Assembly: GCA_049999805.1 (NCBI GenBank) | Contig: JBNGIO010006239.1 | Location: 90,743 to 154,742, forward strand | Direction of reading: 5' to 3' | DNA from: Folioceros fuciformis | Lineage: Eukaryota | DNA length: 64,000 nt | Shown here: one piece after another, positions 1-64,000 of the stretch | Layout: each line of letters opens with the position of its first letter | How positions within the stretch are numbered: the stretch's first letter is position 1 | Position numbers and translations under genes: made by a program | Notes under the pieces: model-generated | The model's input: only the letters and a program-made list of their open reading frames with translations | Databases searched by the model: none | What the model was told of the DNA's origin: nothing

Positions 1-161
1 CCCTCTCCCTCCCCTTCTCCCTCGTCGTCATCAGATCCTGCTGGCGACCCAGAAACAGAGCGCACGCGGCTCCTAGGTGCCACCTCCTGCTCGTCTTCCG
101 ACTCCACAAAGTCTTCACCGAAAATAGTTTCCATCATCTCGTGCCGCTTCTCCTCCCCCAT
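1..161 (-). CDS. VIP4: 5' end of a LEO1/VIP4-like PAF1 complex subunit (runs off the window start)
   Basis: Manual translation from ATG at 161: MGEEKRHEMMETIFGEDFVESEDEQEVAPRSRVRSVSGSPAGSDDDEGEGEGE. This resembles the plant LEO1/VIP4 N-terminus (M..EKR..MM..LFGD followed by an acidic tract). It is absent from the ORF track because it is truncated. Confidence 0.7.
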   Translation of the reverse strand, partial: MGEEKRHEMMETIFGEDFVESEDEQEVAPRSRVRSVSGSPAGSDDDEGEGEGE

Positions 162-903
162 CTTGGCGATCCGCACCGCACCCAGCTTCTGAATTCTCCA
201 CAGTTCTCACCCTAATTCACAACGCAGGCCATGTCTGTTGTCGAGAAACTCCAGACCCAAGCTCGTGGTCGTGTCTCAGGTTCCCACAAAGTATAATTCC
301 TCAATCTCATACCAGTATGCGGGCATCACAACAACACCACAATCCTTACACTATCTTTACATATGCGCATATACCAACGTCAAAGAGCACGCAAAAGAAG
401 CATAATCATCTGTGCCAAAGGAAACCCACGATTCCCTCGCCGTCCTGTATTCAGGACAATGACTGTTGTGAGTCGACTTAGGGTTTTCATCTGTATCAAA
501 ATCATGCGTAAAAGCCTCTGTTTCGAAATTTCTCTAACGAAGGGAGAACGTTGAGACCTTGGCCCTCCCATGTTAGTAGGACGAGTGACCATGGACTGCT
601 CCAGGTAGACGATGGGAGGAACGAGAGCGTGGCCTATGATCTTGCTCTCCTCATGCTCGTTCTCGTGCCTGACACTTTCACACAAGAAAAGGGAAGTAGC
701 AGTGCAGGCACTGTTGCCACTCGCTGCACCCTTCAAGTACTCACTTGGAGTATTGTACTGCAATTCCTGCAGATGCGAACACGGAGCGGCTTCACCTCCT
801 AAGATACGGGAAGTAATTGAGGAGATCAGTTTGCTACGGCAACAAGTGTCTCAAGACACATGGGCCAAAGCCAGATCGGTTACATAAAGCCGGGGCCATA
901 AGC

Positions 904-912
904 AAACCCTAA
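904..912 (+). promoter_or_regulatory. telo-box-like element (AAACCCTAA) in the divergent LEO1 / F-box intergenic region
   Basis: Exact AAACCCTAA about 160 bp upstream of the F-box ATG. The motif is short, so it could be chance. Confidence 0.3.
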
Positions 913-1069
913 AGCAACGGATCAGTAGGTTTTTTGATCTCGGGAGCGGTCCACAGTCATCTACATGTTCCGGATCGACACGTTGTACCTTCGCTGCTGA
1001 GAAGTCGATGTTTGGTGAGGAGCTGTGCAATACTCCTGCCGCAATACTCCTGCCGGTGTTGTACCCTCT

Positions 1070-2488
1070 ATGGAGCCCACGTCATTGGATCAGCTCACCC
1101 AGGAGCTATGGAGACTAATATTCCATCGCGTTCCGCACGTCAGTCGCCTCCAATGCCTGTGTGTTTCTCAAAAGTGGTACAAATTTTTGAAGGAGCTGGA
1201 GGAGGACCTGGCAGAAGCCAATCCAGGCTCTGCACGGTTGTTGCTCCTGGAGAAGGAGGGATATGAGTTGGATATCGAGGAGGAGAATCGACTCCAGTGG
1301 TCAGCCTTGGACCCCGTTACCTTCGAGAAGACTAGTGTGAAGCTGTCGTGGCCCCCTGGCTGGGATCCGGCTGTGCATGGTTGCATTCGAGGAGGAGGGC
1401 CCTCGGGTCTGGTGGCTCTATGGGACTCTAAAGCGTCACAGTATTGGATCGGGAGCCCTGTGCATGACAAGTGGGAGAAGGTGACAGAGTTGAATGTGTT
1501 CCGGCATTTGTCATTTCACCGGCGAGGTTTTCACTTGATTGAAGAAAAGAGCTGTGACAGGCGAATGTTTTGTCGGGAACCAGCGGTTCCGTGTTTCACA
1601 CCTGCGGAGAAATCGCCTCCAGAGGGTGAGTCTTGTCGGAAGGAGCGGTGCGGTTTCTATCACATTGTCCAGTTTCAATGGAACGAAACCCATGAGCGCT
1701 GGCCAGTGCACGACAGAAAGTTTGCGAATTGGGTAATCCAAGTTTATTCGTCCCGGTCCAGGACATGGAAGATTTTGGAAGAGCCAGCTCCTAGATTCAG
1801 ATCCCTTATCCACTCATGCGTGTCAGGGAACAGAGTTTACTTCTTGGCCGCACAGGAACCACGGGATGAACCACCATGGTATGTGGATCATAACACGTCT
1901 TGCCCGTTGTCTGTGTGGGTCTACGAGTGGGAGACAGCCGTTCTGTCTCTCAAGGTGGATAGAGATGTTGAGAACGATGAAATCAAGACGTACTGGAGAT
2001 CAATGCAGCTTCGTGTTTCGAAAGGTGGGGATATCAGGATTATCTCCGTGGGTCATCCAAGGGGGCAAGAACCCGATGAATGGAGTCTCTACCAGCTCGG
2101 TGTCGGGAATCCGTCCGGTGTTCATCCCTCATGGATTGTTGAGAAGCAGATTGAACTTGATGAACTTTTCTATGGTGATCAGGGTTTTGATGAGCTCATT
2201 GACTCTGATTCAGAAGACTGGAGCTACAACCTCATTGCATTCAATCCCACAGAGGGCTATTTGGATGATCTTTACGGACGGGCGCATGCAGAACGTAAAA
2301 CCATGTACGCCGAGAAGGAGTATCTGGACCATTGTGCAGAGGAAATTAGTGAATTCACATACTTTATGTACTTCAGTAAACCAGAAGGACTATGGAAGTG
2401 TTGGAACGTGGTTTGCCCTCTTTATAAGGACGGAGTATTACCGATCGTTCCATTTCTGCCATGTTGCAGTCTGCCATGCTGTGCATAG
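1070..2488 (+). CDS. intronless F-box protein
   Basis: Single uninterrupted ORF. From ATG 1070 the N-terminus reads LDQLTQELWRLIFHRVPHVSRLQCLCVSQKWYKFL, fitting the F-box pattern (L..L..E....IF.R.P...L.....V.K.W). It is followed by FBA/kelch-like segments such as QVYSSRSRTWK and RVYFL. Confidence 0.8.
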   Translation: MEPTSLDQLTQELWRLIFHRVPHVSRLQCLCVSQKWYKFLKELEEDLAEANPGSARLLLLEKEGYELDIEEENRLQWSALDPVTFEKTSVKLSWPPGWDPAVHGCIRGGGPSGLVALWDSKASQYWIGSPVHDKWEKVTELNVFRHLSFHRRGFHLIEEKSCDRRMFCREPAVPCFTPAEKSPPEGESCRKERCGFYHIVQFQWNETHERWPVHDRKFANWVIQVYSSRSRTWKILEEPAPRFRSLIHSCVSGNRVYFLAAQEPRDEPPWYVDHNTSCPLSVWVYEWETAVLSLKVDRDVENDEIKTYWRSMQLRVSKGGDIRIISVGHPRGQEPDEWSLYQLGVGNPSGVHPSWIVEKQIELDELFYGDQGFDELIDSDSEDWSYNLIAFNPTEGYLDDLYGRAHAERKTMYAEKEYLDHCAEEISEFTYFMYFSKPEGLWKCWNVVCPLYKDGVLPIVPFLPCCSLPCCA

Positions 2489-3640
2489 TGGGGAGCACCG
2501 ATGGCCATGGTGGGTAAAGGTTGGGAGTGAGGTGAGGCGGAGCTAGTGAGTGCCTTCTTAGCGTTTATCATCGTCTCCGCCCACATGTATTCTGACTCTG
2601 AGATTTCTGCTGCACGCCAATTGTGTGAACGCAGTAACTGGCGATCACACTCAACAGCTCGTCCACTCTGTCATCTTTCCTGGTCACATCCCGATGCAGC
2701 TTCTGCCTAGGAATGACCACGGAAGACGATTCAATGACATGGACAGACGAATTCTCAGCCGCAACTTGTAAGTAGTGTGACTCCCTTTACAAGACGGTGT
2801 GAACCTGAAGAAACGGTTTCCACTTGGGTGAGGTGTGTCCAAGTTGTGTGAAAGGAATGGCTTCTCTGCGTCATTCCAGCATCAACCGGCTTCGATTAGA
2901 GGCCTTACTAGAGTAAGGTAAACACCTGTCTCATTAGTGTCTCTGAACTGGACTCAGCTGGTATCAAACACACATTGCCCGCCCTGACTTGGTCACAAGC
3001 TATTTTTCAACAAGGATGTGTGCACTTCTCTTCCTTCACTTCTTTTCCCCGTAATGGGGGGACAGGTGCAACGCTGCAGGAGCATCCTCCGCCTATATGT
3101 CGGGCTAGACGGGATTGAGCTATTCGTCCACAAAATCAGTGACAGCAGAACGTGAATCCTCCGCAGGTTCATGACCTGCAGACACGCTGGTCGAATGCAT
3201 GCTGGTGGCTCTTCTGGTATCCATTATGGATTGACAACCCGGAATGTACTACATGTTGGCACTTGTAGTGGCCGGACAACCCATGTACGTAGTTGCACAC
3301 GTCAGACCTCCATCCTGTATGGCATAGATACATCCTAGGAGGAGCAGCGTTCAGTATGGAGTCTCACTTCCGAGAACTCCTGCAGCTTGGCTATAACATG
3401 GGCCCACGGCTGAACTCAACTTTCCCCAGAAGTGAGAGGTTGTGACCTGCACTTTGTCCGAGTGTAGAGCATCCAGATCTTTTCTCCATCTGCCATCATA
3501 AGCATCAAATCAACAAGGAAGTAGCCAAGTTTCGGTCATACCTATCTCCTTTCTTTTTAGTAGCAGTGGACACAAGCACGAATATGTAGGTTTGAAGTTT
3601 TTTACAACCCATTCCGGAGCCGGAGAGTGGGAAAATTATT

Positions 3641-6600
3641 TTACAAAAATAACTCTCGAAGAAATCGAGCAACGATTCGAGAAGTTAGACGGTTCATTAT
3701 CTCTGGCATGACCTGAGACCCAACAGTCGGCAGGACAGGCAGCAGTTCACGCACGACTGCCGACAACCGAGCTCCACGCTTCTGTCGATCAAGAACACCA
3801 GTGATAAGCACGGGCACTTGCTACACAAAGAAACGCATGTCGTGCATTCAAAATGCATTGAGGATCACCTGCGAGGAAGACTTATCGGTGGTTGCACCAG
3901 CAGACAGGAACTCCATCACTTTTCGCACATTGCTGATCACTCGTTCATCCTCCGAGGTCACGGTTGGGATGAGCGAAATAGACCTGGTAGCTCCAGGTAC
4001 TGGCATAATGCTCAGTATGGGATTCAACCTGTAGATACCTGATGAAACCACAAACCGGCCTAGCTGTTCACGACTGACTGCATCTATTCCCTTCACCACC
4101 TGCATGCATACAAGTGAACTGGTGATGAACATGTGTGTAAAATGAAACACATCAAGACCGTCCAGCTGATGCGCGTAAGGCAGTGTGTCGAACCTCATCC
4201 AATATGAACTCCCGGAAAAAATCACCCTCTTCAGAGAAAAGAAATGCCAACGCCGCGCGTGTTTGTAATTGGGGCTGGTCGGCGCCCCTCAGACTTAGTG
4301 CAGAAGACTGCGTGGGGATGAGACCCAGACTTGCCATGCCGCCACGCGTGCTCTGACCCCCCCCACTCCGTGCCGCAAGAGTGAAGGTCTCGAATGCTTC
4401 CATCACGTCTATGAAGCGCTCTGCATCGAACACGCCAGATTTGCCGTATATGGTGTACCTTAGGGACTGCCTCAACCTTGGAGACTTGTCAGTCAATAGT
4501 CTCTGCATGGACAAGCAAGACAGTTAGGGAGGTGACATGGGACCAGCAGGTGCCTGCTGCGTCCTATCCTCCAAACTTCAACTGCAAGTGCCTTGCTTGC
4601 ATACCTGCGCAATGTAGGGATACGCCTCATCAACAATTGCAAAATCTGGATTGCCCACGAGGGCAATGCCTTCCAGGACACCAATAGCTCGAATGATCAG
4701 CGCAAAGTACGGAGGTATTCGAAAAGGATAGTCAAATGTAATCTGGGCCAGATCCGCTGCCAGCTCTTGGAAGTTGATGTTCTTGGCCCCTCCACCTTCC
4801 AAAGCTTGATCGAAGACCTTGGCCAGCACTGGCATGATAGGTTTCAGATTGACTCCCTCTGGAATGAAGTCCAGAAGCACAAAGTCCTCCACAATGGCCT
4901 CGTAATCTCGATGAATCAAGTGCGAAATGGCGTCTATCATTCCGTATTTTTGGTTATCTGTAATTTGAGTCACTAAGCCTGCAAGAGGCGAACAAGAAGT
5001 TGGGTCATACTCTCCAATATTCCAACGATGAATGACAGAACGAGCTGCGAGGTGAAAACCCTGGCTAATTGAAAAGCAAAGAAACTTACCGAAGTCCAGC
5101 ACAGCCAACTTCCCATCAGGGGTTCGGATCAAGTTCCCAGGATGTGGGTCTGCATGAAAGAACCCTGTGTCCAACAACTTTACCCCAGTAACCCGAAATC
5201 AGCACACAAACGCGAATTATGTATAGTTACAGATTGATTTGCACAACGCAACGAAGATTACCTGCTTCAAGTAGCAGATCACGCCAACGTTCACAAGGTC
5301 TCCTACATCAGACGCTGTGCTCTGCGACAGCTTCTCTCCTTCAATCCACTGGGTCGTAAGCACCCTTCGTGAGGTGTACTTCGTGAAAGTTTTTGGCACA
5401 ACCACCTGCCACAAGCCGAGAACAAAGTAGCTTAAGAAGCCGTCAGCCAGATCTGGGTACAAAACAAAGAGGAGGAAAAAGGAAACCTGTGGGAGATCCA
5501 CTCGCATCATTTCTGCAAACCGAGTTCCATTTTGCCCTTCTTTCACATAGTCAAGCTCTTCGAAAAACCGAGCTGCCCACTCGTCCACCAGGCCAACAAC
5601 ATCTGTAGCAATCTGAAGTCAAAAGGACTCTTCAACTTAGATAAGCTGAGGCACACTTCGAGCTGGCAAAAACAGCAAACGGACAGCCCGGACCGCGTTG
5701 GCGAATGCCAGATGTGTGCGCTTCAGCAGTCACCTGTGGAAATCTCCGAAGAAAGAGCCCCAGCTTTCGGATGATGAACAAATCTATAGTTACAGTCTCA
5801 AGTACGTAAGGTCGCTGCACTTTTACAGCAACAGTTTCTCCGGTTTCCTTCAGAACACCCTTGTACACTTGACCGAGAGATGCTGCATATTCAACAACGG
5901 GCATCGTAAGCTGCAGTACGTCACTGCATCAACGAAGAGCGGCCACCTAGCTTATGTACCTAGCACACACCTGCCGCTATGGGTGACGGTGACAGACTGG
6001 AGTAGATCTCTTGCCAAGGACGACCAAGTTCTTCTTCGATGAGAACCATGGCCACATCATCTGGAAACGAAGGGACCTGCAAAGGGCGTCTAAATCAGAG
6101 ATCTCATCACCTGATAGACAAGCCCGAGATCCACATCCGTGGCAGCCCCGACGAATACGTAAGTGGAATCTGGGTCCCAACTTCAGCTCGCTACGTCAAA
6201 TGGGTTGTGGTTAGGGGGCGTGACCTTGTCGCATAGCTTTTGCAACTCGGTCATAGCAGACGGTGATAGGACGTCAGGTCGAATAGACAGAGCTTGTCCA
6301 AGCTTGATATACGCAGGACCCAGGGACGTTACAATTTCTCTCAGCTCAATTGCACGCTTCACCTCATTCTGAAAGAAAACACCGTTGTGATACACGAAGA
6401 GGGAAACCAAGCAGCTCGATTGGGCCAGACACCAAATGATGCCCCAACTTCATGCATGGGCAAAAACGCACCTTTTTCACTTTCTTTGTGATGATATCCA
6501 TGGCAATGTTAGAGAGAAAGCCACCAGCCACCCCCAGTAATTGAGCTATTCTGGTGGCCACAGATCCAGGCCTTTTGCCCCAGTAGGCACCAATGGTTGC

Positions 6601-7365
6601 TGGATCGTAAACCAGTGGCAACGTATCTTCATCTCCACGACTTTGCACCTGAGCAGAACAAGAACGCAACGATGTCAACTTCATGGGTCCGCCACACAAC
6701 CCGAACTCAAAACTACAATCGCGACGACAATTATCACCAGCACCACAGCCATACCTAGCGTCAACGGGGGAAAATCAAAAAAAAAAGAAGCCAGACCATC
6801 ACCTCCACAAGCCGCATTTTCGTGTCGGCAGACGCGAAGAGCTCGTCTTTGAGATTTTGCCCCCGCAGCCCTCGCATGAAGGAGGCGACTTGCTCATCCT
6901 CCTCCATTTGCGCTCGCATTTTCCTCATCTCCTCCGACATTTGAGAAACTCTCTGCACCGCCATCCACCAACGACAACCGAAAAGTGAGAAACCGAGACA
7001 GACAACTTCCACTCTCCACACCTCGCAACCCGACCCCTCAGTCCACACAACCCCACACAGGAACGAATGCCCGCACGTACCGAGCTCCGAGTCGCAGGGA
7101 TCACCACTCCCTCACCGAGCTGCACTTTGGGCCGGGTTTCGCGCGGGCCAGGCCTCGCAGGCGCAGGGGCATCCCGTGTGGCAACAGCATTCGCGTGCCC
7201 GCTTCTGTGATCTCTACCTTCCCTGCGAGGCCCCGCCATTCGCACCTCCTGACTCCTCATCCGCGCTGGGTGTGAGGCGGGACTGACGAACGAGGCACTG
7301 GACGAGCTAAGGCCGCTGGGACTGGCGCTCATCGCCCGCATCGTAGACTCCAGGGGGCCTCCCAT
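3641..7365 (-). CDS. ABC1K6: ABC1/UbiB atypical kinase, plastid type (At3g24190/ABC1K6-like), multi-exon
   Basis: Exon peptides include RAQMEEDEQVASFMRGLRGQNL, LPLVYDP..YWGKRP, LGPAYIKLGQALSIRPD, AASLGQVYKG..VAVKVQRP, EELDY, GFFHADPHPGN..DFG and FDYPFRIPPYFALIIRA. GT-AG introns; Ser-rich transit-like N-terminus from ATG 7365; stop TAA at 3641-3643. Confidence 0.9.
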
Positions 7366-8539
7366 GGCTGCAGCTCCTGGCACTGGGCCGCGTCAGATCA
7401 GCAGAAGGCTACACACAATTCAGCCTCCCTAAAGCCGACTGCTCCTCTTTCCGAAGCCGCAGTCTCAGAATTCTCCATGACCAGCTGTTTCCATCCAGCC
7501 GGCGGCGGCGGCGGCGACGACGGAGCAGGGGAAAGAGCCTGGTGGCAGCACGGCGTAACCCAGAACGCTTGGAGGGGAGCAGGAGCCTTGAAGCCCGTAG
7601 GCCGCAGGCCTGAGCGGCACACAGCAACCGAAGAGTCTCGTGTAACGTCCACCACAGCGTGGCCTTCACAGGGCCACCAGTCTCCGCCTTCGGACCTGTT
7701 GGACAATGGACACCCGCAATTTTATTCACCCTGTCCACCTTTTTTTATGCTTATTTGCAAGCCATCCTTGACTCTGGCCCCGCCACGCCCTGAAAAACGG
7801 AACGAAACTAAACGAAACGAAAACGGCAAGACCGCCGAACTCGACCCTCGCGGTGGACGGTCCGACGCCGTCAAGTATTGAACCCCGGACGGTATCCACG
7901 GGTCCCCTATTTAGCCGCCCACGTCCATTTACCGAAAATTTTTCCAGTTTTTGGGACTTATTCCATACGTCGTGGTGCGGCCTGCCCACATATTCTGAAG
8001 CCGGAAAGGGTCTCTCTCACCGTTGGAACGCTCCCACCAAGCTTTCATGGTTCGACCCAATGCGCGTCAACTCCACTGTCTTGTGTCAAGCTATATGGGC
8101 GATGGTTGTATGATATCGCATTAAAATAATAAGATTAATAAAGATATTCTTATTAATGTAGCTACTATAACATGACGAAAATCTGAGTCCCTCACTTTTG
8201 TGAGGAAACCATGTCTGCTTTCAAAAAAGGATAAAGCAAAGAAAAGATAGGAAAGAATGAAAGCATGAAAGCCTCGTGTTCAAAGGGCTCTATCCTAAAA
8301 AAGAGGACCACATCTCTTTGAAGTTGGAATCAAGTTTTAGATTCTGCTGGCATGTTGCTTTATGTTATCTTGCTTAGAGAGTGACGTCCTTTTGGCTATA
8401 CTAATTTATGTCACCAAATAGTTGTGAGGTAACGAGAGTCAGAGGGTGATCTTAGTAGAACTATAGACAAGGATGAGTTGAAAGATTACCAGGCAGTTGA
8501 TGGTGCTTGTGGAGTTGGTTGAAGACCTTCTTAAGGTCC

Positions 8540-8775
8540 TAATGAATTTTATTTTTTGTGCTCGGCTTAAGAAGTGTGTGAATGCGTTTAAGAAGAAACC
8601 ATGATAATGGGACTTGGCCAAGCTAACTAGAAAGATCTTCATTGACAAGATGGTGGATGAATTTTATTTTTTGTGCTTGGCTTAAGAAGTGTGTGAATGG
8701 GTTTAAGAAGAAACCATAATAATGGGACTTGGTCAAGCTAACTAGAAAGATCTTTAATGATAAGATGGTGGGAGA
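8540..8775. repeat. tandem duplication of about 115 bp inside AT-rich TE-derived sequence
   Basis: gaattttattttttgtgct(c/t)ggcttaagaagtgtgtgaatg...gctaactagaaagatct occurs twice in succession. Confidence 0.75.
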
Positions 8776-9379
8776 GCAACTAAGAACGGCAAAGTGGACT
8801 TGCCAAGCTTCACAATCAATATTAAATGACAATTGAAGTTTGAGGAAGGTCACCTAGAGTTTAAGGAGATTCACTACAAGTCCACCATGATTCAAAAAAG
8901 TCTGCTGGAGTATAAATTCATCAAAGTGCAAAGAGTCTAAAAGATAAACTCCTAGAAAAAAAAATCCCTTAGGCACATAGTCTTACAACACAAAGACTAT
9001 CCAATGGAGGGAGAGATGGCCAACAATCCTCCAATAACTTTCCCCTTGCTATCACACCCTAAAATGGATAAAATGATTCAAGAGGTGGCACCAAGCATGG
9101 CATTGATATTCCATCCAATTACGCTTATATGTATATGCGTTAGCTTAACCTAATGTCATCTTCAAAGGTGGTGCGTTGCTATTGTTACAAAAGAATGTAA
9201 CAGATCACTATGGATTCTAATAATGAGAAGAAGTTACATTATCTTCTATTTAGGTGATGGATAAAAGTCACGAAAAACTGCCCCAGAGAGTAAAGGACAA
9301 GAAAATCACTTGCTCGTGCAAGAAGTTGAGACATCACTCAATGCATGAACAAGTTTAGATTGCAGATATCTAATCATGT

Positions 9380-11790
9380 ACGCAATCTAAAACTTTTGTG
9401 CTTAGAGACATAAGAGTTCTTAGCATCCAAACTCTTGTGCTTGGAGACATAAGAGTTCTTAGCTCATGCAAAAAGTTCATAGATTACTCATAGTATGTAA
9501 GCAACTTGGATTATGCATATCTATTTATAGATGCAATCTAAACTCTTGGGCATAGAGACATAAGAGTTCTTAGAAATTGAACATAGTTTAAAAATTAACT
9601 CGTTAACTCTTGTTTCAACCTTGAGTCCATAGTGCAAGCTTACATAAACAGCTATTTAACTTATTGAAATTGCTATACGTGAAAAGAGGAACTATCTAGA
9701 TCTGATAAGGAGAAGTGGGAGGTAGCTCTATTATCAAAATATAGTAGTTTGATAGAGAATAACACTTTGGAATAAGTTAAGCTATCTTACGGTTAGAAAC
9801 GAATCCAATATAAACGTATATGTCATATCAAGTTGAAAATTGATGGTAGTATAGACTGTTACAAGGAATGTTGTGTATATTAAGGGATATAGTCAAGTTC
9901 TTAGAGTAAATTATCATGAGACCTTTTCACTAGTCGATAAGTTGTAGACAATTAAATACTTATTAGCATTAGTAGTTGAGTTAGATTTAGACCTACTACA
10001 AGTGGATATCATCATTGTCTTTCTATGTGGTAAATTATATTTCTATGTGGTAAATTTGAAGCTTTATATATAACAACCTAAAGGTTTGTAGATCCTAAAA
10101 CAAGAGACTAAAACAAGAGACATAGTTTGTAAACTTTTGAAATGTATTGATGAATTCAAACAATCTTCTTTTCAAATTTAATAACAAACTCTAACAATCT
10201 CCGTTGAAGTGATATATTGATATAGATAACACTTTTGTAGAGATTAGCTTTGTACGTTGTATTTCTAATGAGAATATATATATTTCCTACGTAAGAATGA
10301 AGACCTTACTATTATTGTTTTACATATGGATGATATAATAAATGCTACAAATAGCAAGACCTCTTATCTAAAGTTAAGACAATGCTTAATTTCAAATACA
10401 AGATGAAGCATATTAAAATTCTTACTCATTGCCTTAAAGTTCAAATTGCTCGAAATACGGAAGAAGGTACACTTAGCATTTATCAATCCAAGTATATTCA
10501 AGAGTTTCTTATATAATTCAAGCTTGAGGTAATACGTGCTACAACCTCTCCACTTGCAGCTAGATAAATCCTATCTACTTAAGATAACCTTATTACAACT
10601 AAGAAACAGGAGAGGATGCTTCATAAACCTTGTACAAAAGCATTAGGATATTTACCTTTCTTTCATGGCTAGACTTGTCTAGACATTACAATTGTTATTT
10701 TCATCATGTCATAATTTTTCTTTAATCTTGATTAAGCTCATTAGGTTACGGTAAAGTGTATGTATCGCTCCTTACTTGGAACTATGGCTTTAGTATAAGA
10801 GATTGGGAACAAAAAGGTTGTTACTTTAGGGATGGTTTGATGCCAATTCCGGAATCAAATATTACAAGGAAAAGCTTATCTAGCTATTGTTTCCCCTTGT
10901 GTAATGCTACTCTTTTATAGACGTACAAGAAGCAACACAATGTGTCTTTTAGCTCAACTGAAAGTAAGTATGTTTGTTTCTCTTAGCTCAACTAAAAGTG
11001 AGTATGCTTTCTTGATACTAGATGATTTTAACTCAATTGAGAATAAGTATGTTTGTATCTCTTAGCTCAACTAAGAGTGAGTATGCTTTATTAATATTAG
11101 ATGGTAAGGACGTAGTAGCTAGAAAATTCTTATTTGAAGATATGGATCAAGTTTAAGGCCCACTGAGCTTATTGTGTTGTGAGAGTATGTCGGCAACAGC
11201 GTTCACCAACTATGTCAAGCACTACGCTTCAACTAAGCACATTGGTGTTCAACATTTTTTAATAAGATAACTAGTTGTTGAGCATTGTGTTAGTGAATAT
11301 TAAGTACCATACTCCAATTAAGTATATTGGTGTTCATCATTTTTTATCAGATAACTAATTGTTGAGCATTATATTAGTAAATGTTAAGTACCATACCCCA
11401 ATTAAGCATACTGGTGTTCATCATCATTTTACAAGACAACTAGTTGTTAAGAATCATGTAACTATTGGGTATGTCCGCATAGAGGAGAACTTTACCCATA
11501 CATTTATTTAAGATTCATCTAAGGCCAAGGATGAGTATCTTTCTTCTACCTTAGGCCTTGTGAACTTATCAATTAGCTCTTCATAAGTAAGAGCTCTTCT
11601 TCATCTTATGTTAACTTATTGCACATTTATGTTCTTATCAAGAGTGAATTAAATATATTTGCTTGTTAGTATCATTTCACTTTTTTCTAGACCTGAGTAG
11701 GAATGTTGAGATTATACTAATTAGAGCCTATTCAGGGCATATTTGAAAATTACTTTTAGTTGTCACGTAGGTTATTAAGATATGTATAGG
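9380..11790 (+). mobile_element. degenerate Ty1/Copia retrotransposon 3' part (RT, RNaseH, PPT, start of 3' LTR)
   Basis: Decayed RT and RNaseH remnants (KLKIDGSIDCYK, YHETFSLV, LHMDDI, SSTESEY, TKHIGVHHHF), with several segments locally triplicated. A PPT-like tract followed by TGTTG (cctgagtaggaaTGTTGAGA) lies at about 11692-11711. Confidence 0.75.
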
Positions 11791-11899
11791 TATCAAAGAT
11801 TTTCACATGTTCTCATGCATTAAACCCTATTGTTCTTATGGCCTTAAACCCTCACGTTTAAACCCTGAACCCTAAAGCTTCTAATACCATGTTCTTGCC

Positions 11900-14800
11900 C
11901 TCTTGCAGGATACACACATTACCATTAGCGAAGCCACACAAAAGTAGAAAAGTTATGGATGCATTCATTCCAAGCCTTAGTAGACTGCTTGAGACCATAA
12001 AGTGTTTTGAACAGCTTACACACCAAGTTCTTCTGGGTGATGTATCCCTCTAGCTTATGCATATAGATGGTCTCATGTAGCTGTCTATTAAGGAACGCAG
12101 TCCTTACGTCCATCTGGTGCATGATGAGTCAATGTTGGGCTGCATAGAACATGATGATCCGAATGGAGGTGGCCTTCATCACTAGGCTATAATGGCTGTC
12201 CGCTTGATAATCGAAACCTGTCATGTTTTTATAGATCGATAAATTGATTAACAGCGAGCACAAGGCANNNNNNNNNNAACACTTTAAACCTAATCTACGA
12301 GGTGCGAAACTATTCTATCCAACAACCTGGTACCTAACTAAAGCCTCTTGCTACCAGTCGAGCCATGTACCGAGTAATAGAGCCATCATGGTGGAGTTTA
12401 AGCTTATAGGTCCATTTATAGGTGATGACTTTCCTATCTATCATGAGGTACAGTTGTGAGTTCCCAGATATTATTATCGATAAGGGATCTATATTCAGAG
12501 TCTATTGCTACTTGCCATTCTGCAGCTTCTGGAGAATTAAGGGCTTTTCGGTATGTTTGAGGTGTACCTATGGGCTCTGTTGGTGAAACAGCTAGAGCAT
12601 GATAGGTCTGAATGAGGTTCATATGAGTGGAATCCTGGTAGGGAATAGTGTTTGGAACAGTTGATGAAGGTGGTTCAACTTGGGTGGCCGAGGATTGGGA
12701 ACTGAAAGAATATTGATAATCCTCCAACCAAGTTGGGGCCTTACAAAGTCGGGTAGACCTATGAGGGATAGGGTTAGAAGATGGATCAAAGGAAAGATCT
12801 GGGAAGAGAGGTGTAGGAATTGCTTGGACTGGAGTATCAAGTATAACTACTTGGTCGTGAATATCTGGGGTATTTGGTATAATGACTTGATCTCGAGTAT
12901 CTAGTGGAGGAATGGATACTGGCTCCCCCTTACGATCAAGGGGAACATAAAAGGAGGCAAGGTCGTCGAGCAGATCCACTGAGGAAAGGGTGGAGGAGAA
13001 CAAGCCATGTTCAGAAAACCGGACACTACGTGAGTAAACAACTTCATCTGAGGAAAGGTCAACGAGTTTGTACCCTTTAATCTCATTTGAGTAGCCAATG
13101 AAAGTAAGCTTCCAAGCCTTATCGTCCCATTTCTTGCGAATATTATCTAAGACATGTGCGAAAGCGAGGCTTTCGAAGATGCGAAGATGGGAGATACACA
13201 GGGTGAATCCATGTCAACGTTCGTAGGGAGTCGTCCGGAACAACTCCTAAGAGGGTAGGCAGTTCTTAATATAACAAGCGGTGGAAACGGCTTCAGCCCA
13301 GAAGCCTTTGGGGAGCTAGGAAAGCTTAAGTAAACGCCTAGACATCTCAAGAACTGTGCGATTATATCCCTCGGCGAAGGAGTTTTGTGAAGGAGTATGG
13401 GGAACAATGTATTGTCATAAGATGCCTTTGCTAGAACAGAAATCACGTAAGGCGTTGGTGGTATACTCGTCTGCGTTGTCAGTGTAAAGCTTACGGAGTA
13501 GGTGGCCAGTGTGGCGCTCTGCTATAGAGATATACTGAAGGAAGCAATCAAAACCTTCGCTCTTATGCCAGAGAAAAAAGATATGGCAGTAGCGGCTCCA
13601 TTCGTCTAAAAAGGTGAGAAAGTATAAATGGCCACCTAGGGAGCTGGTCGACATGGGGCCGTAGATGTCGGAGTGGACAGTCTCAAGAAGTCGTGAAGCT
13701 CGAGTTAGATGAAGATCATTGAAAGGTCTTTTATTAAATTTGCCATACTAGCATGATTCGTAGAAGAAATCCTCATCCAATTTACAATTTAAAGCATCTT
13801 TATACATATGTGTATTTGCAAGTTGACTTAAGTATTTAGGGTTGGCATGCCTAGCCCGGCAGTGCCATAGGTAGCTGGTGGATTGCGGAAGGGTCTACTC
13901 AGAAGAGTGGCTGCTAGCCTAGCTATACTATGGCAGCTCAAGTCGGTAGAGGCCGTGAAAGAGGGTGCCTTACCGATGACCTAATCATTAGGAGATAAGA
14001 AGCTGTGGAGTATGTAGAGCGTACCTGAAAACCTAATAACAAGGGAGTAATCGCTCGAGAGGAGCCGAATTGAGAGTAAGTTCTTTTTCATATCAGGCAC
14101 CTACAAAACGTTCTGGAGGTGTAGGGTTTCGATGTTATATAGCTGGAGGCTTACACCGCTAGAGCCCCTAATTGGAAGGGGACTGTCATCACCGAGCAGG
14201 ATGGTTTGGCCAGGAGTGCACAAGGAATATGTAGCGAAGATGCCTTCGGAGGAGCAAATGAGGTTTGTCGCACCGAAGTCGAGGAACTAATCTTGGTCAC
14301 CTGCTTGGATGACGGACAAGCATATCATAAGGAGTTTGTCGGTACTATCGCGATAGAGCGACGAGGTGACGGTGATATCCACGTGAGGCACATCCCGCCT
14401 AGGTTTACTGGCCTCTTTTTTCCTACATTCATGCTCGAAGTAGCCGGGGATTCTACACTAGTTGCAGAGTCCCTTATTGTTTCTTCTAAAGGCGAATTGC
14501 CGGAAACTACCGATATAGGAACCGGGTGCCATAGGGTTTGATGCTCTCCTCCCAGGTGGGGCAAATCGTGGGTTGCCCCACCTGAAGCCGCGACCGAGTG
14601 CTGCCGTAAGCACGTGTGGGCCGCTACCAATGGTGCCTAGTGATCAGGCTGAGCTAATACAGCTTGAATCTTCTTCGAGAAGGGCTCCAACAACTTCGGT
14701 AAAGGTAACGCTCTTGTGTGGCTGTCCTACAGAGACAACTTGACTAACTTATCTGAGGGTGGCATTTTGTGAACTGACGAAAGTTCGATACCTTGGCAAC

Positions 14801-16209
14801 AGGGATGTAAGAAGTGCTACTGTAGCTTGAAGTTCGGTGATGGTGGCTCCACATGCCACCAACTTAGCCCATGGGGACCTGAAATTAATAATGTGCTGCT
14901 CTACAGAGTTGCTCTCCTTCATGCGGAAATTGTAGAACCTTTGGGTGGCATGGATCAATGACATGGAGCTTGTGGACTATAACATTTGCTTGAAGGCTGT
15001 TCATATATCATTCGGGGTGGCTTCTCCTTGAGTGCGATGCAGCATGGTTTGATCCAATGATGAAATGATAATTGCTCGGGCCCTCCGATCCTTCTTCTTC
15101 CATGTGAGTGGGGCATCGAGTGTGCTTGTAATCGGGTTGCCCTTAGTGTTGTCCACGATGGACATAAGGTCACATTCTTTAAGAATCGAGGTAATTTTGA
15201 GTAGCCAAACATCAAAGTCCCTGCCGTTAAAGCAATCCCTGTCTCTAAATTCTATCTTGATAGGTGAAGGTGCAGGGGTAGAAGCGGGTTGTCCAGACAT
15301 TTGGGATTGTTGTTGTCTATAAAAGGATTAATCTACTAGGGAGGTTAGGTGGCAAGGACAAGGGATTGAACATAGAGGCGTGAGACCATCATTATGAGGA
15401 TGTCATTATTATTTTAAGGGAGGCACGGAAGAGGAAGAACTATTTGTGGCTAGAAGAGACATCAAATGGGTGAGGTGATCAATTTGGCGTTGGATGATGG
15501 CAAAGTACGTGATTGTAAAGGTTGTGATGAAGGATTATAGACTGTATGGTAGTGGGCAGGGCAATCGGTAGTATGAACTATGAGAAGAGCGGTTGGAAAG
15601 GTTACAAGGGGCGAAGTGTGCTCTCTTCTGTGAGGTAGTGAGGCTGTAGTTGTTGCCTGTCTCCTACTGTCGAGGTTGTGGAAGCAATCATCACAAGTGA
15701 TATGGTTGACGCATGGGCACACACTTCGCTACTCGGCGTCGTGGCTCATAGATTTCAGGTGGGGGGCAACGCCCAAAAATATGCCGACGGGGCATGGTGG
15801 AGAATTCAGTAACATGTGAGTGTTGCAGTGTTGTGCAAGTTGGCCATGCGTGCTTAATGATGGAGCGAGAGGCTCTGATACCATATTGGTATTCAAGCCA
15901 TGAGCAACAACTCAGCTAGTGAAGAGAAAGGAAGTCTGAAGAGCAATAGATGATCAGAGGCCGGAGTGCCATAAGGAGTTAGTCGAATCAATTGGTTTAG
16001 TTGGTTCAGCAACTGCTAGAACTACCATTATAACTACTCTGTGCAGCCTTAACCTAGCACTTAAACTGATATCACACAATAAGTTTGAGCCTCTTGAATA
16101 ACGGGGAAAGTTTGAGCCCCTTGAATATTGGGGAAAGTTTGAGCACCTTGAATAACGGGGAAAGTTTTAGCCCCTTGAATACTGGAAGTCGATATGCGAA
16201 TGTGCAACA
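11900..16209 (-). mobile_element. Ty1/Copia retrotransposon (5' LTR, PBS, gag, protease, integrase, partial RT), disrupted
   Basis: PBS TGGTATCAGAGCC (tRNA-iMet) on the minus strand at 15871-15883. Gag FNGRDFDVWLLKI; integrase GGHLYFLTFLDEWSRY..LYTDNADEY; RT WQVAIDSEYRSLIDNNIWEL and HQMDVRTAFLN. The INT-before-RT order is Copia. Many stops and frameshifts. Confidence 0.9.
15884..16209 (-). repeat. putative 5' LTR of the Copia element, containing a 27-bp tandem repeat (about 4 copies, 16081-16185)
   Basis: Directly abuts the PBS; begins TGTTGCACA on the minus strand at 16209; repeat unit aagtttgagcc(c/t)cttgaata(ac/tt)gggga. Confidence 0.6.
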
Positions 16210-16660
16210 CATGCATCTTATATTTTTTCTATCAATTTCAATACTAGTTTGATAATCACCCTCATGAAGTAATTAAAATTTCATTGAACTAAGGAAAAAG
16301 TTTCTATAAGCAGTGGTATCTTGAAATGAGAGGTGTATGACGGGACTGAAGCCACAATTTCAACTTTTTGGAGAGAGGAAGGGCTGGGTCCTCGATTTTT
16401 TGGAGAGAGGAAGGGCTGGGTCCTCGTATGGAAGTGTTCCACAGGGCTGGTCTCCCTGTTCGTGTTACAACGGCCCAGACCCTTGCTTGTTGGCAGATGC
16501 CAGAGGAGTACTACGCGAACCCAACCGCAGGGACAATATCTCCGCAAGCGTGAGAGGACATCGCGCAAATGGAGGGTGTGAAGAAAAAAGAATGAAGCGA
16601 CCTACTCGCTGTTTCCACTACAGTAGTAGTGGACAGAACTGCGGCAAGGAAAGTGGCTGA

Positions 16661-17667
16661 CTAGTTGGGAGGGATGTTTTTTCCTACAATCTTGGCAGGA
16701 GTAATGCGCAACAAATTCCCTGGCTTTCCAGGCACAGCTCCCTTCACCAAGAGGGCTCTGAGCTCAGTATCGATTTTGATGATCTCGAGCTTGCGTATCT
16801 TGACTCGTTCATTGCCCATTCGACCGGGCATTTTCTTGCCCGGATAAACACGCCCGGGAGTAGTACCAGCACCGATGGAACCGAGCTCTCTGTGACTCTT
16901 GGAACCGTGCGACATGGCACCCCTGGCGAAGTTGTGTCGCTTAATACCACCTGAAAGCACCGGGGGGCCAAGGTGAGGCCTAGTCAGCATTCGGAAACGC
17001 GAGCGCAGAAAGCGCAGATATACGTACCCTGGAATCCCTTCCCGATGCTGTTCCCCACCACGTCCACCAGGTCCCCGACCTTGAAAATCTCATCCAGCTG
17101 CAATCTCTGGCTGGGCTCAAAGCCCTCCACAGACGGCAGCCTGAACTCCTGCAAATGGCGCATGGGAATGGTCCCGATTTTCTTCAAATGCCCCTGCTCT
17201 GGCTTCTTCAGCTTGCGCTCCCGCACCCGCCTGTACCCCACCTGCACAGCAGTGTAGCCGTCCGTGGCTTCCGTCTTCACCTGCGTTACGATGTTGCCCT
17301 CGTGGAAGCCTACCACGGTTACGGGGACGGCCTTGCCGTCCTCCTTGAACACCGTCATCATCCCCATCTTCGTCCCCATGACGCCAATGCCCGCCTCCAT
17401 AGTCCCCATACTCACCACTCCCCTACAGGCTCCGCTTCCATCCCGTCCCGCCCGTAGCACCAGCGCCACTGCGGAGTGCAGGTCCGGCGTTGCGGCCTCG
17501 CACAGCCGCGAGCCGGACCTCAGGCCCTGGAACGATGCCTGGAGCATGGGGCGAGCTCCCGGCGCCACAGCCGTGGAGCAGGAGGTGGAGGCCGAAGGTG
17601 ACGCCACCCGTAGGGACGACGTGACAGACGCGGCGGAGACCGCAGCCGTGGCCGCCATAGCTGACAT
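16661..17667 (-). CDS. RPL3: plastid 50S ribosomal protein L3 (uL3c); 2 exons (17667-17028, 16950-16661)
   Basis: Ala/Ser-rich transit peptide, then [68 protein letters not shown]. 77-bp GT-AG intron at 16951-17027 checked by hand. Confidence 0.95.
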
Positions 17668-17793
17668 TGCTTACAGTTGCTGTTTCGATAAGGCTTTTTG
17701 TTTGCATCGGCTCCTTTTCGAGTGGCGGTTCGGAATCGGATTAGGGCTGTTTTTGGCCATGCTCGAATCTCGGTTCACGATTCAGTGTGATCC

Positions 17794-18941
17794 ATGGCGT
17801 GGTTTCGGAGCAGCTCTCGCATTCGGTTGGTCTTTTGGAGAGCGTGGGAGGATGGATGTGGGAGGTAAAGCAGCGGATCATCTTGTCTGATGCTAACCAG
17901 TGCTAGAAGATGTCTTATCCTCAGCTGCATTTCTGCGGTGCGTGTCGCTGCCAGAGTCAGTGCCCATGCCGGCTAGGGCAGGACGTTTGTGATTTCCTTG
18001 TCCAATTACCGTGGATGCGGCAGGAATCCTACACCATCGTTTACCCGAGGCATTAGAGTCAGGTCCAAGCAAGAGGTGATCTTGACGAAGGTACGCACTC
18101 ATTCGGTTTGGTGCAATGCTGTTGATTTGTTGGAGGCATTACCTGTTGGATCGAGGACTAACTACTCTACAGCCTTTGGCAGGGTTGGGGAAGGCCGGGC
18201 AGATCGTGAAGGTTGCGCCAGGCTATGCACGCAACAAGCTCATCCCTGAACTTATTGCCCTCCCCGCCATCGAAAAGTACGTCATCTTGGTTAAAAAGCA
18301 GCTGGAGGTAACCGGGCGTTTCTTCCTTGCCGTTGGTTGCCACTCCTGGCCCCGAAAGTTTTGTTCGGAGAAATACTCAGCTCAAGGAGCGGTGTTTGGT
18401 GCTCATGCACAGGCTGTCCAGCGGTCAGAGGAGAAGCCCGACGACGTGGTTAAGGAAGAGATAAAACCTAAAGAGGACAAGCTCAAAGACGTCAGTGTGA
18501 TTTTAAAGAGGCTGGACTCTGGCCGTGTGGTATGCCGTTCTTCATCTCTGCTATCAGCGAATGGTATCGCTACTTGGTGCTTGGGTCACCTTGGGTGTAT
18601 TCTGCTTCCAACAAAGTTGCTTGAATGTGCAGGTCATAAGGAAGGAGCTCGGTAAAACCAACTCTTTGCAGTTTTCCATCAACAAGGATGAAGTCGTAGC
18701 TGAGGTCTGGTTACTCACTCAACTGCAAGCGGAAGTAGCCCTTGACCTTTTCTGATGGACTTTCGTGGGTGCGCAGGTCCAGAGACAGTTAGGGGTCCTC
18801 GTACAACCTGCAAACTTGGAGATGGACGTTCCTATATCAACATTAGGGGAGTTTGAAATTCCTCTCAGATTTTCAGAGAATCTAGCTCTGCCTGACGGGA
18901 AAGTGAAGCTGTATTTAAGGATCAAGGTTCGAAGGAAATAG
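17794..18941 (+). CDS. RPL9: organellar (mitochondrial-type) ribosomal protein L9 (bL9m), multi-exon
   Basis: EVILTK|PLAGLGKAGQIVKVAPGYARNKLIP matches the L9 N-domain. The C-domain reads EVQRQLGV..NLEMDVPISTLGEFEIPLR..LRIKVRRK*. Start at 17794 (MAWFRSSSRIRLVFWRAW, presequence-like) is inferred with an intron at about 17865-18023. Confidence 0.85.
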
Positions 18942-19031
18942 ACACGACATGGGCGGTGCAATTTGAGTGCTTTGGATGAATGGAGATGGTTACAATGTGG
19001 CTTTTTAAACTTGCACACTTGTACTCTCGAC

Positions 19032-22000
19032 CTATGTCAGCCCACCAAATTGCTTGTTCCAGTCTTCATATTGACCTAGTTCGTCCGGCGACACTGAAGG
19101 CCTTACCTGCTCCAAGGCTTTCGTGAAGTCCTGAAGCAACCAGCACAGGAGGTTGATGATACTTAGGACAGGCTTGATTTAGAAGAAAAGGCTTAATCAA
19201 TCCAAGGAGGGTTCAAGCTGAAGTACCTCAACGCGGATAGGCCTCATTTCATCGTTGCTTAATTGGTTGATATCTTTACCTTGCATCAGGGCCTCTCTTA
19301 GAGGACCCATGGACGCCTCCTTCACGAGATGCTTCATATCAGACCCTGAGTATCCTGAATCCAGAATACAGCAGTCAAGTTCTGTGATATTAGCAAGTTA
19401 GCAAAACAGCTGATGGAAGTTCAAACTTCTTTAGTGTACCCTCTGTGCTAGAGCAGATCGTCTGAAGTTCTTCCTGTGAAAGCGTCATAAGGTTATCCTT
19501 CTGTAAAAGGCTGCGCACTATCCATCCTCTCGCCTCTGTGTGGGCACAAAGGTTGTGGTTTATAGGGGCAACGTAGACGAAACGACCGATAGGGTAAAGA
19601 GAGAGGCAGTGTGGCGTACCAGCAGAGGGTAACGGGATGTAAAGCCGTCTGGCAAGCCGTCTTCTCGCTGCTTCGTCCAGTTCCTGGGGTCTATTAGTTG
19701 CACCTGACAGAGGGGAACTGTTTCAGTGGGCGGCATTATTTTACTGAGAAAGTATAAAATGTCGGAAACTGATCAGATTCATTACCGATAAGGAGGACTT
19801 TCTCCGTGCCACTGCTACAACCCTCCATTTCAATTAAAAACTGGGTTTTCAATCTTCTGCTGGACTCGTGCTCCCCGTCTGCTTTGCGCTGCGCCCATGC
19901 TCACGGCCTTACATGGGATGGATAGAAACGAAACAACATATGCGAAGAACGGTGGCACCGGTTCATATTTCTTACTTGGGACAGCAATGAGTCGATTTCA
20001 TCAATGAAGATGACAGCAGGTTGCCGACAACTGGCGACTCCGAACAACGCTCGAACAAGCTTTTCACCTTCTCCAATCTGGAAGAGAGCGGGATCCAGGC
20101 TAGTATCAAAACAACGATGCGATCATTTCTTTTACCACTCCAGCTACGTCAGGATGGTAGAATTCAATATTTGTTACATACCCACTTGCTGGTCAGGGAG
20201 CTAGCTGAGATGGAAAAGAAGGTAGCATTGGCTTCCCCGGCAATAGCCTTCCCTATCATGGTTTTGCCCGTTCCCTGCAGAGGCAAGCTCCAGCCCAAGG
20301 TTTCAGAGAGGAAACAATGTACAAGCCAGAGCCTGTACTGATGATGTGAAACTTACTGGAGGGCCGAAAAGAAGAAGACCGTTGCCTGGGGAGCGACAGC
20401 CTTGGAAGATATCTGGTCTTAGGAGGGGCCAGATGACCATCTCCGTGACACACTTTTTTGCATGATCAAGTCCAGCTGAAGATGGAGAAGACAACATGGA
20501 ACGAGATGAGAGCGTAGATCTTACAGAAAAAGAAGGAATTTCTTGTGGAACAGCTGCACCTCACCTATGTCATCCCACCGAACATGGGTGTCCCGGTTCA
20601 TGATCTCGTTGCTGACTTGCTCCAATAGCTTAGGGTCTAAATTCCGCAGACGCTCAGGCAACTCCCCATCTGGGCCTGCAAGTAGCTCCAAGCTGCAACC
20701 TGCTGGTTTTAGTTCAGGTGCAGCAGAGGTTTGCTTCATACACTTGAGATCTCAATAGCAAACAACAACTCGACATCATGAAGTATTGGATGAGGTTCTG
20801 TACCATTGTCTTGTTGAGTCCTCTACACCCTGATCCACATTGGACGGGGGCCGATACATCCCAGTTGCTCCACCACTCCCACCAGCGTTACCATTACTTC
20901 TGAAGGGTGGTACAAACCCTTGGCGGACACCCCTTCGGGGCAGTCCCAATGTTTTAATTCCCGTCCCCCGCATGTTACCAGCACTGTTTCCTCCTGCAAC
21001 TCGGTTCTGAGTTCCATCGAGTGCCTGAAGAACAAAGACCAGTGTGATAGTACTTCAGGAGGCGTCAGGAGTCCACAGGATCTCCAAACCTTGGTTTTAT
21101 GAGGAAGGTTGACTCCTAAGATTGCAAACAAAGGCTGTCTTGTTATCATGGTTGAGCAGGTAGAGAAATAATACTGGTTTTTGATTGGCCAAGCCATCCG
21201 CCTCCGACCGAGAAATGCCAGCCCCGTTGCCTCCTGCTACTCGCATCTGAGCTCCATCGAGCACCTATAGAGAACAGCCAGAGTCACAGTGGTCATGCTT
21301 GCAGGACTCGAGAATCGTAGTTCCATGAAGATGGCTGATTCCCAAGACTGAAAGCAAAATATCCTGCTGGAAAGGTTGAACAGGCAGAGAGACAACACAA
21401 GTTTTTGGCTCGCAGTCATGAAGTGTTTGGCTGGACGTTCAGCCTCTTCGTCTTCATTGGAACCCTCCTTCAACGGCGCCCTTCCCTTGTCCGGTCTCAA
21501 ATTGGGCAGACAAGAATTCCTAGCTCGCTTTTTATCAGCCCGGTATCGAGCAATCACATCTTCCTCCTCCTCCTCCGGAACTGCAACTTCCCAGTCCGAG
21601 CAGTCAGCCGACTTTCTGTGGCAGTCAGTGGAGAAAACTCGAGCTTTCGAGTAGCTGGAAGGCACTGCACCCTCTTCCTCCGAGGCACACCTCCGTCCTG
21701 AGGTGCTCGCATCTCCGACAAGCGAACCAAACTTGAAACCCAAACTTCTTGAGTTATCAACCTTCGGTGTTGCGTACAATGTGACCAGTTTCGACTGCAT
21801 CAAGGTCTTCCTGGGTTTCAAATCATTGGCACCTTTCCTCCCAGCCTGCTCATCCTGCTCCTCACGGGGCTGGGACGTGGAAGCCTGGCCCTAAAAATCG
21901 CTCAATAACGCACGACAAGTAAGTACGCAACAGGCCCTACACCGCCATCCCAAGCAGCAGAGGCACAGGCTTACCAGTCGATCCACGGAATTCTCCTGCT

Positions 22001-22466
22001 CCTGGCAGACAAACGAACGCAGGTACTTGGATCTCTTAATGCTCTGCAGATCAAGAGGCCCCTGGCGGCGAAACAGGAAACCATTTTTACACCTGGCCTG
22101 CCCCAAAGCTTGACTGGAGTGCGGAAGCAAATTGTGAGTCGAGACGGTCGGGCCCGGCGAGACAATGCCGCAAATTCACAGTAACAAAGCTGACCTGTCC
22201 ACCAACGTCGCATCCTGCGCAGCATCTACTCTCTGGTACGCCTGTTTCAGCAGAGGCTTCAGGTAGGCCTCATCCTCGGAGGTCCTACACTCGCTCAACA
22301 CAAATCCGAGCAGACGCAAGGCCAGGCCGAGTGCGGTCTCCGTATCCCCGTTTCCGAGAGCAATCTCCGAACCGAACAGAAGGGAATGCAGCCTTTCCAG
22401 CTTCTCAGGGTTCGATCTGTCCACCACCCCAGCTGGATTTCCGTCCGCCTTGGCGTCCTTGTCCAT
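19032..22466 (-). CDS. FIGL1: fidgetin-like 1 AAA ATPase, multi-exon
   Basis: [15 protein letters not shown]-terminus, RQGFVPP (FRBD-like), [98 protein letters not shown], and C-terminal YEDWNKQFG. Confidence 0.92.
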
Positions 22467-23061
22467 CGCACCGACATTGGCTGCCACCGAAATGTCCAAG
22501 TTTCGTGTTTGAGTGTGTAGGGCTCGCACGGCGGGAAACCGCGACTGTTAAATAGTTTGACGTTATTTCTCAATGTTGGGCACATGCAACAGGGACATCG
22601 CATTTGTTGTTTGCTCCATATTTTCATCCAATCCTTGTTCGGTGTCATGAAGTTACAAAATCTCTAAACGTCGAATGTGAGGTGATCTTATAAGGATACA
22701 TGGATTTCCAGTTTCAATGCGCCAACCATAAAACTATAGTATTTTTGAAAATTTGAACTATGTAGTTGTGATCAAATTTGATAAGATAGTTTTACGTTAG
22801 ACAACTTTGCTTGCTTTGTATGATGAATACATCACGCCACACATTCTATTGCCATACTCTATCATCTAAAATTCTAACTTAGGGAAGGATATCTTCTATC
22901 CATCCTTAAAGCTTCCTAGGTTTATAGTCCTAGAGGCTCCATACAAACTTCATTACTTACACTTTTTTAAGAAGTTTCTATTAAAATCTAAGGAACCAAA
23001 GAACTACAAGGCATATTAACTTTCCTGACCTTTCAATCACCCCTTAGCCACTCCACTCTTG

Positions 23062-23167
23062 GCTCTGGAGTTCCAGCTATATTCTTGTTTCCAGCTATAT
23101 TCTTGTTTTATTTAGCAATAAATATAGGGTGCTAAATAAAACAAGAACATAGCTGGAACTCTAGAGC
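23062..23167. repeat. fold-back inverted repeat (MITE-like or hairpin)
   Basis: gctctggagttccagctatattcttgttt..tatttagca pairs with tgctaaataaaacaagaacatagctggaactctagagc. The left arm has an extra 18-nt duplication. Confidence 0.8.
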
Positions 23168-23328
23168 TAAACAAAGCAAGACAGTTTTGTTTAGCAACAG
23201 GTGTTGTACATATTTATATAAGCTCGTGTTACAAGCATGTGAAAGGGATGGCATGGCCACGGTTTCGATTGGCAGACTGTGCCACAAGCTGAAAAGAGCC
23301 GCGTCTTCCGATGAAGACTGACGGGAAG

Positions 23329-25936
23329 ATGGTTACAGTATGGCAACCGGATCCCTTGTGGACCCAACAAGTTGGTCTGTGTACCGGAATTTTTCGAGGA
23401 TCTCCCGCTCAGCTCACATCAGTTTGTCAACCGCTGGGTAAGCTTCAGGGCTCCAGACGCAACAGTGAGAGAGCCCAGCTCTTTCACTTCCGAGAGATGT
23501 GTGGTTGGGGAAGGATCTGGAGCGATGGTGGTTGCTGGGAGCAGGATCTTCTGCGGCAGCAGTTGTTTCAGGACCTGCTATGTGGTGGGACAAGAGGCGA
23601 GATGAGAGGAGTTCCCGTTCGCCTGACTTTCCGCGTAAGGGGGCCGGCGAGGTCCTGTGGTTAAACAGAGTGTTCACGCCAGCTTGAGTTGATGAGCAGC
23701 TGGGTTCTTGGGATATGCGGGGATCATAGGGCCTTTCCTTCCAACGCGTAGGCTGAACGTGGCAGGTGTGTGGGATCTGAAGTGGGCGCAGTAACGACTG
23801 TGACGGTGAGCACGTTATGCCAGAAGTGGAAGCTTTCGGAGGCTGTTGGAGCCGTGGAATATCTGGTGCAGAGAGACTGTCCTATTGTATACTGTGCCAA
23901 AACTGTGCGCAGCTAAGAAGGATCTGGTTGTGGGGTGGACGGCTGCATAATCTCACTGTCAAACTTAGTTACGTGTCGAGTGCATAATTGGGGAACCATG
24001 TATTGCGCATGTACGTTTCTGGAGGAAGGTTAGAGGAGGGCATGAATGTGTTCATAGGGGGGTGGGGAAAACCAAATGCTTTCCTGTGGTTTTTGCATGA
24101 CATCAGCGCATCCTAAACATGGGAAACCTTATGAGACGGTACATCTGTGCCACGAGATGCGTAGGCCAGGTGCGAAGGCGGATGCTTTTTGGAAGTTTGG
24201 CCACAAGGGATGCAGTGATTTGGAATACACTTTTATCTGGGTACGCACAGCGAGGGCTCGGCCAGGAGGCGTTTTTTCTGTATGAGCAAAGAGAGCAGGA
24301 GGGCCTCATTTTGGCTGTCCAGGTTACCTTCTGAAGTTCGGTGTCAGCAGTGGTGCCTGACAGAAGGGCAGGCAACTGCACTCCCAGATTTGGATCGAGG
24401 GCAGCTTGACAATGTACTGGTGAGCAACTGCTTGGTGGACATGTCTGCCAAATGTGGCGAAATGGGAGAGGCACGAGGGGTTTTCGAAAGTTTGGCCACA
24501 AAGGATGTGGTGACATGGAATGCACTGGTTTTGGACTAACGATGTTACTTTCGCTGGACTTCTGACTGACTGTGCAAGAACTCTGGGCGCACTAAAGGGC
24601 AGGCAGCTGCACTCACAGACTGTGGAAAGAGGGCTGCTGGATGGCACACGCGTGAGCACCTGCCTTGTGGACATGTTTGCAAAATGTGGCGAACTGGAGG
24701 AGGCACGCAAGGTTTTTGACAGCTTGGCCATAAAGGATGTGACGACATGGAAAGCTCAGGTAGCGGGGTATGCACAACAAGAGCTCGGTGAAAAGGATCT
24801 TGTTTTGTATGATCAGATGGAGCAAGAGGTTGTGATTTGGCTAACGATGTTACTTTTGCTTGCCTTCTGAATGCCTGTGTCAGCACTGGTGCCCTACAGA
24901 GGGGCAGGCAGTTGCACTCACAGATTGTGGAAAGAGGACTGCTGGATCGCACACCAGTAGGCACCTGCCTTGTGGACATGTAGGCAAAATGTGGAGAACA
25001 GAATGAGGCACTCCAGGTTTTTGACAGTTAGCCCACAGAGGATGTCGTAACATGGAATGCCTTGATATGTGGGTGTGGAATTTGTGATGAAGGTTCCTAC
25101 ATGCTAGTTTGTCTTGAGGAGATGTTAGTCGCGGTTTTTCTTAATGACGCTAGATTTGTGTTTTGGTAGCATGCAGTCATCAGGTACATGAGGGTAGGAA
25201 GCGCCTTGATTCCACGCCTGAACAGCATGGCATCAAACCTACTATAAAGCATCAAACCTACTATATTATGATTGATCTTCCTGCAGAGAACATGCTATTT
25301 TCATGTGAGAGCCAAAGCAATACTGTGGGACTGAGGTGTGTGCTGAATGCCTGCACAAATCACGGAGACATAAAGTGGGCGGCATGGTGTTTCGAAGTCT
25401 TATCACACTAGAACCTCAGTAGGCGTGCGCGCATGCGCTCATGCCAATGCCCGTGTAGATGCAGGAATGTGGAACGATGTAGAAAGACTTGAAAACCAGA
25501 GAATGATTGCAGGAGCCAGAAAGAACCCTGCAGTTGCGTGCATTGAGGTGAGAAAGACGGTACATACATTTGTGGTGGGAGGAAACAGAGATGATGATCT
25601 GGCCACCAAAGTAGAGAGCATGAATGCACGTCTGAAGCAGGAGTGTGGGCAAGTACCAGAAACAACAGTGGTGTTGAAGCCAGTGGGTGAAGCAAAAGGA
25701 AGATGCCGTTCGTAGTCATGCTGAGAAGCTGGCTTTGGGGTTTGGTCTCCTGGACATCCCTAGTGACACACCTCTGCTCTGTTGGTAACGAAGAATCCAC
25801 GGATGCACAGTGATTGCCACAGTTTCACCGACATCATGTGAAGGATTGAGAACAGAGGCATTGTGTTGTTGAGAGGGATGGGTACCGTGTGCATCGATTT
25901 GCAGGTGGTTGTTGCAGCTGTGAGGGCCGACCTTGA
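23329..25936 (+). pseudogene. pseudogene paralog of the PDF-PLS-PPR-DYW:KP(GRP) gene
   Basis: Starts MVTVWQPDPLWTQQ, like the intact copy. Has one frameshifted PDF motif (WWDKRRDERSSRSPDFPRKGAGEVLWLN), PPR fragments (CLVDMFAKCGELEEAR), RKNPAVACIEV and HAEKLAL, and ends CSCEGRP-TGA at 25934-25936. Numerous frameshifts and in-frame stops. Confidence 0.92.
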
Positions 25937-26491
25937 GAAAGTCGATGACGTTCCGTCGTCATGCTCTAGGGTTTACATTATGTCAGCGTACGTACTGGCT
26001 TTGGAGAAAAAAAACTTCTTTTTTCCTGAAGAACAAGAACGCTGGCGTATCTCATGCCTGCCTGGACATCAGCATGTAGATATACCGTGTCCTAAGCCGT
26101 CTCAGAGCCTACCGTAGAGATGTCCGGTCATGAACTCTAAGAATCCTACCTGATGGCCCCAGACTCGATTTTCCTTAGGAGGGCCTAAGTACGTGTGAAT
26201 GATTCAGTCATGCTTGAACTGGCCTTGTTTCCATACAAGGGAACGAGCTAGTCTCGAGGGACGCGCAATTGGGCAATTGTGGTGCATGCTGTATATCCAT
26301 GCATGAATGTTCACGACGTCACAAGGAACTGAGGCTGCTCCTGAGGAGGATCCTCTGTACGTGGGGCTTCATCATGTTGTAACTCTTGGCAGTCATGGGA
26401 AACTACATCCACCTTCCCAAAGAAGATGGATTCTCAGCACCCGCATTCCACAGTTCACCTTTGCAGCCAGACTCTGGCCCCTTGGCCAATC

Positions 26492-29400
26492 TCACGGTCG
26501 ACCCTCACAGCTGCAACACCCATCTACGAATCGATGCACACGGTATCCATCCCTCACAACAATGTCTCTCTTTTCAATCCTTGACATGATCTCTGTCGAA
26601 CTGTGGCAGTCACTGCACATGCGGAGGTTCTTCGTTACTAGCAGAGGTGTCCCATCTGGAGTGTTCAAGAGACCGAACGCCAGAGCTAGCTTCTCAGCAT
26701 GCCCGCAGAGAGAATCTTCCTTTTCCTTCTCGGACAATGGCTTCAACACCAATTTGGTGTGTGGTACGTGGCCCCCTTCTTGTTTCAGACGTGCATTCGT
26801 GATCTCTACCTTCGGCACGAGATCATCCTTCTTTTCTCCCACCACAAATGTATGTACCTGCCTTTTCACCTCAATGCTCGCCACTGCAGGTTTCTTCTTG
26901 GCTCCTGCTAGCATCCTCTGTGTTTCTATCCTATCTACATCGGTCCACCTACCTGCATCTGCATAGGCATTGGCCATGAGCACATATGCGGATGCATTCT
27001 GAGGCTCTAATGTAACGAGACTCTCAAAACACTTTCTAGCCCTCTCTACATCCCCGTGACTTTTGCAGGCATTCAGCAAAGACGTCAAACCCACAACATT
27101 GCTTTGGCTCTCACATGACAACAGCATCTTCTCTGCCTCATCTAAACGGCCGGCACGCCCTAGCAGATCAATCATGCAAGTATAATGCTCCAGAGTGGGT
27201 TTGATACCATGCTGTTCCACCATGGAATTGAAATGCGCGCGGCCCTCGTCCACCAGTCCCATACGACTGCATGCTGCTAAAATGCAAGTGTAAATAGCAT
27301 CATCAGGCTGAATACCTGCAGCTAACATCTCCTCAAAGTAATCTGATGCCTTGTGGACATCGTCCGAAGTACCACAACCAGCGATGAGGGCCGTCCAAGT
27401 CATGACATTCTTCATGGGCAAGCTGTTGAAAACCCCCCGTGCAGCTTCCAGTTCGCCACATTTTGCATACATGTCCACTAGGCAGGTGCCCACAACTACG
27501 TTATGCAGCTGTCCGCTTTCAACAATCTGTGAGTGCAGCTGCCTGCCCGTCTGTAAGGCACCAACGCTTGCACATGCCTTGAGAAGGCAAGCAAAAGTAA
27601 CATGGTCAGCCACAAGCAGGCCCTCCTGCTCCATTTGCCCATACAGTAGAAGCGCCTCATGGCCTAGCCCTTGCTGTGCATACCCTGCAATCAGCGCCGT
27701 CCATGCCACCACGTCCTTTGTGGTCGAGCTGTCAAAAACCTGACGTGCTTCGTCCAGTTCACCACATTTTGCATACATGTCCACCAGGCAGGTCCCCAAC
27801 ACTAAGTTATCTAGCTGCCCTCTTTCCACAATCTGCGAGTGCAGCTGCCTGCCCTTCAATAAAGCACAGCCGCTTGCACAGGCCTTCAGAAGGGAAACAA
27901 AAGTGACATGGTCAGGCTCAATCAGGCTGTCCTGCTCCATTTGTTCATGAAGAACAAGCGCCTCTTGACAGAGCCCATGATTTACATACCCAGCAATCAG
28001 AGCATTCCATGTCACCACATTCTTCGTGGTCAAGTTGTCAAAAACATATCGTGCCTTGCTCAGTTCGCCACACTTTGCATACATGTCCACCAGGCAGGCA
28101 CCAACAAATAAGTCAAGAGGAATACCACTGCGCAACACATCAGCGTGCACTTTTCGGCCAGATTCCAAGTCTGAAGCTAATGCACAAGCTTGAAGGGCAG
28201 CGACAAAGACGTGCGCATCTGCTTTCGCATCTGACCCACGCATCTCATGGTACAGTCGTATGGCCTCCTTAGGCTTCCCATGTTTGGCATGTGCCGAGAT
28301 AATGGAAAACCACATGAAAGCATCTGACTTCCCTACCCTGGTGAACACATCCATGGCCTCGTGTAGCATTCCTCCACTTGCATACATGCGAAGAACATGG
28401 TTTCCCAAGTACGTATCGGACTCATACCCAAGTTCGACAGCCAGATCATGAACTCGTTGACCTAGAACCACATCCTTGTCAACTGTGCACAGTTTTAGCA
28501 CAGCACAGAGTAGAGACTTGGGAACAGGATAATCTGTCTGCGCCAGACTCTCCAGGGCTCCAACAGCTTCGGTACTTTTCCCTTGCTCACAAAACGTGCT
28601 CACGGCTACAGCCGTGACGACGCCCATTCCCGATCCTGCTCTCTTGCGGGGTTCTTCAGCCTTGAATTTGGAAGGAAAGGAACCACGAGCCATCCGCATG
28701 TCCAAAGAACCGAGCTGCTCATCCACCCAATCTGGCTTGAACATGCTGTTTAACCACAGGACCTCGCCGGACCCCTTACGCCGGAAGTCTGGCAACTGGG
28801 AGTTCTCTCGTCTGTTATCCCACCACACGGTAGGGTCCAAAAACAAATCTTGCCACAAGGCCTCCTGCTCCTGGCGACGACGATCGCTGGAAAATTCCAA
28901 CCCGCCTAGACACTTTGGAAGCGGAAGTGCTCGGTTCTGCACACTCCTGGGGCTGAAACCTTGATCGCTAGCCAGAAGTTGACTCCCCAGTGTCGGGTGA
29001 GAAATGGGACGGTCTATTTGCAGCATAGATTCCAGTCCAACAGCCTCAGTAAGCTTCCCATGATGACATAACGTACCTACCGTTACGCCGGATTCAGGCT
29101 TATGCTTGGAAGGAGAGGCACCAGAACCCATCTGCATATCTAAGGCATCGAGCTGCTCATCCACCCAATCTGGCTTGCACATGCTATTTAACCACAGGAC
29201 TTCGCCGGACCCCTTACGCCGGAAGTCAGGCGAACGGGAGCTCTTCTTATCTCGTCTGTTGTCCCACCACATGGTAGGGTCGACAAAAAATTGTTGCCAC
29301 AAGCGCTCCTGCTCTTGGCGACGACCATCGCTGGGGACTCCTTCCCCGCCCACGCATTTGCCCGGCCGTGGAAGTGCAGGGTTCCTTACCGTACTGCACC

Positions 29401-29527
29401 TGGAGGCTTGGTTGCTTTCCAGCAGCTGACTACCTAAGGTGAGGTGAGCGGGTCCTCCTCCTCGAATCCCTGTAAACCCACCAAGTTGTTGGGTCCACAA
29501 AGGGTCAGCTTGCCATACTGTGGCCAT
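26492..29527 (-). CDS. PLS-class PPR RNA-editing factor with DYW:KP (GRP-type) domain and two N-terminal OSB-type PDF motifs
   Basis: Uninterrupted 1011-aa ORF. PDF-like motifs at aa 76-126 and 224-272; about 15 P/L/S repeats ending P2-L2-S2; E1-E2; then KKKPAVASIEV, HAEKLA, NLRMCSDCH and CSCEGRP. Confidence 0.95.
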   Translation of the reverse strand: MATVWQADPLWTQQLGGFTGIRGGGPAHLTLGSQLLESNQASRCSTVRNPALPRPGKCVGGEGVPSDGRRQEQERLWQQFFVDPTMWWDNRRDKKSSRSPDFRRKGSGEVLWLNSMCKPDWVDEQLDALDMQMGSGASPSKHKPESGVTVGTLCHHGKLTEAVGLESMLQIDRPISHPTLGSQLLASDQGFSPRSVQNRALPLPKCLGGLEFSSDRRRQEQEALWQDLFLDPTVWWDNRRENSQLPDFRRKGSGEVLWLNSMFKPDWVDEQLGSLDMRMARGSFPSKFKAEEPRKRAGSGMGVVTAVAVSTFCEQGKSTEAVGALESLAQTDYPVPKSLLCAVLKLCTVDKDVVLGQRVHDLAVELGYESDTYLGNHVLRMYASGGMLHEAMDVFTRVGKSDAFMWFSIISAHAKHGKPKEAIRLYHEMRGSDAKADAHVFVAALQACALASDLESGRKVHADVLRSGIPLDLFVGACLVDMYAKCGELSKARYVFDNLTTKNVVTWNALIAGYVNHGLCQEALVLHEQMEQDSLIEPDHVTFVSLLKACASGCALLKGRQLHSQIVERGQLDNLVLGTCLVDMYAKCGELDEARQVFDSSTTKDVVAWTALIAGYAQQGLGHEALLLYGQMEQEGLLVADHVTFACLLKACASVGALQTGRQLHSQIVESGQLHNVVVGTCLVDMYAKCGELEAARGVFNSLPMKNVMTWTALIAGCGTSDDVHKASDYFEEMLAAGIQPDDAIYTCILAACSRMGLVDEGRAHFNSMVEQHGIKPTLEHYTCMIDLLGRAGRLDEAEKMLLSCESQSNVVGLTSLLNACKSHGDVERARKCFESLVTLEPQNASAYVLMANAYADAGRWTDVDRIETQRMLAGAKKKPAVASIEVKRQVHTFVVGEKKDDLVPKVEITNARLKQEGGHVPHTKLVLKPLSEKEKEDSLCGHAEKLALAFGLLNTPDGTPLLVTKNLRMCSDCHSSTEIMSRIEKRDIVVRDGYRVHRFVDGCCSCEGRP

Positions 29528-30299
29528 CTAACAGGGACCCTTCTCAAGCAGATGAGGAGCACAACAAACTATCTAGTCGGTGGACGGACGCCTAGATTCT
29601 CCGCACCCAGGAATGCCACCCTGTAGTCAAGGAAATCATGGCTCCGTGTGGCAATCACAAGGCAAATCATAGCTGCTGCCTTCCCGGTATCTGCATCACC
29701 AAGGTATCAATCCCCCTAGCAACTTGGGACCCTCTTCCAGCATTGTAATGGAGGGCCGAGGACGAGAAGTTACAATCTTCAGTAGCTCCCCGTGCTGCAG
29801 GTCAAGAGGCTTCCTTCACCACCGATGGAATTGCTTTGTTCTCTGGCGATGAAATTAGTATGGTTAAGCCTACTTCATACATTTGTTGCATTGCTGATGT
29901 TCCTGAAATCATAATATCTAATTATGTTTTAAGTTTATAAATTTGATTAAGTCTATTTCGTTGATTTTAATCACAAGACTGCATACGCGGAGCGGCGATT
30001 CAGGTTGGATCCAAATGAAGGCTCGGGTAGTCGGAAGAACGTGGCTCAAATCTTTATAGGTCACATGANNNNNNNNNNCTCGGGTAGTCGGAAGAACGTG
30101 GCTCAAATCTTTATAGGTCACATGAAGTTATTTCAAAATGCACCACATCAAAACTCTAATTACACTTAGCAAGGCGGGAGCCATGATTCAGCTTGGATCT
30201 AAATGCAAGCTCAAGTAGGATCCAAATGCAATCTCAGGTAGTCAAAAGAACCTGGCTCAAAAATTTACATGAAGTTAGTTCAAGGTGCACTACATCACA

Positions 30300-30755
30300 A
30301 TCTTACTTGAACATTGGATCTACACTTGAAACTCTACTTCTACATTGAATTTATAATTTAAACTTGCATTTGGACTTTTAACAAGTTAGAATGCTTTTGT
30401 AAAGATTTTTAGAGATCATCTTGCATACTTCTCATTTTTAGAGATCATTTTTGCATCCTTGCTGTACATTGAAGCTTTGCAAGAAAGTAGTCACTTTGGT
30501 ACACAAAATTCTTTAAGTATCTATCCAGCCGAGGAACGATACCTCTCGTACTTAACAATGTTCTTGTAGATCTTATTCTTTCTTTCACATTGGCTAACTC
30601 TTTGAGATTTTTATTGAATATTAGCAATTGATCATTATCGTTACTTAGCCGATGAAGTACTTCTGTTCAAAACCTCTTAAAGTCTCTACTCCAAATTTCA
30701 AACGAATGTAGACATCATACTTCTCCCAACCATTTGCAAATGTTTATATGTAAAA
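30300..30755 (-). repeat. degenerate copy of the sequence encoding the unknown ORF at 36748-37443
   Basis: Colinear similarity at DNA and peptide level (IFNKNLKELANVKERIRSTRTLLSTRGIVPRLDRYLKNFVYQ versus VFNQKLKELGYVEEGVRYTTTLLSIRGIVPRDRLDRFLKHFVSQ). Confidence 0.8.
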
Positions 30756-32644
30756 GCTATGGTACTATACACCATAACATGATCAAGATCAACGTAGACC
30801 ACAAATGGAAGAATGGACATGAAAGCAGCCATATGGGCTGAAGGTAAATGAAGTGTTTTATACAAGGTGAAGAACAATTCCTAGACGGTCACAACTCAAA
30901 ATGCAAAACGACCATAGCCTTCCACAACGTTCTTAGCTAACTAAAAGGCTATTCTAACATTCCCACTTAGTTACAGCATTTGCAAATAGTAACTCACACT
31001 CAGAAAGATTGTCTCTTAATAACAAGCAGTTTTGTTTCTACAACAAATGATGATTTCATAGCCACAAGGCAAATGTGAGACTGTACCTCTCACCTACTGA
31101 TCATAACTCTCTCACACTGCCTACATCAGGCACCATGGGCACACTAAGCACCATTGAGCGGATCCTCCTAGTGATCAGAGCATTTGCAATTGCTATGTTC
31201 TTCAGCTAGCTGCCAAGAGCTCACTACGTCCATCGCGAGCTTGAGTTGAGCTCCATGGCTAATTCCACAACAAGGGTTGAAATGCTTGAACTTTGAAACG
31301 ATTTGAATTCCAATGAGGAAGTTCTCTAATAGGCAGTCTTGCCTTCATGTGATGTTCTGCTTAGACTCCAGCATAATCTCCTTCGAGTCTCCCAACTGCG
31401 TTCCATTGCCAACTGACTACTTTAAAGTGAAAACAGCGAGGCGGCTCCAAAACTTTGACAACAATGGGAACCCTTGAAACGTTGTCACAGCAGCTTCAAC
31501 AAACTTCTACAAGAAAACCTAGAAGGGCACTGAACACAAAGGGCAAAAGCGAGTACGAAGTGTGGAACTAACCCCTACGTAGGAGGAACTAGAGGCCTAC
31601 ATAAAATTTCCCTTTCTAGTGGAATTAGATGATGAGTCATACATGGAGAAGGAATGGGGAGTCAAGCCTATAAATAAGAGCATGAAAAAGACTAATAACA
31701 AGCAAAGAAAGAAGCTCAACAAAGGTGGTGTGAAGAAAGTAGAAGGTATCAAGGATTCTAGTGCTGCTCAAAGTAAGGAAAAGAAACCTGAAACCCACAT
31801 GACTAAAATAGGAGTGTGGGTCAAATATAGATGTAAGTTATTGATTGGAAGTGTTGAGCAGAACCTCTAATGCTAACTAAAAGGTGACTAATGACTCCTA
31901 TGGTTGTACAAGTGGAGAAGGAAAACCCCGTACACCTATCCACCTAGGAAGGGGGGCAGCACGTGGGGCCACTTGTAATGGCCTCACTTATCCCATTGTT
32001 GTCAAGACTATGGGTTTCGTTCCCACTAAGGAGCAGCGAAGTGCATCTTTCTTTCTTTCTCTCTCGATGGATGGATAGAGAGCCTACCTCTCTTGCTACC
32101 TCTTTCTCCCAAGTATCTTATCCACTCCCTGCCCTACCCTAGCCCCTATGTCACAGCCTATCAAGCAAACAATTGAGTCAACCTCCCTGCCAACCCATGA
32201 AAATGGCTTAGACTAACATCGTGTTAGATGCTTCCCACAGTTAGTCCTCACAACAACAACGTAGGACAATTTACAAGATCTCAAGAACATTGCCCAAAGG
32301 CTATGTTCTATCCCCTGGACAGACCTCCTAAACACTTATATAACTCACACAATTACCAGCTAACGCCATGTCAAATTCTACTCATGGTCAGCCCTCAAGT
32401 TAGCAATTGAGGACAGTCTACCAGATCTAGCAAGCATCTTCGAACGAGTATGTCCCAACACTTGGACAGACTTCCTAGTCCCTTGTACAGCTCACACACT
32501 ATTGTGATGGATTTGAGGGCTCCCCTCCAGCTTCTGTCAAGCGTAGAACAAGCTTCTTGTCGAGCACTCCTTGGTGCTTTTCTTAACTATACTTCTACCT
32601 CTACTCATCCTACTAACTCCCCCCCACCGTGTCGAATATTAAGA

Positions 32645-32855
32645 CCTGTTAGTCAGACGGTCACACTCGTCAGTCGGATCGTCACACCCGTCAGTCGAAC
32701 AGTCATACCCTTCAGTCGAACCATCACACCCGTCAATCGGACCGTCACACATGTCAGTCAGATCGTCACACCCTTTAGTTAGACGATCATACCTGTCAGT
32801 CAGACGGTCACACCTGTCAGTCGGATTGTCACACCCGTGAATCGGACAATCATTA
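32645..32855. repeat. 21-bp minisatellite (about 10 degenerate copies)
   Basis: Unit about gtcagtcgga(c/t)cgtcacaccc; reads as the heptad VSRTVTP. Confidence 0.85.
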
Positions 32856-33479
32856 CCATTCCACGTGCACCCACCCCCAATAGTTCCCACAACAGCTGTC
32901 CCCTACCATCTCGTTTGATAGTCCCTTAGTTCCTTGAACTGACCAGTGAGTAGGTTCATTAGTCCACGATCTGACGCTAGCCAGAACCCTGGAACGCAGC
33001 AATGGGCAAGCAAAATTCAGAAAGACTTTTTCTCGGTGATAGCAGGTGCAACCAGCACGCAGCTCAAAGTGTGTGTGCTCATGAGGAAGAAGGTGGATAA
33101 AACATATTACTATTGGATGCCGAAGGAGGGGGAGCTCAGGGCCTTACCTATGCGTTCCTTCTAGATAGGGGCCTTGATTGGAGACCAGTTACTTGCTCTT
33201 TGGCATGGAGTTAAGTTGAGAGCTATGGACATGATGCCGGTGGGATTGGGGTTTAACAATAAGTCTCAACGGGGAGTTTGTCATAGCTTATGAAGCAAGT
33301 GAGGACTTGGTGAAGACACTAAAAATACAAGGCAAGCTCCCACTGGAGGATTTGAACAAAATACCTAGGTAGTGGGCAATGCTCTTAGAAACAATAGCAT
33401 GAATATCACCAATGCTAGCAAAGAGAGTGTGCTTTTCATGCACATGTTTCGAGAGAGCTTTTGTAAGGAAATCATAAAT

Positions 33480-34400
33480 CATTGTCCTATGTAGGAACAT
33501 AAGATACTATTACCTCTCCCATTCTTGCGATTTGGCGAATAAAATGATGACTAATTTCCATATGTTTAGACCATGCATAGAAAACTAGGTTCCTTGAGTC
33601 TGCAATGGCAGATTGGTTGTCACACCAGAGTGTTGTGGATCCTGATTGAAGGTGTCATAGTCCTTTAAGAAAACTGCGAATCCGTATGATTTCCTTCGAA
33701 GCCTAAGTCATAGATGCATAGTTTGTTTTGGTTGAAGAGAGACATATAGTAGATAGTTTTTTGTTGGACCAAGAAACAGTAGAGTTGCCCAAAAAAGTAC
33801 AATAGGTTGCAACATTGCAACCTTGGGTCCTTCACCCAATCCACATCGCAATAAGATGCAAAGCCTAAACCATCCAAATACTTCAAGAAGCATAATTCTT
33901 TTCGAGCAGCCCCTTTCAAATAGCAAAAACTTTGCTTATCAGTAGTCCAATGAGGTTGGCTAGGATTCTCTAGGAACTAACCAACAGCTCCCGATGCCCA
34001 AGTGATATCCATACGAGTCCAACCAGAAAGATAAATCAAAGAGCCAACAACCTATTTGTAAGGGGTGTTGAGCGTAAGCTACTTCTCCTTATTAGTACTG
34101 GAGCATTGTTCCAAGGTGAGTTTCTCTCCTAAAGCCAAGGGAGTCGCAAATGGCTTGGCATCAAGCATGTTAAAACGCCAAAGGAGTTGATGGACAAAGT
34201 TTTCTTGATGGATATCAATAGCCCCATCACTACTATTGAAATGAAATTGCACACCAAGGGAAAAGGTGAGTCCGCCAAGTGTAGACGGTCGTAGGTATCG
34301 GAACTCCCCTCGAAATAATCAAACAACATGGACTAAGTAGTTTTTTTTTGTTTTGATCAATAGAGTGATTGAATATGACCGATGCGGTTCCTTTCATACC
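33480..34400 (-). mobile_element. Copia RT/RNaseH remnant
   Basis: Minus-strand peptides VGSLIY, YCDVDWVKD, LWCDNQSAIA and LKHMEISHHFIRQ; heavily degenerate. Confidence 0.75.
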
Positions 34401-34402
34401 CA

Positions 34403-34850
34403 AGAGTCTCCTTGGCCCATGGCAGTTCACTCTTCGGCATGGTTTTGGTTAACCAATAACAGGTGCTCGGGTCTTGACAATCGCAGAAGGCCATGCTAAA
34501 AGTCCCTTGGACAGTGGCGGGATTGTTTTTGTCGCAATAACTCGTCCTCAGCTCATGACCTACGAGGATGGACTAGGCATGAAGTTCCTTGGCTCTTGGC
34601 GGGTTGGAATAACCACGAGCCTATATAAGGAGTCTCCTTGGCCCGTGGCAGTTTACTCTCCGCCATGGTTTTGGTTAACCAATAACTGGTGCTCGGGTCT
34701 TGACAATCGCATAAGGCCGGGCTCAAAGTTCCTGGACAATGGGGGGATTGTTTTTGTCGCAATAACTCGTCCTCGGCTCATGACCTACGAGGATGGACTG
34801 GGTAGGAAGTTCCTTGGCTCTTGGAATAACCATGAGCCTATAGAAGGAGG
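34403..34850. repeat. direct tandem duplication of about 225 bp
   Basis: agtctccttggccc(a/g)tggcagtt...ggaataacca(c/t)gagcctata starts at about 34404 and again at 34631. Confidence 0.85.
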
Positions 34851-36747
34851 AGGGGGGGTATTCCATCACGGTGGTGCGTCCAGGTGGGGCGGTGGCTCGT
34901 ACCCCTATGATGGCTAAGTAAAGAGTGCTATGGTGACTCTAATTCGTAATGACGTTGCACTTTAGAATATGTCTTTTATACTATTGTACATCAAAAAATA
35001 TGTTTTGTATGGATTTATTCTTAATAAGCCAAATGGATACCACATTTATAAAAAATTCATAATTAAGAAATTTTTTCTCGAACAAGTACTTACATGGGGT
35101 CCCTTAAGAAAATATGCCCTTTTTTATAGGGTAGGTGTAAGGACCTTTTTAAATATTAAAAATATAAGAAAATATGATCATTTTATGCCAAATAAGAACA
35201 CTTTTGCATAAACTTCTTTCTTCTTTCTTGTGAGAATACAAACATGAGATCTCCAAGCCAAATAGGGGGGAAAGATGAAGGTAATTCACTTGTTCTAACA
35301 AACTCATGAATGGTACATTAGGGCTATCAATACCAGCACAAAAAGGAGTTATCCTAAGAAGTGGAAAAAGAGTCCTCATTTTGGAAATTGATGTCGTTTC
35401 AGCCCAAAAGTGCCTTTCAAGTTCGTTAAAACACTTGTAAATAAGGCATAAAATAGACGTTCTTGTAGAAGCGGAAACTTCCAAACCTGCATAACTTGCA
35501 CCTTCTACATCTAGGAGCATGCAAAAATCGGACTACATAATGTTGAAATTCTTAAAAAAAACAAAACCTATCATCTTTTAGTTTTTTGGGTGTAAGAAGG
35601 CCGTAACGTCACGCAAGTAGACTTCCAACGATAGTACAATTAACATAGTAGAGACAACTAAGGATGGGGACTAATCTAAGAGAGTGGGAGAAACAGGGTA
35701 AGTGGACGAGCACCGCCCATCTTAAAAATCCCACCACTACCGTAACAACAATAATTGATTGTCTCACATAAGTATCACATTTAGTGTTAAGTGAACAAAT
35801 CTTTGAAGAGTAAAACACAAGTTAATATTGTGCGATGCATTCAAAGCAAAAAGAAACAACTTGGATGTTTGACCTAAACACTATTGTGTAGAACTTTATA
35901 CTGCTAAATACATACTCTTTTTTTCTCCTAAAGCATTAGATCTTTGTGTTATGCAAATACTTAATGGTTTTGTTTCGAGTTGAACAAAACACAAGTAAGC
36001 AATGAAACAAGTTTTATACCCACTAAGCAAGGTGCTTGACCGTCAAGATGCTTGGCCATTGATATGCTATACAAATCCCTCTCCATGCAAAAACTCTCTT
36101 TCCCTTAAAAGGTGAGGAGAGGAGAAATGCATGACATAAATGTTATACTTGTTTTATGTTCCTCAAATTCAACCTTTAAGAGAACACATTAATACTAGCA
36201 TTGGCTAGAATTAGGGTAGGTAGAACCTTTCCAACTCATGACAACCATCACTTAAGACCTGAACCCTTTGAAAGACACTTGGAGTCACATTGGAAGGTTA
36301 TGCTAAGCCACTATTGCAAGGATCATATACTAACCCTAGTTCACATAAACAATTAAAAAGAGCCATAATGATCCTCATCGAATGCAAAAATGCCATTGGA
36401 AGGGGGAGACTTAGGCCTTTAAGTGAGTATATCCCAGAAGTGATCCCTTTACATTGTTCCTTATGCCTACTTAAAGTGCGGTCTGGTCTATGTGGCATTC
36501 ATCGACTAAAAACCCAAAGGTGCTTTGCAAGGAAGTTTATGGNNNNNNNNNNNNNNNNNNNNNNNNNNNNNNNNNNNNNNNNNNNNNNNNNNNNNNNNNN
36601 NNNNNNNNNNNNNNNNNNNNNNNNNNNNNNNNNNNNNNNNNNAGACGTCCTTCAAGATGGATGAAAGGAATCTTAAAACAAATCTTTATAATTTACTTAA
36701 AGTTATTTCAAGGTACACCACAACAAAACTCTAATTGAATATTGGAT

Positions 36748-37443
36748 CTATACTTGTAACTCTATTTCTACATTGAATTTATAATTCAAAGCTGCCTTTG
36801 GACATTTCACAAGTTGGAATGCTTTTGTAAAGATTTTTATAGATCGTCTCGCATACTTTTCCTCAAATGCTGTACATTGAAGCTTAGTAAGAAAGTAGTT
36901 AATTTGGGACACAAAATGCTTTAAGAATCTATCGAGCCGATCACGAGGAACAATACCTCTTATACTTAACAATGTGGTTGTGTATCTCACTCCTTCTTCC
37001 ACGTAGCCTAATTCTTTGAGTTTTTGATTGAATACAGGCAATGGATCATTACTTAGCCGATGAAGTACTTCTGTCCAAAATCTCTTGAAAGTCTCTACTC
37101 CAAATGAATGTAGACATCGTACTTCTTCCAACCATTTCCACATGTTTATATGTAGGTGTGCACTTGCAAGTGTTTCATCTATATGATTTTGAATAACCTC
37201 ATACACGTGCATCCAATTAGCTTGTTGGTCAATGGGGAACGCCACACCTTGCAGGTTGTAGATTGATGTTAGTTCACTTTCTTCAAGTTCTTGTCTATCC
37301 ATCGCCATATGATGCATGTTGGCGATTGGTACTAGTTTGCCTTCTACAAAGAGTGTCTTGGTGATTGGTACTAGCTTTCCTTCGTCAAAGAGTGCCTCCA
37401 TATCAACTTTTCTCGTAGTTTCAACTCTTGTACAAATGTTCAA
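36748..37443 (-). CDS. 231-aa ORF of unknown function, probably repeat- or TE-associated
   Basis: Long ORF in AT-rich DNA with a second decayed copy at 30300-30755; no motif recognised. Confidence 0.35.
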   Translation of the reverse strand: MNICTRVETTRKVDMEALFDEGKLVPITKTLFVEGKLVPIANMHHMAMDRQELEESELTSIYNLQGVAFPIDQQANWMHVYEVIQNHIDETLASAHLHINMWKWLEEVRCLHSFGVETFKRFWTEVLHRLSNDPLPVFNQKLKELGYVEEGVRYTTTLLSIRGIVPRDRLDRFLKHFVSQINYFLTKLQCTAFEEKYARRSIKIFTKAFQLVKCPKAALNYKFNVEIELQV

Positions 37444-39085
37444 ACTAATTCTTGTCTTCCTGGCTTTATAACCTACAACCGTGTATTACACTCGTCGAAG
37501 GCCAAGGATATGGTGCTCAATTTTTTTTAANNNNNNNNNNATTTTTTTTAAGTTATGCACATTGTGTAGACACCAAGTTCCAAGGACAACAATTAGGAAT
37601 ATTTTCCCTCGCATACACCAAGTTTCAAGGATGGCTCTTAGGAATATTTGCCCCTACAAAGACATGCAAACAATCGTAAGCCAAGGATGACAAGTGAAAA
37701 CATTTGTCCCTATAGAGATATGCAAATAATCATAACCTAAGGGTAACCATTAGGAGTAGTTTTCCAACAAAGACATGCAAACAATCATAACCCAAGGACA
37801 ACTATTCTTGCATGAAAATAGAAGCATGTCTACGCGCCTAGGTATGAGTACACTAGCATGCCAACACCCTTGGCCCTTGGAAAATCCTATCTACTCAAAA
37901 AATGAGGAGGTTATTTCCAAGGGGAATAACCTAAAAAGAGCCAAATCCCAACAAGAGCAAACCCTAAACCCTAAACTGCTTCAAGTATCATTCTTGAAAG
38001 TACTTACTACTCCCATAAATTATATTGTGATGGAAAAGGCTTATTGGTGCCAATGACGTCATGTACACTAGTGGGTCTTCTAAAGATGGCATTGACCAAA
38101 GACCTTATCGAAAGGATGGATGGGTATGTTTTGCCTAAGTAAAAGTAAGACTTTAGGGCTTACTTTTTAGAATGGCTTTCTTAGGACACGACGGGTGGTT
38201 TTGGCTTTTGATTAGGTGGTGTATTATCATTCTATATGGTTGGAGTTGTTTTTGGGAAAGCATATCTTGCAGTGTGTGCCCAAGCATTGGCACGCTGTTA
38301 AAAGAAGACTATTATTGAGAAAAGAGGGAGAACTCATTCTTGTGACTATCATAGACCTTGTACACTCCTTCACAAGCCTCGAAATTTTTTTTTGTCCATG
38401 ATTCCAGGGATCAAACTTTAAGTACGGGACTTCGTTGGAGGGTGACTCGGCAAGATCGATGGGACGCTTCTAATTGCTGTCTCCATCTGTCCAAGGCGTT
38501 GTGAGACTCGGTACTTTTTCGCTTTCCTCCCTTGTAGCACTAACCAGTTGGCAGTGACATTACTTATATGAGCGTCCCATTCCGTCACATTTTGAAATAT
38601 GGGTTGACGAGAAAGAAATACAAGACGTGGGTTCAAAGGGGACTGTATCTGTACAATATTTGAAGTAATGGGGTGATAAATGAAATGAGATCTGGTGTAC
38701 GGCGTGGAAGGCGGGACATGGGGGACTAGGACGTGCTGTTGGAAATGGAGCGTGAAATATCAGTGGCCTCGGGCCATGACTGCGACGACTATGGCCACCG
38801 TGAAGACTCGACATTTATGCATTCGAGGGTGAAGTCTCGCGGTCCTGCCTGCCCGTTTCCGAATCTTCCTGCCGGTTGCCAATCTGTGGGAAGCAGCACG
38901 GCTGGTGTTTGACAATCTGCTGACCTCGACCAGCTCGGGAACCGGCCATGGGATCCAAATTGCATGACCCAGCGGAAGCCATGGAGCAGGGGCAGGTGTC
39001 GGGGTAGTCGGGAACTGCAGGGGCTGGCGCCGGGCGGCGGATCGTGAAGCTGTGGAAAGCGGAGGGAAAGGGGAGCCCAGGCGAG

Positions 39086-42242
<3,157 letters not shown>

Positions 42243-43849
42243 GCTCGTATGAACACGAGCATACGCAGCCGACCTCTATATACTGGTAATTAGGCGGCCA
42301 TTAGATGTCGATTCCATCAGGAGCCTTTACTTCAATCTGGGGAGCATTCAATTTTGTGTGAGGTGAAGAGTCAGAGTATGGATGCACTAATATCCGCGCG
42401 GTCACCGGTATGTTCCGGGTGTTCAGAGACGGGAGTAGAAGAGCAGAATTCTAGATCTAGTCTACGAGCGTCCTGACGTCGCTGCACAATGATCCCGTAC
42501 TAACACCTATTATTATAAATGCACGACCTGGATAACTGGCACACGCCGTAGAGGCTTCAGCAGACGCGACTCTTCGGCCATCTATCTTGGTTGTTTATGA
42601 TTTCTTCTGCTCACCTCCCAGTGACTTGATCGTCGGAAACTTACGTGCGCTTTGGTCTGACAGCCAAGTACATATGGACCATGTCCAGAGGCTTTACGTT
42701 CACCCACACATGCACAGAGACCTAATAGAATCAAGTATTTCAATCCAGCAAGAGAAGAAGCAAGATAATGGGTTAAGAGAGTTCGTGAAGAAAACTTTCC
42801 ATTCGTTCAACATCACTACATTAATTAGAGAGAGTGCTAGGTATCTAGAAGAATATATTTGAGGGGCTAGTTCCCCCTTCCAAGTGATATTTGAGAGGGC
42901 TAGTTCCTCATTGGGCTTAGCATTTGAGGTAGCTGGTTTCCTTGGGATTGATATTTGAGTGTGCTAGTTCTATTTTGGGACTCATATTTGAGGTCAAGGG
43001 GTAATTCTCTTTTGAGCTATGGTCTAGGTTGTTGTTCCTCTTTTCTTTTGGGTAGACATGATATTGTATCTCTTTTTTAATAAAATATATAATTTGTTGG
43101 AGTGACCCAAGTGTAATAAACACTAAGTTCATAACTATTGATTGTTATTAGGAGTGAAGACAAAATATTCTTTAGGGTTGATAATGGCATTAGGGTACTA
43201 AGGATTATTATTCTTTAGGGTTCATTCACTAAGATTTCTTAATATTCACTAATATTTCTTAATATATACTACACTAAATACATAAGGAATAAAGAGGAAT
43301 AAAATTGTAATCAAGAACATTGAATAGAAGATTTTTCTATCATAAATATGACAAATGTGGTTCCATTTGAGATGGCCATACATTCTAGAGTTATCTTATA
43401 GCTAGTTATCTAAATTCATACTCCAAGGCACACTTTATTAGACAACTTGTGACATAGCTTACTATTATAAAGAATAAAAATAAATCATTCATGATCGTTA
43501 AGAGGAGTTCTACAAGTATATTTCTCATTTTTTATGAAAATATATTTATAATGTGATTTTGTGTAATTTTTAATATTAAATTATTTATTTATAAAATATA
43601 AATAATAACCATTGTACTCACAAGTCTCACAAAAGTAATAATTTAACTACTATGTATGCATAATTTGTGATGCTTTCAAAATATTGTTGTAAGCTTCTAA
43701 AGCTAAAGCCTTGCTAGGGAGGTACAAACCTTAAAGACCAAAAAAAAAGAAAAAAAAATCTGGTTCACGAAAAGTCTACTCAATTAATAACAAGCAATAT
43801 TGGAATGAAGGATCATGACGCCATAATCTTGGTAAATTATTTTTGATGG

Positions 43850-46800
43850 TTAAAAAAGAGATGAAGAAATTCCATTTACTCCAAAAATAAAGAGGAATAA
43901 CCCAAATATGGGCAAAGGGCAAAAAGGGTACTAATGCTTTCAAATATCATTCTCAAAACTACTTACTATTCCCAAAATAGCGTGATGCAAAATAACAAAA
44001 GACCTACTTACCTCTATTATTGAAGAAGTCGCTTGACCTGCACTTGTTGCTGTTTTAAAGGCCGTATTGACCAATGCTTTTTACAAAGCAATAGATATGA
44101 AAGAAGGCCACCACTAAGGAAAAAGGAAGAATGCTATTCCTACAGCTATAATACACCTTAGTGCACTCCTTGATGAACCTTGAAAAGTCCTTGCCAATAG
44201 TCCCATGGGTTTCAAGAGCAAGGGAGATAAAAAAAACATTTCTAAATGAAACTTTATTGTGCAAAGTATATGGACACTACCTGCATGAAAGAAACCCACA
44301 TTCCCGAGCTATTAAGAACATGACATCCCGGGGGACTCCATCATAAGTGGCAATGCAGTGCCCCCCCCGAAAGGACAACATACCGCATAGGATCTTGTGA
44401 CGACAATGGACTCCCTACAACTACATGTAGAGAGAGAAAAAAAAGAGGTGGTCTAAACCTAAGTGGAATCTCATTGCGGTGGCGAAAGTTGTTAGTGCAT
44501 TTCGAAATGCATGGATGTAGGGTCGAGCTAAAAGTCAAGAGCTCATGAACAAGAGTGAATACGAGCATTCCTTTATATGAACAAGAGTGAATACGGGCAT
44601 TCCTTTATATTCCNNNNNNNNNNATACGGGCATTCCTTTATATTCCTTTATATGAACAAGAGTGAATACGAGCCCGAGAAGACTATGAGTCCGAGCGAAG
44701 GGCTCTTAGTGGTTAGGCGTGTTGCTTTTGTACGAGGGAGGTCTAAAGATTCCTCAACCCTTTTCTAGAAAGGGAGGTGAAAGAGATGGAGTCTCAACAT
44801 CTGAAATAAAATCTTCAAGAATTGGGGAATCTTGGAGTAGAAATGATGAGACCAAAATTGGAGTTCAGAGAGCCGAGCTACTAACGAAGGTAGGGTAGAG
44901 GTCTCTATGGCCAAAAGGCTAGCACCTCATAGACGATTGGCAAGGAAGCTTGCTTTCGAGCTAAATCACCGATGACACACTTGAAGGTGCTGGGACCTAT
45001 GATGTCCCTAAGCACTTGCATAACTTGATTGTTGAACTTTGTACGACTTGATAATAAAGCTAGAGAAGGTGCAACAATTATGTTGAGGTAACATGGTTGT
45101 CATGCAAAGCAAGAAGAAAAAATATCAAATGCCTGAGAATCACCGATCAGTAAGAGGTCCAGCATATGAGCCAAATCTTCATCCAAAGCTGCAGTCACAA
45201 ACTTGTAAACAAAATCAGCAGGTCCTATAGAAACCTCCAAGACTTAAAGTCCCTAGAAGAAGGCAAATATGAGTGTCATCAGCCACGGATGGAAAAAGCA
45301 ATTCCAAAATGCCAAGGCAATAGAAGACAACACTTGAAAATGCACCATGGCAAAAAGAGCACCTTCTCGCAAATAACCTTGCCTTGTGTTTGTTACTAAA
45401 TAAAAAAACTGAGACGCTTTCAATGGCATGGTCATATTGGTAGTAGAGCTTGGATAGTGAGCCGCAGAAGAAGTAAACAAATGTGATGAGACAAGCCAAT
45501 TAGCTTCCTACACTCTTGAGCTTCGAGAAGGCAACTCTAGAAATGATGTTCATACCATTCTCAATATCAATTTGCAAAGCCACCCAAGTAAGGATGTGAC
45601 CCGAGGGGCGGCCTAGAGACTGAGGGTAGTAGATTCGCACCCTTTTAGGATAGCAATTCCAAATTGTTACAGAATGGTTAATCTACCCGTATCCCTATAT
45701 GTAATCTAGTTATCGTCTAGAGGGTTAGGTCACTACGAAAGGGTGTACCTCTTCATGAACGGACGCCCTGCACCACCTTAAAACACACTTTGAGTACCTT
45801 TTGTTTAACTAATTATCGAACAACATATCTTGCGTAGCATCATGGGTTAGATGCATGCTTCACAATCCTACTACTAGGATTTTCTCACAAATTGATGGGG
45901 TGCAAGTTGTGCTTGGATGTGCTTAAGAAGTTGGATCGCAATGCTTCGGCTCATGAGGTATAAAAACACCTCCTCCTTAGCAATAGTGCACACTCTTAAG
46001 GTGGGTTTTTCCAACGCTAGCAACCTATTAGCCTCCAAAGCTTGAGAGTTTTGGTTAGAAATCTCACTTGTGACCACGGTAATTGCTGACATAAAAAGCT
46101 TTGAAAAACCACTTGAAGGAAACTCAGGCGAAAAAGGATCTAAAAATTGATAATAAACTACGCCAAACAAACCCCTTGAAGAAAGCTACATGACATTAGA
46201 GAGAGCACAACCAAAAACCCCTCAATCCAAGCAAGAAGGCTCCTTGATCAAGAAGCCTGTGGTACAATGTCATGAGGTTCTATGTGAAGCTAAAAGTGCA
46301 GCAATGGTGTCCCCACTTGTAGATGCTACCGATTTGGGCACAGTGCTATAGTAGTCTAAGCATATTCACCATCCTTGCCCAACATAAGATATTGCTTGAG
46401 TTGCACATTAAATGGGTCATGACAGACCTTATCAACCTTAGCAGTCTCAATCGAGATTTTTCCGCTAGTAGATCCTTCTTCTGAAGAGCTTGCTAATCTC
46501 CAAATCGAAAATGGTGAAGTCAAGAGGCCACCTCACTATGTCCTAAAGGACCACCCCTAGAGCCCCGAAGGCACTACGTTAGGAGAAATAGAAACAAAGT
46601 CTAGGTGTTCTTATCCCTTGGGTCTCGAGCAAGGCAATCTAAGAAAAGACGATAAGCAAGGTAAACATCATTCTGTAGGTGCCTAAGAAGACGTCGTAAG
46701 ATTCGCAGTTGGCTCAGAAGAAGAAGCAAGTTGCACTTGTGTCACTGAAGTGCTCATATCGAAGTGCTTATGAGCAATGTGGCATTTCACCCTCTTCACC
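43850..46800 (-). mobile_element. degenerate RLE-type non-LTR retrotransposon (CRE/R2-like), copy A
   Basis: RT-proximal LLALEKPT.RV.TIA.EEVF..LMSR..QLAPHQF; C-terminal FISLALETHGTIGKDF; 3' end catctctttttt shared with copies B and C. Confidence 0.65.
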
Positions 46801-47089
46801 ATGGATTAAAGTTGAGAACATAATATATAAAGAGTGTTTTTGAAAAAATTATGAAAAATTACTATCATAGAAAAAATGATAGCCGATGAAGAAGAAAAAC
46901 ATAAAGAAAATATAAGAACCCTGCCAAAAATACTTATAATAATAATACTAAAATATGTGAATAAATCCCAAAAAATCTTGTCACTATTTTCAAGAAATCA
47001 AAGGTTAGGATTGATAGTAATGAAGTTCCATAAATGTATAAAACCAAAACACAACTAGTACTCCTCGTTGTAATCCAAAACACTTGATT

Positions 47090-47330
47090 CATTCATGACG
47101 ATCCACTCTCTGCCATTCTACAAAGACCTAATTGTGCAACTGCACAAAAATACAGAAGAAAATCATAAGAAATCAAACTTACATGACAAAAACTACCATC
47201 GTAGAAAAACTTACAATCTTCATCTGCCATTCTACAAAAACCTAATTGTGCAACTGCACAAAAATACAGAAAGCTACAAGAAATCAAACTCACATGAAAA
47301 AAATTACCATTGTAGAAAAACTTATAATCA
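47090..47330. repeat. tandem duplication of about 115 bp
   Basis: ctgccattctacaaa(g/a)acctaattgtgcaactgcacaaaaatacagaa occurs twice. Confidence 0.75.
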
Positions 47331-47619
47331 ATGAAGATGAAAAAAAAAAACTTTTAGAAATTCTTGTAGCAAGTATAGGAACCTTGCAAAAAATATTGAT
47401 AATACTAATAATAATACTAATAATACTAATCATATTAAAAAAATCCTCAAAAAATCTTTATCACCTTGGAATAATTTAAACCTTGGGATCGATAAGTAAG
47501 TAAGCTCCAAAAATATCAAAAGCCAAAACATAAGTGGTATTCTTTGCTCGTTGTAATCTGAAATCCTATGTTTTATTTTGTACACTCCACTCTACGCTAT
47601 TTTGTTTCGTTGTGTTGCT

Positions 47620-48480
47620 AAAACATTCCTACACCACTCTATTGTGTTATTCCTATGTCACGCATATGCCCACTCCTACACTGTTTAACCATATAGCTCT
47701 TAGCTACATCACGCTTATGCCCACTCCTACACTATTTAACCATATCGCTCTTACATCTCTCAATTGCAAAGGCCTTCTACATTGTTGAATCATTTCGCTC
47801 TTCCACTACACAATCATATCTCCTACATTGCTTATTCCACTCGTATCACCCCTACATCACTTCTACGCCCATCACTTTTACACCACTCATACACCTATCA
47901 TCCCTACATCACTCCTACGCTCATCACTTTTACACTTCTCATACACCTATCACTCCACACACCTCTCTATGTGCCCATTACTGCACACCACACAATTATA
48001 CAACCCCTATATCACTAATACCACTCACACTCACTGCTCGTACCACCCCTACATCACCCCATACCACTTGTACATCCATTGCTCCACACCACTCTCTATC
48101 TACCCACCCATTACTACATACCACTCGTGCTCTCTATGTACCCATTACTCCATACTGCTCCTACACCCATCAATCCTCTCTACGTACCCATTACTCCATA
48201 CTGCTCCTACACCATCAATCCATACTACGCTCTGTACACTCATCTCTCCACACCGCTCTCTACATATATTGTTCCACACGACTCTCTACACATATTGTTC
48301 CACACCACTCTCTACATATATTGGTTCNNNNNNNNNNCACCACTCTCTACATATATTGGTTCCACACCACTCTCTACACATATTATTCCACACCACTCTC
48401 TACATATATTGTTCCACACTACTCTCTACACATATTGTTCCATTTGGTTGATCACTCCACACGGTTCTATTTGGTTGAGT
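47620..48480. repeat. C/A/T-rich degenerate tandem repeat grading into a 25-26-bp unit
   Basis: Repeated caccactctctacatatattgttcca; includes an N gap. Confidence 0.8.
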
Positions 48481-48524
48481 TGTATGATATTTGTTTAGGA
48501 TGCGAAAGGTTAACTTCAACTCTC

Positions 48525-49410
48525 ACAAGTAGTACTATTATTTCTATCTATCTACTATGATACTAATACTACTTCTATCAATTATATGAGTAGTATTTCC
48601 TTTGTACTTGCTATGGTAGTAGTATTATCTCTATTAGTTATTGATATTGAGAATAGTATTCCCTTTCTACCTGCTATAGTAGTAGTACTAGCTCTATATA
48701 GAGTAGAGTAGTATTTGTGGGGAATAGTATAATACGAGAGTAGAGTAGTACTCATGGGGTATAGTAGTAGTACTATTTCTATAATTATGACAATAGAGTA
48801 GTGTGGGATATAGTAGTAATACTATCTTTATAAGCCATGAGAGTCGAGTAGTATTCGTGGGTACAATAGTAGTACTATCTCTATAAGTTATGAGAGTAGA
48901 GTAGTACTTATGGGCTACACTAGTAGTAGTAGTATTTGTGGGTACAATAGTAGTACTATCTCTATAAGTTATGAGAGTAGAGTAGTACTTATGGGCTATA
49001 GTAGTAGTACTATCTCTATAAGTTATGAGAGTAGAGTAGTATTTGTGGGGTATAGTAGTAGTACTATACCTATAAGCTATGAGAGTAGAGTAGTATTCCT
49101 AGGGTACTAATAATAGTACTATCTTTATAAGTTATGAGAGTAGGGTAGTATTTAGGGGGTATAGTAGTAGTACTATGTCTATAAGATATGAGAAGAGTAG
49201 GGTAGTATTTATGGGGTATAGTAGTAGTACTATCTCTATAAGATATGAGAGTAGAGTAGGGTAGTATTTGTGGGGTATAGTAGTAGTACTATACCTATAA
49301 GATATGAGAGTAGAGTAGTATTCGTGAGGTACAATAATAATACTCTCTCTATAAGTTATGATAGAGAGTAGAGTACTATTAATAGAGAGTAAAGTAGTAT
49401 TCGTGGGGTT
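48525..49410. repeat. AT-rich satellite with a unit of about 55 bp
   Basis: Repeated gagagtagagtagtatt(t/c)(g/a)tggggtatagtagtagtactatctctataag(t/a)tat. Confidence 0.9.
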
Positions 49411-51249
49411 AATCGTCTTTCGACTTTGACTTTAAGACCTTTGGGTTTTTCTTAAGACCTTTGGATTTTTCTTGTCTCCTTATCTTTGGTGTTCAGTCCA
49501 GAAGCCAGGATATCCGTGGCTTCAAACGTAACTGCTTGCACGGATACGAGGACCACAGCTGGCAGCCAGGACGGTAGGACCTGTAACGCTGTTTGAAGCA
49601 CAAGCCTTTGCGGGACCCCTTTAGCCGGGCTCTTCTCATCTCGTGTGCTATATGGTAGGGTCCAGAAGATGCTGGTGCTCCTGGTGAGGACCAGCGTGGG
49701 GAAAATTGTCCCCACCCATGCTCCAGTATCCTAAGGAGCTCAAGACGGTGCTGTGACTGTCCAAGCACCGCCATGAATCACTGGGAGGGCTGAGGGTCTC
49801 TGCATGCGAAGATATCACAGCCAGCGTGGAAGGCACTCACACATAGCAGAGTCATGATCCCACGACAGAACAGCTCAAGACACCAGAACTCCCTCTCTGG
49901 ACATATCCTTGTGACGTCTCTGACGAGAACCGCCTTCGGCCCTACAGCCGAGGCCCCAAACCCGGGCCGCGTGACAAAAGTTGACACAAGTGTCTTGTCC
50001 AGGGTACAAACCCGAGACTGTAGCCTTCGGGATTGGATGTTGCGTTGTCGCGATGTTCCGTACTAGAGCACGCTCCACCATGGACAGAATGTTTGGCGAC
50101 TCTTGATGTCGAGTCCAGGACGACAGGGAGGACGTCGTTGCGTGAGCCTGGACAAGCTTCCTGTCACGGTGATCCAGGTCGGACGAAATGGCAACTCGAA
50201 ACGCGCTAAAACCTTACGACAAAGAGACCAGCACGCCACTCGGGTTAGACGTCGTACCATCCTCATTGGTCCGAAAGCCAAAGCCTGACCGCATCTTCAT
50301 ACAGTGGTGTTCTTTTGTTCTTCCTACACAGGATGAGGGAAGGAAAAAGGAAAAAAAAACATGATTCCGGACCGACTTGCCTTTGTTGTGGAGGTACGAC
50401 TATGTCGCTCTGCCGCCTTGCCTTGAACCGAGGAAACGATAGCCGTTTCCGAAGCCTTCCGGACACCTCCTTTCCATATGCTGCAGCCCCCCGTCTCTCT
50501 TGCTTACGGGAGCGTTCCATGCTCCATTCTGCGAGCTGCTTCTGCGAAAAGAAACCAGTGCTTGGCCTGCGTGCCCACAAACGCACCTGAGTGACATGGC
50601 GACCGGTAGCATGAAGGCAATCGCACCTCCTGTGAGTCCTGCAGGGTCAGGCCGTGCGCATGGAGACTGCGTCTGTGCAAACAGGGTGTGGGAGCATGGC
50701 ATTGCGGGTTCACAATGAAGAGGGATTTGCAATGGTGTAGTCCACACATTGCGATTCTCGAGGATTTGGCGGCGATGTTGGAGCATACTGTAATATCGTG
50801 GCTCATAATCACCCGAAGATGGGAATGAGCTCCAGAACGGCAAATCACACCCATGACATGTCTTCGGAGCACTGGTACTGCAACAAGCAGCACCATGAGA
50901 TGACACAGCGCTGCGAAAACCGTTGAGCGGTCCGCAGCTCTTGCAAATGCAGAACTTCACCGTAATCAATGTTTTACAGGAGACCACACTCCTAGCACTT
51001 CAACGAATTAGGTAGCCGGTAGCTATGGTCCACGGATCCACGCCAAACACGTTTCTTCTTTTCTTTCTTTTCTCAACTACCATTCAATCTATCACGTACT
51101 GTGTACTGGCAAAGTAGGTATGTACTTTGTACTAGCATTCAAATGCCTTGGAACCATATATGTTGAAAGAATATCAAAACTAACATCCTCCATAGGTGAA
51201 AGCTCTTATCTATGTTTCCTTCTGTGGTGCAGCAATATTTGGTTGTACG

Positions 51250-51920
51250 GGGCCCTAGTGGTGGGAGGTGGTCTACTAGTCATAATGTTGAAGGTGAAGG
51301 TCAAATGATTAGAAGCAATAGTTGTCTTTCTAGTGGTCGGAGGTTGCCTACTAGTCATAACGTTGAAGGTGAAGGCCAAATGATTAGAAGCAATAGTTGT
51401 CTTTCTATTATTGAAAAAGATATGGAGTTATTTATTAGTAGTCGTTTGTCTAGTGTGCTAGAATTAGAAGTGGTTTGTCTTTATGCAAGGATTACAAGTG
51501 GAAGTCGTTTGTCCGGTATGCAAGGATTAGAAGTGGTTTGTCTTTATGCAGGGATTAGAAGTGGAAGTTGTTTGCCTTTCATGCAAGTAGTTTGTCTGGT
51601 ATGCAAGGATTAGAAGTAGTAGAAGTGGTTTGTCTGATATGCAAGGNNNNNNNNNNAGAAGTGGTTTGTCTGGTATGCAAGGATTAGAAGTGGTAGAAGT
51701 GGTAGAAGTGGTTTATCCAGTATGCAAAGATTAGAAGTGGTTTGTCTGATATGCAAGGAGTAGAAGTGGTTTGTCTTTCATGCAAGGAGTAGAAGTGGTT
51801 TGTCTTCCATGCAAGGATTAGAAGTGGTCTATCTTCCATTCAAGGATTAAAAGAGACTTGTCTTCCATACAAGGATAAGAAGTGGTATGTCTTCCATTCA
51901 AGGATTAAAAGTCATCTATC
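51250..51920. repeat. tandem repeat array (29-bp unit, preceded by a duplication of about 80 bp)
   Basis: Repeated atgcaaggattagaagtggtttgtct(ggt/ttc). Confidence 0.9.
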
Positions 51921-52629
51921 TTCGATTCATGGAGAAACATAAATAGAATGCAGCTTTGAAGTCTAGCATGCAAATAGAACTAAACCTTGAAGGATGAATT
52001 TTGCTGGGGTGCCTCCCATTCTCATGTTATACATCATGCCCAAGGCTTTGTAGTACAAATTCCTTGTATTGGATCAAAACAAAACCTTTAATATTTATAA
52101 TTATAAACATATTATTAACAGTAATGTAACAATAATATTAGTACAATAATAATTAGTGTAAAATGATACTATAATAATATATAATAATAATATAATGAGT
52201 CCACTAGTTGGGATTTGAAAAAAAGTTTCAACCCATCAAAATAACTAATAGTACAACATATCTATGCAGTTTGCAATGTTGTACTTAAGAAATAGAATGA
52301 ATGTCCGAACATATACAACCTACCACCAATAGTACACAAACAGTTGCCTGTTCAACAACAAGACCATAATGGTTGGGTTAGACACTGCCAGCTATAGTAG
52401 TCTACACGCCAAGAGCTTGCGCCCTGGGCAGTTATCAAAGGCTTCTGGGTTCGTATGCTGGAGTTGCCCTGTAGGTTCAGTAGAAGGGTACAAGCAGACT
52501 TGTCTATTGTACAACACCTTCGGAAGCCCTTCCACGTGTCAGATTATCTATTACTGGGCAATGCAATGTCACCAGAACGAAGTCCTCTTCCGGTGATAGT
52601 CCTAGTACCTTGCATGGGAAAAGATGTCA

Positions 52630-55281
52630 TCACATTCGTGAAATTTGCAAAGGTATTGATTCGTTTGCAACATCTTCTGCCATGACAGGCCGGAAGAGCT
52701 CCAGTTCTCTGTGGTGTTCTGCAAATCGCCTCCGGCAGTCCTCAGCAGCCATCACCCCTGTTGAGAACGCACCATGCACTGTGCCAGGAAAAATCCGACT
52801 GGTTGCTTCTCCTGCAAAGAAGAGGTTTTCTACAGGTGCACGAAGTCTGTCATACAAATCATGGGGCTTCCCAACAGCATCATAACTGTAACACCCCAGT
52901 GAACTCGTATCGGAGCCCCAATGCGACACAAGATAGCGTATCTGTGAAATACCCAACAGTCTGGTGTGAGCTCAGATACAAACCATCGCCGAATACGACC
53001 AGATTCGACTACTCGGATCAAAAAACTTACAGGCTCAGACGCATCAGGTAAAATTTTCTTCAGTTGCAACACTGCAAAGCTCGCCGCAGCCTCATCTGAA
53101 AGTTTCTCAATGTCGTTTGCCAAACGCCCAGCTGGCATGTACACAAGGACAGGATGCCCTGTGGCCTTATGAAGATTCAGGAAGTAGCTGCACCCATATG
53201 AAGTGGGGGCAACCACTCCAAGAAACTCCACATTCGGCCAGCAAACAGTCTCAAAGTACAGAGCTATCTTATTTTCATTCCCAACTCCCAAGTCCTCAAT
53301 CGCTGACTGTTTCCAATCAGGTAATCGGGGTTCAAATTGTATGATGTTTGCTTTAAGAACACCCAGGGGAACAGCGATCACTGCTGCATCAGCGTCAAAC
53401 ACTTTGCCATCCTCGGTGATGGCCCGCACACCATGATGTCGGTACACTACCTTAGATATCCTGTTCCAACAACAAGGAAAACCATTATTGCAGAATTCAG
53501 AGCAGCAACGACAAGAGAAACATAATTCAACATGGTAGGGCTGCCAAGTATGTCTAAGCCAGCTAAAGTACCTGTGATTGAGTCGGACATCAAGGCCATC
53601 AGACAAAGCTTTTACAACTGGCGAATAGCCCAACACCATCAGGCCATGGCCACCCTCCAGCAGTTCTTCCTAAAAGGTTCAACAAATGGTTGATCAGAGA
53701 AACGTTCAACAAAATATCATGACACATGGCCCCCGACACTGGATAAATACAAAAGAGTGGCTATCTGTACCTCATCCCAACTCTGGACAGAAATCCTGTC
53801 GGCATCAGCTGCAAACCAGCCCTCCATCCGACACAAATACCACTGCATGACCTTGAAGGCGAGGCCCTCCTGCCTGCACCTAAGAACAGAGACATCAGTC
53901 TCTGACAAAAACATGGTTTAAAACATGAAGTTCAGCGAGAACTACGGCGAGACTCTCCTCTCGCATGAACTACAAGATCCAGACAAACTGGTACGCACCT
54001 CAAGTCTGGGCGCTTCTTTAGCACTATGTCAAATGCTTCCATAACAGACATGTCGACAGGAAAATCTTCTCGTATTCTCTTTGTCTGTTGGTCAGACAAG
54101 AGGACGAGGATGTGAAAACACAACTCAAGCAACCAGATCAACTTACAAGAACCAGGCTCCATATCGCCTGAAACAAAATTGAGAGAGAGGGCTTGGAGAG
54201 AGAAAAAGAAATGCTAACTAAGAGGCATGGAAGGAGGGTGTGTAGACTACACCGCCATCAGAATATTACCTCTTCTAAAAGGGATTCGAAAGCTACTCCG
54301 ACTTCAGCCACCAGCTTTTGAGGGACCTGATGGCCATCCATGTCAAAAAGTGCATAACTGCACGCACAATCCAAACACGATTAAGCTGGAATCAAGCCAG
54401 GCATACACGGCGTGGCACATCCACACCCTAACCCAGATAAGGAGGCGTTTAGAACCGAACAGTGAGTACCTTTCAAGATCATGATCGTAGAGGACAGAGT
54501 TGTCTCCGCTTGTTCGATACATAGGTAACTTCAGCTTGGAAACAATGGATGCCAAAGGGTTGGCTGTACATACACCATGGAGCCTGCAACAAAGAAGAGC
54601 GTCGGCAAGATAAGGTGAGTCCAATTACTAGTGGCCCTTTGAGCTGCGGACGGGGGTGGGGGGTTGGGGGAGGGGAGCAATATCTCACCAAGATGCACCC
54701 ATGTCGATAGGGAAACCGAAGGTATAGTCAGTATATACACGACCGCCAACGCGATCCCGAGATTCTAAGACGGTGACCTACATCGTCCAGCCAAAAGACG
54801 AGTGAGTCCAAACCGATAGACAGCGCCATTCCTGCAATGACACACGGCAGGGGCTGGTAGGTGCCGGCAGGCGTGAAGTTACCTTAAAAGAGGCGTTTTG
54901 TAGCTCACGAGCCGCAGCCAGGCCCGCCATCCCCCCTCCTATTACAAGTACAGAGAGACAAGAGTCCGCCCCCAACATCAAAGAGCAAGGAGCTGCACAC
55001 TACAAAATTTTCGTTAGCAGTGAGACGAGAGGCCGCGGGCAATGAGGCCGGAGCGGCGGATCGACGCAGCCCCGGACGCAGCAACATAGGGCAACGACAG
55101 AGAGGGAGGAATTGCAGAATGCAGAGACGGCAAGAAAACGAAGTGAAAATCCCGTTGGCTGCTGGTGTAGCAGAAGCATTGGGCATTCGAGCACGCGGAA
55201 GTGAGCGGCATTAGCAGGAATTGAGAGAGCGTAAGGAATGGGAAACATACCAGGGTCCAAGCAGCGATCCGTGGGCGCCAT
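52630..55281 (-). CDS. PAO: peroxisomal polyamine oxidase (PAO2/3/4 clade), multi-exon
   Basis: FAD motif [91 protein letters not shown]-terminal IPLQISRM (PTS1). Start [10 protein letters not shown] at 55281 is inferred. Confidence 0.92.
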
Positions 55282-56143
55282 GTGTGCCGGACTTGAAGTC
55301 CTCCAGCGGTGATTCTTGACCGGCGTGGAGAAGCCCGGCGGTGGCAGGGCGCAGCAAGGAAGGGAGATAAGGAGGAAGAGGAAGCGGGAGTAGTGGAGCG
55401 CGAGGGAGGAAGAAGTAGCGTCCTCACTCCAGAAGCATGCACTAAGCACCACGTCCCGAGGCAAAAAGCGAGCGCCGAGAATTGGCAAACAAGGGCGAGA
55501 GACACGGTGGTGGGGCGTGCAGGAATTATGTTTCAAGCAGCCGGCCCGTGGCAGGATCAGACAATCCTGAGGCGGAAGCACTTGGCGGAACAGGAAGTGC
55601 ACGTGTGGGGCAGAAGGCGCGGCCGCGGAAGCAGTTTCATCCAGACTAAGTCACACATCCACGCGAGGCGGAGGAAAGGAAGAGTCAATCTCAAATTTCC
55701 AATTGCTAGCGGAGCCGGAGCCGGAGCCGGAGCAGCAGCAGCAGCAGCAGCAGGAGGCGACTTAGCGCGGGCCGAGGACAGAGTCTATGTCCTGTCCCAC
55801 TGTCAAGCACAACACGCAGCGCAGAAGCGCGTCAAGGCAAAGGAGACAGAAGAAAGCAACAAAAACCATCAAAGGCATTAAAAGGCCGCGTACCTGTAGC
55901 GCAGGCCCGTGCTAGCAACGAGCCCGCAAGAAAGCGCAATAGCAGTAGCAGTAGCAGTAGCAGCAGGAGAACGAACAAGGAGCAAGAGAAAGGAAGGCAA
56001 AGCAGACAGCTTGCGAGCATATGAGCTGTCTGGTCCGGTCTGGTCTGGTCCGCGAGCCGGATTTGCGAGCTCACGCGAGCGTTTCGCGGCCTACAGCTAT
56101 CATTCACCACTCCACATATGTATTATATGCGCCCCGGCTCCCA

Positions 56144-56152
56144 TATTTATAG
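56144..56152 (-). promoter_or_regulatory. candidate TATA box of the PAO gene
   Basis: CTATAAATA on the minus strand at the boundary between AT-rich upstream DNA and the GC/microsatellite-rich leader. Confidence 0.45.
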
Positions 56153-58089
56153 CCTCTCCTCGTCTTGTAATTTTCTATTCCAATTTTCCTACTTATTTTG
56201 TTTTAGGCAGTCGGCGTCGGCCCTTATGCCTAATCGGGAATCCCTTCCCCTACGGTCAGGATTTCTCTCCTAAAGAGACCTCCGGTCGCCCCGCCCTCTC
56301 TTTCCCTGCTTTAGAAAAACTTTTAATAACGGTTTTTTAATAGTAATTAAATACTTTCTATGAAGGAGATCTCTTTCCAAATCCGATCGCTCATCCTACA
56401 AGCTTAAAAAATAAATATTTAATAATAATTAAAATATTCATATATACTTTTAACTATATTTATTATCAAACTAAACAAAACTCCCTTTTTCTTTTCTATC
56501 TCCTTTCCCTCTCCCTCCCTCTCCTCATCCACGGCCGTCCCTTGTGTGAAGGATCCTTCCCTTGGCACGGGTATAATGGAGTTGTTACGAAGGGGCGGGC
56601 ACCAGCATCCCTTGGAAAGCTAAGGGTAAGGATGAGCAGTAGCCCGAACACTAGCTACGGCAGCCAGTAGCTAACAAGTGTCTAATTAGCAAGTTCAAGC
56701 CAAGTTGGCGGCGGCGGGAGCACACGCCATGATTGCGATGAGATGTGGGCGTTTCACGTGCCGGGCCCGGGCTTCGGGCTCCGGGGACCGGGTACCGGGC
56801 GCCGGGTACCGGGCTGCCGTCACCGGGGACCTGGTCGGGCATTGAGGAGCACTCACATGCCCATCACCTGCCTTTATAAATGTTTGCTGCCCTCCAGTTT
56901 TGTGAGCTCGGTGTAAGCTGCGCCTTGGCGTGTGAGGCGAGCCTCACCGCATCACACCTCGAATAGCGCACCTCCCTGTACACTCTCTACCGCCACACTT
57001 CCGCTCGCCTGTCGCCATCACCGGCCTAGTTTCATATGCCTTTCTTTATGTGCTTATTCATACTTTGGCTATGGCCATAGGCTAGCTGTGCGTGCTTCAT
57101 GGAGAAGTGCTATGGTGGGATGAAAGGGAAAGGAATCCTTGGATTATGTTATGGCCTTCCGCATGGAATCTTGATACAGTCACTCTTGCGGTGGCCCTCT
57201 GGTTGAGATGCTGCGAGGGAAAGTAGTTGTTGTTGCGTATGGCAGCAACTTGTGGCCATCACACAAATCACCACATTGGTGGCTCAGTTGCCTCTTCTGA
57301 GCCATCTTGATCCAACTATTTTTGAGCTGGCTGCAACCTCTATCGTATAGGAATCTTTCTAGCACAAGTGACACTTGTGTCACATGTTTTTCTTTCTACT
57401 CTGACACAAGACTAAGGTTTACCATGTTACTAAGGTGTGAGAGGTGGAAGTGAACATAGGGCCTTTCCCACTCATGCAAATGAATGCAAGGGCTTTCTTG
57501 TCCATGTGAGTGAGCTTAAGGGCTTTCTCGTGGATGCAAGTAAGCATAGGGGCTTTAGGGGCTTTCCCATGGCTGGAGGACAAAATTTAGGGAGGGAGAG
57601 AAATCTGCGCTGTCTTATTGTCATATCCCCTTAGGACAAGAACAAGCCATAAGCCCTTTGCACAAGAATAACTTGTAAGGCCTCCATAGAAGACCAACGC
57701 CCACAAAAAGGTGTGCCCACACTACTAGAGTGTCCTACAAACACTAGAGAAGATAGACATCTAGGCATGGCCTCCTCCTTTGTACACAGCTGCAAGTACA
57801 TTTCTAATAGCTCCATTATGCTCCTTGCCCTCCTTGCACAAAGTGATCAAGGCGAGGTGCATATGGTACATGTCGAGGAGGAAGTCCATACACTCCACAA
57901 TGAAATGTGGCTGTGGACCCTCCAATCACATTTTGCAATCGTTCAAATGGTAGAGCAATGCTTATTGTCCTCCAACACCAACTATGGGATGTAATGCATT
58001 ACCCCATCATATTAAGTGTAACCCCAAGCCATGGCATCATGCCCAAGTCCTCTTCAGCTCATGTTAGCTCTTGTTCCATAAAGGATCAA

Positions 58090-59245
58090 GCTCTTGGCCC
58101 GGCCTCACATTTAGGAGTTTCAAATTGCACCAGTAACTTTCACAATTGCAACAAGATTCCGCCTGGGTTTGGCCCACACTTTGGCTATTTTCCTCTCTAC
58201 ATGCATTGGAGGGGCTACTATCATGGACTCATGGTCCCATCCGGCATGTCGTGCCATCGAGGAACAGAGCATTGTCACCCATTATATAATTCAGGATGTT
58301 ATGTTCTTTATGGCTAGAAAGTGTGGTTTCCTTCCCTACAGGTAGTGTTTGTATACTTTGCGCAACGTGATTTCATTTCCAGCTAACCTTTTTTAATAAG
58401 GGGGAATAGGTTTGTGTGGTTGATGTGGTTGTTACGGATACTACTAGGCACTCGATTTGCAATTACATTATCATAAACCCTTCTTGATGTACAAGAGTGG
58501 GTTGTGCGATTTCCAAATTCTGTACATATTCTCCCTTGCAAGATGGACATGTTTTCATCCCCTTGCTCGTGAAACCCCATGGGGCCCTGGGGCTATGGGC
58601 AATAACTTTTTGGTGTCTTCAAGGAGTGCACAAAGGTATATCATAGTCATAGAAATGAGGTTCTTTTTATGTCTTCGGTCATGGCCTTCGTTTGACAATG
58701 CATATCTATCACATTTCAAAGGGTGTTGGGCGATGTGATTTTCTTAACAGCATATCTATCACATTTCAAAGGGTGTTGGGCGATGTGATTTTCTTAACAN
58801 NNNNNNNNNNNNNNNNNNNNNNNNNNNNNNNNNNNNNNNNNNNNNNNNNNNNNNNNNNNNNNNNNNNNNNNNNNNNNNNNNNNNNNNNNNNNNNNNNNNT
58901 ATCTATCACATTTCAAAGGGTGTTGGGCGATGTGATTTTCTTAACAACATATCTATCACATTTCAAAGGGTGTTGGGCGATGTGATTTTCTTAACAGCAT
59001 ATCTATCGCATTTCAAAGGGTGTTGGGCGATATGATTTTCTTAACAGCGACAAGTATTAAGTTGCTTCTTTGGCAATGGTTGTAGGTAGGCCTTTTGTTA
59101 TTTCGCATTACGATATTTTGGGAGCTATAGGAAATTTTGGGAAAGATATTCAAGGAGGCTAGTCCCCCCTTCTGCTTTTGACCCTCTTTGCGATATTCCT
59201 CCTCGTCTTTTGAATAGATGAAAATTTTCATCTCTTTTTTCAATA
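58090..59245 (+). mobile_element. RLE-type non-LTR retrotransposon 3' fragment, copy B
   Basis: FTIATRFRLGLAH, DVVVTD, FHPLARETPWG; similar to copies A and C and ends catctctttttt; interrupted by a 50-bp array and a gap. Confidence 0.6.
58699..59048. repeat. 50-bp tandem repeat spanning an assembly gap
   Basis: Near-identical units of gcatatctatcacatttcaaagggtgttgggcgatgtgattttcttaaca on both sides of the N run. Confidence 0.85.
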
Positions 59246-59719
59246 TATATATTATTACTTTGCTTTGTAACTAATTGTCACACAATTTATTCTCTACAAG
59301 TTGTCTTGTATGTGTTGCTAGCAATACTTTAAAATCCATGATGAAGTTGAAGAATAGTATTACTTAATTTATCTACAAATGACCAAAACCACTAGTTTTG
59401 ATCTAGTGTGTTTCTTTTAAAAATTGGATAGAACTTTGTATAACACAATTTACACAAGCTATTACTTAAAAAAATACTAATTGATGTACTTAGTTCAAGT
59501 TAACTCATACTTGATTAAAAAAAAGAAAAAGAATTTCATTAGAGTGCTAAGAGGACATATTTGGAAAACGAAGGAGAAAACAACGTAGGAGGAGAAAGGG
59601 TTTTCTCTAGTCAAAAGGGGTTTCAACAATAATCTTAATAATTTTCTATCGTTTTGGATTTTTTTCTATTATTTTACATCGTTTTATAGGTCCTTAATTA
59701 CTTCTTTCTTCATGTTTTG

Positions 59720-62472
59720 CACAACAACCAGATTACCTTGCTAGAATTGTTGCACCTTCTCCAGTTTTCTTATCAAGTGTCAAGAAGTTTGATAATCAAG
59801 TTATGCAGGCTCTTAGAGACATCATAGGTCTCGGCACCTTTGAGTGCGCCGTTGGTGATTTGNNNNNNNNNNNNNNNNNNNNNNNNNNNNNNNNNNNNNN
59901 NNNNNNNNNNNNNNNNNNNNNNNNNNNNNNNNNNNNNNNNNNNNNNNNNNNNNNNNNNNNNNGAAGAGCGCTTTCCCTTTACATGTATTTCTTAGGCAAG
60001 CAAGGGACTCTTTACCTTTGAAGGCTCGTGAGGCTCTATCTTCTTTCACCTCCTTTTCTAGGGAAGGATTAAAGGGTCCTCAGGCTTCCCTCCTGGAAAA
60101 GCAATATGGCCAAGCATTAAGAGCCTTTCTTTCAAACTCATCCATCCCCAGATTTTATCAGGCTTGTATTCACTCTTATTCAGGTAAAGGAGCGGGCTTT
60201 TGGCTCAACCTTGCATCTTGGTGTTTCAAATCACAATAGCAACTTTCGCCGCCGCGATGAGATTTCGCTTCGATTTGGCCTTCCCCTCAACTTTTTGGCT
60301 CTCTGCATGTAGTTGTGGGGTTACCTTTGTTAACACAAGGTCCCATGTGTTACATTGTTCTGTCAAAGGGGCATCGCATTGCCAGGCATGATGCAGTTCG
60401 GGAAGTCATGTTCTCAATGGCTAAGGAATGTGGGTTTCTTTGGTATAGGGAGCATCCATATACTTTGCGTAATTGAGTTTTACTTTGAGCTGACCTTTTT
60501 TCACCAGGGAGGAACATGTATGTGTCGTTGATGTGGTTGTTACGAATCCCACTAGGGATTCGATTTGCGAGCAAGTTGTCATCAATCCCCTTGAATGGGC
60601 AGCAGAGGGTTGTGCAAGCGTTAAAGTCCATAAATATTCTCCCCTACAAGACCGGCATATTTTCATCCCCCTTACTATTGAGACTCATAGGGCCATTGGC
60701 AAGGACTTTTTAAGGTTCACTAAGGAGAGTGCAAAGGTTTACCAAAGTTATAGGAATTGTGTTCTTCCTCTTTCCTTTGTGGCGGTCTTCTTTCAACAAC
60801 ACGTATTCATAACTTTGCAAAGAGCATTTTTTCACGAAAAAAAATTCTGATTAAGTTGGCAGATGCCTCCCACTACAATACAAAGGGAAAATCCTACTAA
60901 TGTATGTACAAAAATCAAGCACCAGAAGAGAGGGGGAGAACTGGCCTTGAGTCCAAAACTCAAGACAAGACTCTCAGAGAGTGCTCCCCTAAACTATGGT
61001 ACCCTCGAACTGCCGAAGCCACTTATACTCACACCTCAAGGTCACCCACGGACTTTAAGGCTCACCGCCCCCAGGGGCACGAATGATTCCAACACGTATC
61101 TTTGCCAGGTGCTAGGAATGCCATCCTCCAGTCTTTCCGCTTAAATTGCTTCCGACGAAATTGCTCCAAAGCTTCTGCTGCAATGAACGAATGCTCCCAT
61201 ATGCGCCACAACAAAACTTTTGATGAACCTGAATCCTGTCCTCCATAGATCACCGTGGACCAGTTGACCGAGAGATGGAAAAGGCAAGAAGACCACAATA
61301 AGCCCCACCATTGTGTTTTAAGGAGAGGTTTGCCCGAAGATGCGTCCAGCCCAAATAAGGCTGATTGTGTCGTGATCTTGAGGTTAGCACCAAGAAAAAT
61401 CAAACAGAGCCACTTGCCAACCTCCATCCAAATCTCTTGGGCAAAGCTGCAATGATAGAACATGTGTTGGCTCTTGTTCGGGGCCCTAGCGGTGCACAGT
61501 CGACACACATCCTTGCTCGTTGTAGCTAAAAGCCCATCCCATCGATCCGCATTAGGCAAACACGCTTGAGAAAAACACCAAACCATAGACCTGACCTTGG
61601 GGGGGATTCCTGTGGACTTCCATAGAAGTTTGAAGGCTTCCCTTTGTCGCCTTCCAGCTAATTGCAATCGGGGAGCCATCGGTTGTCTTTGTTTGATTTT
61701 CTGCGCTCGCACTAACCAAAGGAACAAGTCCGCCGTTGGGAATTTGAAGAAAGATCGAGGGGTAGCTTGCACCCTAGATGCCTGGGCCACTTGTAGAGAT
61801 ATGGTCTGAAGGTCAGGGCCTAATTCTCGCCTAGTCGGAACTAGCACTGAATCTTTGCTTTGTCGGAGGTTTATGGCCCAATTGGGCATTCACTTGGGCT
61901 GCACCATCGCCCTGCCCGAATGGACTTAACGAGGACAGTGGTAGCCCGCAATTCCCCTCCTCGGGCTTCCCCATCATCCCTGCCCTGGTCTTCCAAAAGC
62001 CCATCCGGCGACATGACCTTGAACGACTTCAGCGTCTCATTGCCATCCGATCTCGCAAGCCAGACCGCCCTATCCAGTTCTATGTGAGATCCTGGCCCTT
62101 GTAGCTCCTTTGTAACTAGCACAGGTCCTCCCTAAAAAAACGTTCTTGCTGGCGTTGTTCTCATGCTCGTTGAACCCCTAGTCTCCTCAAATACCTAGTC
62201 GCCTCATTGTTAGCACACATCAATTTGACCGCCGCATCTTTGCAAAGAGCATTGGCCAATGCAGTTTTTAGATTAGTAACAAGCGCAGGTCAAGCGGCTT
62301 CTTTACCACCGCTGGTAAGTAGGCCTTTTGTTATTCCACATCATAACATTTTATGAGCCGTAGGTAGTTTTTTAGAATGATGTTCGAAGGGGCTAGTACC
62401 CCTTTTAGCCTTAGGCTTGCTCAGGTTGCTCCTTCAATCTTTAGAGTAGATGGGACTTTCCATCTCTTTTTT
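59720..62472 (+). mobile_element. RLE-type non-LTR retrotransposon, copy C, interrupted by an L1 insertion
   Basis: SGKGAGFWLN, FAAAMRFRF, zinc knuckle CSCG...HVLHC followed by RHDAVREV, DVVVTNP, IFIPLTIETHRAIG. TLQRA/LANAV resumes after the insertion. Confidence 0.7.
60829..62237 (-). mobile_element. 5'-truncated L1-clade LINE (zf-RVT region) with 16-bp TSD
   Basis: ORF 61062-61889 contains LWKSTGIPPKVRSMVW..LPNADR..CRLC..SQHMFYHCSFAQEIW (zf-RVT). The direct repeat ctttgcaaagagcatt lies at 60813-60828 and 62238-62253. Confidence 0.88.
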
Positions 62473-63497
62473 AAGAATAGAAAATAATCGTTCCTTTGAT
62501 GTCCATGTTGCTATTTGCAAGCACTTTACGTGATGTGAATGTTGAGAATTAGCAAGGATGAATACATTTGGAGCTTCCAATTTCTGATAATTTTAGTATG
62601 ATACATGTTTAGAAAAAAATTATGTTTTATAAAATTTAGGGTAGTCTTTGTTGCACAACCACAAGTATGCATAATTTTGCAAAGTGGCACTAAATAGTGC
62701 CCATGAATTTGTAATAATATGGTCTTAAATTCTATCATTGTATGTCATTCACATAAATATTTCCTTTTTATTTTCCAAAAAAAAATGTTCTTTACATGTG
62801 CAAGACTGACATGAAGAACATTTTTGCCCTTAAATGCCTCCACAATCAACTAATTGTTATATCAATTATTTGATTCTTACAATTCAATCATTTTTTTTCT
62901 CTTTCGACATTTGAGAGGCTTTGTATTAATCTGCTCGTGAGTCCACGTGCACACCGGGAGCCCATTGTTGCCTACAAATATGCACTAGTGACGCACAAGT
63001 GCATACAATTGGCCACCCATAGTTCATGGGTACATATGATTGTGTGTAAAGACCTTGGCATGGGTACTCTTACGTGCCATGAGCAAGCTGGTGTGCCTAG
63101 GTGTGTGCCAAGAGCTGGCTGGCGCAGGATAGAACAAGATAGGATAGTCCATTGAAACCTCATTTGCAAACTTGGCTGGCAAATTGTGTTTGGTATGATT
63201 CTAAGTAGAAGCTAGTCCCTTAATTGAAATGCCCTCTACCAGGTTATTGTATCTTTTCTTACATAATACAGCCTCCTCTTTACTTTTACAAACTCACTTT
63301 AACTTAACTTAGTTTATATTCGTTTAACTTAATATAATATAATTTAATATAATACAAAATTTTGTGGTGACCTAACAACTGCATAGGTTATCATAATTTT
63401 GCCTACCACTATAACCCCAAGCTAAATTTTTTCTAGCTTATCTTACTATGTTGCTAATTCTCTCTTGCCTTTCCTTGGCTTTTGGCTTGTCTAACCA

Positions 63498-64000
63498 TTA
63501 GAACCTTTGCTCAAGAGGAGGAAGGTTTTTAAAGAGGTGTGAAGCCAAATAATCACGGGATCGTGCTTTCTTAAAGAATGGGTGTTGTAGCAAAGAACTT
63601 GCTGTGCACCTTTCCTTGGGCTCCTTTACTAGACATCGTTTTATCATGTCTTGGAACTCCAAAGAGAAGTTGGATTCCTCTAGATGAGGAGGAGAGTTAA
63701 TGATGGTTCCTTGTAAAATATCCATTGGTCCTAAGTTTGCACCAGGAACCTTCCCTTGTGCTAATTCTATGGCTGTGATGCCAAACGACCATAAATCAGC
63801 TTTGAAGTTGTAGGGAGGTATAGTAGGTTGTAGGATGACTTCAGGAGCCATCCAACAAACAGAGCCAGTAAACTCTGAAAAGGCTACCGCATTAGGTGTT
63901 GCGATTGCTGATGATCCGAAGTCTGCAAGCTTCACATCGCCTCTACCACTTAACAAGATGTTACCTGATTTCACATCTCGATGTATAATGCCTTGTGAGT
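63498..64000 (-). CDS. STE20/MAP4K-type Ser/Thr kinase (BLUS1/fray-like), 3' part; runs off the window end
   Basis: HRDVKSGNILL, VKLADFG, FTGSVCWMAPEV, KADLWSFGITAIELAQG, MIKRCLVKEPKER, HPFFKKARSRDYL..LPPLEQRF. Confidence 0.85.
   Translation of the reverse strand, partial: SQGIIHRDVKSGNILLSGRGDVKLADFGSSAIATPNAVAFSEFTGSVCWMAPEVILQPTIPPYNFKADLWSFGITAIELAQGKVPGANLGPMDILQGTIINSPPHLEESNFSLEFQDMIKRCLVKEPKERCTASSLLQHPFFKKARSRDYLASHLFKNLPPLEQRF

Follow-up and report, generated by a model that had tools for sequence, protein, structure and literature searches.

The window analyzed here is a stretch of DNA of 64,000 nucleotides, the minus strand of which carries an ORF at 26492..29527 that consists of 1011 codons plus a stop. 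This frame is read without interruption over 1011 aa, and a stop-to-stop reading gives the same extent. The encoded protein displays, in this order, a presequence, two PDF motifs, a PLS-type PPR array, an E motif, and a DYW:KP domain ending in GRP. Residues 1–60 (29347..29527, minus strand) are presumed to form an organelle presequence, with a composition of 5 R+K, 2 D+E, and 9 S+T. The N terminus is not that of a textbook transit peptide, and the start of the ORF (MxTVWQxDPLWTQQ) is common to the ORF and a neighboring pseudogene paralog. In run X1, identical contigs cover the ORF and both flanks at a depth of about 7, and these are probably DNA.

PPR proteins of the DYW:KP class are linked to U-to-C editing. 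Pfam analysis of the encoded protein detects a PLS-type PPR array at about residues 330–823 (27059..28540, minus strand; PPR 1.8e-63, PPR_2 5.3e-61, and PPR_1 2.3e-41), followed by an E motif at residues 824–886 (26870..27058, minus strand; E_motif 2.3e-16). The remainder is a DYW:KP domain of 133 aa at residues 879–1011 (26495..26893, minus strand; DYW_deaminase 6.8e-33), which also matches solved DYW domains (2.3e-37). It opens with a KP pair at residues 879–880, i.e. Lys-Pro in place of Pro-Gly, which aligns one step ahead of the ...CSWIEV box in a PG-type structure. Numbered within the domain, HAE occupies positions 65–67 and is followed by Lys88 and Met92; the CSDCH (CxDCH) part of the HxE...CxxC zinc site is present, and the C-terminal triplet is GRP. 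The numbering and the diagnostic features of DYW:KP domains (KP pair, HAE, Lys88, and Met92) are those given in the available portions of PMC9478123 and PMC11845758, and GRP is the hornwort variant of the C-terminal triplet according to the same portions of PMC9478123. Because the KP pair, HAE, Lys88, Met92, and the GRP end are all present, the protein is identified as a hornwort GRP-type DYW:KP factor. The preliminary description of this DNA had named a PPR-DYW:KP enzyme, and this is what the Pfam matches (PPR, E_motif, and DYW_deaminase) and the diagnostic residues define within an intact ORF.

The same description had pointed to two motifs of ~50 aa ahead of the PPR array and had likened them to the PDF motif of OSB proteins. 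Their cores were located exactly at the nucleotide positions quoted, 29302-29150 (51 aa) and 28858-28712 (49 aa), in stop-free translation and 444 nt (148 aa) apart. In our delineation, PDF motif 1 spans residues 71–137 (29117..29317, minus strand) and PDF motif 2 spans residues 219–283 (28679..28873, minus strand). The profile used in our library search (A1, 197 positions) is dominated by the algal protein P0002, and homology was therefore re-tested with a separate OSB-only profile. The latter was built from 137 PDF motif instances in 86 proteins with an SSB-like OB fold, leaving out both the protein under study and P0002. It matches residues 72–134 with 79.1 bits (7.5e-27) and residues 220–280 with 65.2 bits (1.7e-22), against a best score of 6.5 bits when residues 1–330 were shuffled (n = 1000). 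In a six-frame control of 1565 segments of the window, only the ORF and a remnant within the pseudogene (23469-23684, 41.5 bits) match the PDF profile. As defined in the available portions of PMC4166229 and PMC6963530, a PDF motif has ~50 residues and a conserved Pro-Asp-Phe signature, with Trp, Asp, and Arg residues on its flanks. Thirteen columns are conserved in at least 85% of the 137 OSB-type motifs, and motif 1 keeps 13 of them and motif 2 keeps 12. The OSB-type identity proposed earlier is upheld by this HMM comparison and, as judged from sequence, residues 71–137 and 219–283 are confirmed as true PDF motifs, homologous to the PDF motifs of OSB proteins.

The library profile search returned 878 of 1,835,955,588 proteins at E ≤ 0.001. 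Of 151 proteins examined with a local OB-fold profile, 86 have an SSB-like domain. Nine OSB-like matches were also checked against Pfam: six contain SSB at E ≤ 0.01, and three of these exceed the curated cut-off; P0044, annotated as 'protein OSB1, mitochondrial-like [Populus nigra]', scores 22.4 bits (E 1.3e-4), below the 26-bit cut-off. Pfam detects no SSB family in our whole protein or in its N-terminal 320 aa. Lacking an SSB-like OB fold, it falls outside the OSB protein family and is only a carrier of the OSB motif. Pfam also returned no family at E ≤ 10 for the N-terminal 320 aa or for each motif alone, which is silent on homology because Pfam has no PDF model. Word-indexed protein searches, the index of which is too coarse for the motif, matched the N-terminal 320 aa to P0002 alone (4606 candidates) and gave no match to longer proteins with the 69-aa motif as a query (9 candidates). 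With the whole protein as a query, the region 60–300 was matched in P0013 and P0135 only. The ESM Atlas yielded no usable match.

In a confident structural model of PDF motif 1 (pLDDT 92.5), a small sheet is preceded by one helix and followed by another. Foldseek comparison of this model with the PDB produced nothing at E ≤ 0.001, the lowest E being 6.7; when 48,161 chains were compared using VIA-align, the highest Z was 4.2, with none at Z ≥ 5. At the sequence level, a phmmer search of the PDB with the PDF motif found nothing under E 0.86, and matches of the A3 profile to the PDB are confined to the PPR and SSB parts of whole-protein rows. These solved-structure comparisons provided no structural analogue hinting at a mechanism.

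Each PDF motif is embedded in a longer repeated unit. Unit 1, residues 28–175 (29003..29446, minus strand), comprises a pre-motif stretch, the PDF motif, a linker, and the start of the first PPR-like helix, and unit 2, residues 176–337 (28517..29002, minus strand), has a 13-residue insertion. We compared the units at the protein, codon, and DNA levels, with a mean column identity of 82% in the DNA alignment. As read from these alignments, the two PDF copies arose recently, when a single unit of ~444 nt (~148 residues) was duplicated in tandem and in frame. Between the copies, 39 codons of the motif are identical, 7 differ synonymously, and 12 non-synonymously; the corresponding counts in the flanks are 14/10/18 and 15/10/20. 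By this codon measure both PDF copies are constrained, with less non-synonymous change than their flanks.

The pseudogene paralog lies tail-to-tail with the ORF at 23293..25950 on the plus strand, where tblastn pieces in frames 1, 2, and 3 and the ORF list delineate it. It is disrupted by frame changes and stops, has the same N terminus as the ORF and remnants of a KP-type DYW domain, and contains a single PDF copy, i.e. the remnant at 23469-23684. That a frame-broken paralog is found 560 bp away indicates that the gene family decays locally, which would fit the idea that the long ORF is spurious or belongs to a defunct gene, an upstream PDF-coding fragment having been joined to a PPR gene by chance read-through. 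This idea is, however, largely refuted and in our view barely credible, considering the 1011 stop-free codons, the integrity of every catalytic and motif hallmark, and the occurrence of the same domain order in independent species.

Among the best 150 of the 878 PDF-bearing cluster representatives, seven also match the PPR part of our protein, and Pfam confirms PPR in six of these seven. The seven comprise four gene models or transcripts of ferns (Adiantum, Ceratopteris, and Pteridium), a fragmentary Pteridium transcript whose PPR match is only weak, and two proteins not assigned to ferns, one of which is GRP-type. The fern proteins, annotated merely as hypothetical or PPR proteins, are P0098 and P0067 from Adiantum capillus-veneris, P0150/P0153 from Ceratopteris richardii, and the transcripts P0102 and P0148 from Pteridium aquilinum. 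The two Pteridium members are transcript ORFs that stop inside the PPR array and contain both PDF and PPR, and the fusion is therefore transcribed as one frame in this fern. P0098, P0150/P0153, and P0013 terminate soon after the E1 motif, without a DYW call, and in P0067 neither an E motif nor a DYW was called; the fern PDF-PPR proteins may represent either a PLS-E subfamily in its own right or truncated gene models. The view that the PDF-PPR architecture is peculiar to this gene is not borne out, as it recurs in fern proteins and two others. The suggested tie of the PDF module to DYW:KP fared no better: fern members and P0013 are without DYW, enrichment in KP proteins was not established, and the module is therefore not specifically tied to U-to-C chemistry. 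In runs of three other organisms, contigs that are 90-95% alike pile on the PDF cores as they do on the PPR motifs, which hints at many copies in relatives, the depths being summed contig depths rather than counts.

The closest relative, P0135, has a decayed PDF motif with 10 of the 13 core residues left, which suggests from sequence that the module can be dispensable. A more radical view is that the PDF region is outside the working enzyme, either removed with the presequence or bypassed via an internal start, and is a slowly decaying relic. Besides the decay in P0135, this would be in line with the position of the region directly after a presumed presequence that departs from a textbook transit peptide, and with the presence of Met residues after motif 2. 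We consider it highly unlikely, since core residues are intact in both copies, non-synonymous changes are fewer in the motifs than in the flanks, and the motif has been kept in ferns and in this hornwort-type protein, including inside the Pteridium transcript ORFs.

PPR-linked PDF motifs have sequence features of their own. All 13 core residues are kept in nine of the 12 PPR-linked motifs, and a KP.WVD signature, which distinguishes our protein from OSB1-4, is found in 10 of these 12 motifs but is rare in OSB-type motifs (1/137) and in other motifs (3/124). In a tree of the motifs, 10 of the 12 PPR-linked motifs fall in one clade of 12 tips with a support of 0.855, which is moderate, the tree being based on 68 alignment columns and on motif instances gathered with a seed profile that included the motifs of our protein. 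With the exception of P0067, all the listed fern PDF-PPR proteins are in this clade. On the strength of signature and tree, PPR-linked PDF motifs are a distinct branch of the PDF family that is also present ahead of fern PLS-type PPR arrays. Because this branch is also found in ferns, the fusion is old and has been retained, and is not an accident of this gene.

According to the available portions of two reviews (PMC4166229 and PMC6963530), ssDNA binding is due to the PDF motifs, and the PDF motif of AtOSB1 alone suffices. For OSB1 and OSB2, a preference for ssDNA over both dsDNA and RNA is reported (PMC4166229, in the portion available), and RNA binding by PDF is therefore not the default expectation. 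This preference for ssDNA over RNA, together with the report of AtOSB2 as a tetramer in the accessible part of PMC6963530, would agree with a change of job for PPR-linked PDF motifs, which could act as a protein-protein or oligomerization module, or solely as a nucleoid/ssDNA anchor, with no contact with target RNA. A shifted function would also fit their own KP.WVD signature and their own clade. Nevertheless, the presence of all 13 core residues of ssDNA-binding OSB motifs in nine of 12 PPR-linked motifs points to retention of the ancestral binding surface, and no partner protein is indicated by the sequence evidence, which makes a change of job rather unlikely.

How does this architecture relate to known systems? 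Hornwort GRP-type PPR-DYW:KP factors, which are the basis of the designer KP2/KP3 U-to-C editors, have the same PLS-type PPR, E, and 133-aa DYW domain with KP, HAE, Lys88, Met92, and GRP, as described in the available portions of PMC9478123; our protein differs from them by the two PDF motifs that separate its presequence from its first PPR motif. No mention of an N-terminal nucleic-acid-binding module was found in the portions of the DYW:KP literature at hand (PMC9478123 and PMC11845758). OSB1-4 have in common with our protein the ~50-aa PDF motif, but in OSB proteins the motifs are C-terminal and preceded by an SSB-like OB fold, whereas here this fold is absent and the motifs are N-terminal to another domain. 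Fern PDF-PLS-PPR proteins share the same order, with a short presequence and one or two PDF motifs leading into a PLS-type PPR array; compared with the full-length ones (P0098, P0067, and P0150/P0153), only our protein has DYW. In the main text of PMC13386178, as far as available, the MORF, ORRM, and OZ helpers and the RRM-PPR and RRM-DYW fusions likewise have a general nucleic-acid or helper module joined to or beside a PPR editor, although the module is different from PDF, and hornwort editosomes are modelled as PPR plus ORRM. No passage on PDF or OSB was found in these portions of the main text. The preliminary description knew of no account of the fusion, and in agreement with this we found none in the part of the literature accessible to our searches.

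We propose that the PDF motifs would grip single-stranded nucleic acid independently of its sequence, next to the PPR tract that reads the sequence. Such a grip would raise the affinity for the target transcript or keep the target unpaired; alternatively, it would retain the enzyme at the nucleoid where transcription takes place. Base conversion would be the task of the DYW:KP domain, in which Lys88 is present. As inferred from homology, the PDF function here is probably accessory single-strand binding. Our preferred reading, to which we assign a probability of roughly 0.6, is that we are dealing with an intact nuclear gene without introns from a hornwort-type plant, the product of which is an organelle RNA editing factor in the GRP subgroup of the PPR-DYW:KP class, with the PDF motifs providing this grip. 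A much bolder extension, which we regard as unlikely when taken as a whole, is that PDF-PPR fusions are an ancient, undescribed class of land-plant editing factors predating the hornwort/fern split, for which PDF would have been captured once and specialized through KP.WVD as a single-strand clamp. The clamp might then have a helper role in lineages without MORF-type partners and could bring U-to-C editors to the displaced strand or to nascent RNA at the nucleoid, action on ssDNA being left possible.

PPR-DYW editors are viewed as a presequence, sequence-reading repeats, and a deaminase, with helper functions given to separate MORF, ORRM, and OZ proteins. A conserved, constrained PDF module preceding the repeats would add a new component to the natural editing machinery. 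The PDF-carrying fern proteins and this hornwort-type protein represent two of the three groups of plants in which U-to-C editing takes place. Considering the similar fern fusions, editing factors of these plants may have a built-in extra grip on nucleic acid. To our knowledge, the PDF motif has so far been known only from OSB proteins; the fusion to PPR would give it a second context, and with it a handle on what the motif recognizes. Designer KP editors are inefficient, with 22-26% editing reported for GRP-type designs in the available portions of PMC9478123. A natural accessory single-strand-binding module would be a candidate for improving these designer editors, and could alter their substrate range.

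The protein under study (P0001) is encoded on the minus strand by a 1011-codon ORF (26492..29527), which is uninterrupted upon translation of the window. The stop-to-stop extent of this ORF is the same, since its first ATG immediately follows a stop codon. That the gene is dead is the least likely of the explanations considered. Nine N runs, i.e. assembly gaps amounting to 360 bases, are present in the window (12268-12277, 30069-30078, 36543-36642, 37531-37540, 44614-44623, 48328-48337, 51647-51656, 58800-58899, and 59863-59962), one of them ∼540 bp upstream of the start codon of this gene. Pfam identifies nine PPR stretches (PPR, 1.8e-63; PPR_2, 5.3e-61; PPR_1, 2.3e-41) and assigns residues 824-886 to an E motif (2.3e-16) and residues 919-1009 to a DYW deaminase domain (6.8e-33). 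Comparison of the DYW sequence with solved DYW domains gives a match at 2.3e-37. As described in passages of two papers (PMC11845758, PMC9478123), domains of the DYW:KP subclass open with a Lys-Pro pair replacing Pro-Gly and are further recognized by Ala within HxE, by Lys88, which is essential, and by Met92 in place of the Val of PG domains. Their last triplet varies, the two hornwort variants being GRP and DRH. When the DYW domain of P0001 is numbered as 133 residues counted back from the C terminus, the KP pair lies at its start (residues 879-880), positions 65-67 read HAE, positions 88 and 92 are Lys and Met, respectively, and the protein ends with GRP. Together, these features indicate that the enzyme part is a complete GRP-type DYW:KP factor, as would be expected for a nuclear gene of a hornwort.

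The preliminary description had placed two PDF motifs, the ∼50-aa motif of plant organellar ssDNA-binding OSB proteins, before the PPR array. Both quoted stretches were found at exactly the nucleotides indicated (residues 76-126 and 224-272). Pfam, in which the PDF motif has no model, reports no family at E ≤ 10 in the N-terminal 320 residues. A word-indexed protein search returned a single relative, P0002, a 383-aa hypothetical protein from the green alga Astrephomene (a chlorophyte), with four copies of the motif and no OB fold. A profile combining the two motifs of P0001 with P0002 was then searched against 1.84 billion cluster representatives, yielding 878 proteins at E ≤ 0.001, of which 316 reach ≤ 1e-10 and 33 reach ≤ 1e-30; the best 150 of the 878 were studied in detail. 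Domain content and names support an OSB identity for these matches. As assessed with a local OB-fold profile seeded with six SSB regions that have Pfam support, 86 of 151 proteins (P0001 and these 150 matches) contain an SSB-like domain. Pfam itself detects SSB at E ≤ 0.01 in six of nine typical matches tested, three of which exceed the curated cut-off. One match, P0044, bears the name "protein OSB1, mitochondrial-like [Populus nigra]"; the P0140 cluster has one member, from Vigna mungo, named OSB1. Several other PDF proteins were encountered. P0005 and its cluster members are multi-copy PDF proteins whose named source is the dinoflagellate Effrenium voratum. P0045 (Coptis chinensis, 1526 aa) has three PDF motifs followed by a kinesin motor domain, and P0003 (Kingdonia uniflora, 1160 aa) has 13 PDF stretches and a weak SSB match; these two may be merged gene models or additional PDF fusions.

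An OSB-only profile, built from 137 near-full-length PDF motifs of the 86 OB-fold proteins and excluding P0001 and P0002, gives P0001 scores of 79.1 bits for residues 72-134 and 65.2 bits for residues 220-280, whereas the best score in 1000 shuffles of residues 1-330 is 6.5 bits. In a six-frame scan of the window (1565 segments), the sole other PDF match is a remnant in a neighboring pseudogene (41.5 bits). Thirteen core columns are conserved in ≥ 85% of OSB-type motifs; motif 1 retains all 13 of these residues and motif 2 retains 12. The proposed homology with the OSB PDF motif is thus established. P0001 is nevertheless not an OSB protein because it has no OB fold, Pfam detecting no SSB/OB-fold family in either the whole protein or its N-terminal 320 residues.

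The two motifs lie 444 nt apart in units (residues 28-175 and 176-337) that align end to end with 82% mean column identity at the DNA level, each comprising a pre-motif stretch, a PDF motif, a linker, and the beginning of a first PPR-like helix. The two units are the product of an in-frame tandem duplication. Between the copies, codons that are identical, synonymous, and non-synonymous number 39, 7, and 12 in the PDF motifs, against 14, 10, and 18 in one flank and 15, 10, and 20 in the other, a pattern that fits constraint on both motifs since the duplication. A rival explanation for the PDF region is that it is a relic, cleaved off or skipped. Tail-to-tail with the gene lies a paralog (23293-25950, plus strand), a pseudogene with pieces in all three frames and stops. 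It and P0001 have the N terminus MxTVWQxDPLWTQQ in common. PDF sequence is represented in the paralog by just one remnant (23469-23684), and remnants of a KP-type DYW domain lie near 25374-25933. In sequencing runs from three other organisms (X2, X4, and X20), contigs 90-95% alike pile up on the PDF cores (29187-29330 and 28757-28873) and likewise on the PPR motifs, with hardly any on the linkers. PDF-coding sequence may therefore be present in multiple copies in relatives, the depths being summed contig depths rather than counts.

Among the best 150 of the 878 PDF matches, seven also match the PPR-DYW part of P0001 (E ≤ 1e-3): P0135, P0013, P0098 and P0067 (Adiantum capillus-veneris), P0150 (Ceratopteris richardii, as is P0153), and two transcript ORFs from Pteridium aquilinum, P0102 and, weakly, P0148. 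Pfam confirms PPR repeats in all but P0148, a transcript fragment of 250 aa ending early in its PPR array. The PDF-PPR architecture is therefore conserved beyond this gene. P0135 has E and DYW domains with a KP pair and a GRP end, and a decayed PDF motif that keeps 10 of 13 core residues. P0013, which has three PDF motifs, and the fern proteins P0098 and P0150/P0153 terminate shortly past E1, and no DYW domain is called in them; they could represent either a genuine PLS-E subfamily or truncated gene models. Of the PDF-PPR-DYW:KP fusion originally described, the architecture and the homology stand, but a specific link to DYW:KP is not established.

The 12 PDF motifs found in proteins matching the PPR part form a separate branch of the family by signature and tree. 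Ten of them carry the signature KP.WVD, compared with 1/137 OSB-type and 3/124 other motifs, one of these three (in P0036) being out of register. In the tree, which covers 273 motifs and 68 columns, one 12-tip clade (support 0.855) contains 10 of the 12, the other tips being P0091 and P0127, short ORFs ending soon after the motif; both motifs of P0067 lie outside. Signature and clade favor a single ancient acquisition of a PDF motif by a PLS-type PPR gene, predating the fern/hornwort split, possibly with a second in P0067, with the proviso that tree support is moderate and the motifs were gathered with a seed profile that contained P0001.

Of the papers found to use the term PDF motif, most deal with OSB proteins and none with PPR proteins, and the texts covered on PDF/OSB with PPR, DYW, hornwort, or fern describe no PDF-PPR fusion. 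In its main-text passages, a survey of editing-factor domain fusions (PMC13386178) mentions no single-strand-binding or PDF module; this survey appears to be based on domain libraries, and the motif is absent from Pfam. The fern PDF-PPR proteins are present in public databases, labeled hypothetical or PPR.

An AlphaFold2 model of the 69-residue motif (32-row alignment, mean pLDDT 92.5) has helices at 2-16 and 56-68 and short strands at 21-23 and 36-38. Foldseek finds no similar solved structure (best E 6.7), nor does VIA-align among 48,161 chains (best Z 4.2), so structure offers no lead on mechanism. Passages in reviews attribute ssDNA binding by OSB proteins to their PDF motifs, that of AtOSB1 being sufficient by itself (PMC4166229, PMC6963530), and OSB1 and OSB2 are said to prefer ssDNA over dsDNA or RNA (PMC4166229). 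Considering this activity, and that 9 of the 12 PPR-linked motifs keep every core aromatic and basic residue, the best reading, which we regard as plausible, is that the PDF pair is an auxiliary module that binds single strands regardless of sequence and lies 5' of the tract that reads the sequence. As a rival, the module may have shifted to a role in protein interaction or tethering. As a single-strand-binding module, it could stabilize or unfold RNA beside the PPR site or, just as well, hold the enzyme on ssDNA at nucleoids undergoing transcription. Hornwort editosomes have been modeled, in the relevant passage of PMC13386178, as PPR and ORRM proteins only, which leaves room for such a built-in helper.

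Follow-up and report, generated by a model that had tools for sequence, protein, structure and literature searches.

A natural PPR-DYW:KP gene of the GRP subgroup with two N-terminal PDF motifs, a candidate U-to-C RNA editing factor of a hornwort-like plant

Does the locus described here hold an intact natural gene for an enzyme that edits U to C in RNA, and from what kind of host would it come? To our knowledge, U-to-C alone among the pyrimidine transitions lacks a biochemically characterised natural enzyme, and an intact natural gene of the GRP type is a reasonable candidate for a native U-to-C enzyme. All positions given below refer to the window, which is the whole analysed stretch of 64,000 nucleotides.

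An intact gene on the minus strand

The minus strand contained an uninterrupted open reading frame of 1011 codons followed by a stop codon. An intron was not required to read it, and a stop codon immediately upstream of the ATG delimited the frame.

26492..29527, minus strand: complete coding sequence (1011 codons and the stop codon), from the reading frame

The C-terminal end of the encoded protein reads ...AGAKKKPAVASIEV...CGHAEKLALAFG...RMCSDCH...CCSCEGRP*. All four motifs named in the original prediction (KP, HAE, CSDCH and GRP), which had been reported without a strand, were found here on the minus strand. The range that had been assigned to them, 26492-26902, has the stop codon at one end and the A876 codon at the other; the domain itself begins three residues further on, at K879. 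As far as can be read from the DNA, the locus is an intact nuclear gene of a plant, and it encodes an RNA-binding repeat protein that ends in a candidate U-to-C domain of a rare type. Hornwort genomes encode about 1,600-2,300 PPR genes each (PMC13386178). Many of these presumably belong to the DYW:KP class, so that class membership does not by itself set the present gene apart.

Three sequencing runs of one organism carried identical contigs. One of the three, X2, whose RNA nature is only guessed, covered the gene, a neighbouring pseudogene and the spacer at 25875-26556, and did not cover the outer flanks. Among the sequencing runs containing the sequence, none was listed as RNA.

The C-terminal domain belongs to the DYW:KP class

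The C-terminal domain and its key residues were located as follows.

26495..26893, minus strand: DYW:KP domain of the GRP subgroup, 133 aa, residues 879-1011, from Pfam PF14432 and the structure model
26693..26701, minus strand: HAE active-site triplet (zinc-binding His, Ala, catalytic Glu), residues 943-945, by direct reading
26630..26632, minus strand: codon of Lys88 (residue 966), position from the motif map, a lysine reported to be essential for U-to-C editing (PMC11845758)
26606..26617, minus strand: CSDC zinc-binding motif (CxxC), residues 971-974, from the motif map and the alignment

Pfam family DYW_deaminase (PF14432) matched residues 919-1009 with an E value of 6.8e-33, and three solved DYW proteins matched the domain at E 9.4e-40 to 6.4e-29. 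Since in addition a decayed copy nearby has the same CCSCEGRP end, the motif set is not a chance match.

The motif map placed K1, P2, H65, A66, E67, K88, M92, C93, C96, H97 and E101 within the domain, and GRP instead of DYW as the C-terminal triplet. The domain starts with KPAVASIEV and thereby shows Lys-Pro where PG-type domains carry the PG box; Lys-Pro at the domain start is part of the definition of DYW:KP as given in PMC11332814. At positions 65-67 the triplet HAE has a hydrophobic Ala in place of Ser; PG-type rows read HSE. The His, the Glu, both Cys and the His following them are invariant in the DYW alignment, as is Lys88, and all of them are kept here. With 133 aa the domain is within the length of the class (132-133 aa) and is without xHP, showing KDD against SHP of 9kfx plus a 3-residue gap. 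Met92 stands where PG domains have Val95, and roles of Lys88 and Met92 are described in PMC11845758 and PMC9478123. Glu101 aligned with a Lys of 9kfx, 7w86 and 7o4e and corresponds to the GRP-specific Glu, an equivalence made by alignment only, as the K103 of the paper and our own count differ by one. A conserved Lys of PG-type domains pairs with the Asp of DYW and is replaced by Glu in the GRP subgroup, which PMC9478123 places in hornworts. Every sequence mark of the class and of this subgroup was present, in agreement with the class that had been predicted. Judged by these marks, the domain is a member of the DYW:KP class and its GRP subgroup, a class that is already known.

Phylogeny and predicted fold

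In a tree of 135 DYW domains the query fell into a clade of 35 rows without DYW tails (SH-aLRT 89) and within it into a nested clade of 13 rows (support 94), of which 12 have HAE and one HVE. Its sister was P0003, another domain ending in GRP (support 97). When the PG box, the middle residue of HxE and the tail were masked, the query stayed in a clade of eight rows without W-ended tails (97). A more careful tree of 60 rows split KP from PG with 95/90 and joined the query to P0003 with 99/90; the KP and PG labels of the trees were assigned by us from motifs, and organism names were available for only two rows of the KP clade. The phylogenetic placement suggested in the original prediction thus groups the domain with KP-type and not with PG-type domains, also with masked columns.

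The named members of the clade were from the hornwort Nothoceros and from Ceratopteris. The four most similar domains were 71-74% identical over 133 residues, all with HAE and all ending in GGRP. The hornwort-like host proposed earlier fits these results: among the named relatives the one from Nothoceros is nearest, and the GRP subgroup is a hornwort one in the account of PMC9478123.

The structure model of the domain had a pLDDT of 92.1 and matched 9kfx_A with a TM score of 0.88 and an rmsd of 1.7. Further matches were 7o4f_A (OTP86, TM 0.75) and 7w86 (DYW1, TM 0.65). The fold predicted by this model is the DYW deaminase fold.

PPR array and predicted target

Upstream of the domain the protein encoded the following motifs.

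26894..27097, minus strand: E1 and E2 extension motifs, residues 811-878, from motif-map segmentation
27098..28621, minus strand: PLS-type PPR array, residues 303-810, from Pfam PPR (E 1.8e-63) and PPR_2 (E 5.3e-61)

Pfam E_motif (PF20431) matched residues 824-886 with an E value of 2.3e-16. The array begins with a degenerate P motif followed by L1 and S1, continues with three P1-L1-S1 triplets and closes with P2-L2-S2, which is followed by E1 and E2 in the layout of PLS-class editing factors. Regular PLS motifs were 31, 35 and 36 aa long in the motif map. Two code positions were unusual, a P1 motif with Phe and an S1 motif with Ala at position 5. From the PPR code we infer a candidate target with U(-16), U(-12), G(-10), G(-9), A(-7), G(-6) and A(-4).

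Proposed function and direction of the reaction

We consider it likely that a hornwort-like land plant carries here, in its nuclear genome, a gene for an organellar RNA editing factor that acts site-specifically and belongs to the GRP subgroup of the PPR-DYW:KP class. In the proposed mechanism the PLS array with its P2-L2-S2-E1-E2 end would read single-stranded organelle RNA with one nucleotide per P or S motif. Counted from the base that S2 recognises, the uridine four nucleotides downstream would thereby come to lie under the deaminase-like domain. The domain would then turn U into C by means of a zinc site (His65, Cys93 and Cys96), Glu67 and Lys88.

The published activity data for the class come from consensus designs and none from a natural protein (PMC9478123). 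There the designers KP2 and KP3, which were built on the GRP subgroup, gave 26% and 22% U-to-C editing in E. coli with no C-to-U editing, and in human cells as well they gave U-to-C only. Editing activity was reported as lost in HAA and AxxA mutants (PMC9478123) and U-to-C editing as abolished by K88A (PMC11845758). For purified KP2 and KP6 in vitro, PMC11332814 describes no U-to-C editing and a reaction that involves a protein-RNA crosslink, and it reports that consensus designs stall as such crosslinks. The claim of a natural U-to-C editase stands as regards the intact reading frame, the class membership, the kept catalytic residues and the predicted fold, whereas the U-to-C direction of the natural protein would follow by analogy with the published consensus designs.

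An active editing factor might still be a C-to-U deaminase or work in both directions as the design KP6 does. KP6 had both activities in human cells, and changes from HAE to HSE did not separate the two reactions, so that the Ala of HAE does not set the direction (PMC9478123). Single changes near the active site are described to switch it (PMC11845758), and every residue required for deamination is present in our domain. We regard this reading as unlikely, however, as the designs built on the GRP subgroup gave U-to-C exclusively in both bacteria and human cells (PMC9478123), Lys88 is intact, and the domain is close in sequence to the four other GRP-ended domains. An editing factor of the U-to-C type remains our preferred reading.

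A decayed paralog next to the gene

A pseudogene was found tail-to-tail with the intact gene, at a distance of 555 bp.

23329..25936, plus strand: decayed paralog (pseudogene) with a single PDF motif, PPR array and CCSCEGRP-terminated DYW:KP domain, from tblastn

The tblastn pieces of this copy lie in three frames with many stops. DNA similarity between gene and pseudogene was 65-81% in BLAST pieces, with 70-74% in the four longest in-register pieces, and it was confined to positions 23327-25938 versus 26490-29529.

Such a neighbour raises the question whether the gene itself, as one copy in a family of fast turnover, was silenced recently or has never been expressed, its frame being open but its function absent. 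The gene belongs to a very large family with high turnover (PMC13386178) and adjoins a dead copy, parts of it have counterparts 90-99% alike in thousands of contigs from the same organism, the code residues of two PPR motifs are unusual, and the exact 1011-aa protein was absent from a collection of 15 billion proteins. We nevertheless judge a silent copy to be quite improbable. The frame of 1011 codons is open despite a difference of about 19-35% from its twin in the matched pieces, and in a neutral simulation it was still open in only 12 of 5000 runs at 5% substitutions and in none of 5000 at 10%. All invariant catalytic and zinc residues are kept, together with all 13 invariant PDF residues in both PDF units described below. 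The gene appears to be a natural GRP-type gene under purifying selection.

Two PDF motifs at the N-terminus

The region before the PPR array encoded two units of the PDF motif known from OSB proteins.

29111..29344, minus strand: PDF motif unit 1 (OSB-type), residues 62-139, profile match E 6.2e-33
28682..28897, minus strand: PDF motif unit 2, residues 211-282, profile match E 1.4e-28

In the alignment none of the 13 invariant PDF residues (WWDNR, PDF, K, LW, P and W) is missing from either unit, and at the DNA level the two units form a direct repeat (D5 and D7, 80-84%). The original prediction had mentioned neither these motifs nor the neighbouring pseudogene. Residues 60-280 matched 33 proteins at E <= 0.01, among them 15 named OSB1-4. 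A search of the N-terminus against proteins of similar length gave none of 7505 candidates at E <= 0.001. N-terminal relatives, including long PPR proteins, were found by way of shorter proteins and a profile, which indicates that the similar-length search had missed them. The PDF profile matched 25 of 120 PPR proteins that had been collected without using the N-terminus, and the fusion of PDF motif and PPR array was also found in lycophyte, fern, moss and liverwort PPR proteins. For residues 1-330 Pfam gave no family even at E <= 10, and the best Protein Atlas score was 0.77, below the informative level. Among the 21 Foldseek matches listed for the PDF unit none was at E <= 0.001, with no solved look-alike. 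A link between PDF motif and PPR proteins was not found in a literature search, which did not extend to Gutmann 2020, Gerke 2020 and Cheng 2016.

The PDF motifs of OSB1 suffice for binding of single-stranded DNA (PMC6963530). The two motifs are probably a second contact to single-stranded nucleic acid or a tie to the organelle nucleoid, which is a guess. A recruited PDF motif could serve to hold single-stranded RNA on the upstream side of the PPR footprint; alternatively, it could retain the factor at the nucleoid, the place at which transcripts emerge. We tentatively suggest, as a possibility that we ourselves hold doubtful, an undescribed architecture of editing factors in which an OSB-type PDF motif is followed by a PLS-PPR array and by DYW or DYW:KP, common to hornwort-like, lycophyte, fern, moss and liverwort proteins, and in which a motif for binding single-stranded DNA was recruited to aid editing factors. 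If really undescribed, this fusion would represent a new accessory module in the toolkit of editing factors.

Many PPR proteins work without a catalytic domain. The protein might accordingly be a non-catalytic binder of RNA, or of RNA and DNA via its PDF motifs, that stabilises or processes transcripts or links RNA to the nucleoid, and the ability of the OSB1 motifs to bind single-stranded DNA on their own (PMC6963530) speaks in favour of this. However, the zinc ligands are complete and both Glu67 and Lys88 are kept, none of which a non-catalytic role would need, and the P2-L2-S2-E1-E2 end is described as the form typical of editing factors (PMC10482289). We consider a purely binding protein very improbable and retain the reading as an editing factor.

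Comparison with known systems

The PDF motif is shared with OSB proteins and is present in two units in our protein. Unlike OSB proteins, it has no OB-fold or SSB domain (Pfam for residues 1-330, the remainder being PPR and DYW), and its PDF motifs are N-terminal, before the PPR array, whereas those of OSB proteins are C-terminal, behind the OB-fold. The missing OB-fold-like domain and the position of the PDF motifs rule out that our protein is an OSB protein.

The canonical PPR-DYW:PG proteins used for comparison were OTP86 (7o4e, 7o4f), DYW1 (7w86), moss PPR56 and a synthetic PPR-DYW protein (9kfx). Our domain resembles DYW:PG deaminases in fold (TM 0.65-0.88) and sequence (E 6e-29 to 9e-40), with the same zinc ligands, catalytic Glu and active-site Lys and the same logic of target reading by the PLS array. 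It differs by KPAVAS for the PG box, HAE for HSE, Met for Val95 and GRP for DYW, is 3 residues shorter and without xHP, and lies on the opposite side of the 95/90 split. By analogy, its reaction would presumably run in the opposite direction.

The closest known system is the GRP subgroup of hornwort PPR-DYW:KP proteins, which, according to citing papers, Gerke et al. 2020 described for Anthoceros and which served Ichinose et al. 2022 as the basis for designing KP2 and KP3 (PMC9478123). Compared with KP2 and KP3 by described features and not by sequence, the present gene is natural and single and not a consensus. The closest domains found in the subgroup are just 71-74% identical to ours, and the two N-terminal PDF motifs are not mentioned in the accessible text of PMC9478123. 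The protein shares with the subgroup the PLS array, E1 and E2, a domain of 133 aa starting with KP, HAE, CxxC, Lys88, Met92, Glu for the PG-type Lys and the GRP terminus, and its domain clusters with GRP-ended domains.

A PPR protein ending in a DYW:KP domain

In the window we found one long open reading frame for a PPR protein with a DYW-type terminus, and a stop codon lies immediately 5' of its ATG.

26492-29527, minus strand, PPR-DYW:KP open reading frame of 1011 codons (ORF reading)
26495-26893, minus strand, terminal DYW:KP domain of 133 residues, 879-1011 (segmentation)

The translated C-terminus reads ...AGAKKKPAVASIEV...CGHAEKLALAFG...LRMCSDCH...CCSCEGRP* and holds all motifs that the original prediction had described for a candidate U-to-C editing domain; the minus strand is added here, since none had been stated. 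In Pfam, PPR repeats matched many times (E 1.8e-63); residues 824-886 matched an E motif (E 2.3e-16) and residues 919-1009 the family DYW_deaminase PF14432 (E 6.8e-33). The last 142 residues matched three of 177,635 distinct PDB sequences at E <= 0.001, namely the synthetic PPR-DYW protein 9kfx (E 9.4e-40), DYW1 (7w86, E 4.1e-30) and OTP86 (7o4e, E 6.4e-29). An AlphaFold2 model of these residues (mean pLDDT 92.1) superposed on 9kfx_A with TM 0.88 and rmsd 1.7 A, and on OTP86 and DYW1 with TM 0.75 and 0.65, respectively, while ordinary cytidine deaminases were much poorer structural matches. Judged by these sequence matches, the DYW-type feature is real and chance is excluded by a wide margin.

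Segmentation at the customary PPR motif borders gave, from N- to C-terminus, a degenerate P motif followed by L1 and S1, three P1-L1-S1 triplets, P2-L2-S2, E1, E2 and the terminal domain, with regular PPR motif lengths of 31, 35 and 36 aa. Counted from K1 (residue 879), the key residues of the domain are K1, P2, H65, A66, E67, K88, M92, C93, C96, H97 and E101, followed by the GRP end. An alignment of the query with 24 short DYW proteins of both types showed as invariant H, E, the K88-equivalent Lys, both CxxC Cys, the next His, a later His and the last Cys, all of which are kept in the query.

DYW:KP domains are described as having KP at the site of the PG box, a hydrophobic middle residue in HxE that is usually Ala, the retained zinc ligands and Glu, an end other than DYW, and Met92 where PG domains have Val95; most members measure 132-133 aa and lack the xHP residues, and in the hornwort GRP subgroup a Glu replaces the Lys with which, in PG domains, the Asp of DYW forms a pair (PMC9478123, PMC11845758, PMC11332814). 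Lys88 is reported as essential for U-to-C editing (PMC11845758). Each of these marks is present in the query, including the subgroup Glu, whose equivalence to Lys was set by alignment to the PDB DYW proteins with a PG residue count one off the paper's K103. The predicted DYW:KP/GRP class assignment is confirmed.

Phylogenetic placement and probable host

The 142-residue end was searched against 1.84 billion representative proteins, and the best 150 of 2495 matches at E <= 0.001 were used. Together with the query, 135 of 151 sequences were retained; the 16 dropped had no HxE...CxxC match, under 72 residues before it, or a tail shorter than 33 or longer than 41 residues. A quick maximum-likelihood tree of these 135 rows had two sides, labelled PG and KP in this analysis from their motifs. 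Of the 100 rows on the PG side, 99 had HSE and one HQE, 77 had a PG box, and most tails ended in DYW or DFW. On the KP side (35 rows, SH-aLRT 89) nearly all rows were without W-ended DYW/DFW tails, and the query fell into a 13-row subclade (12 HAE, 1 HVE; SH-aLRT 94) as sister to P0003, a retrieved protein likewise ending in GRP (SH-aLRT 97). To avoid circularity the diagnostic columns (PG box, HxE middle residue, tail) were masked, and the query was then placed in an 8-row clade, all without W-ended tails (support 97). A more careful tree of 60 rows (the whole 35-row clade and 25 random rows from the other 100) gave the KP/PG split 95/90 (ultrafast bootstrap/SH-aLRT), query plus P0003 99/90 and the 8-row clade 97/91, values that are rough because the bootstrap had not fully settled. 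In the phylogenetic check proposed with the original prediction, the query thus clusters with KP-type and not PG-type domains, also after masking.

The four closest domains among the fetched proteins were 71-74% identical over 133 residues, all with HAE and a GGRP end. Only two KP-clade rows had organism names, the hornwort Nothoceros aenigmaticus (65-67% identical) and the fern Ceratopteris richardii. The exact query protein was absent from a collection of 15 billion proteins; the best full-length relative, P0165, showed 59% identity over residues 330-1011 and 49% in a 927-column alignment of the whole proteins. DYW:KP domains overall are found in hornworts, lycophytes and ferns (PMC13386178), and the GRP subgroup is described from hornworts (PMC9478123). 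From this distribution and a hornwort protein as nearest named relative, a hornwort-like host appears to be the best reading.

N-terminal PDF motifs

Residues 1-330 matched no Pfam family; within them a unit of about 146 residues occurs twice (DNA repeats D5 and D7), a feature missed in the original prediction.

28682-28897, minus strand, OSB-type PDF motif in the N-terminus of the PPR-DYW:KP protein
29111-29344, minus strand, the other OSB-type PDF motif in the same N-terminus

Comparison of residues 60-280 with shorter proteins gave matches to 33 of 1419 candidates at E <= 0.01, of which 15 were named OSB1-4; three bryophyte matches (Riccia sorocarpa, Marchantia polymorpha and Marchantia paleacea) contained the SSB domain PF00436. 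All 13 residues invariant in an alignment with 13 matches (WWDNR, PDF, K, LW, P, W) occur in both query units, and by these homologies each unit carries the PDF motif. The PDF motif of OSB1 has been described as sufficient to bind single-stranded DNA (PMC6963530). The model of one unit (pLDDT 82) has two short strands between two helices, and none of 21 listed Foldseek matches in the PDB reached E <= 0.001.

Among 120 PPR proteins retrieved with residues 330-1011 only, the N-terminus being unused, 25 matched the PDF profile: 19 from Diphasiastrum complanatum, one each from Calypogeia fissa, Adiantum capillus-veneris and Sphagnum fallax, two from JGI and one from Logan. The named species among them are a lycophyte, a fern, a moss and a liverwort. 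The profile also matched 5 of 151 proteins of the DYW-domain set, P0003 among them, and P0165 carries one PDF motif, then the PPR array, then the GGRP domain. Going by the profile matches across these sets, the PDF-PPR fusion is real, is not restricted to KP-type proteins and occurs in several non-seed plant lineages. A literature search found no link between PDF motif and PPR proteins, and a 2026 survey of OSB evolution had no occurrence of "PPR" or "fusion"; an earlier description may nevertheless exist. We consider this architecture a more original lead than DYW:KP membership.

A decayed paralog and the genomic surroundings

23329-25936, plus strand, decayed GRP-type paralog, tail-to-tail with the intact gene and 555 bp from its stop codon

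This pseudogene likewise ends in CCSCEGRP, has one PDF motif, and lies in pieces in all three frames with many stops. DNA similarity to the gene was 65-81% in matched pieces (70-74% in the four longest in-register pieces) and extended over 23327-25938 versus 26490-29529, that is, the coding sequences +/-2 bases, and does not continue into the flanks. When neutral evolution was simulated in a simple way, with no indels, 429 of 5000 runs still had an open 1011-codon frame at 2% substitutions, 12 of 5000 at 5% and 0 of 5000 at 10%. If even a small part of the divergence arose on the query lineage, the open frame would imply purifying selection. The frame is open with catalytic and zinc residues kept, and by these marks the gene is intact.

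Three sequencing runs of one organism gave identical contigs (window 22500-30500 compared); one of these runs, guessed to be RNA, has such contigs across the pseudogene and the spacer (25875-26556) as well. Over the same region, runs X1-X3 and X5 contained thousands of short contigs 90-99% alike to gene parts, PDF units included, from the run organism and a second organism, which is consistent with a very large paralog family.

Elsewhere in the window, which is eukaryotic nuclear DNA, domains were matched as follows.

1019-2485, plus strand, F-box ORF piece
4581-5198, minus strand, ABC1 kinase-like exon piece
12437-13213, minus strand, retroelement fragment with retroviral polymerase SH3-like domain
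18086-18652, plus strand, ribosomal L9 N-terminal piece
52833-53669, minus strand, flavin amine oxidase exon piece
61065-61889, minus strand, retroelement fragment with zf-RVT
63501-63998, minus strand, protein kinase exon piece

The F-box, ABC1, L9, amine oxidase and kinase pieces resemble exons from ordinary nuclear genes of a plant. Retroelements close to PPR genes are consistent with the published view that the family spread by retroposition. Nine N runs (assembly gaps; six of 10 bases, three of 100) lie at 12268, 30069, 36543, 37531, 44614, 48328, 51647, 58800 and 59863. The gap 30069-30078, about 500 bp upstream of the start codon of the gene, has a copy of a 47-base direct repeat on either side (30022-30068 and 30079-30125), and the two copies are identical. 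G+C is low (32-36%) in 8001-12000, 36001-38000 and 58001-60000, and about 45-55% in the rest.

Predicted target and direction of editing

By the published code, which reads residue 5 and the last residue of each P and S motif (T/S+N for A, T/S+D for G, N+D for U), with S2 opposite position -4 (PMC10482289), the predicted target would have U -16, U -12, G -10, G -9, A -7, G -6 and A -4 upstream of the edited U. The code leaves out the residue pairs Phe/Asp and Ala/Asn of the motifs that face -15 and -13, respectively, and seven positions are insufficient to locate the site without an editome.

By analogy with consensus designs, the query domain would act in the U-to-C direction. The GRP-based designs KP2 and KP3 are reported to edit U-to-C in E. 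coli at 26% and 22%, with C-to-U given as none, and HAA and AxxA mutants as inactive (PMC9478123); K88A lost U-to-C and gained C-to-U editing (PMC11845758). However, purified KP2 and KP6 are described as without U-to-C editing in vitro, the reaction passing via a crosslink between protein and RNA, with no explanation yet for its release (PMC11332814). As an intact natural gene, the query is a candidate with which a native U-to-C enzyme could be tested, and compared with known systems it is a new member of a published class and no new kind.
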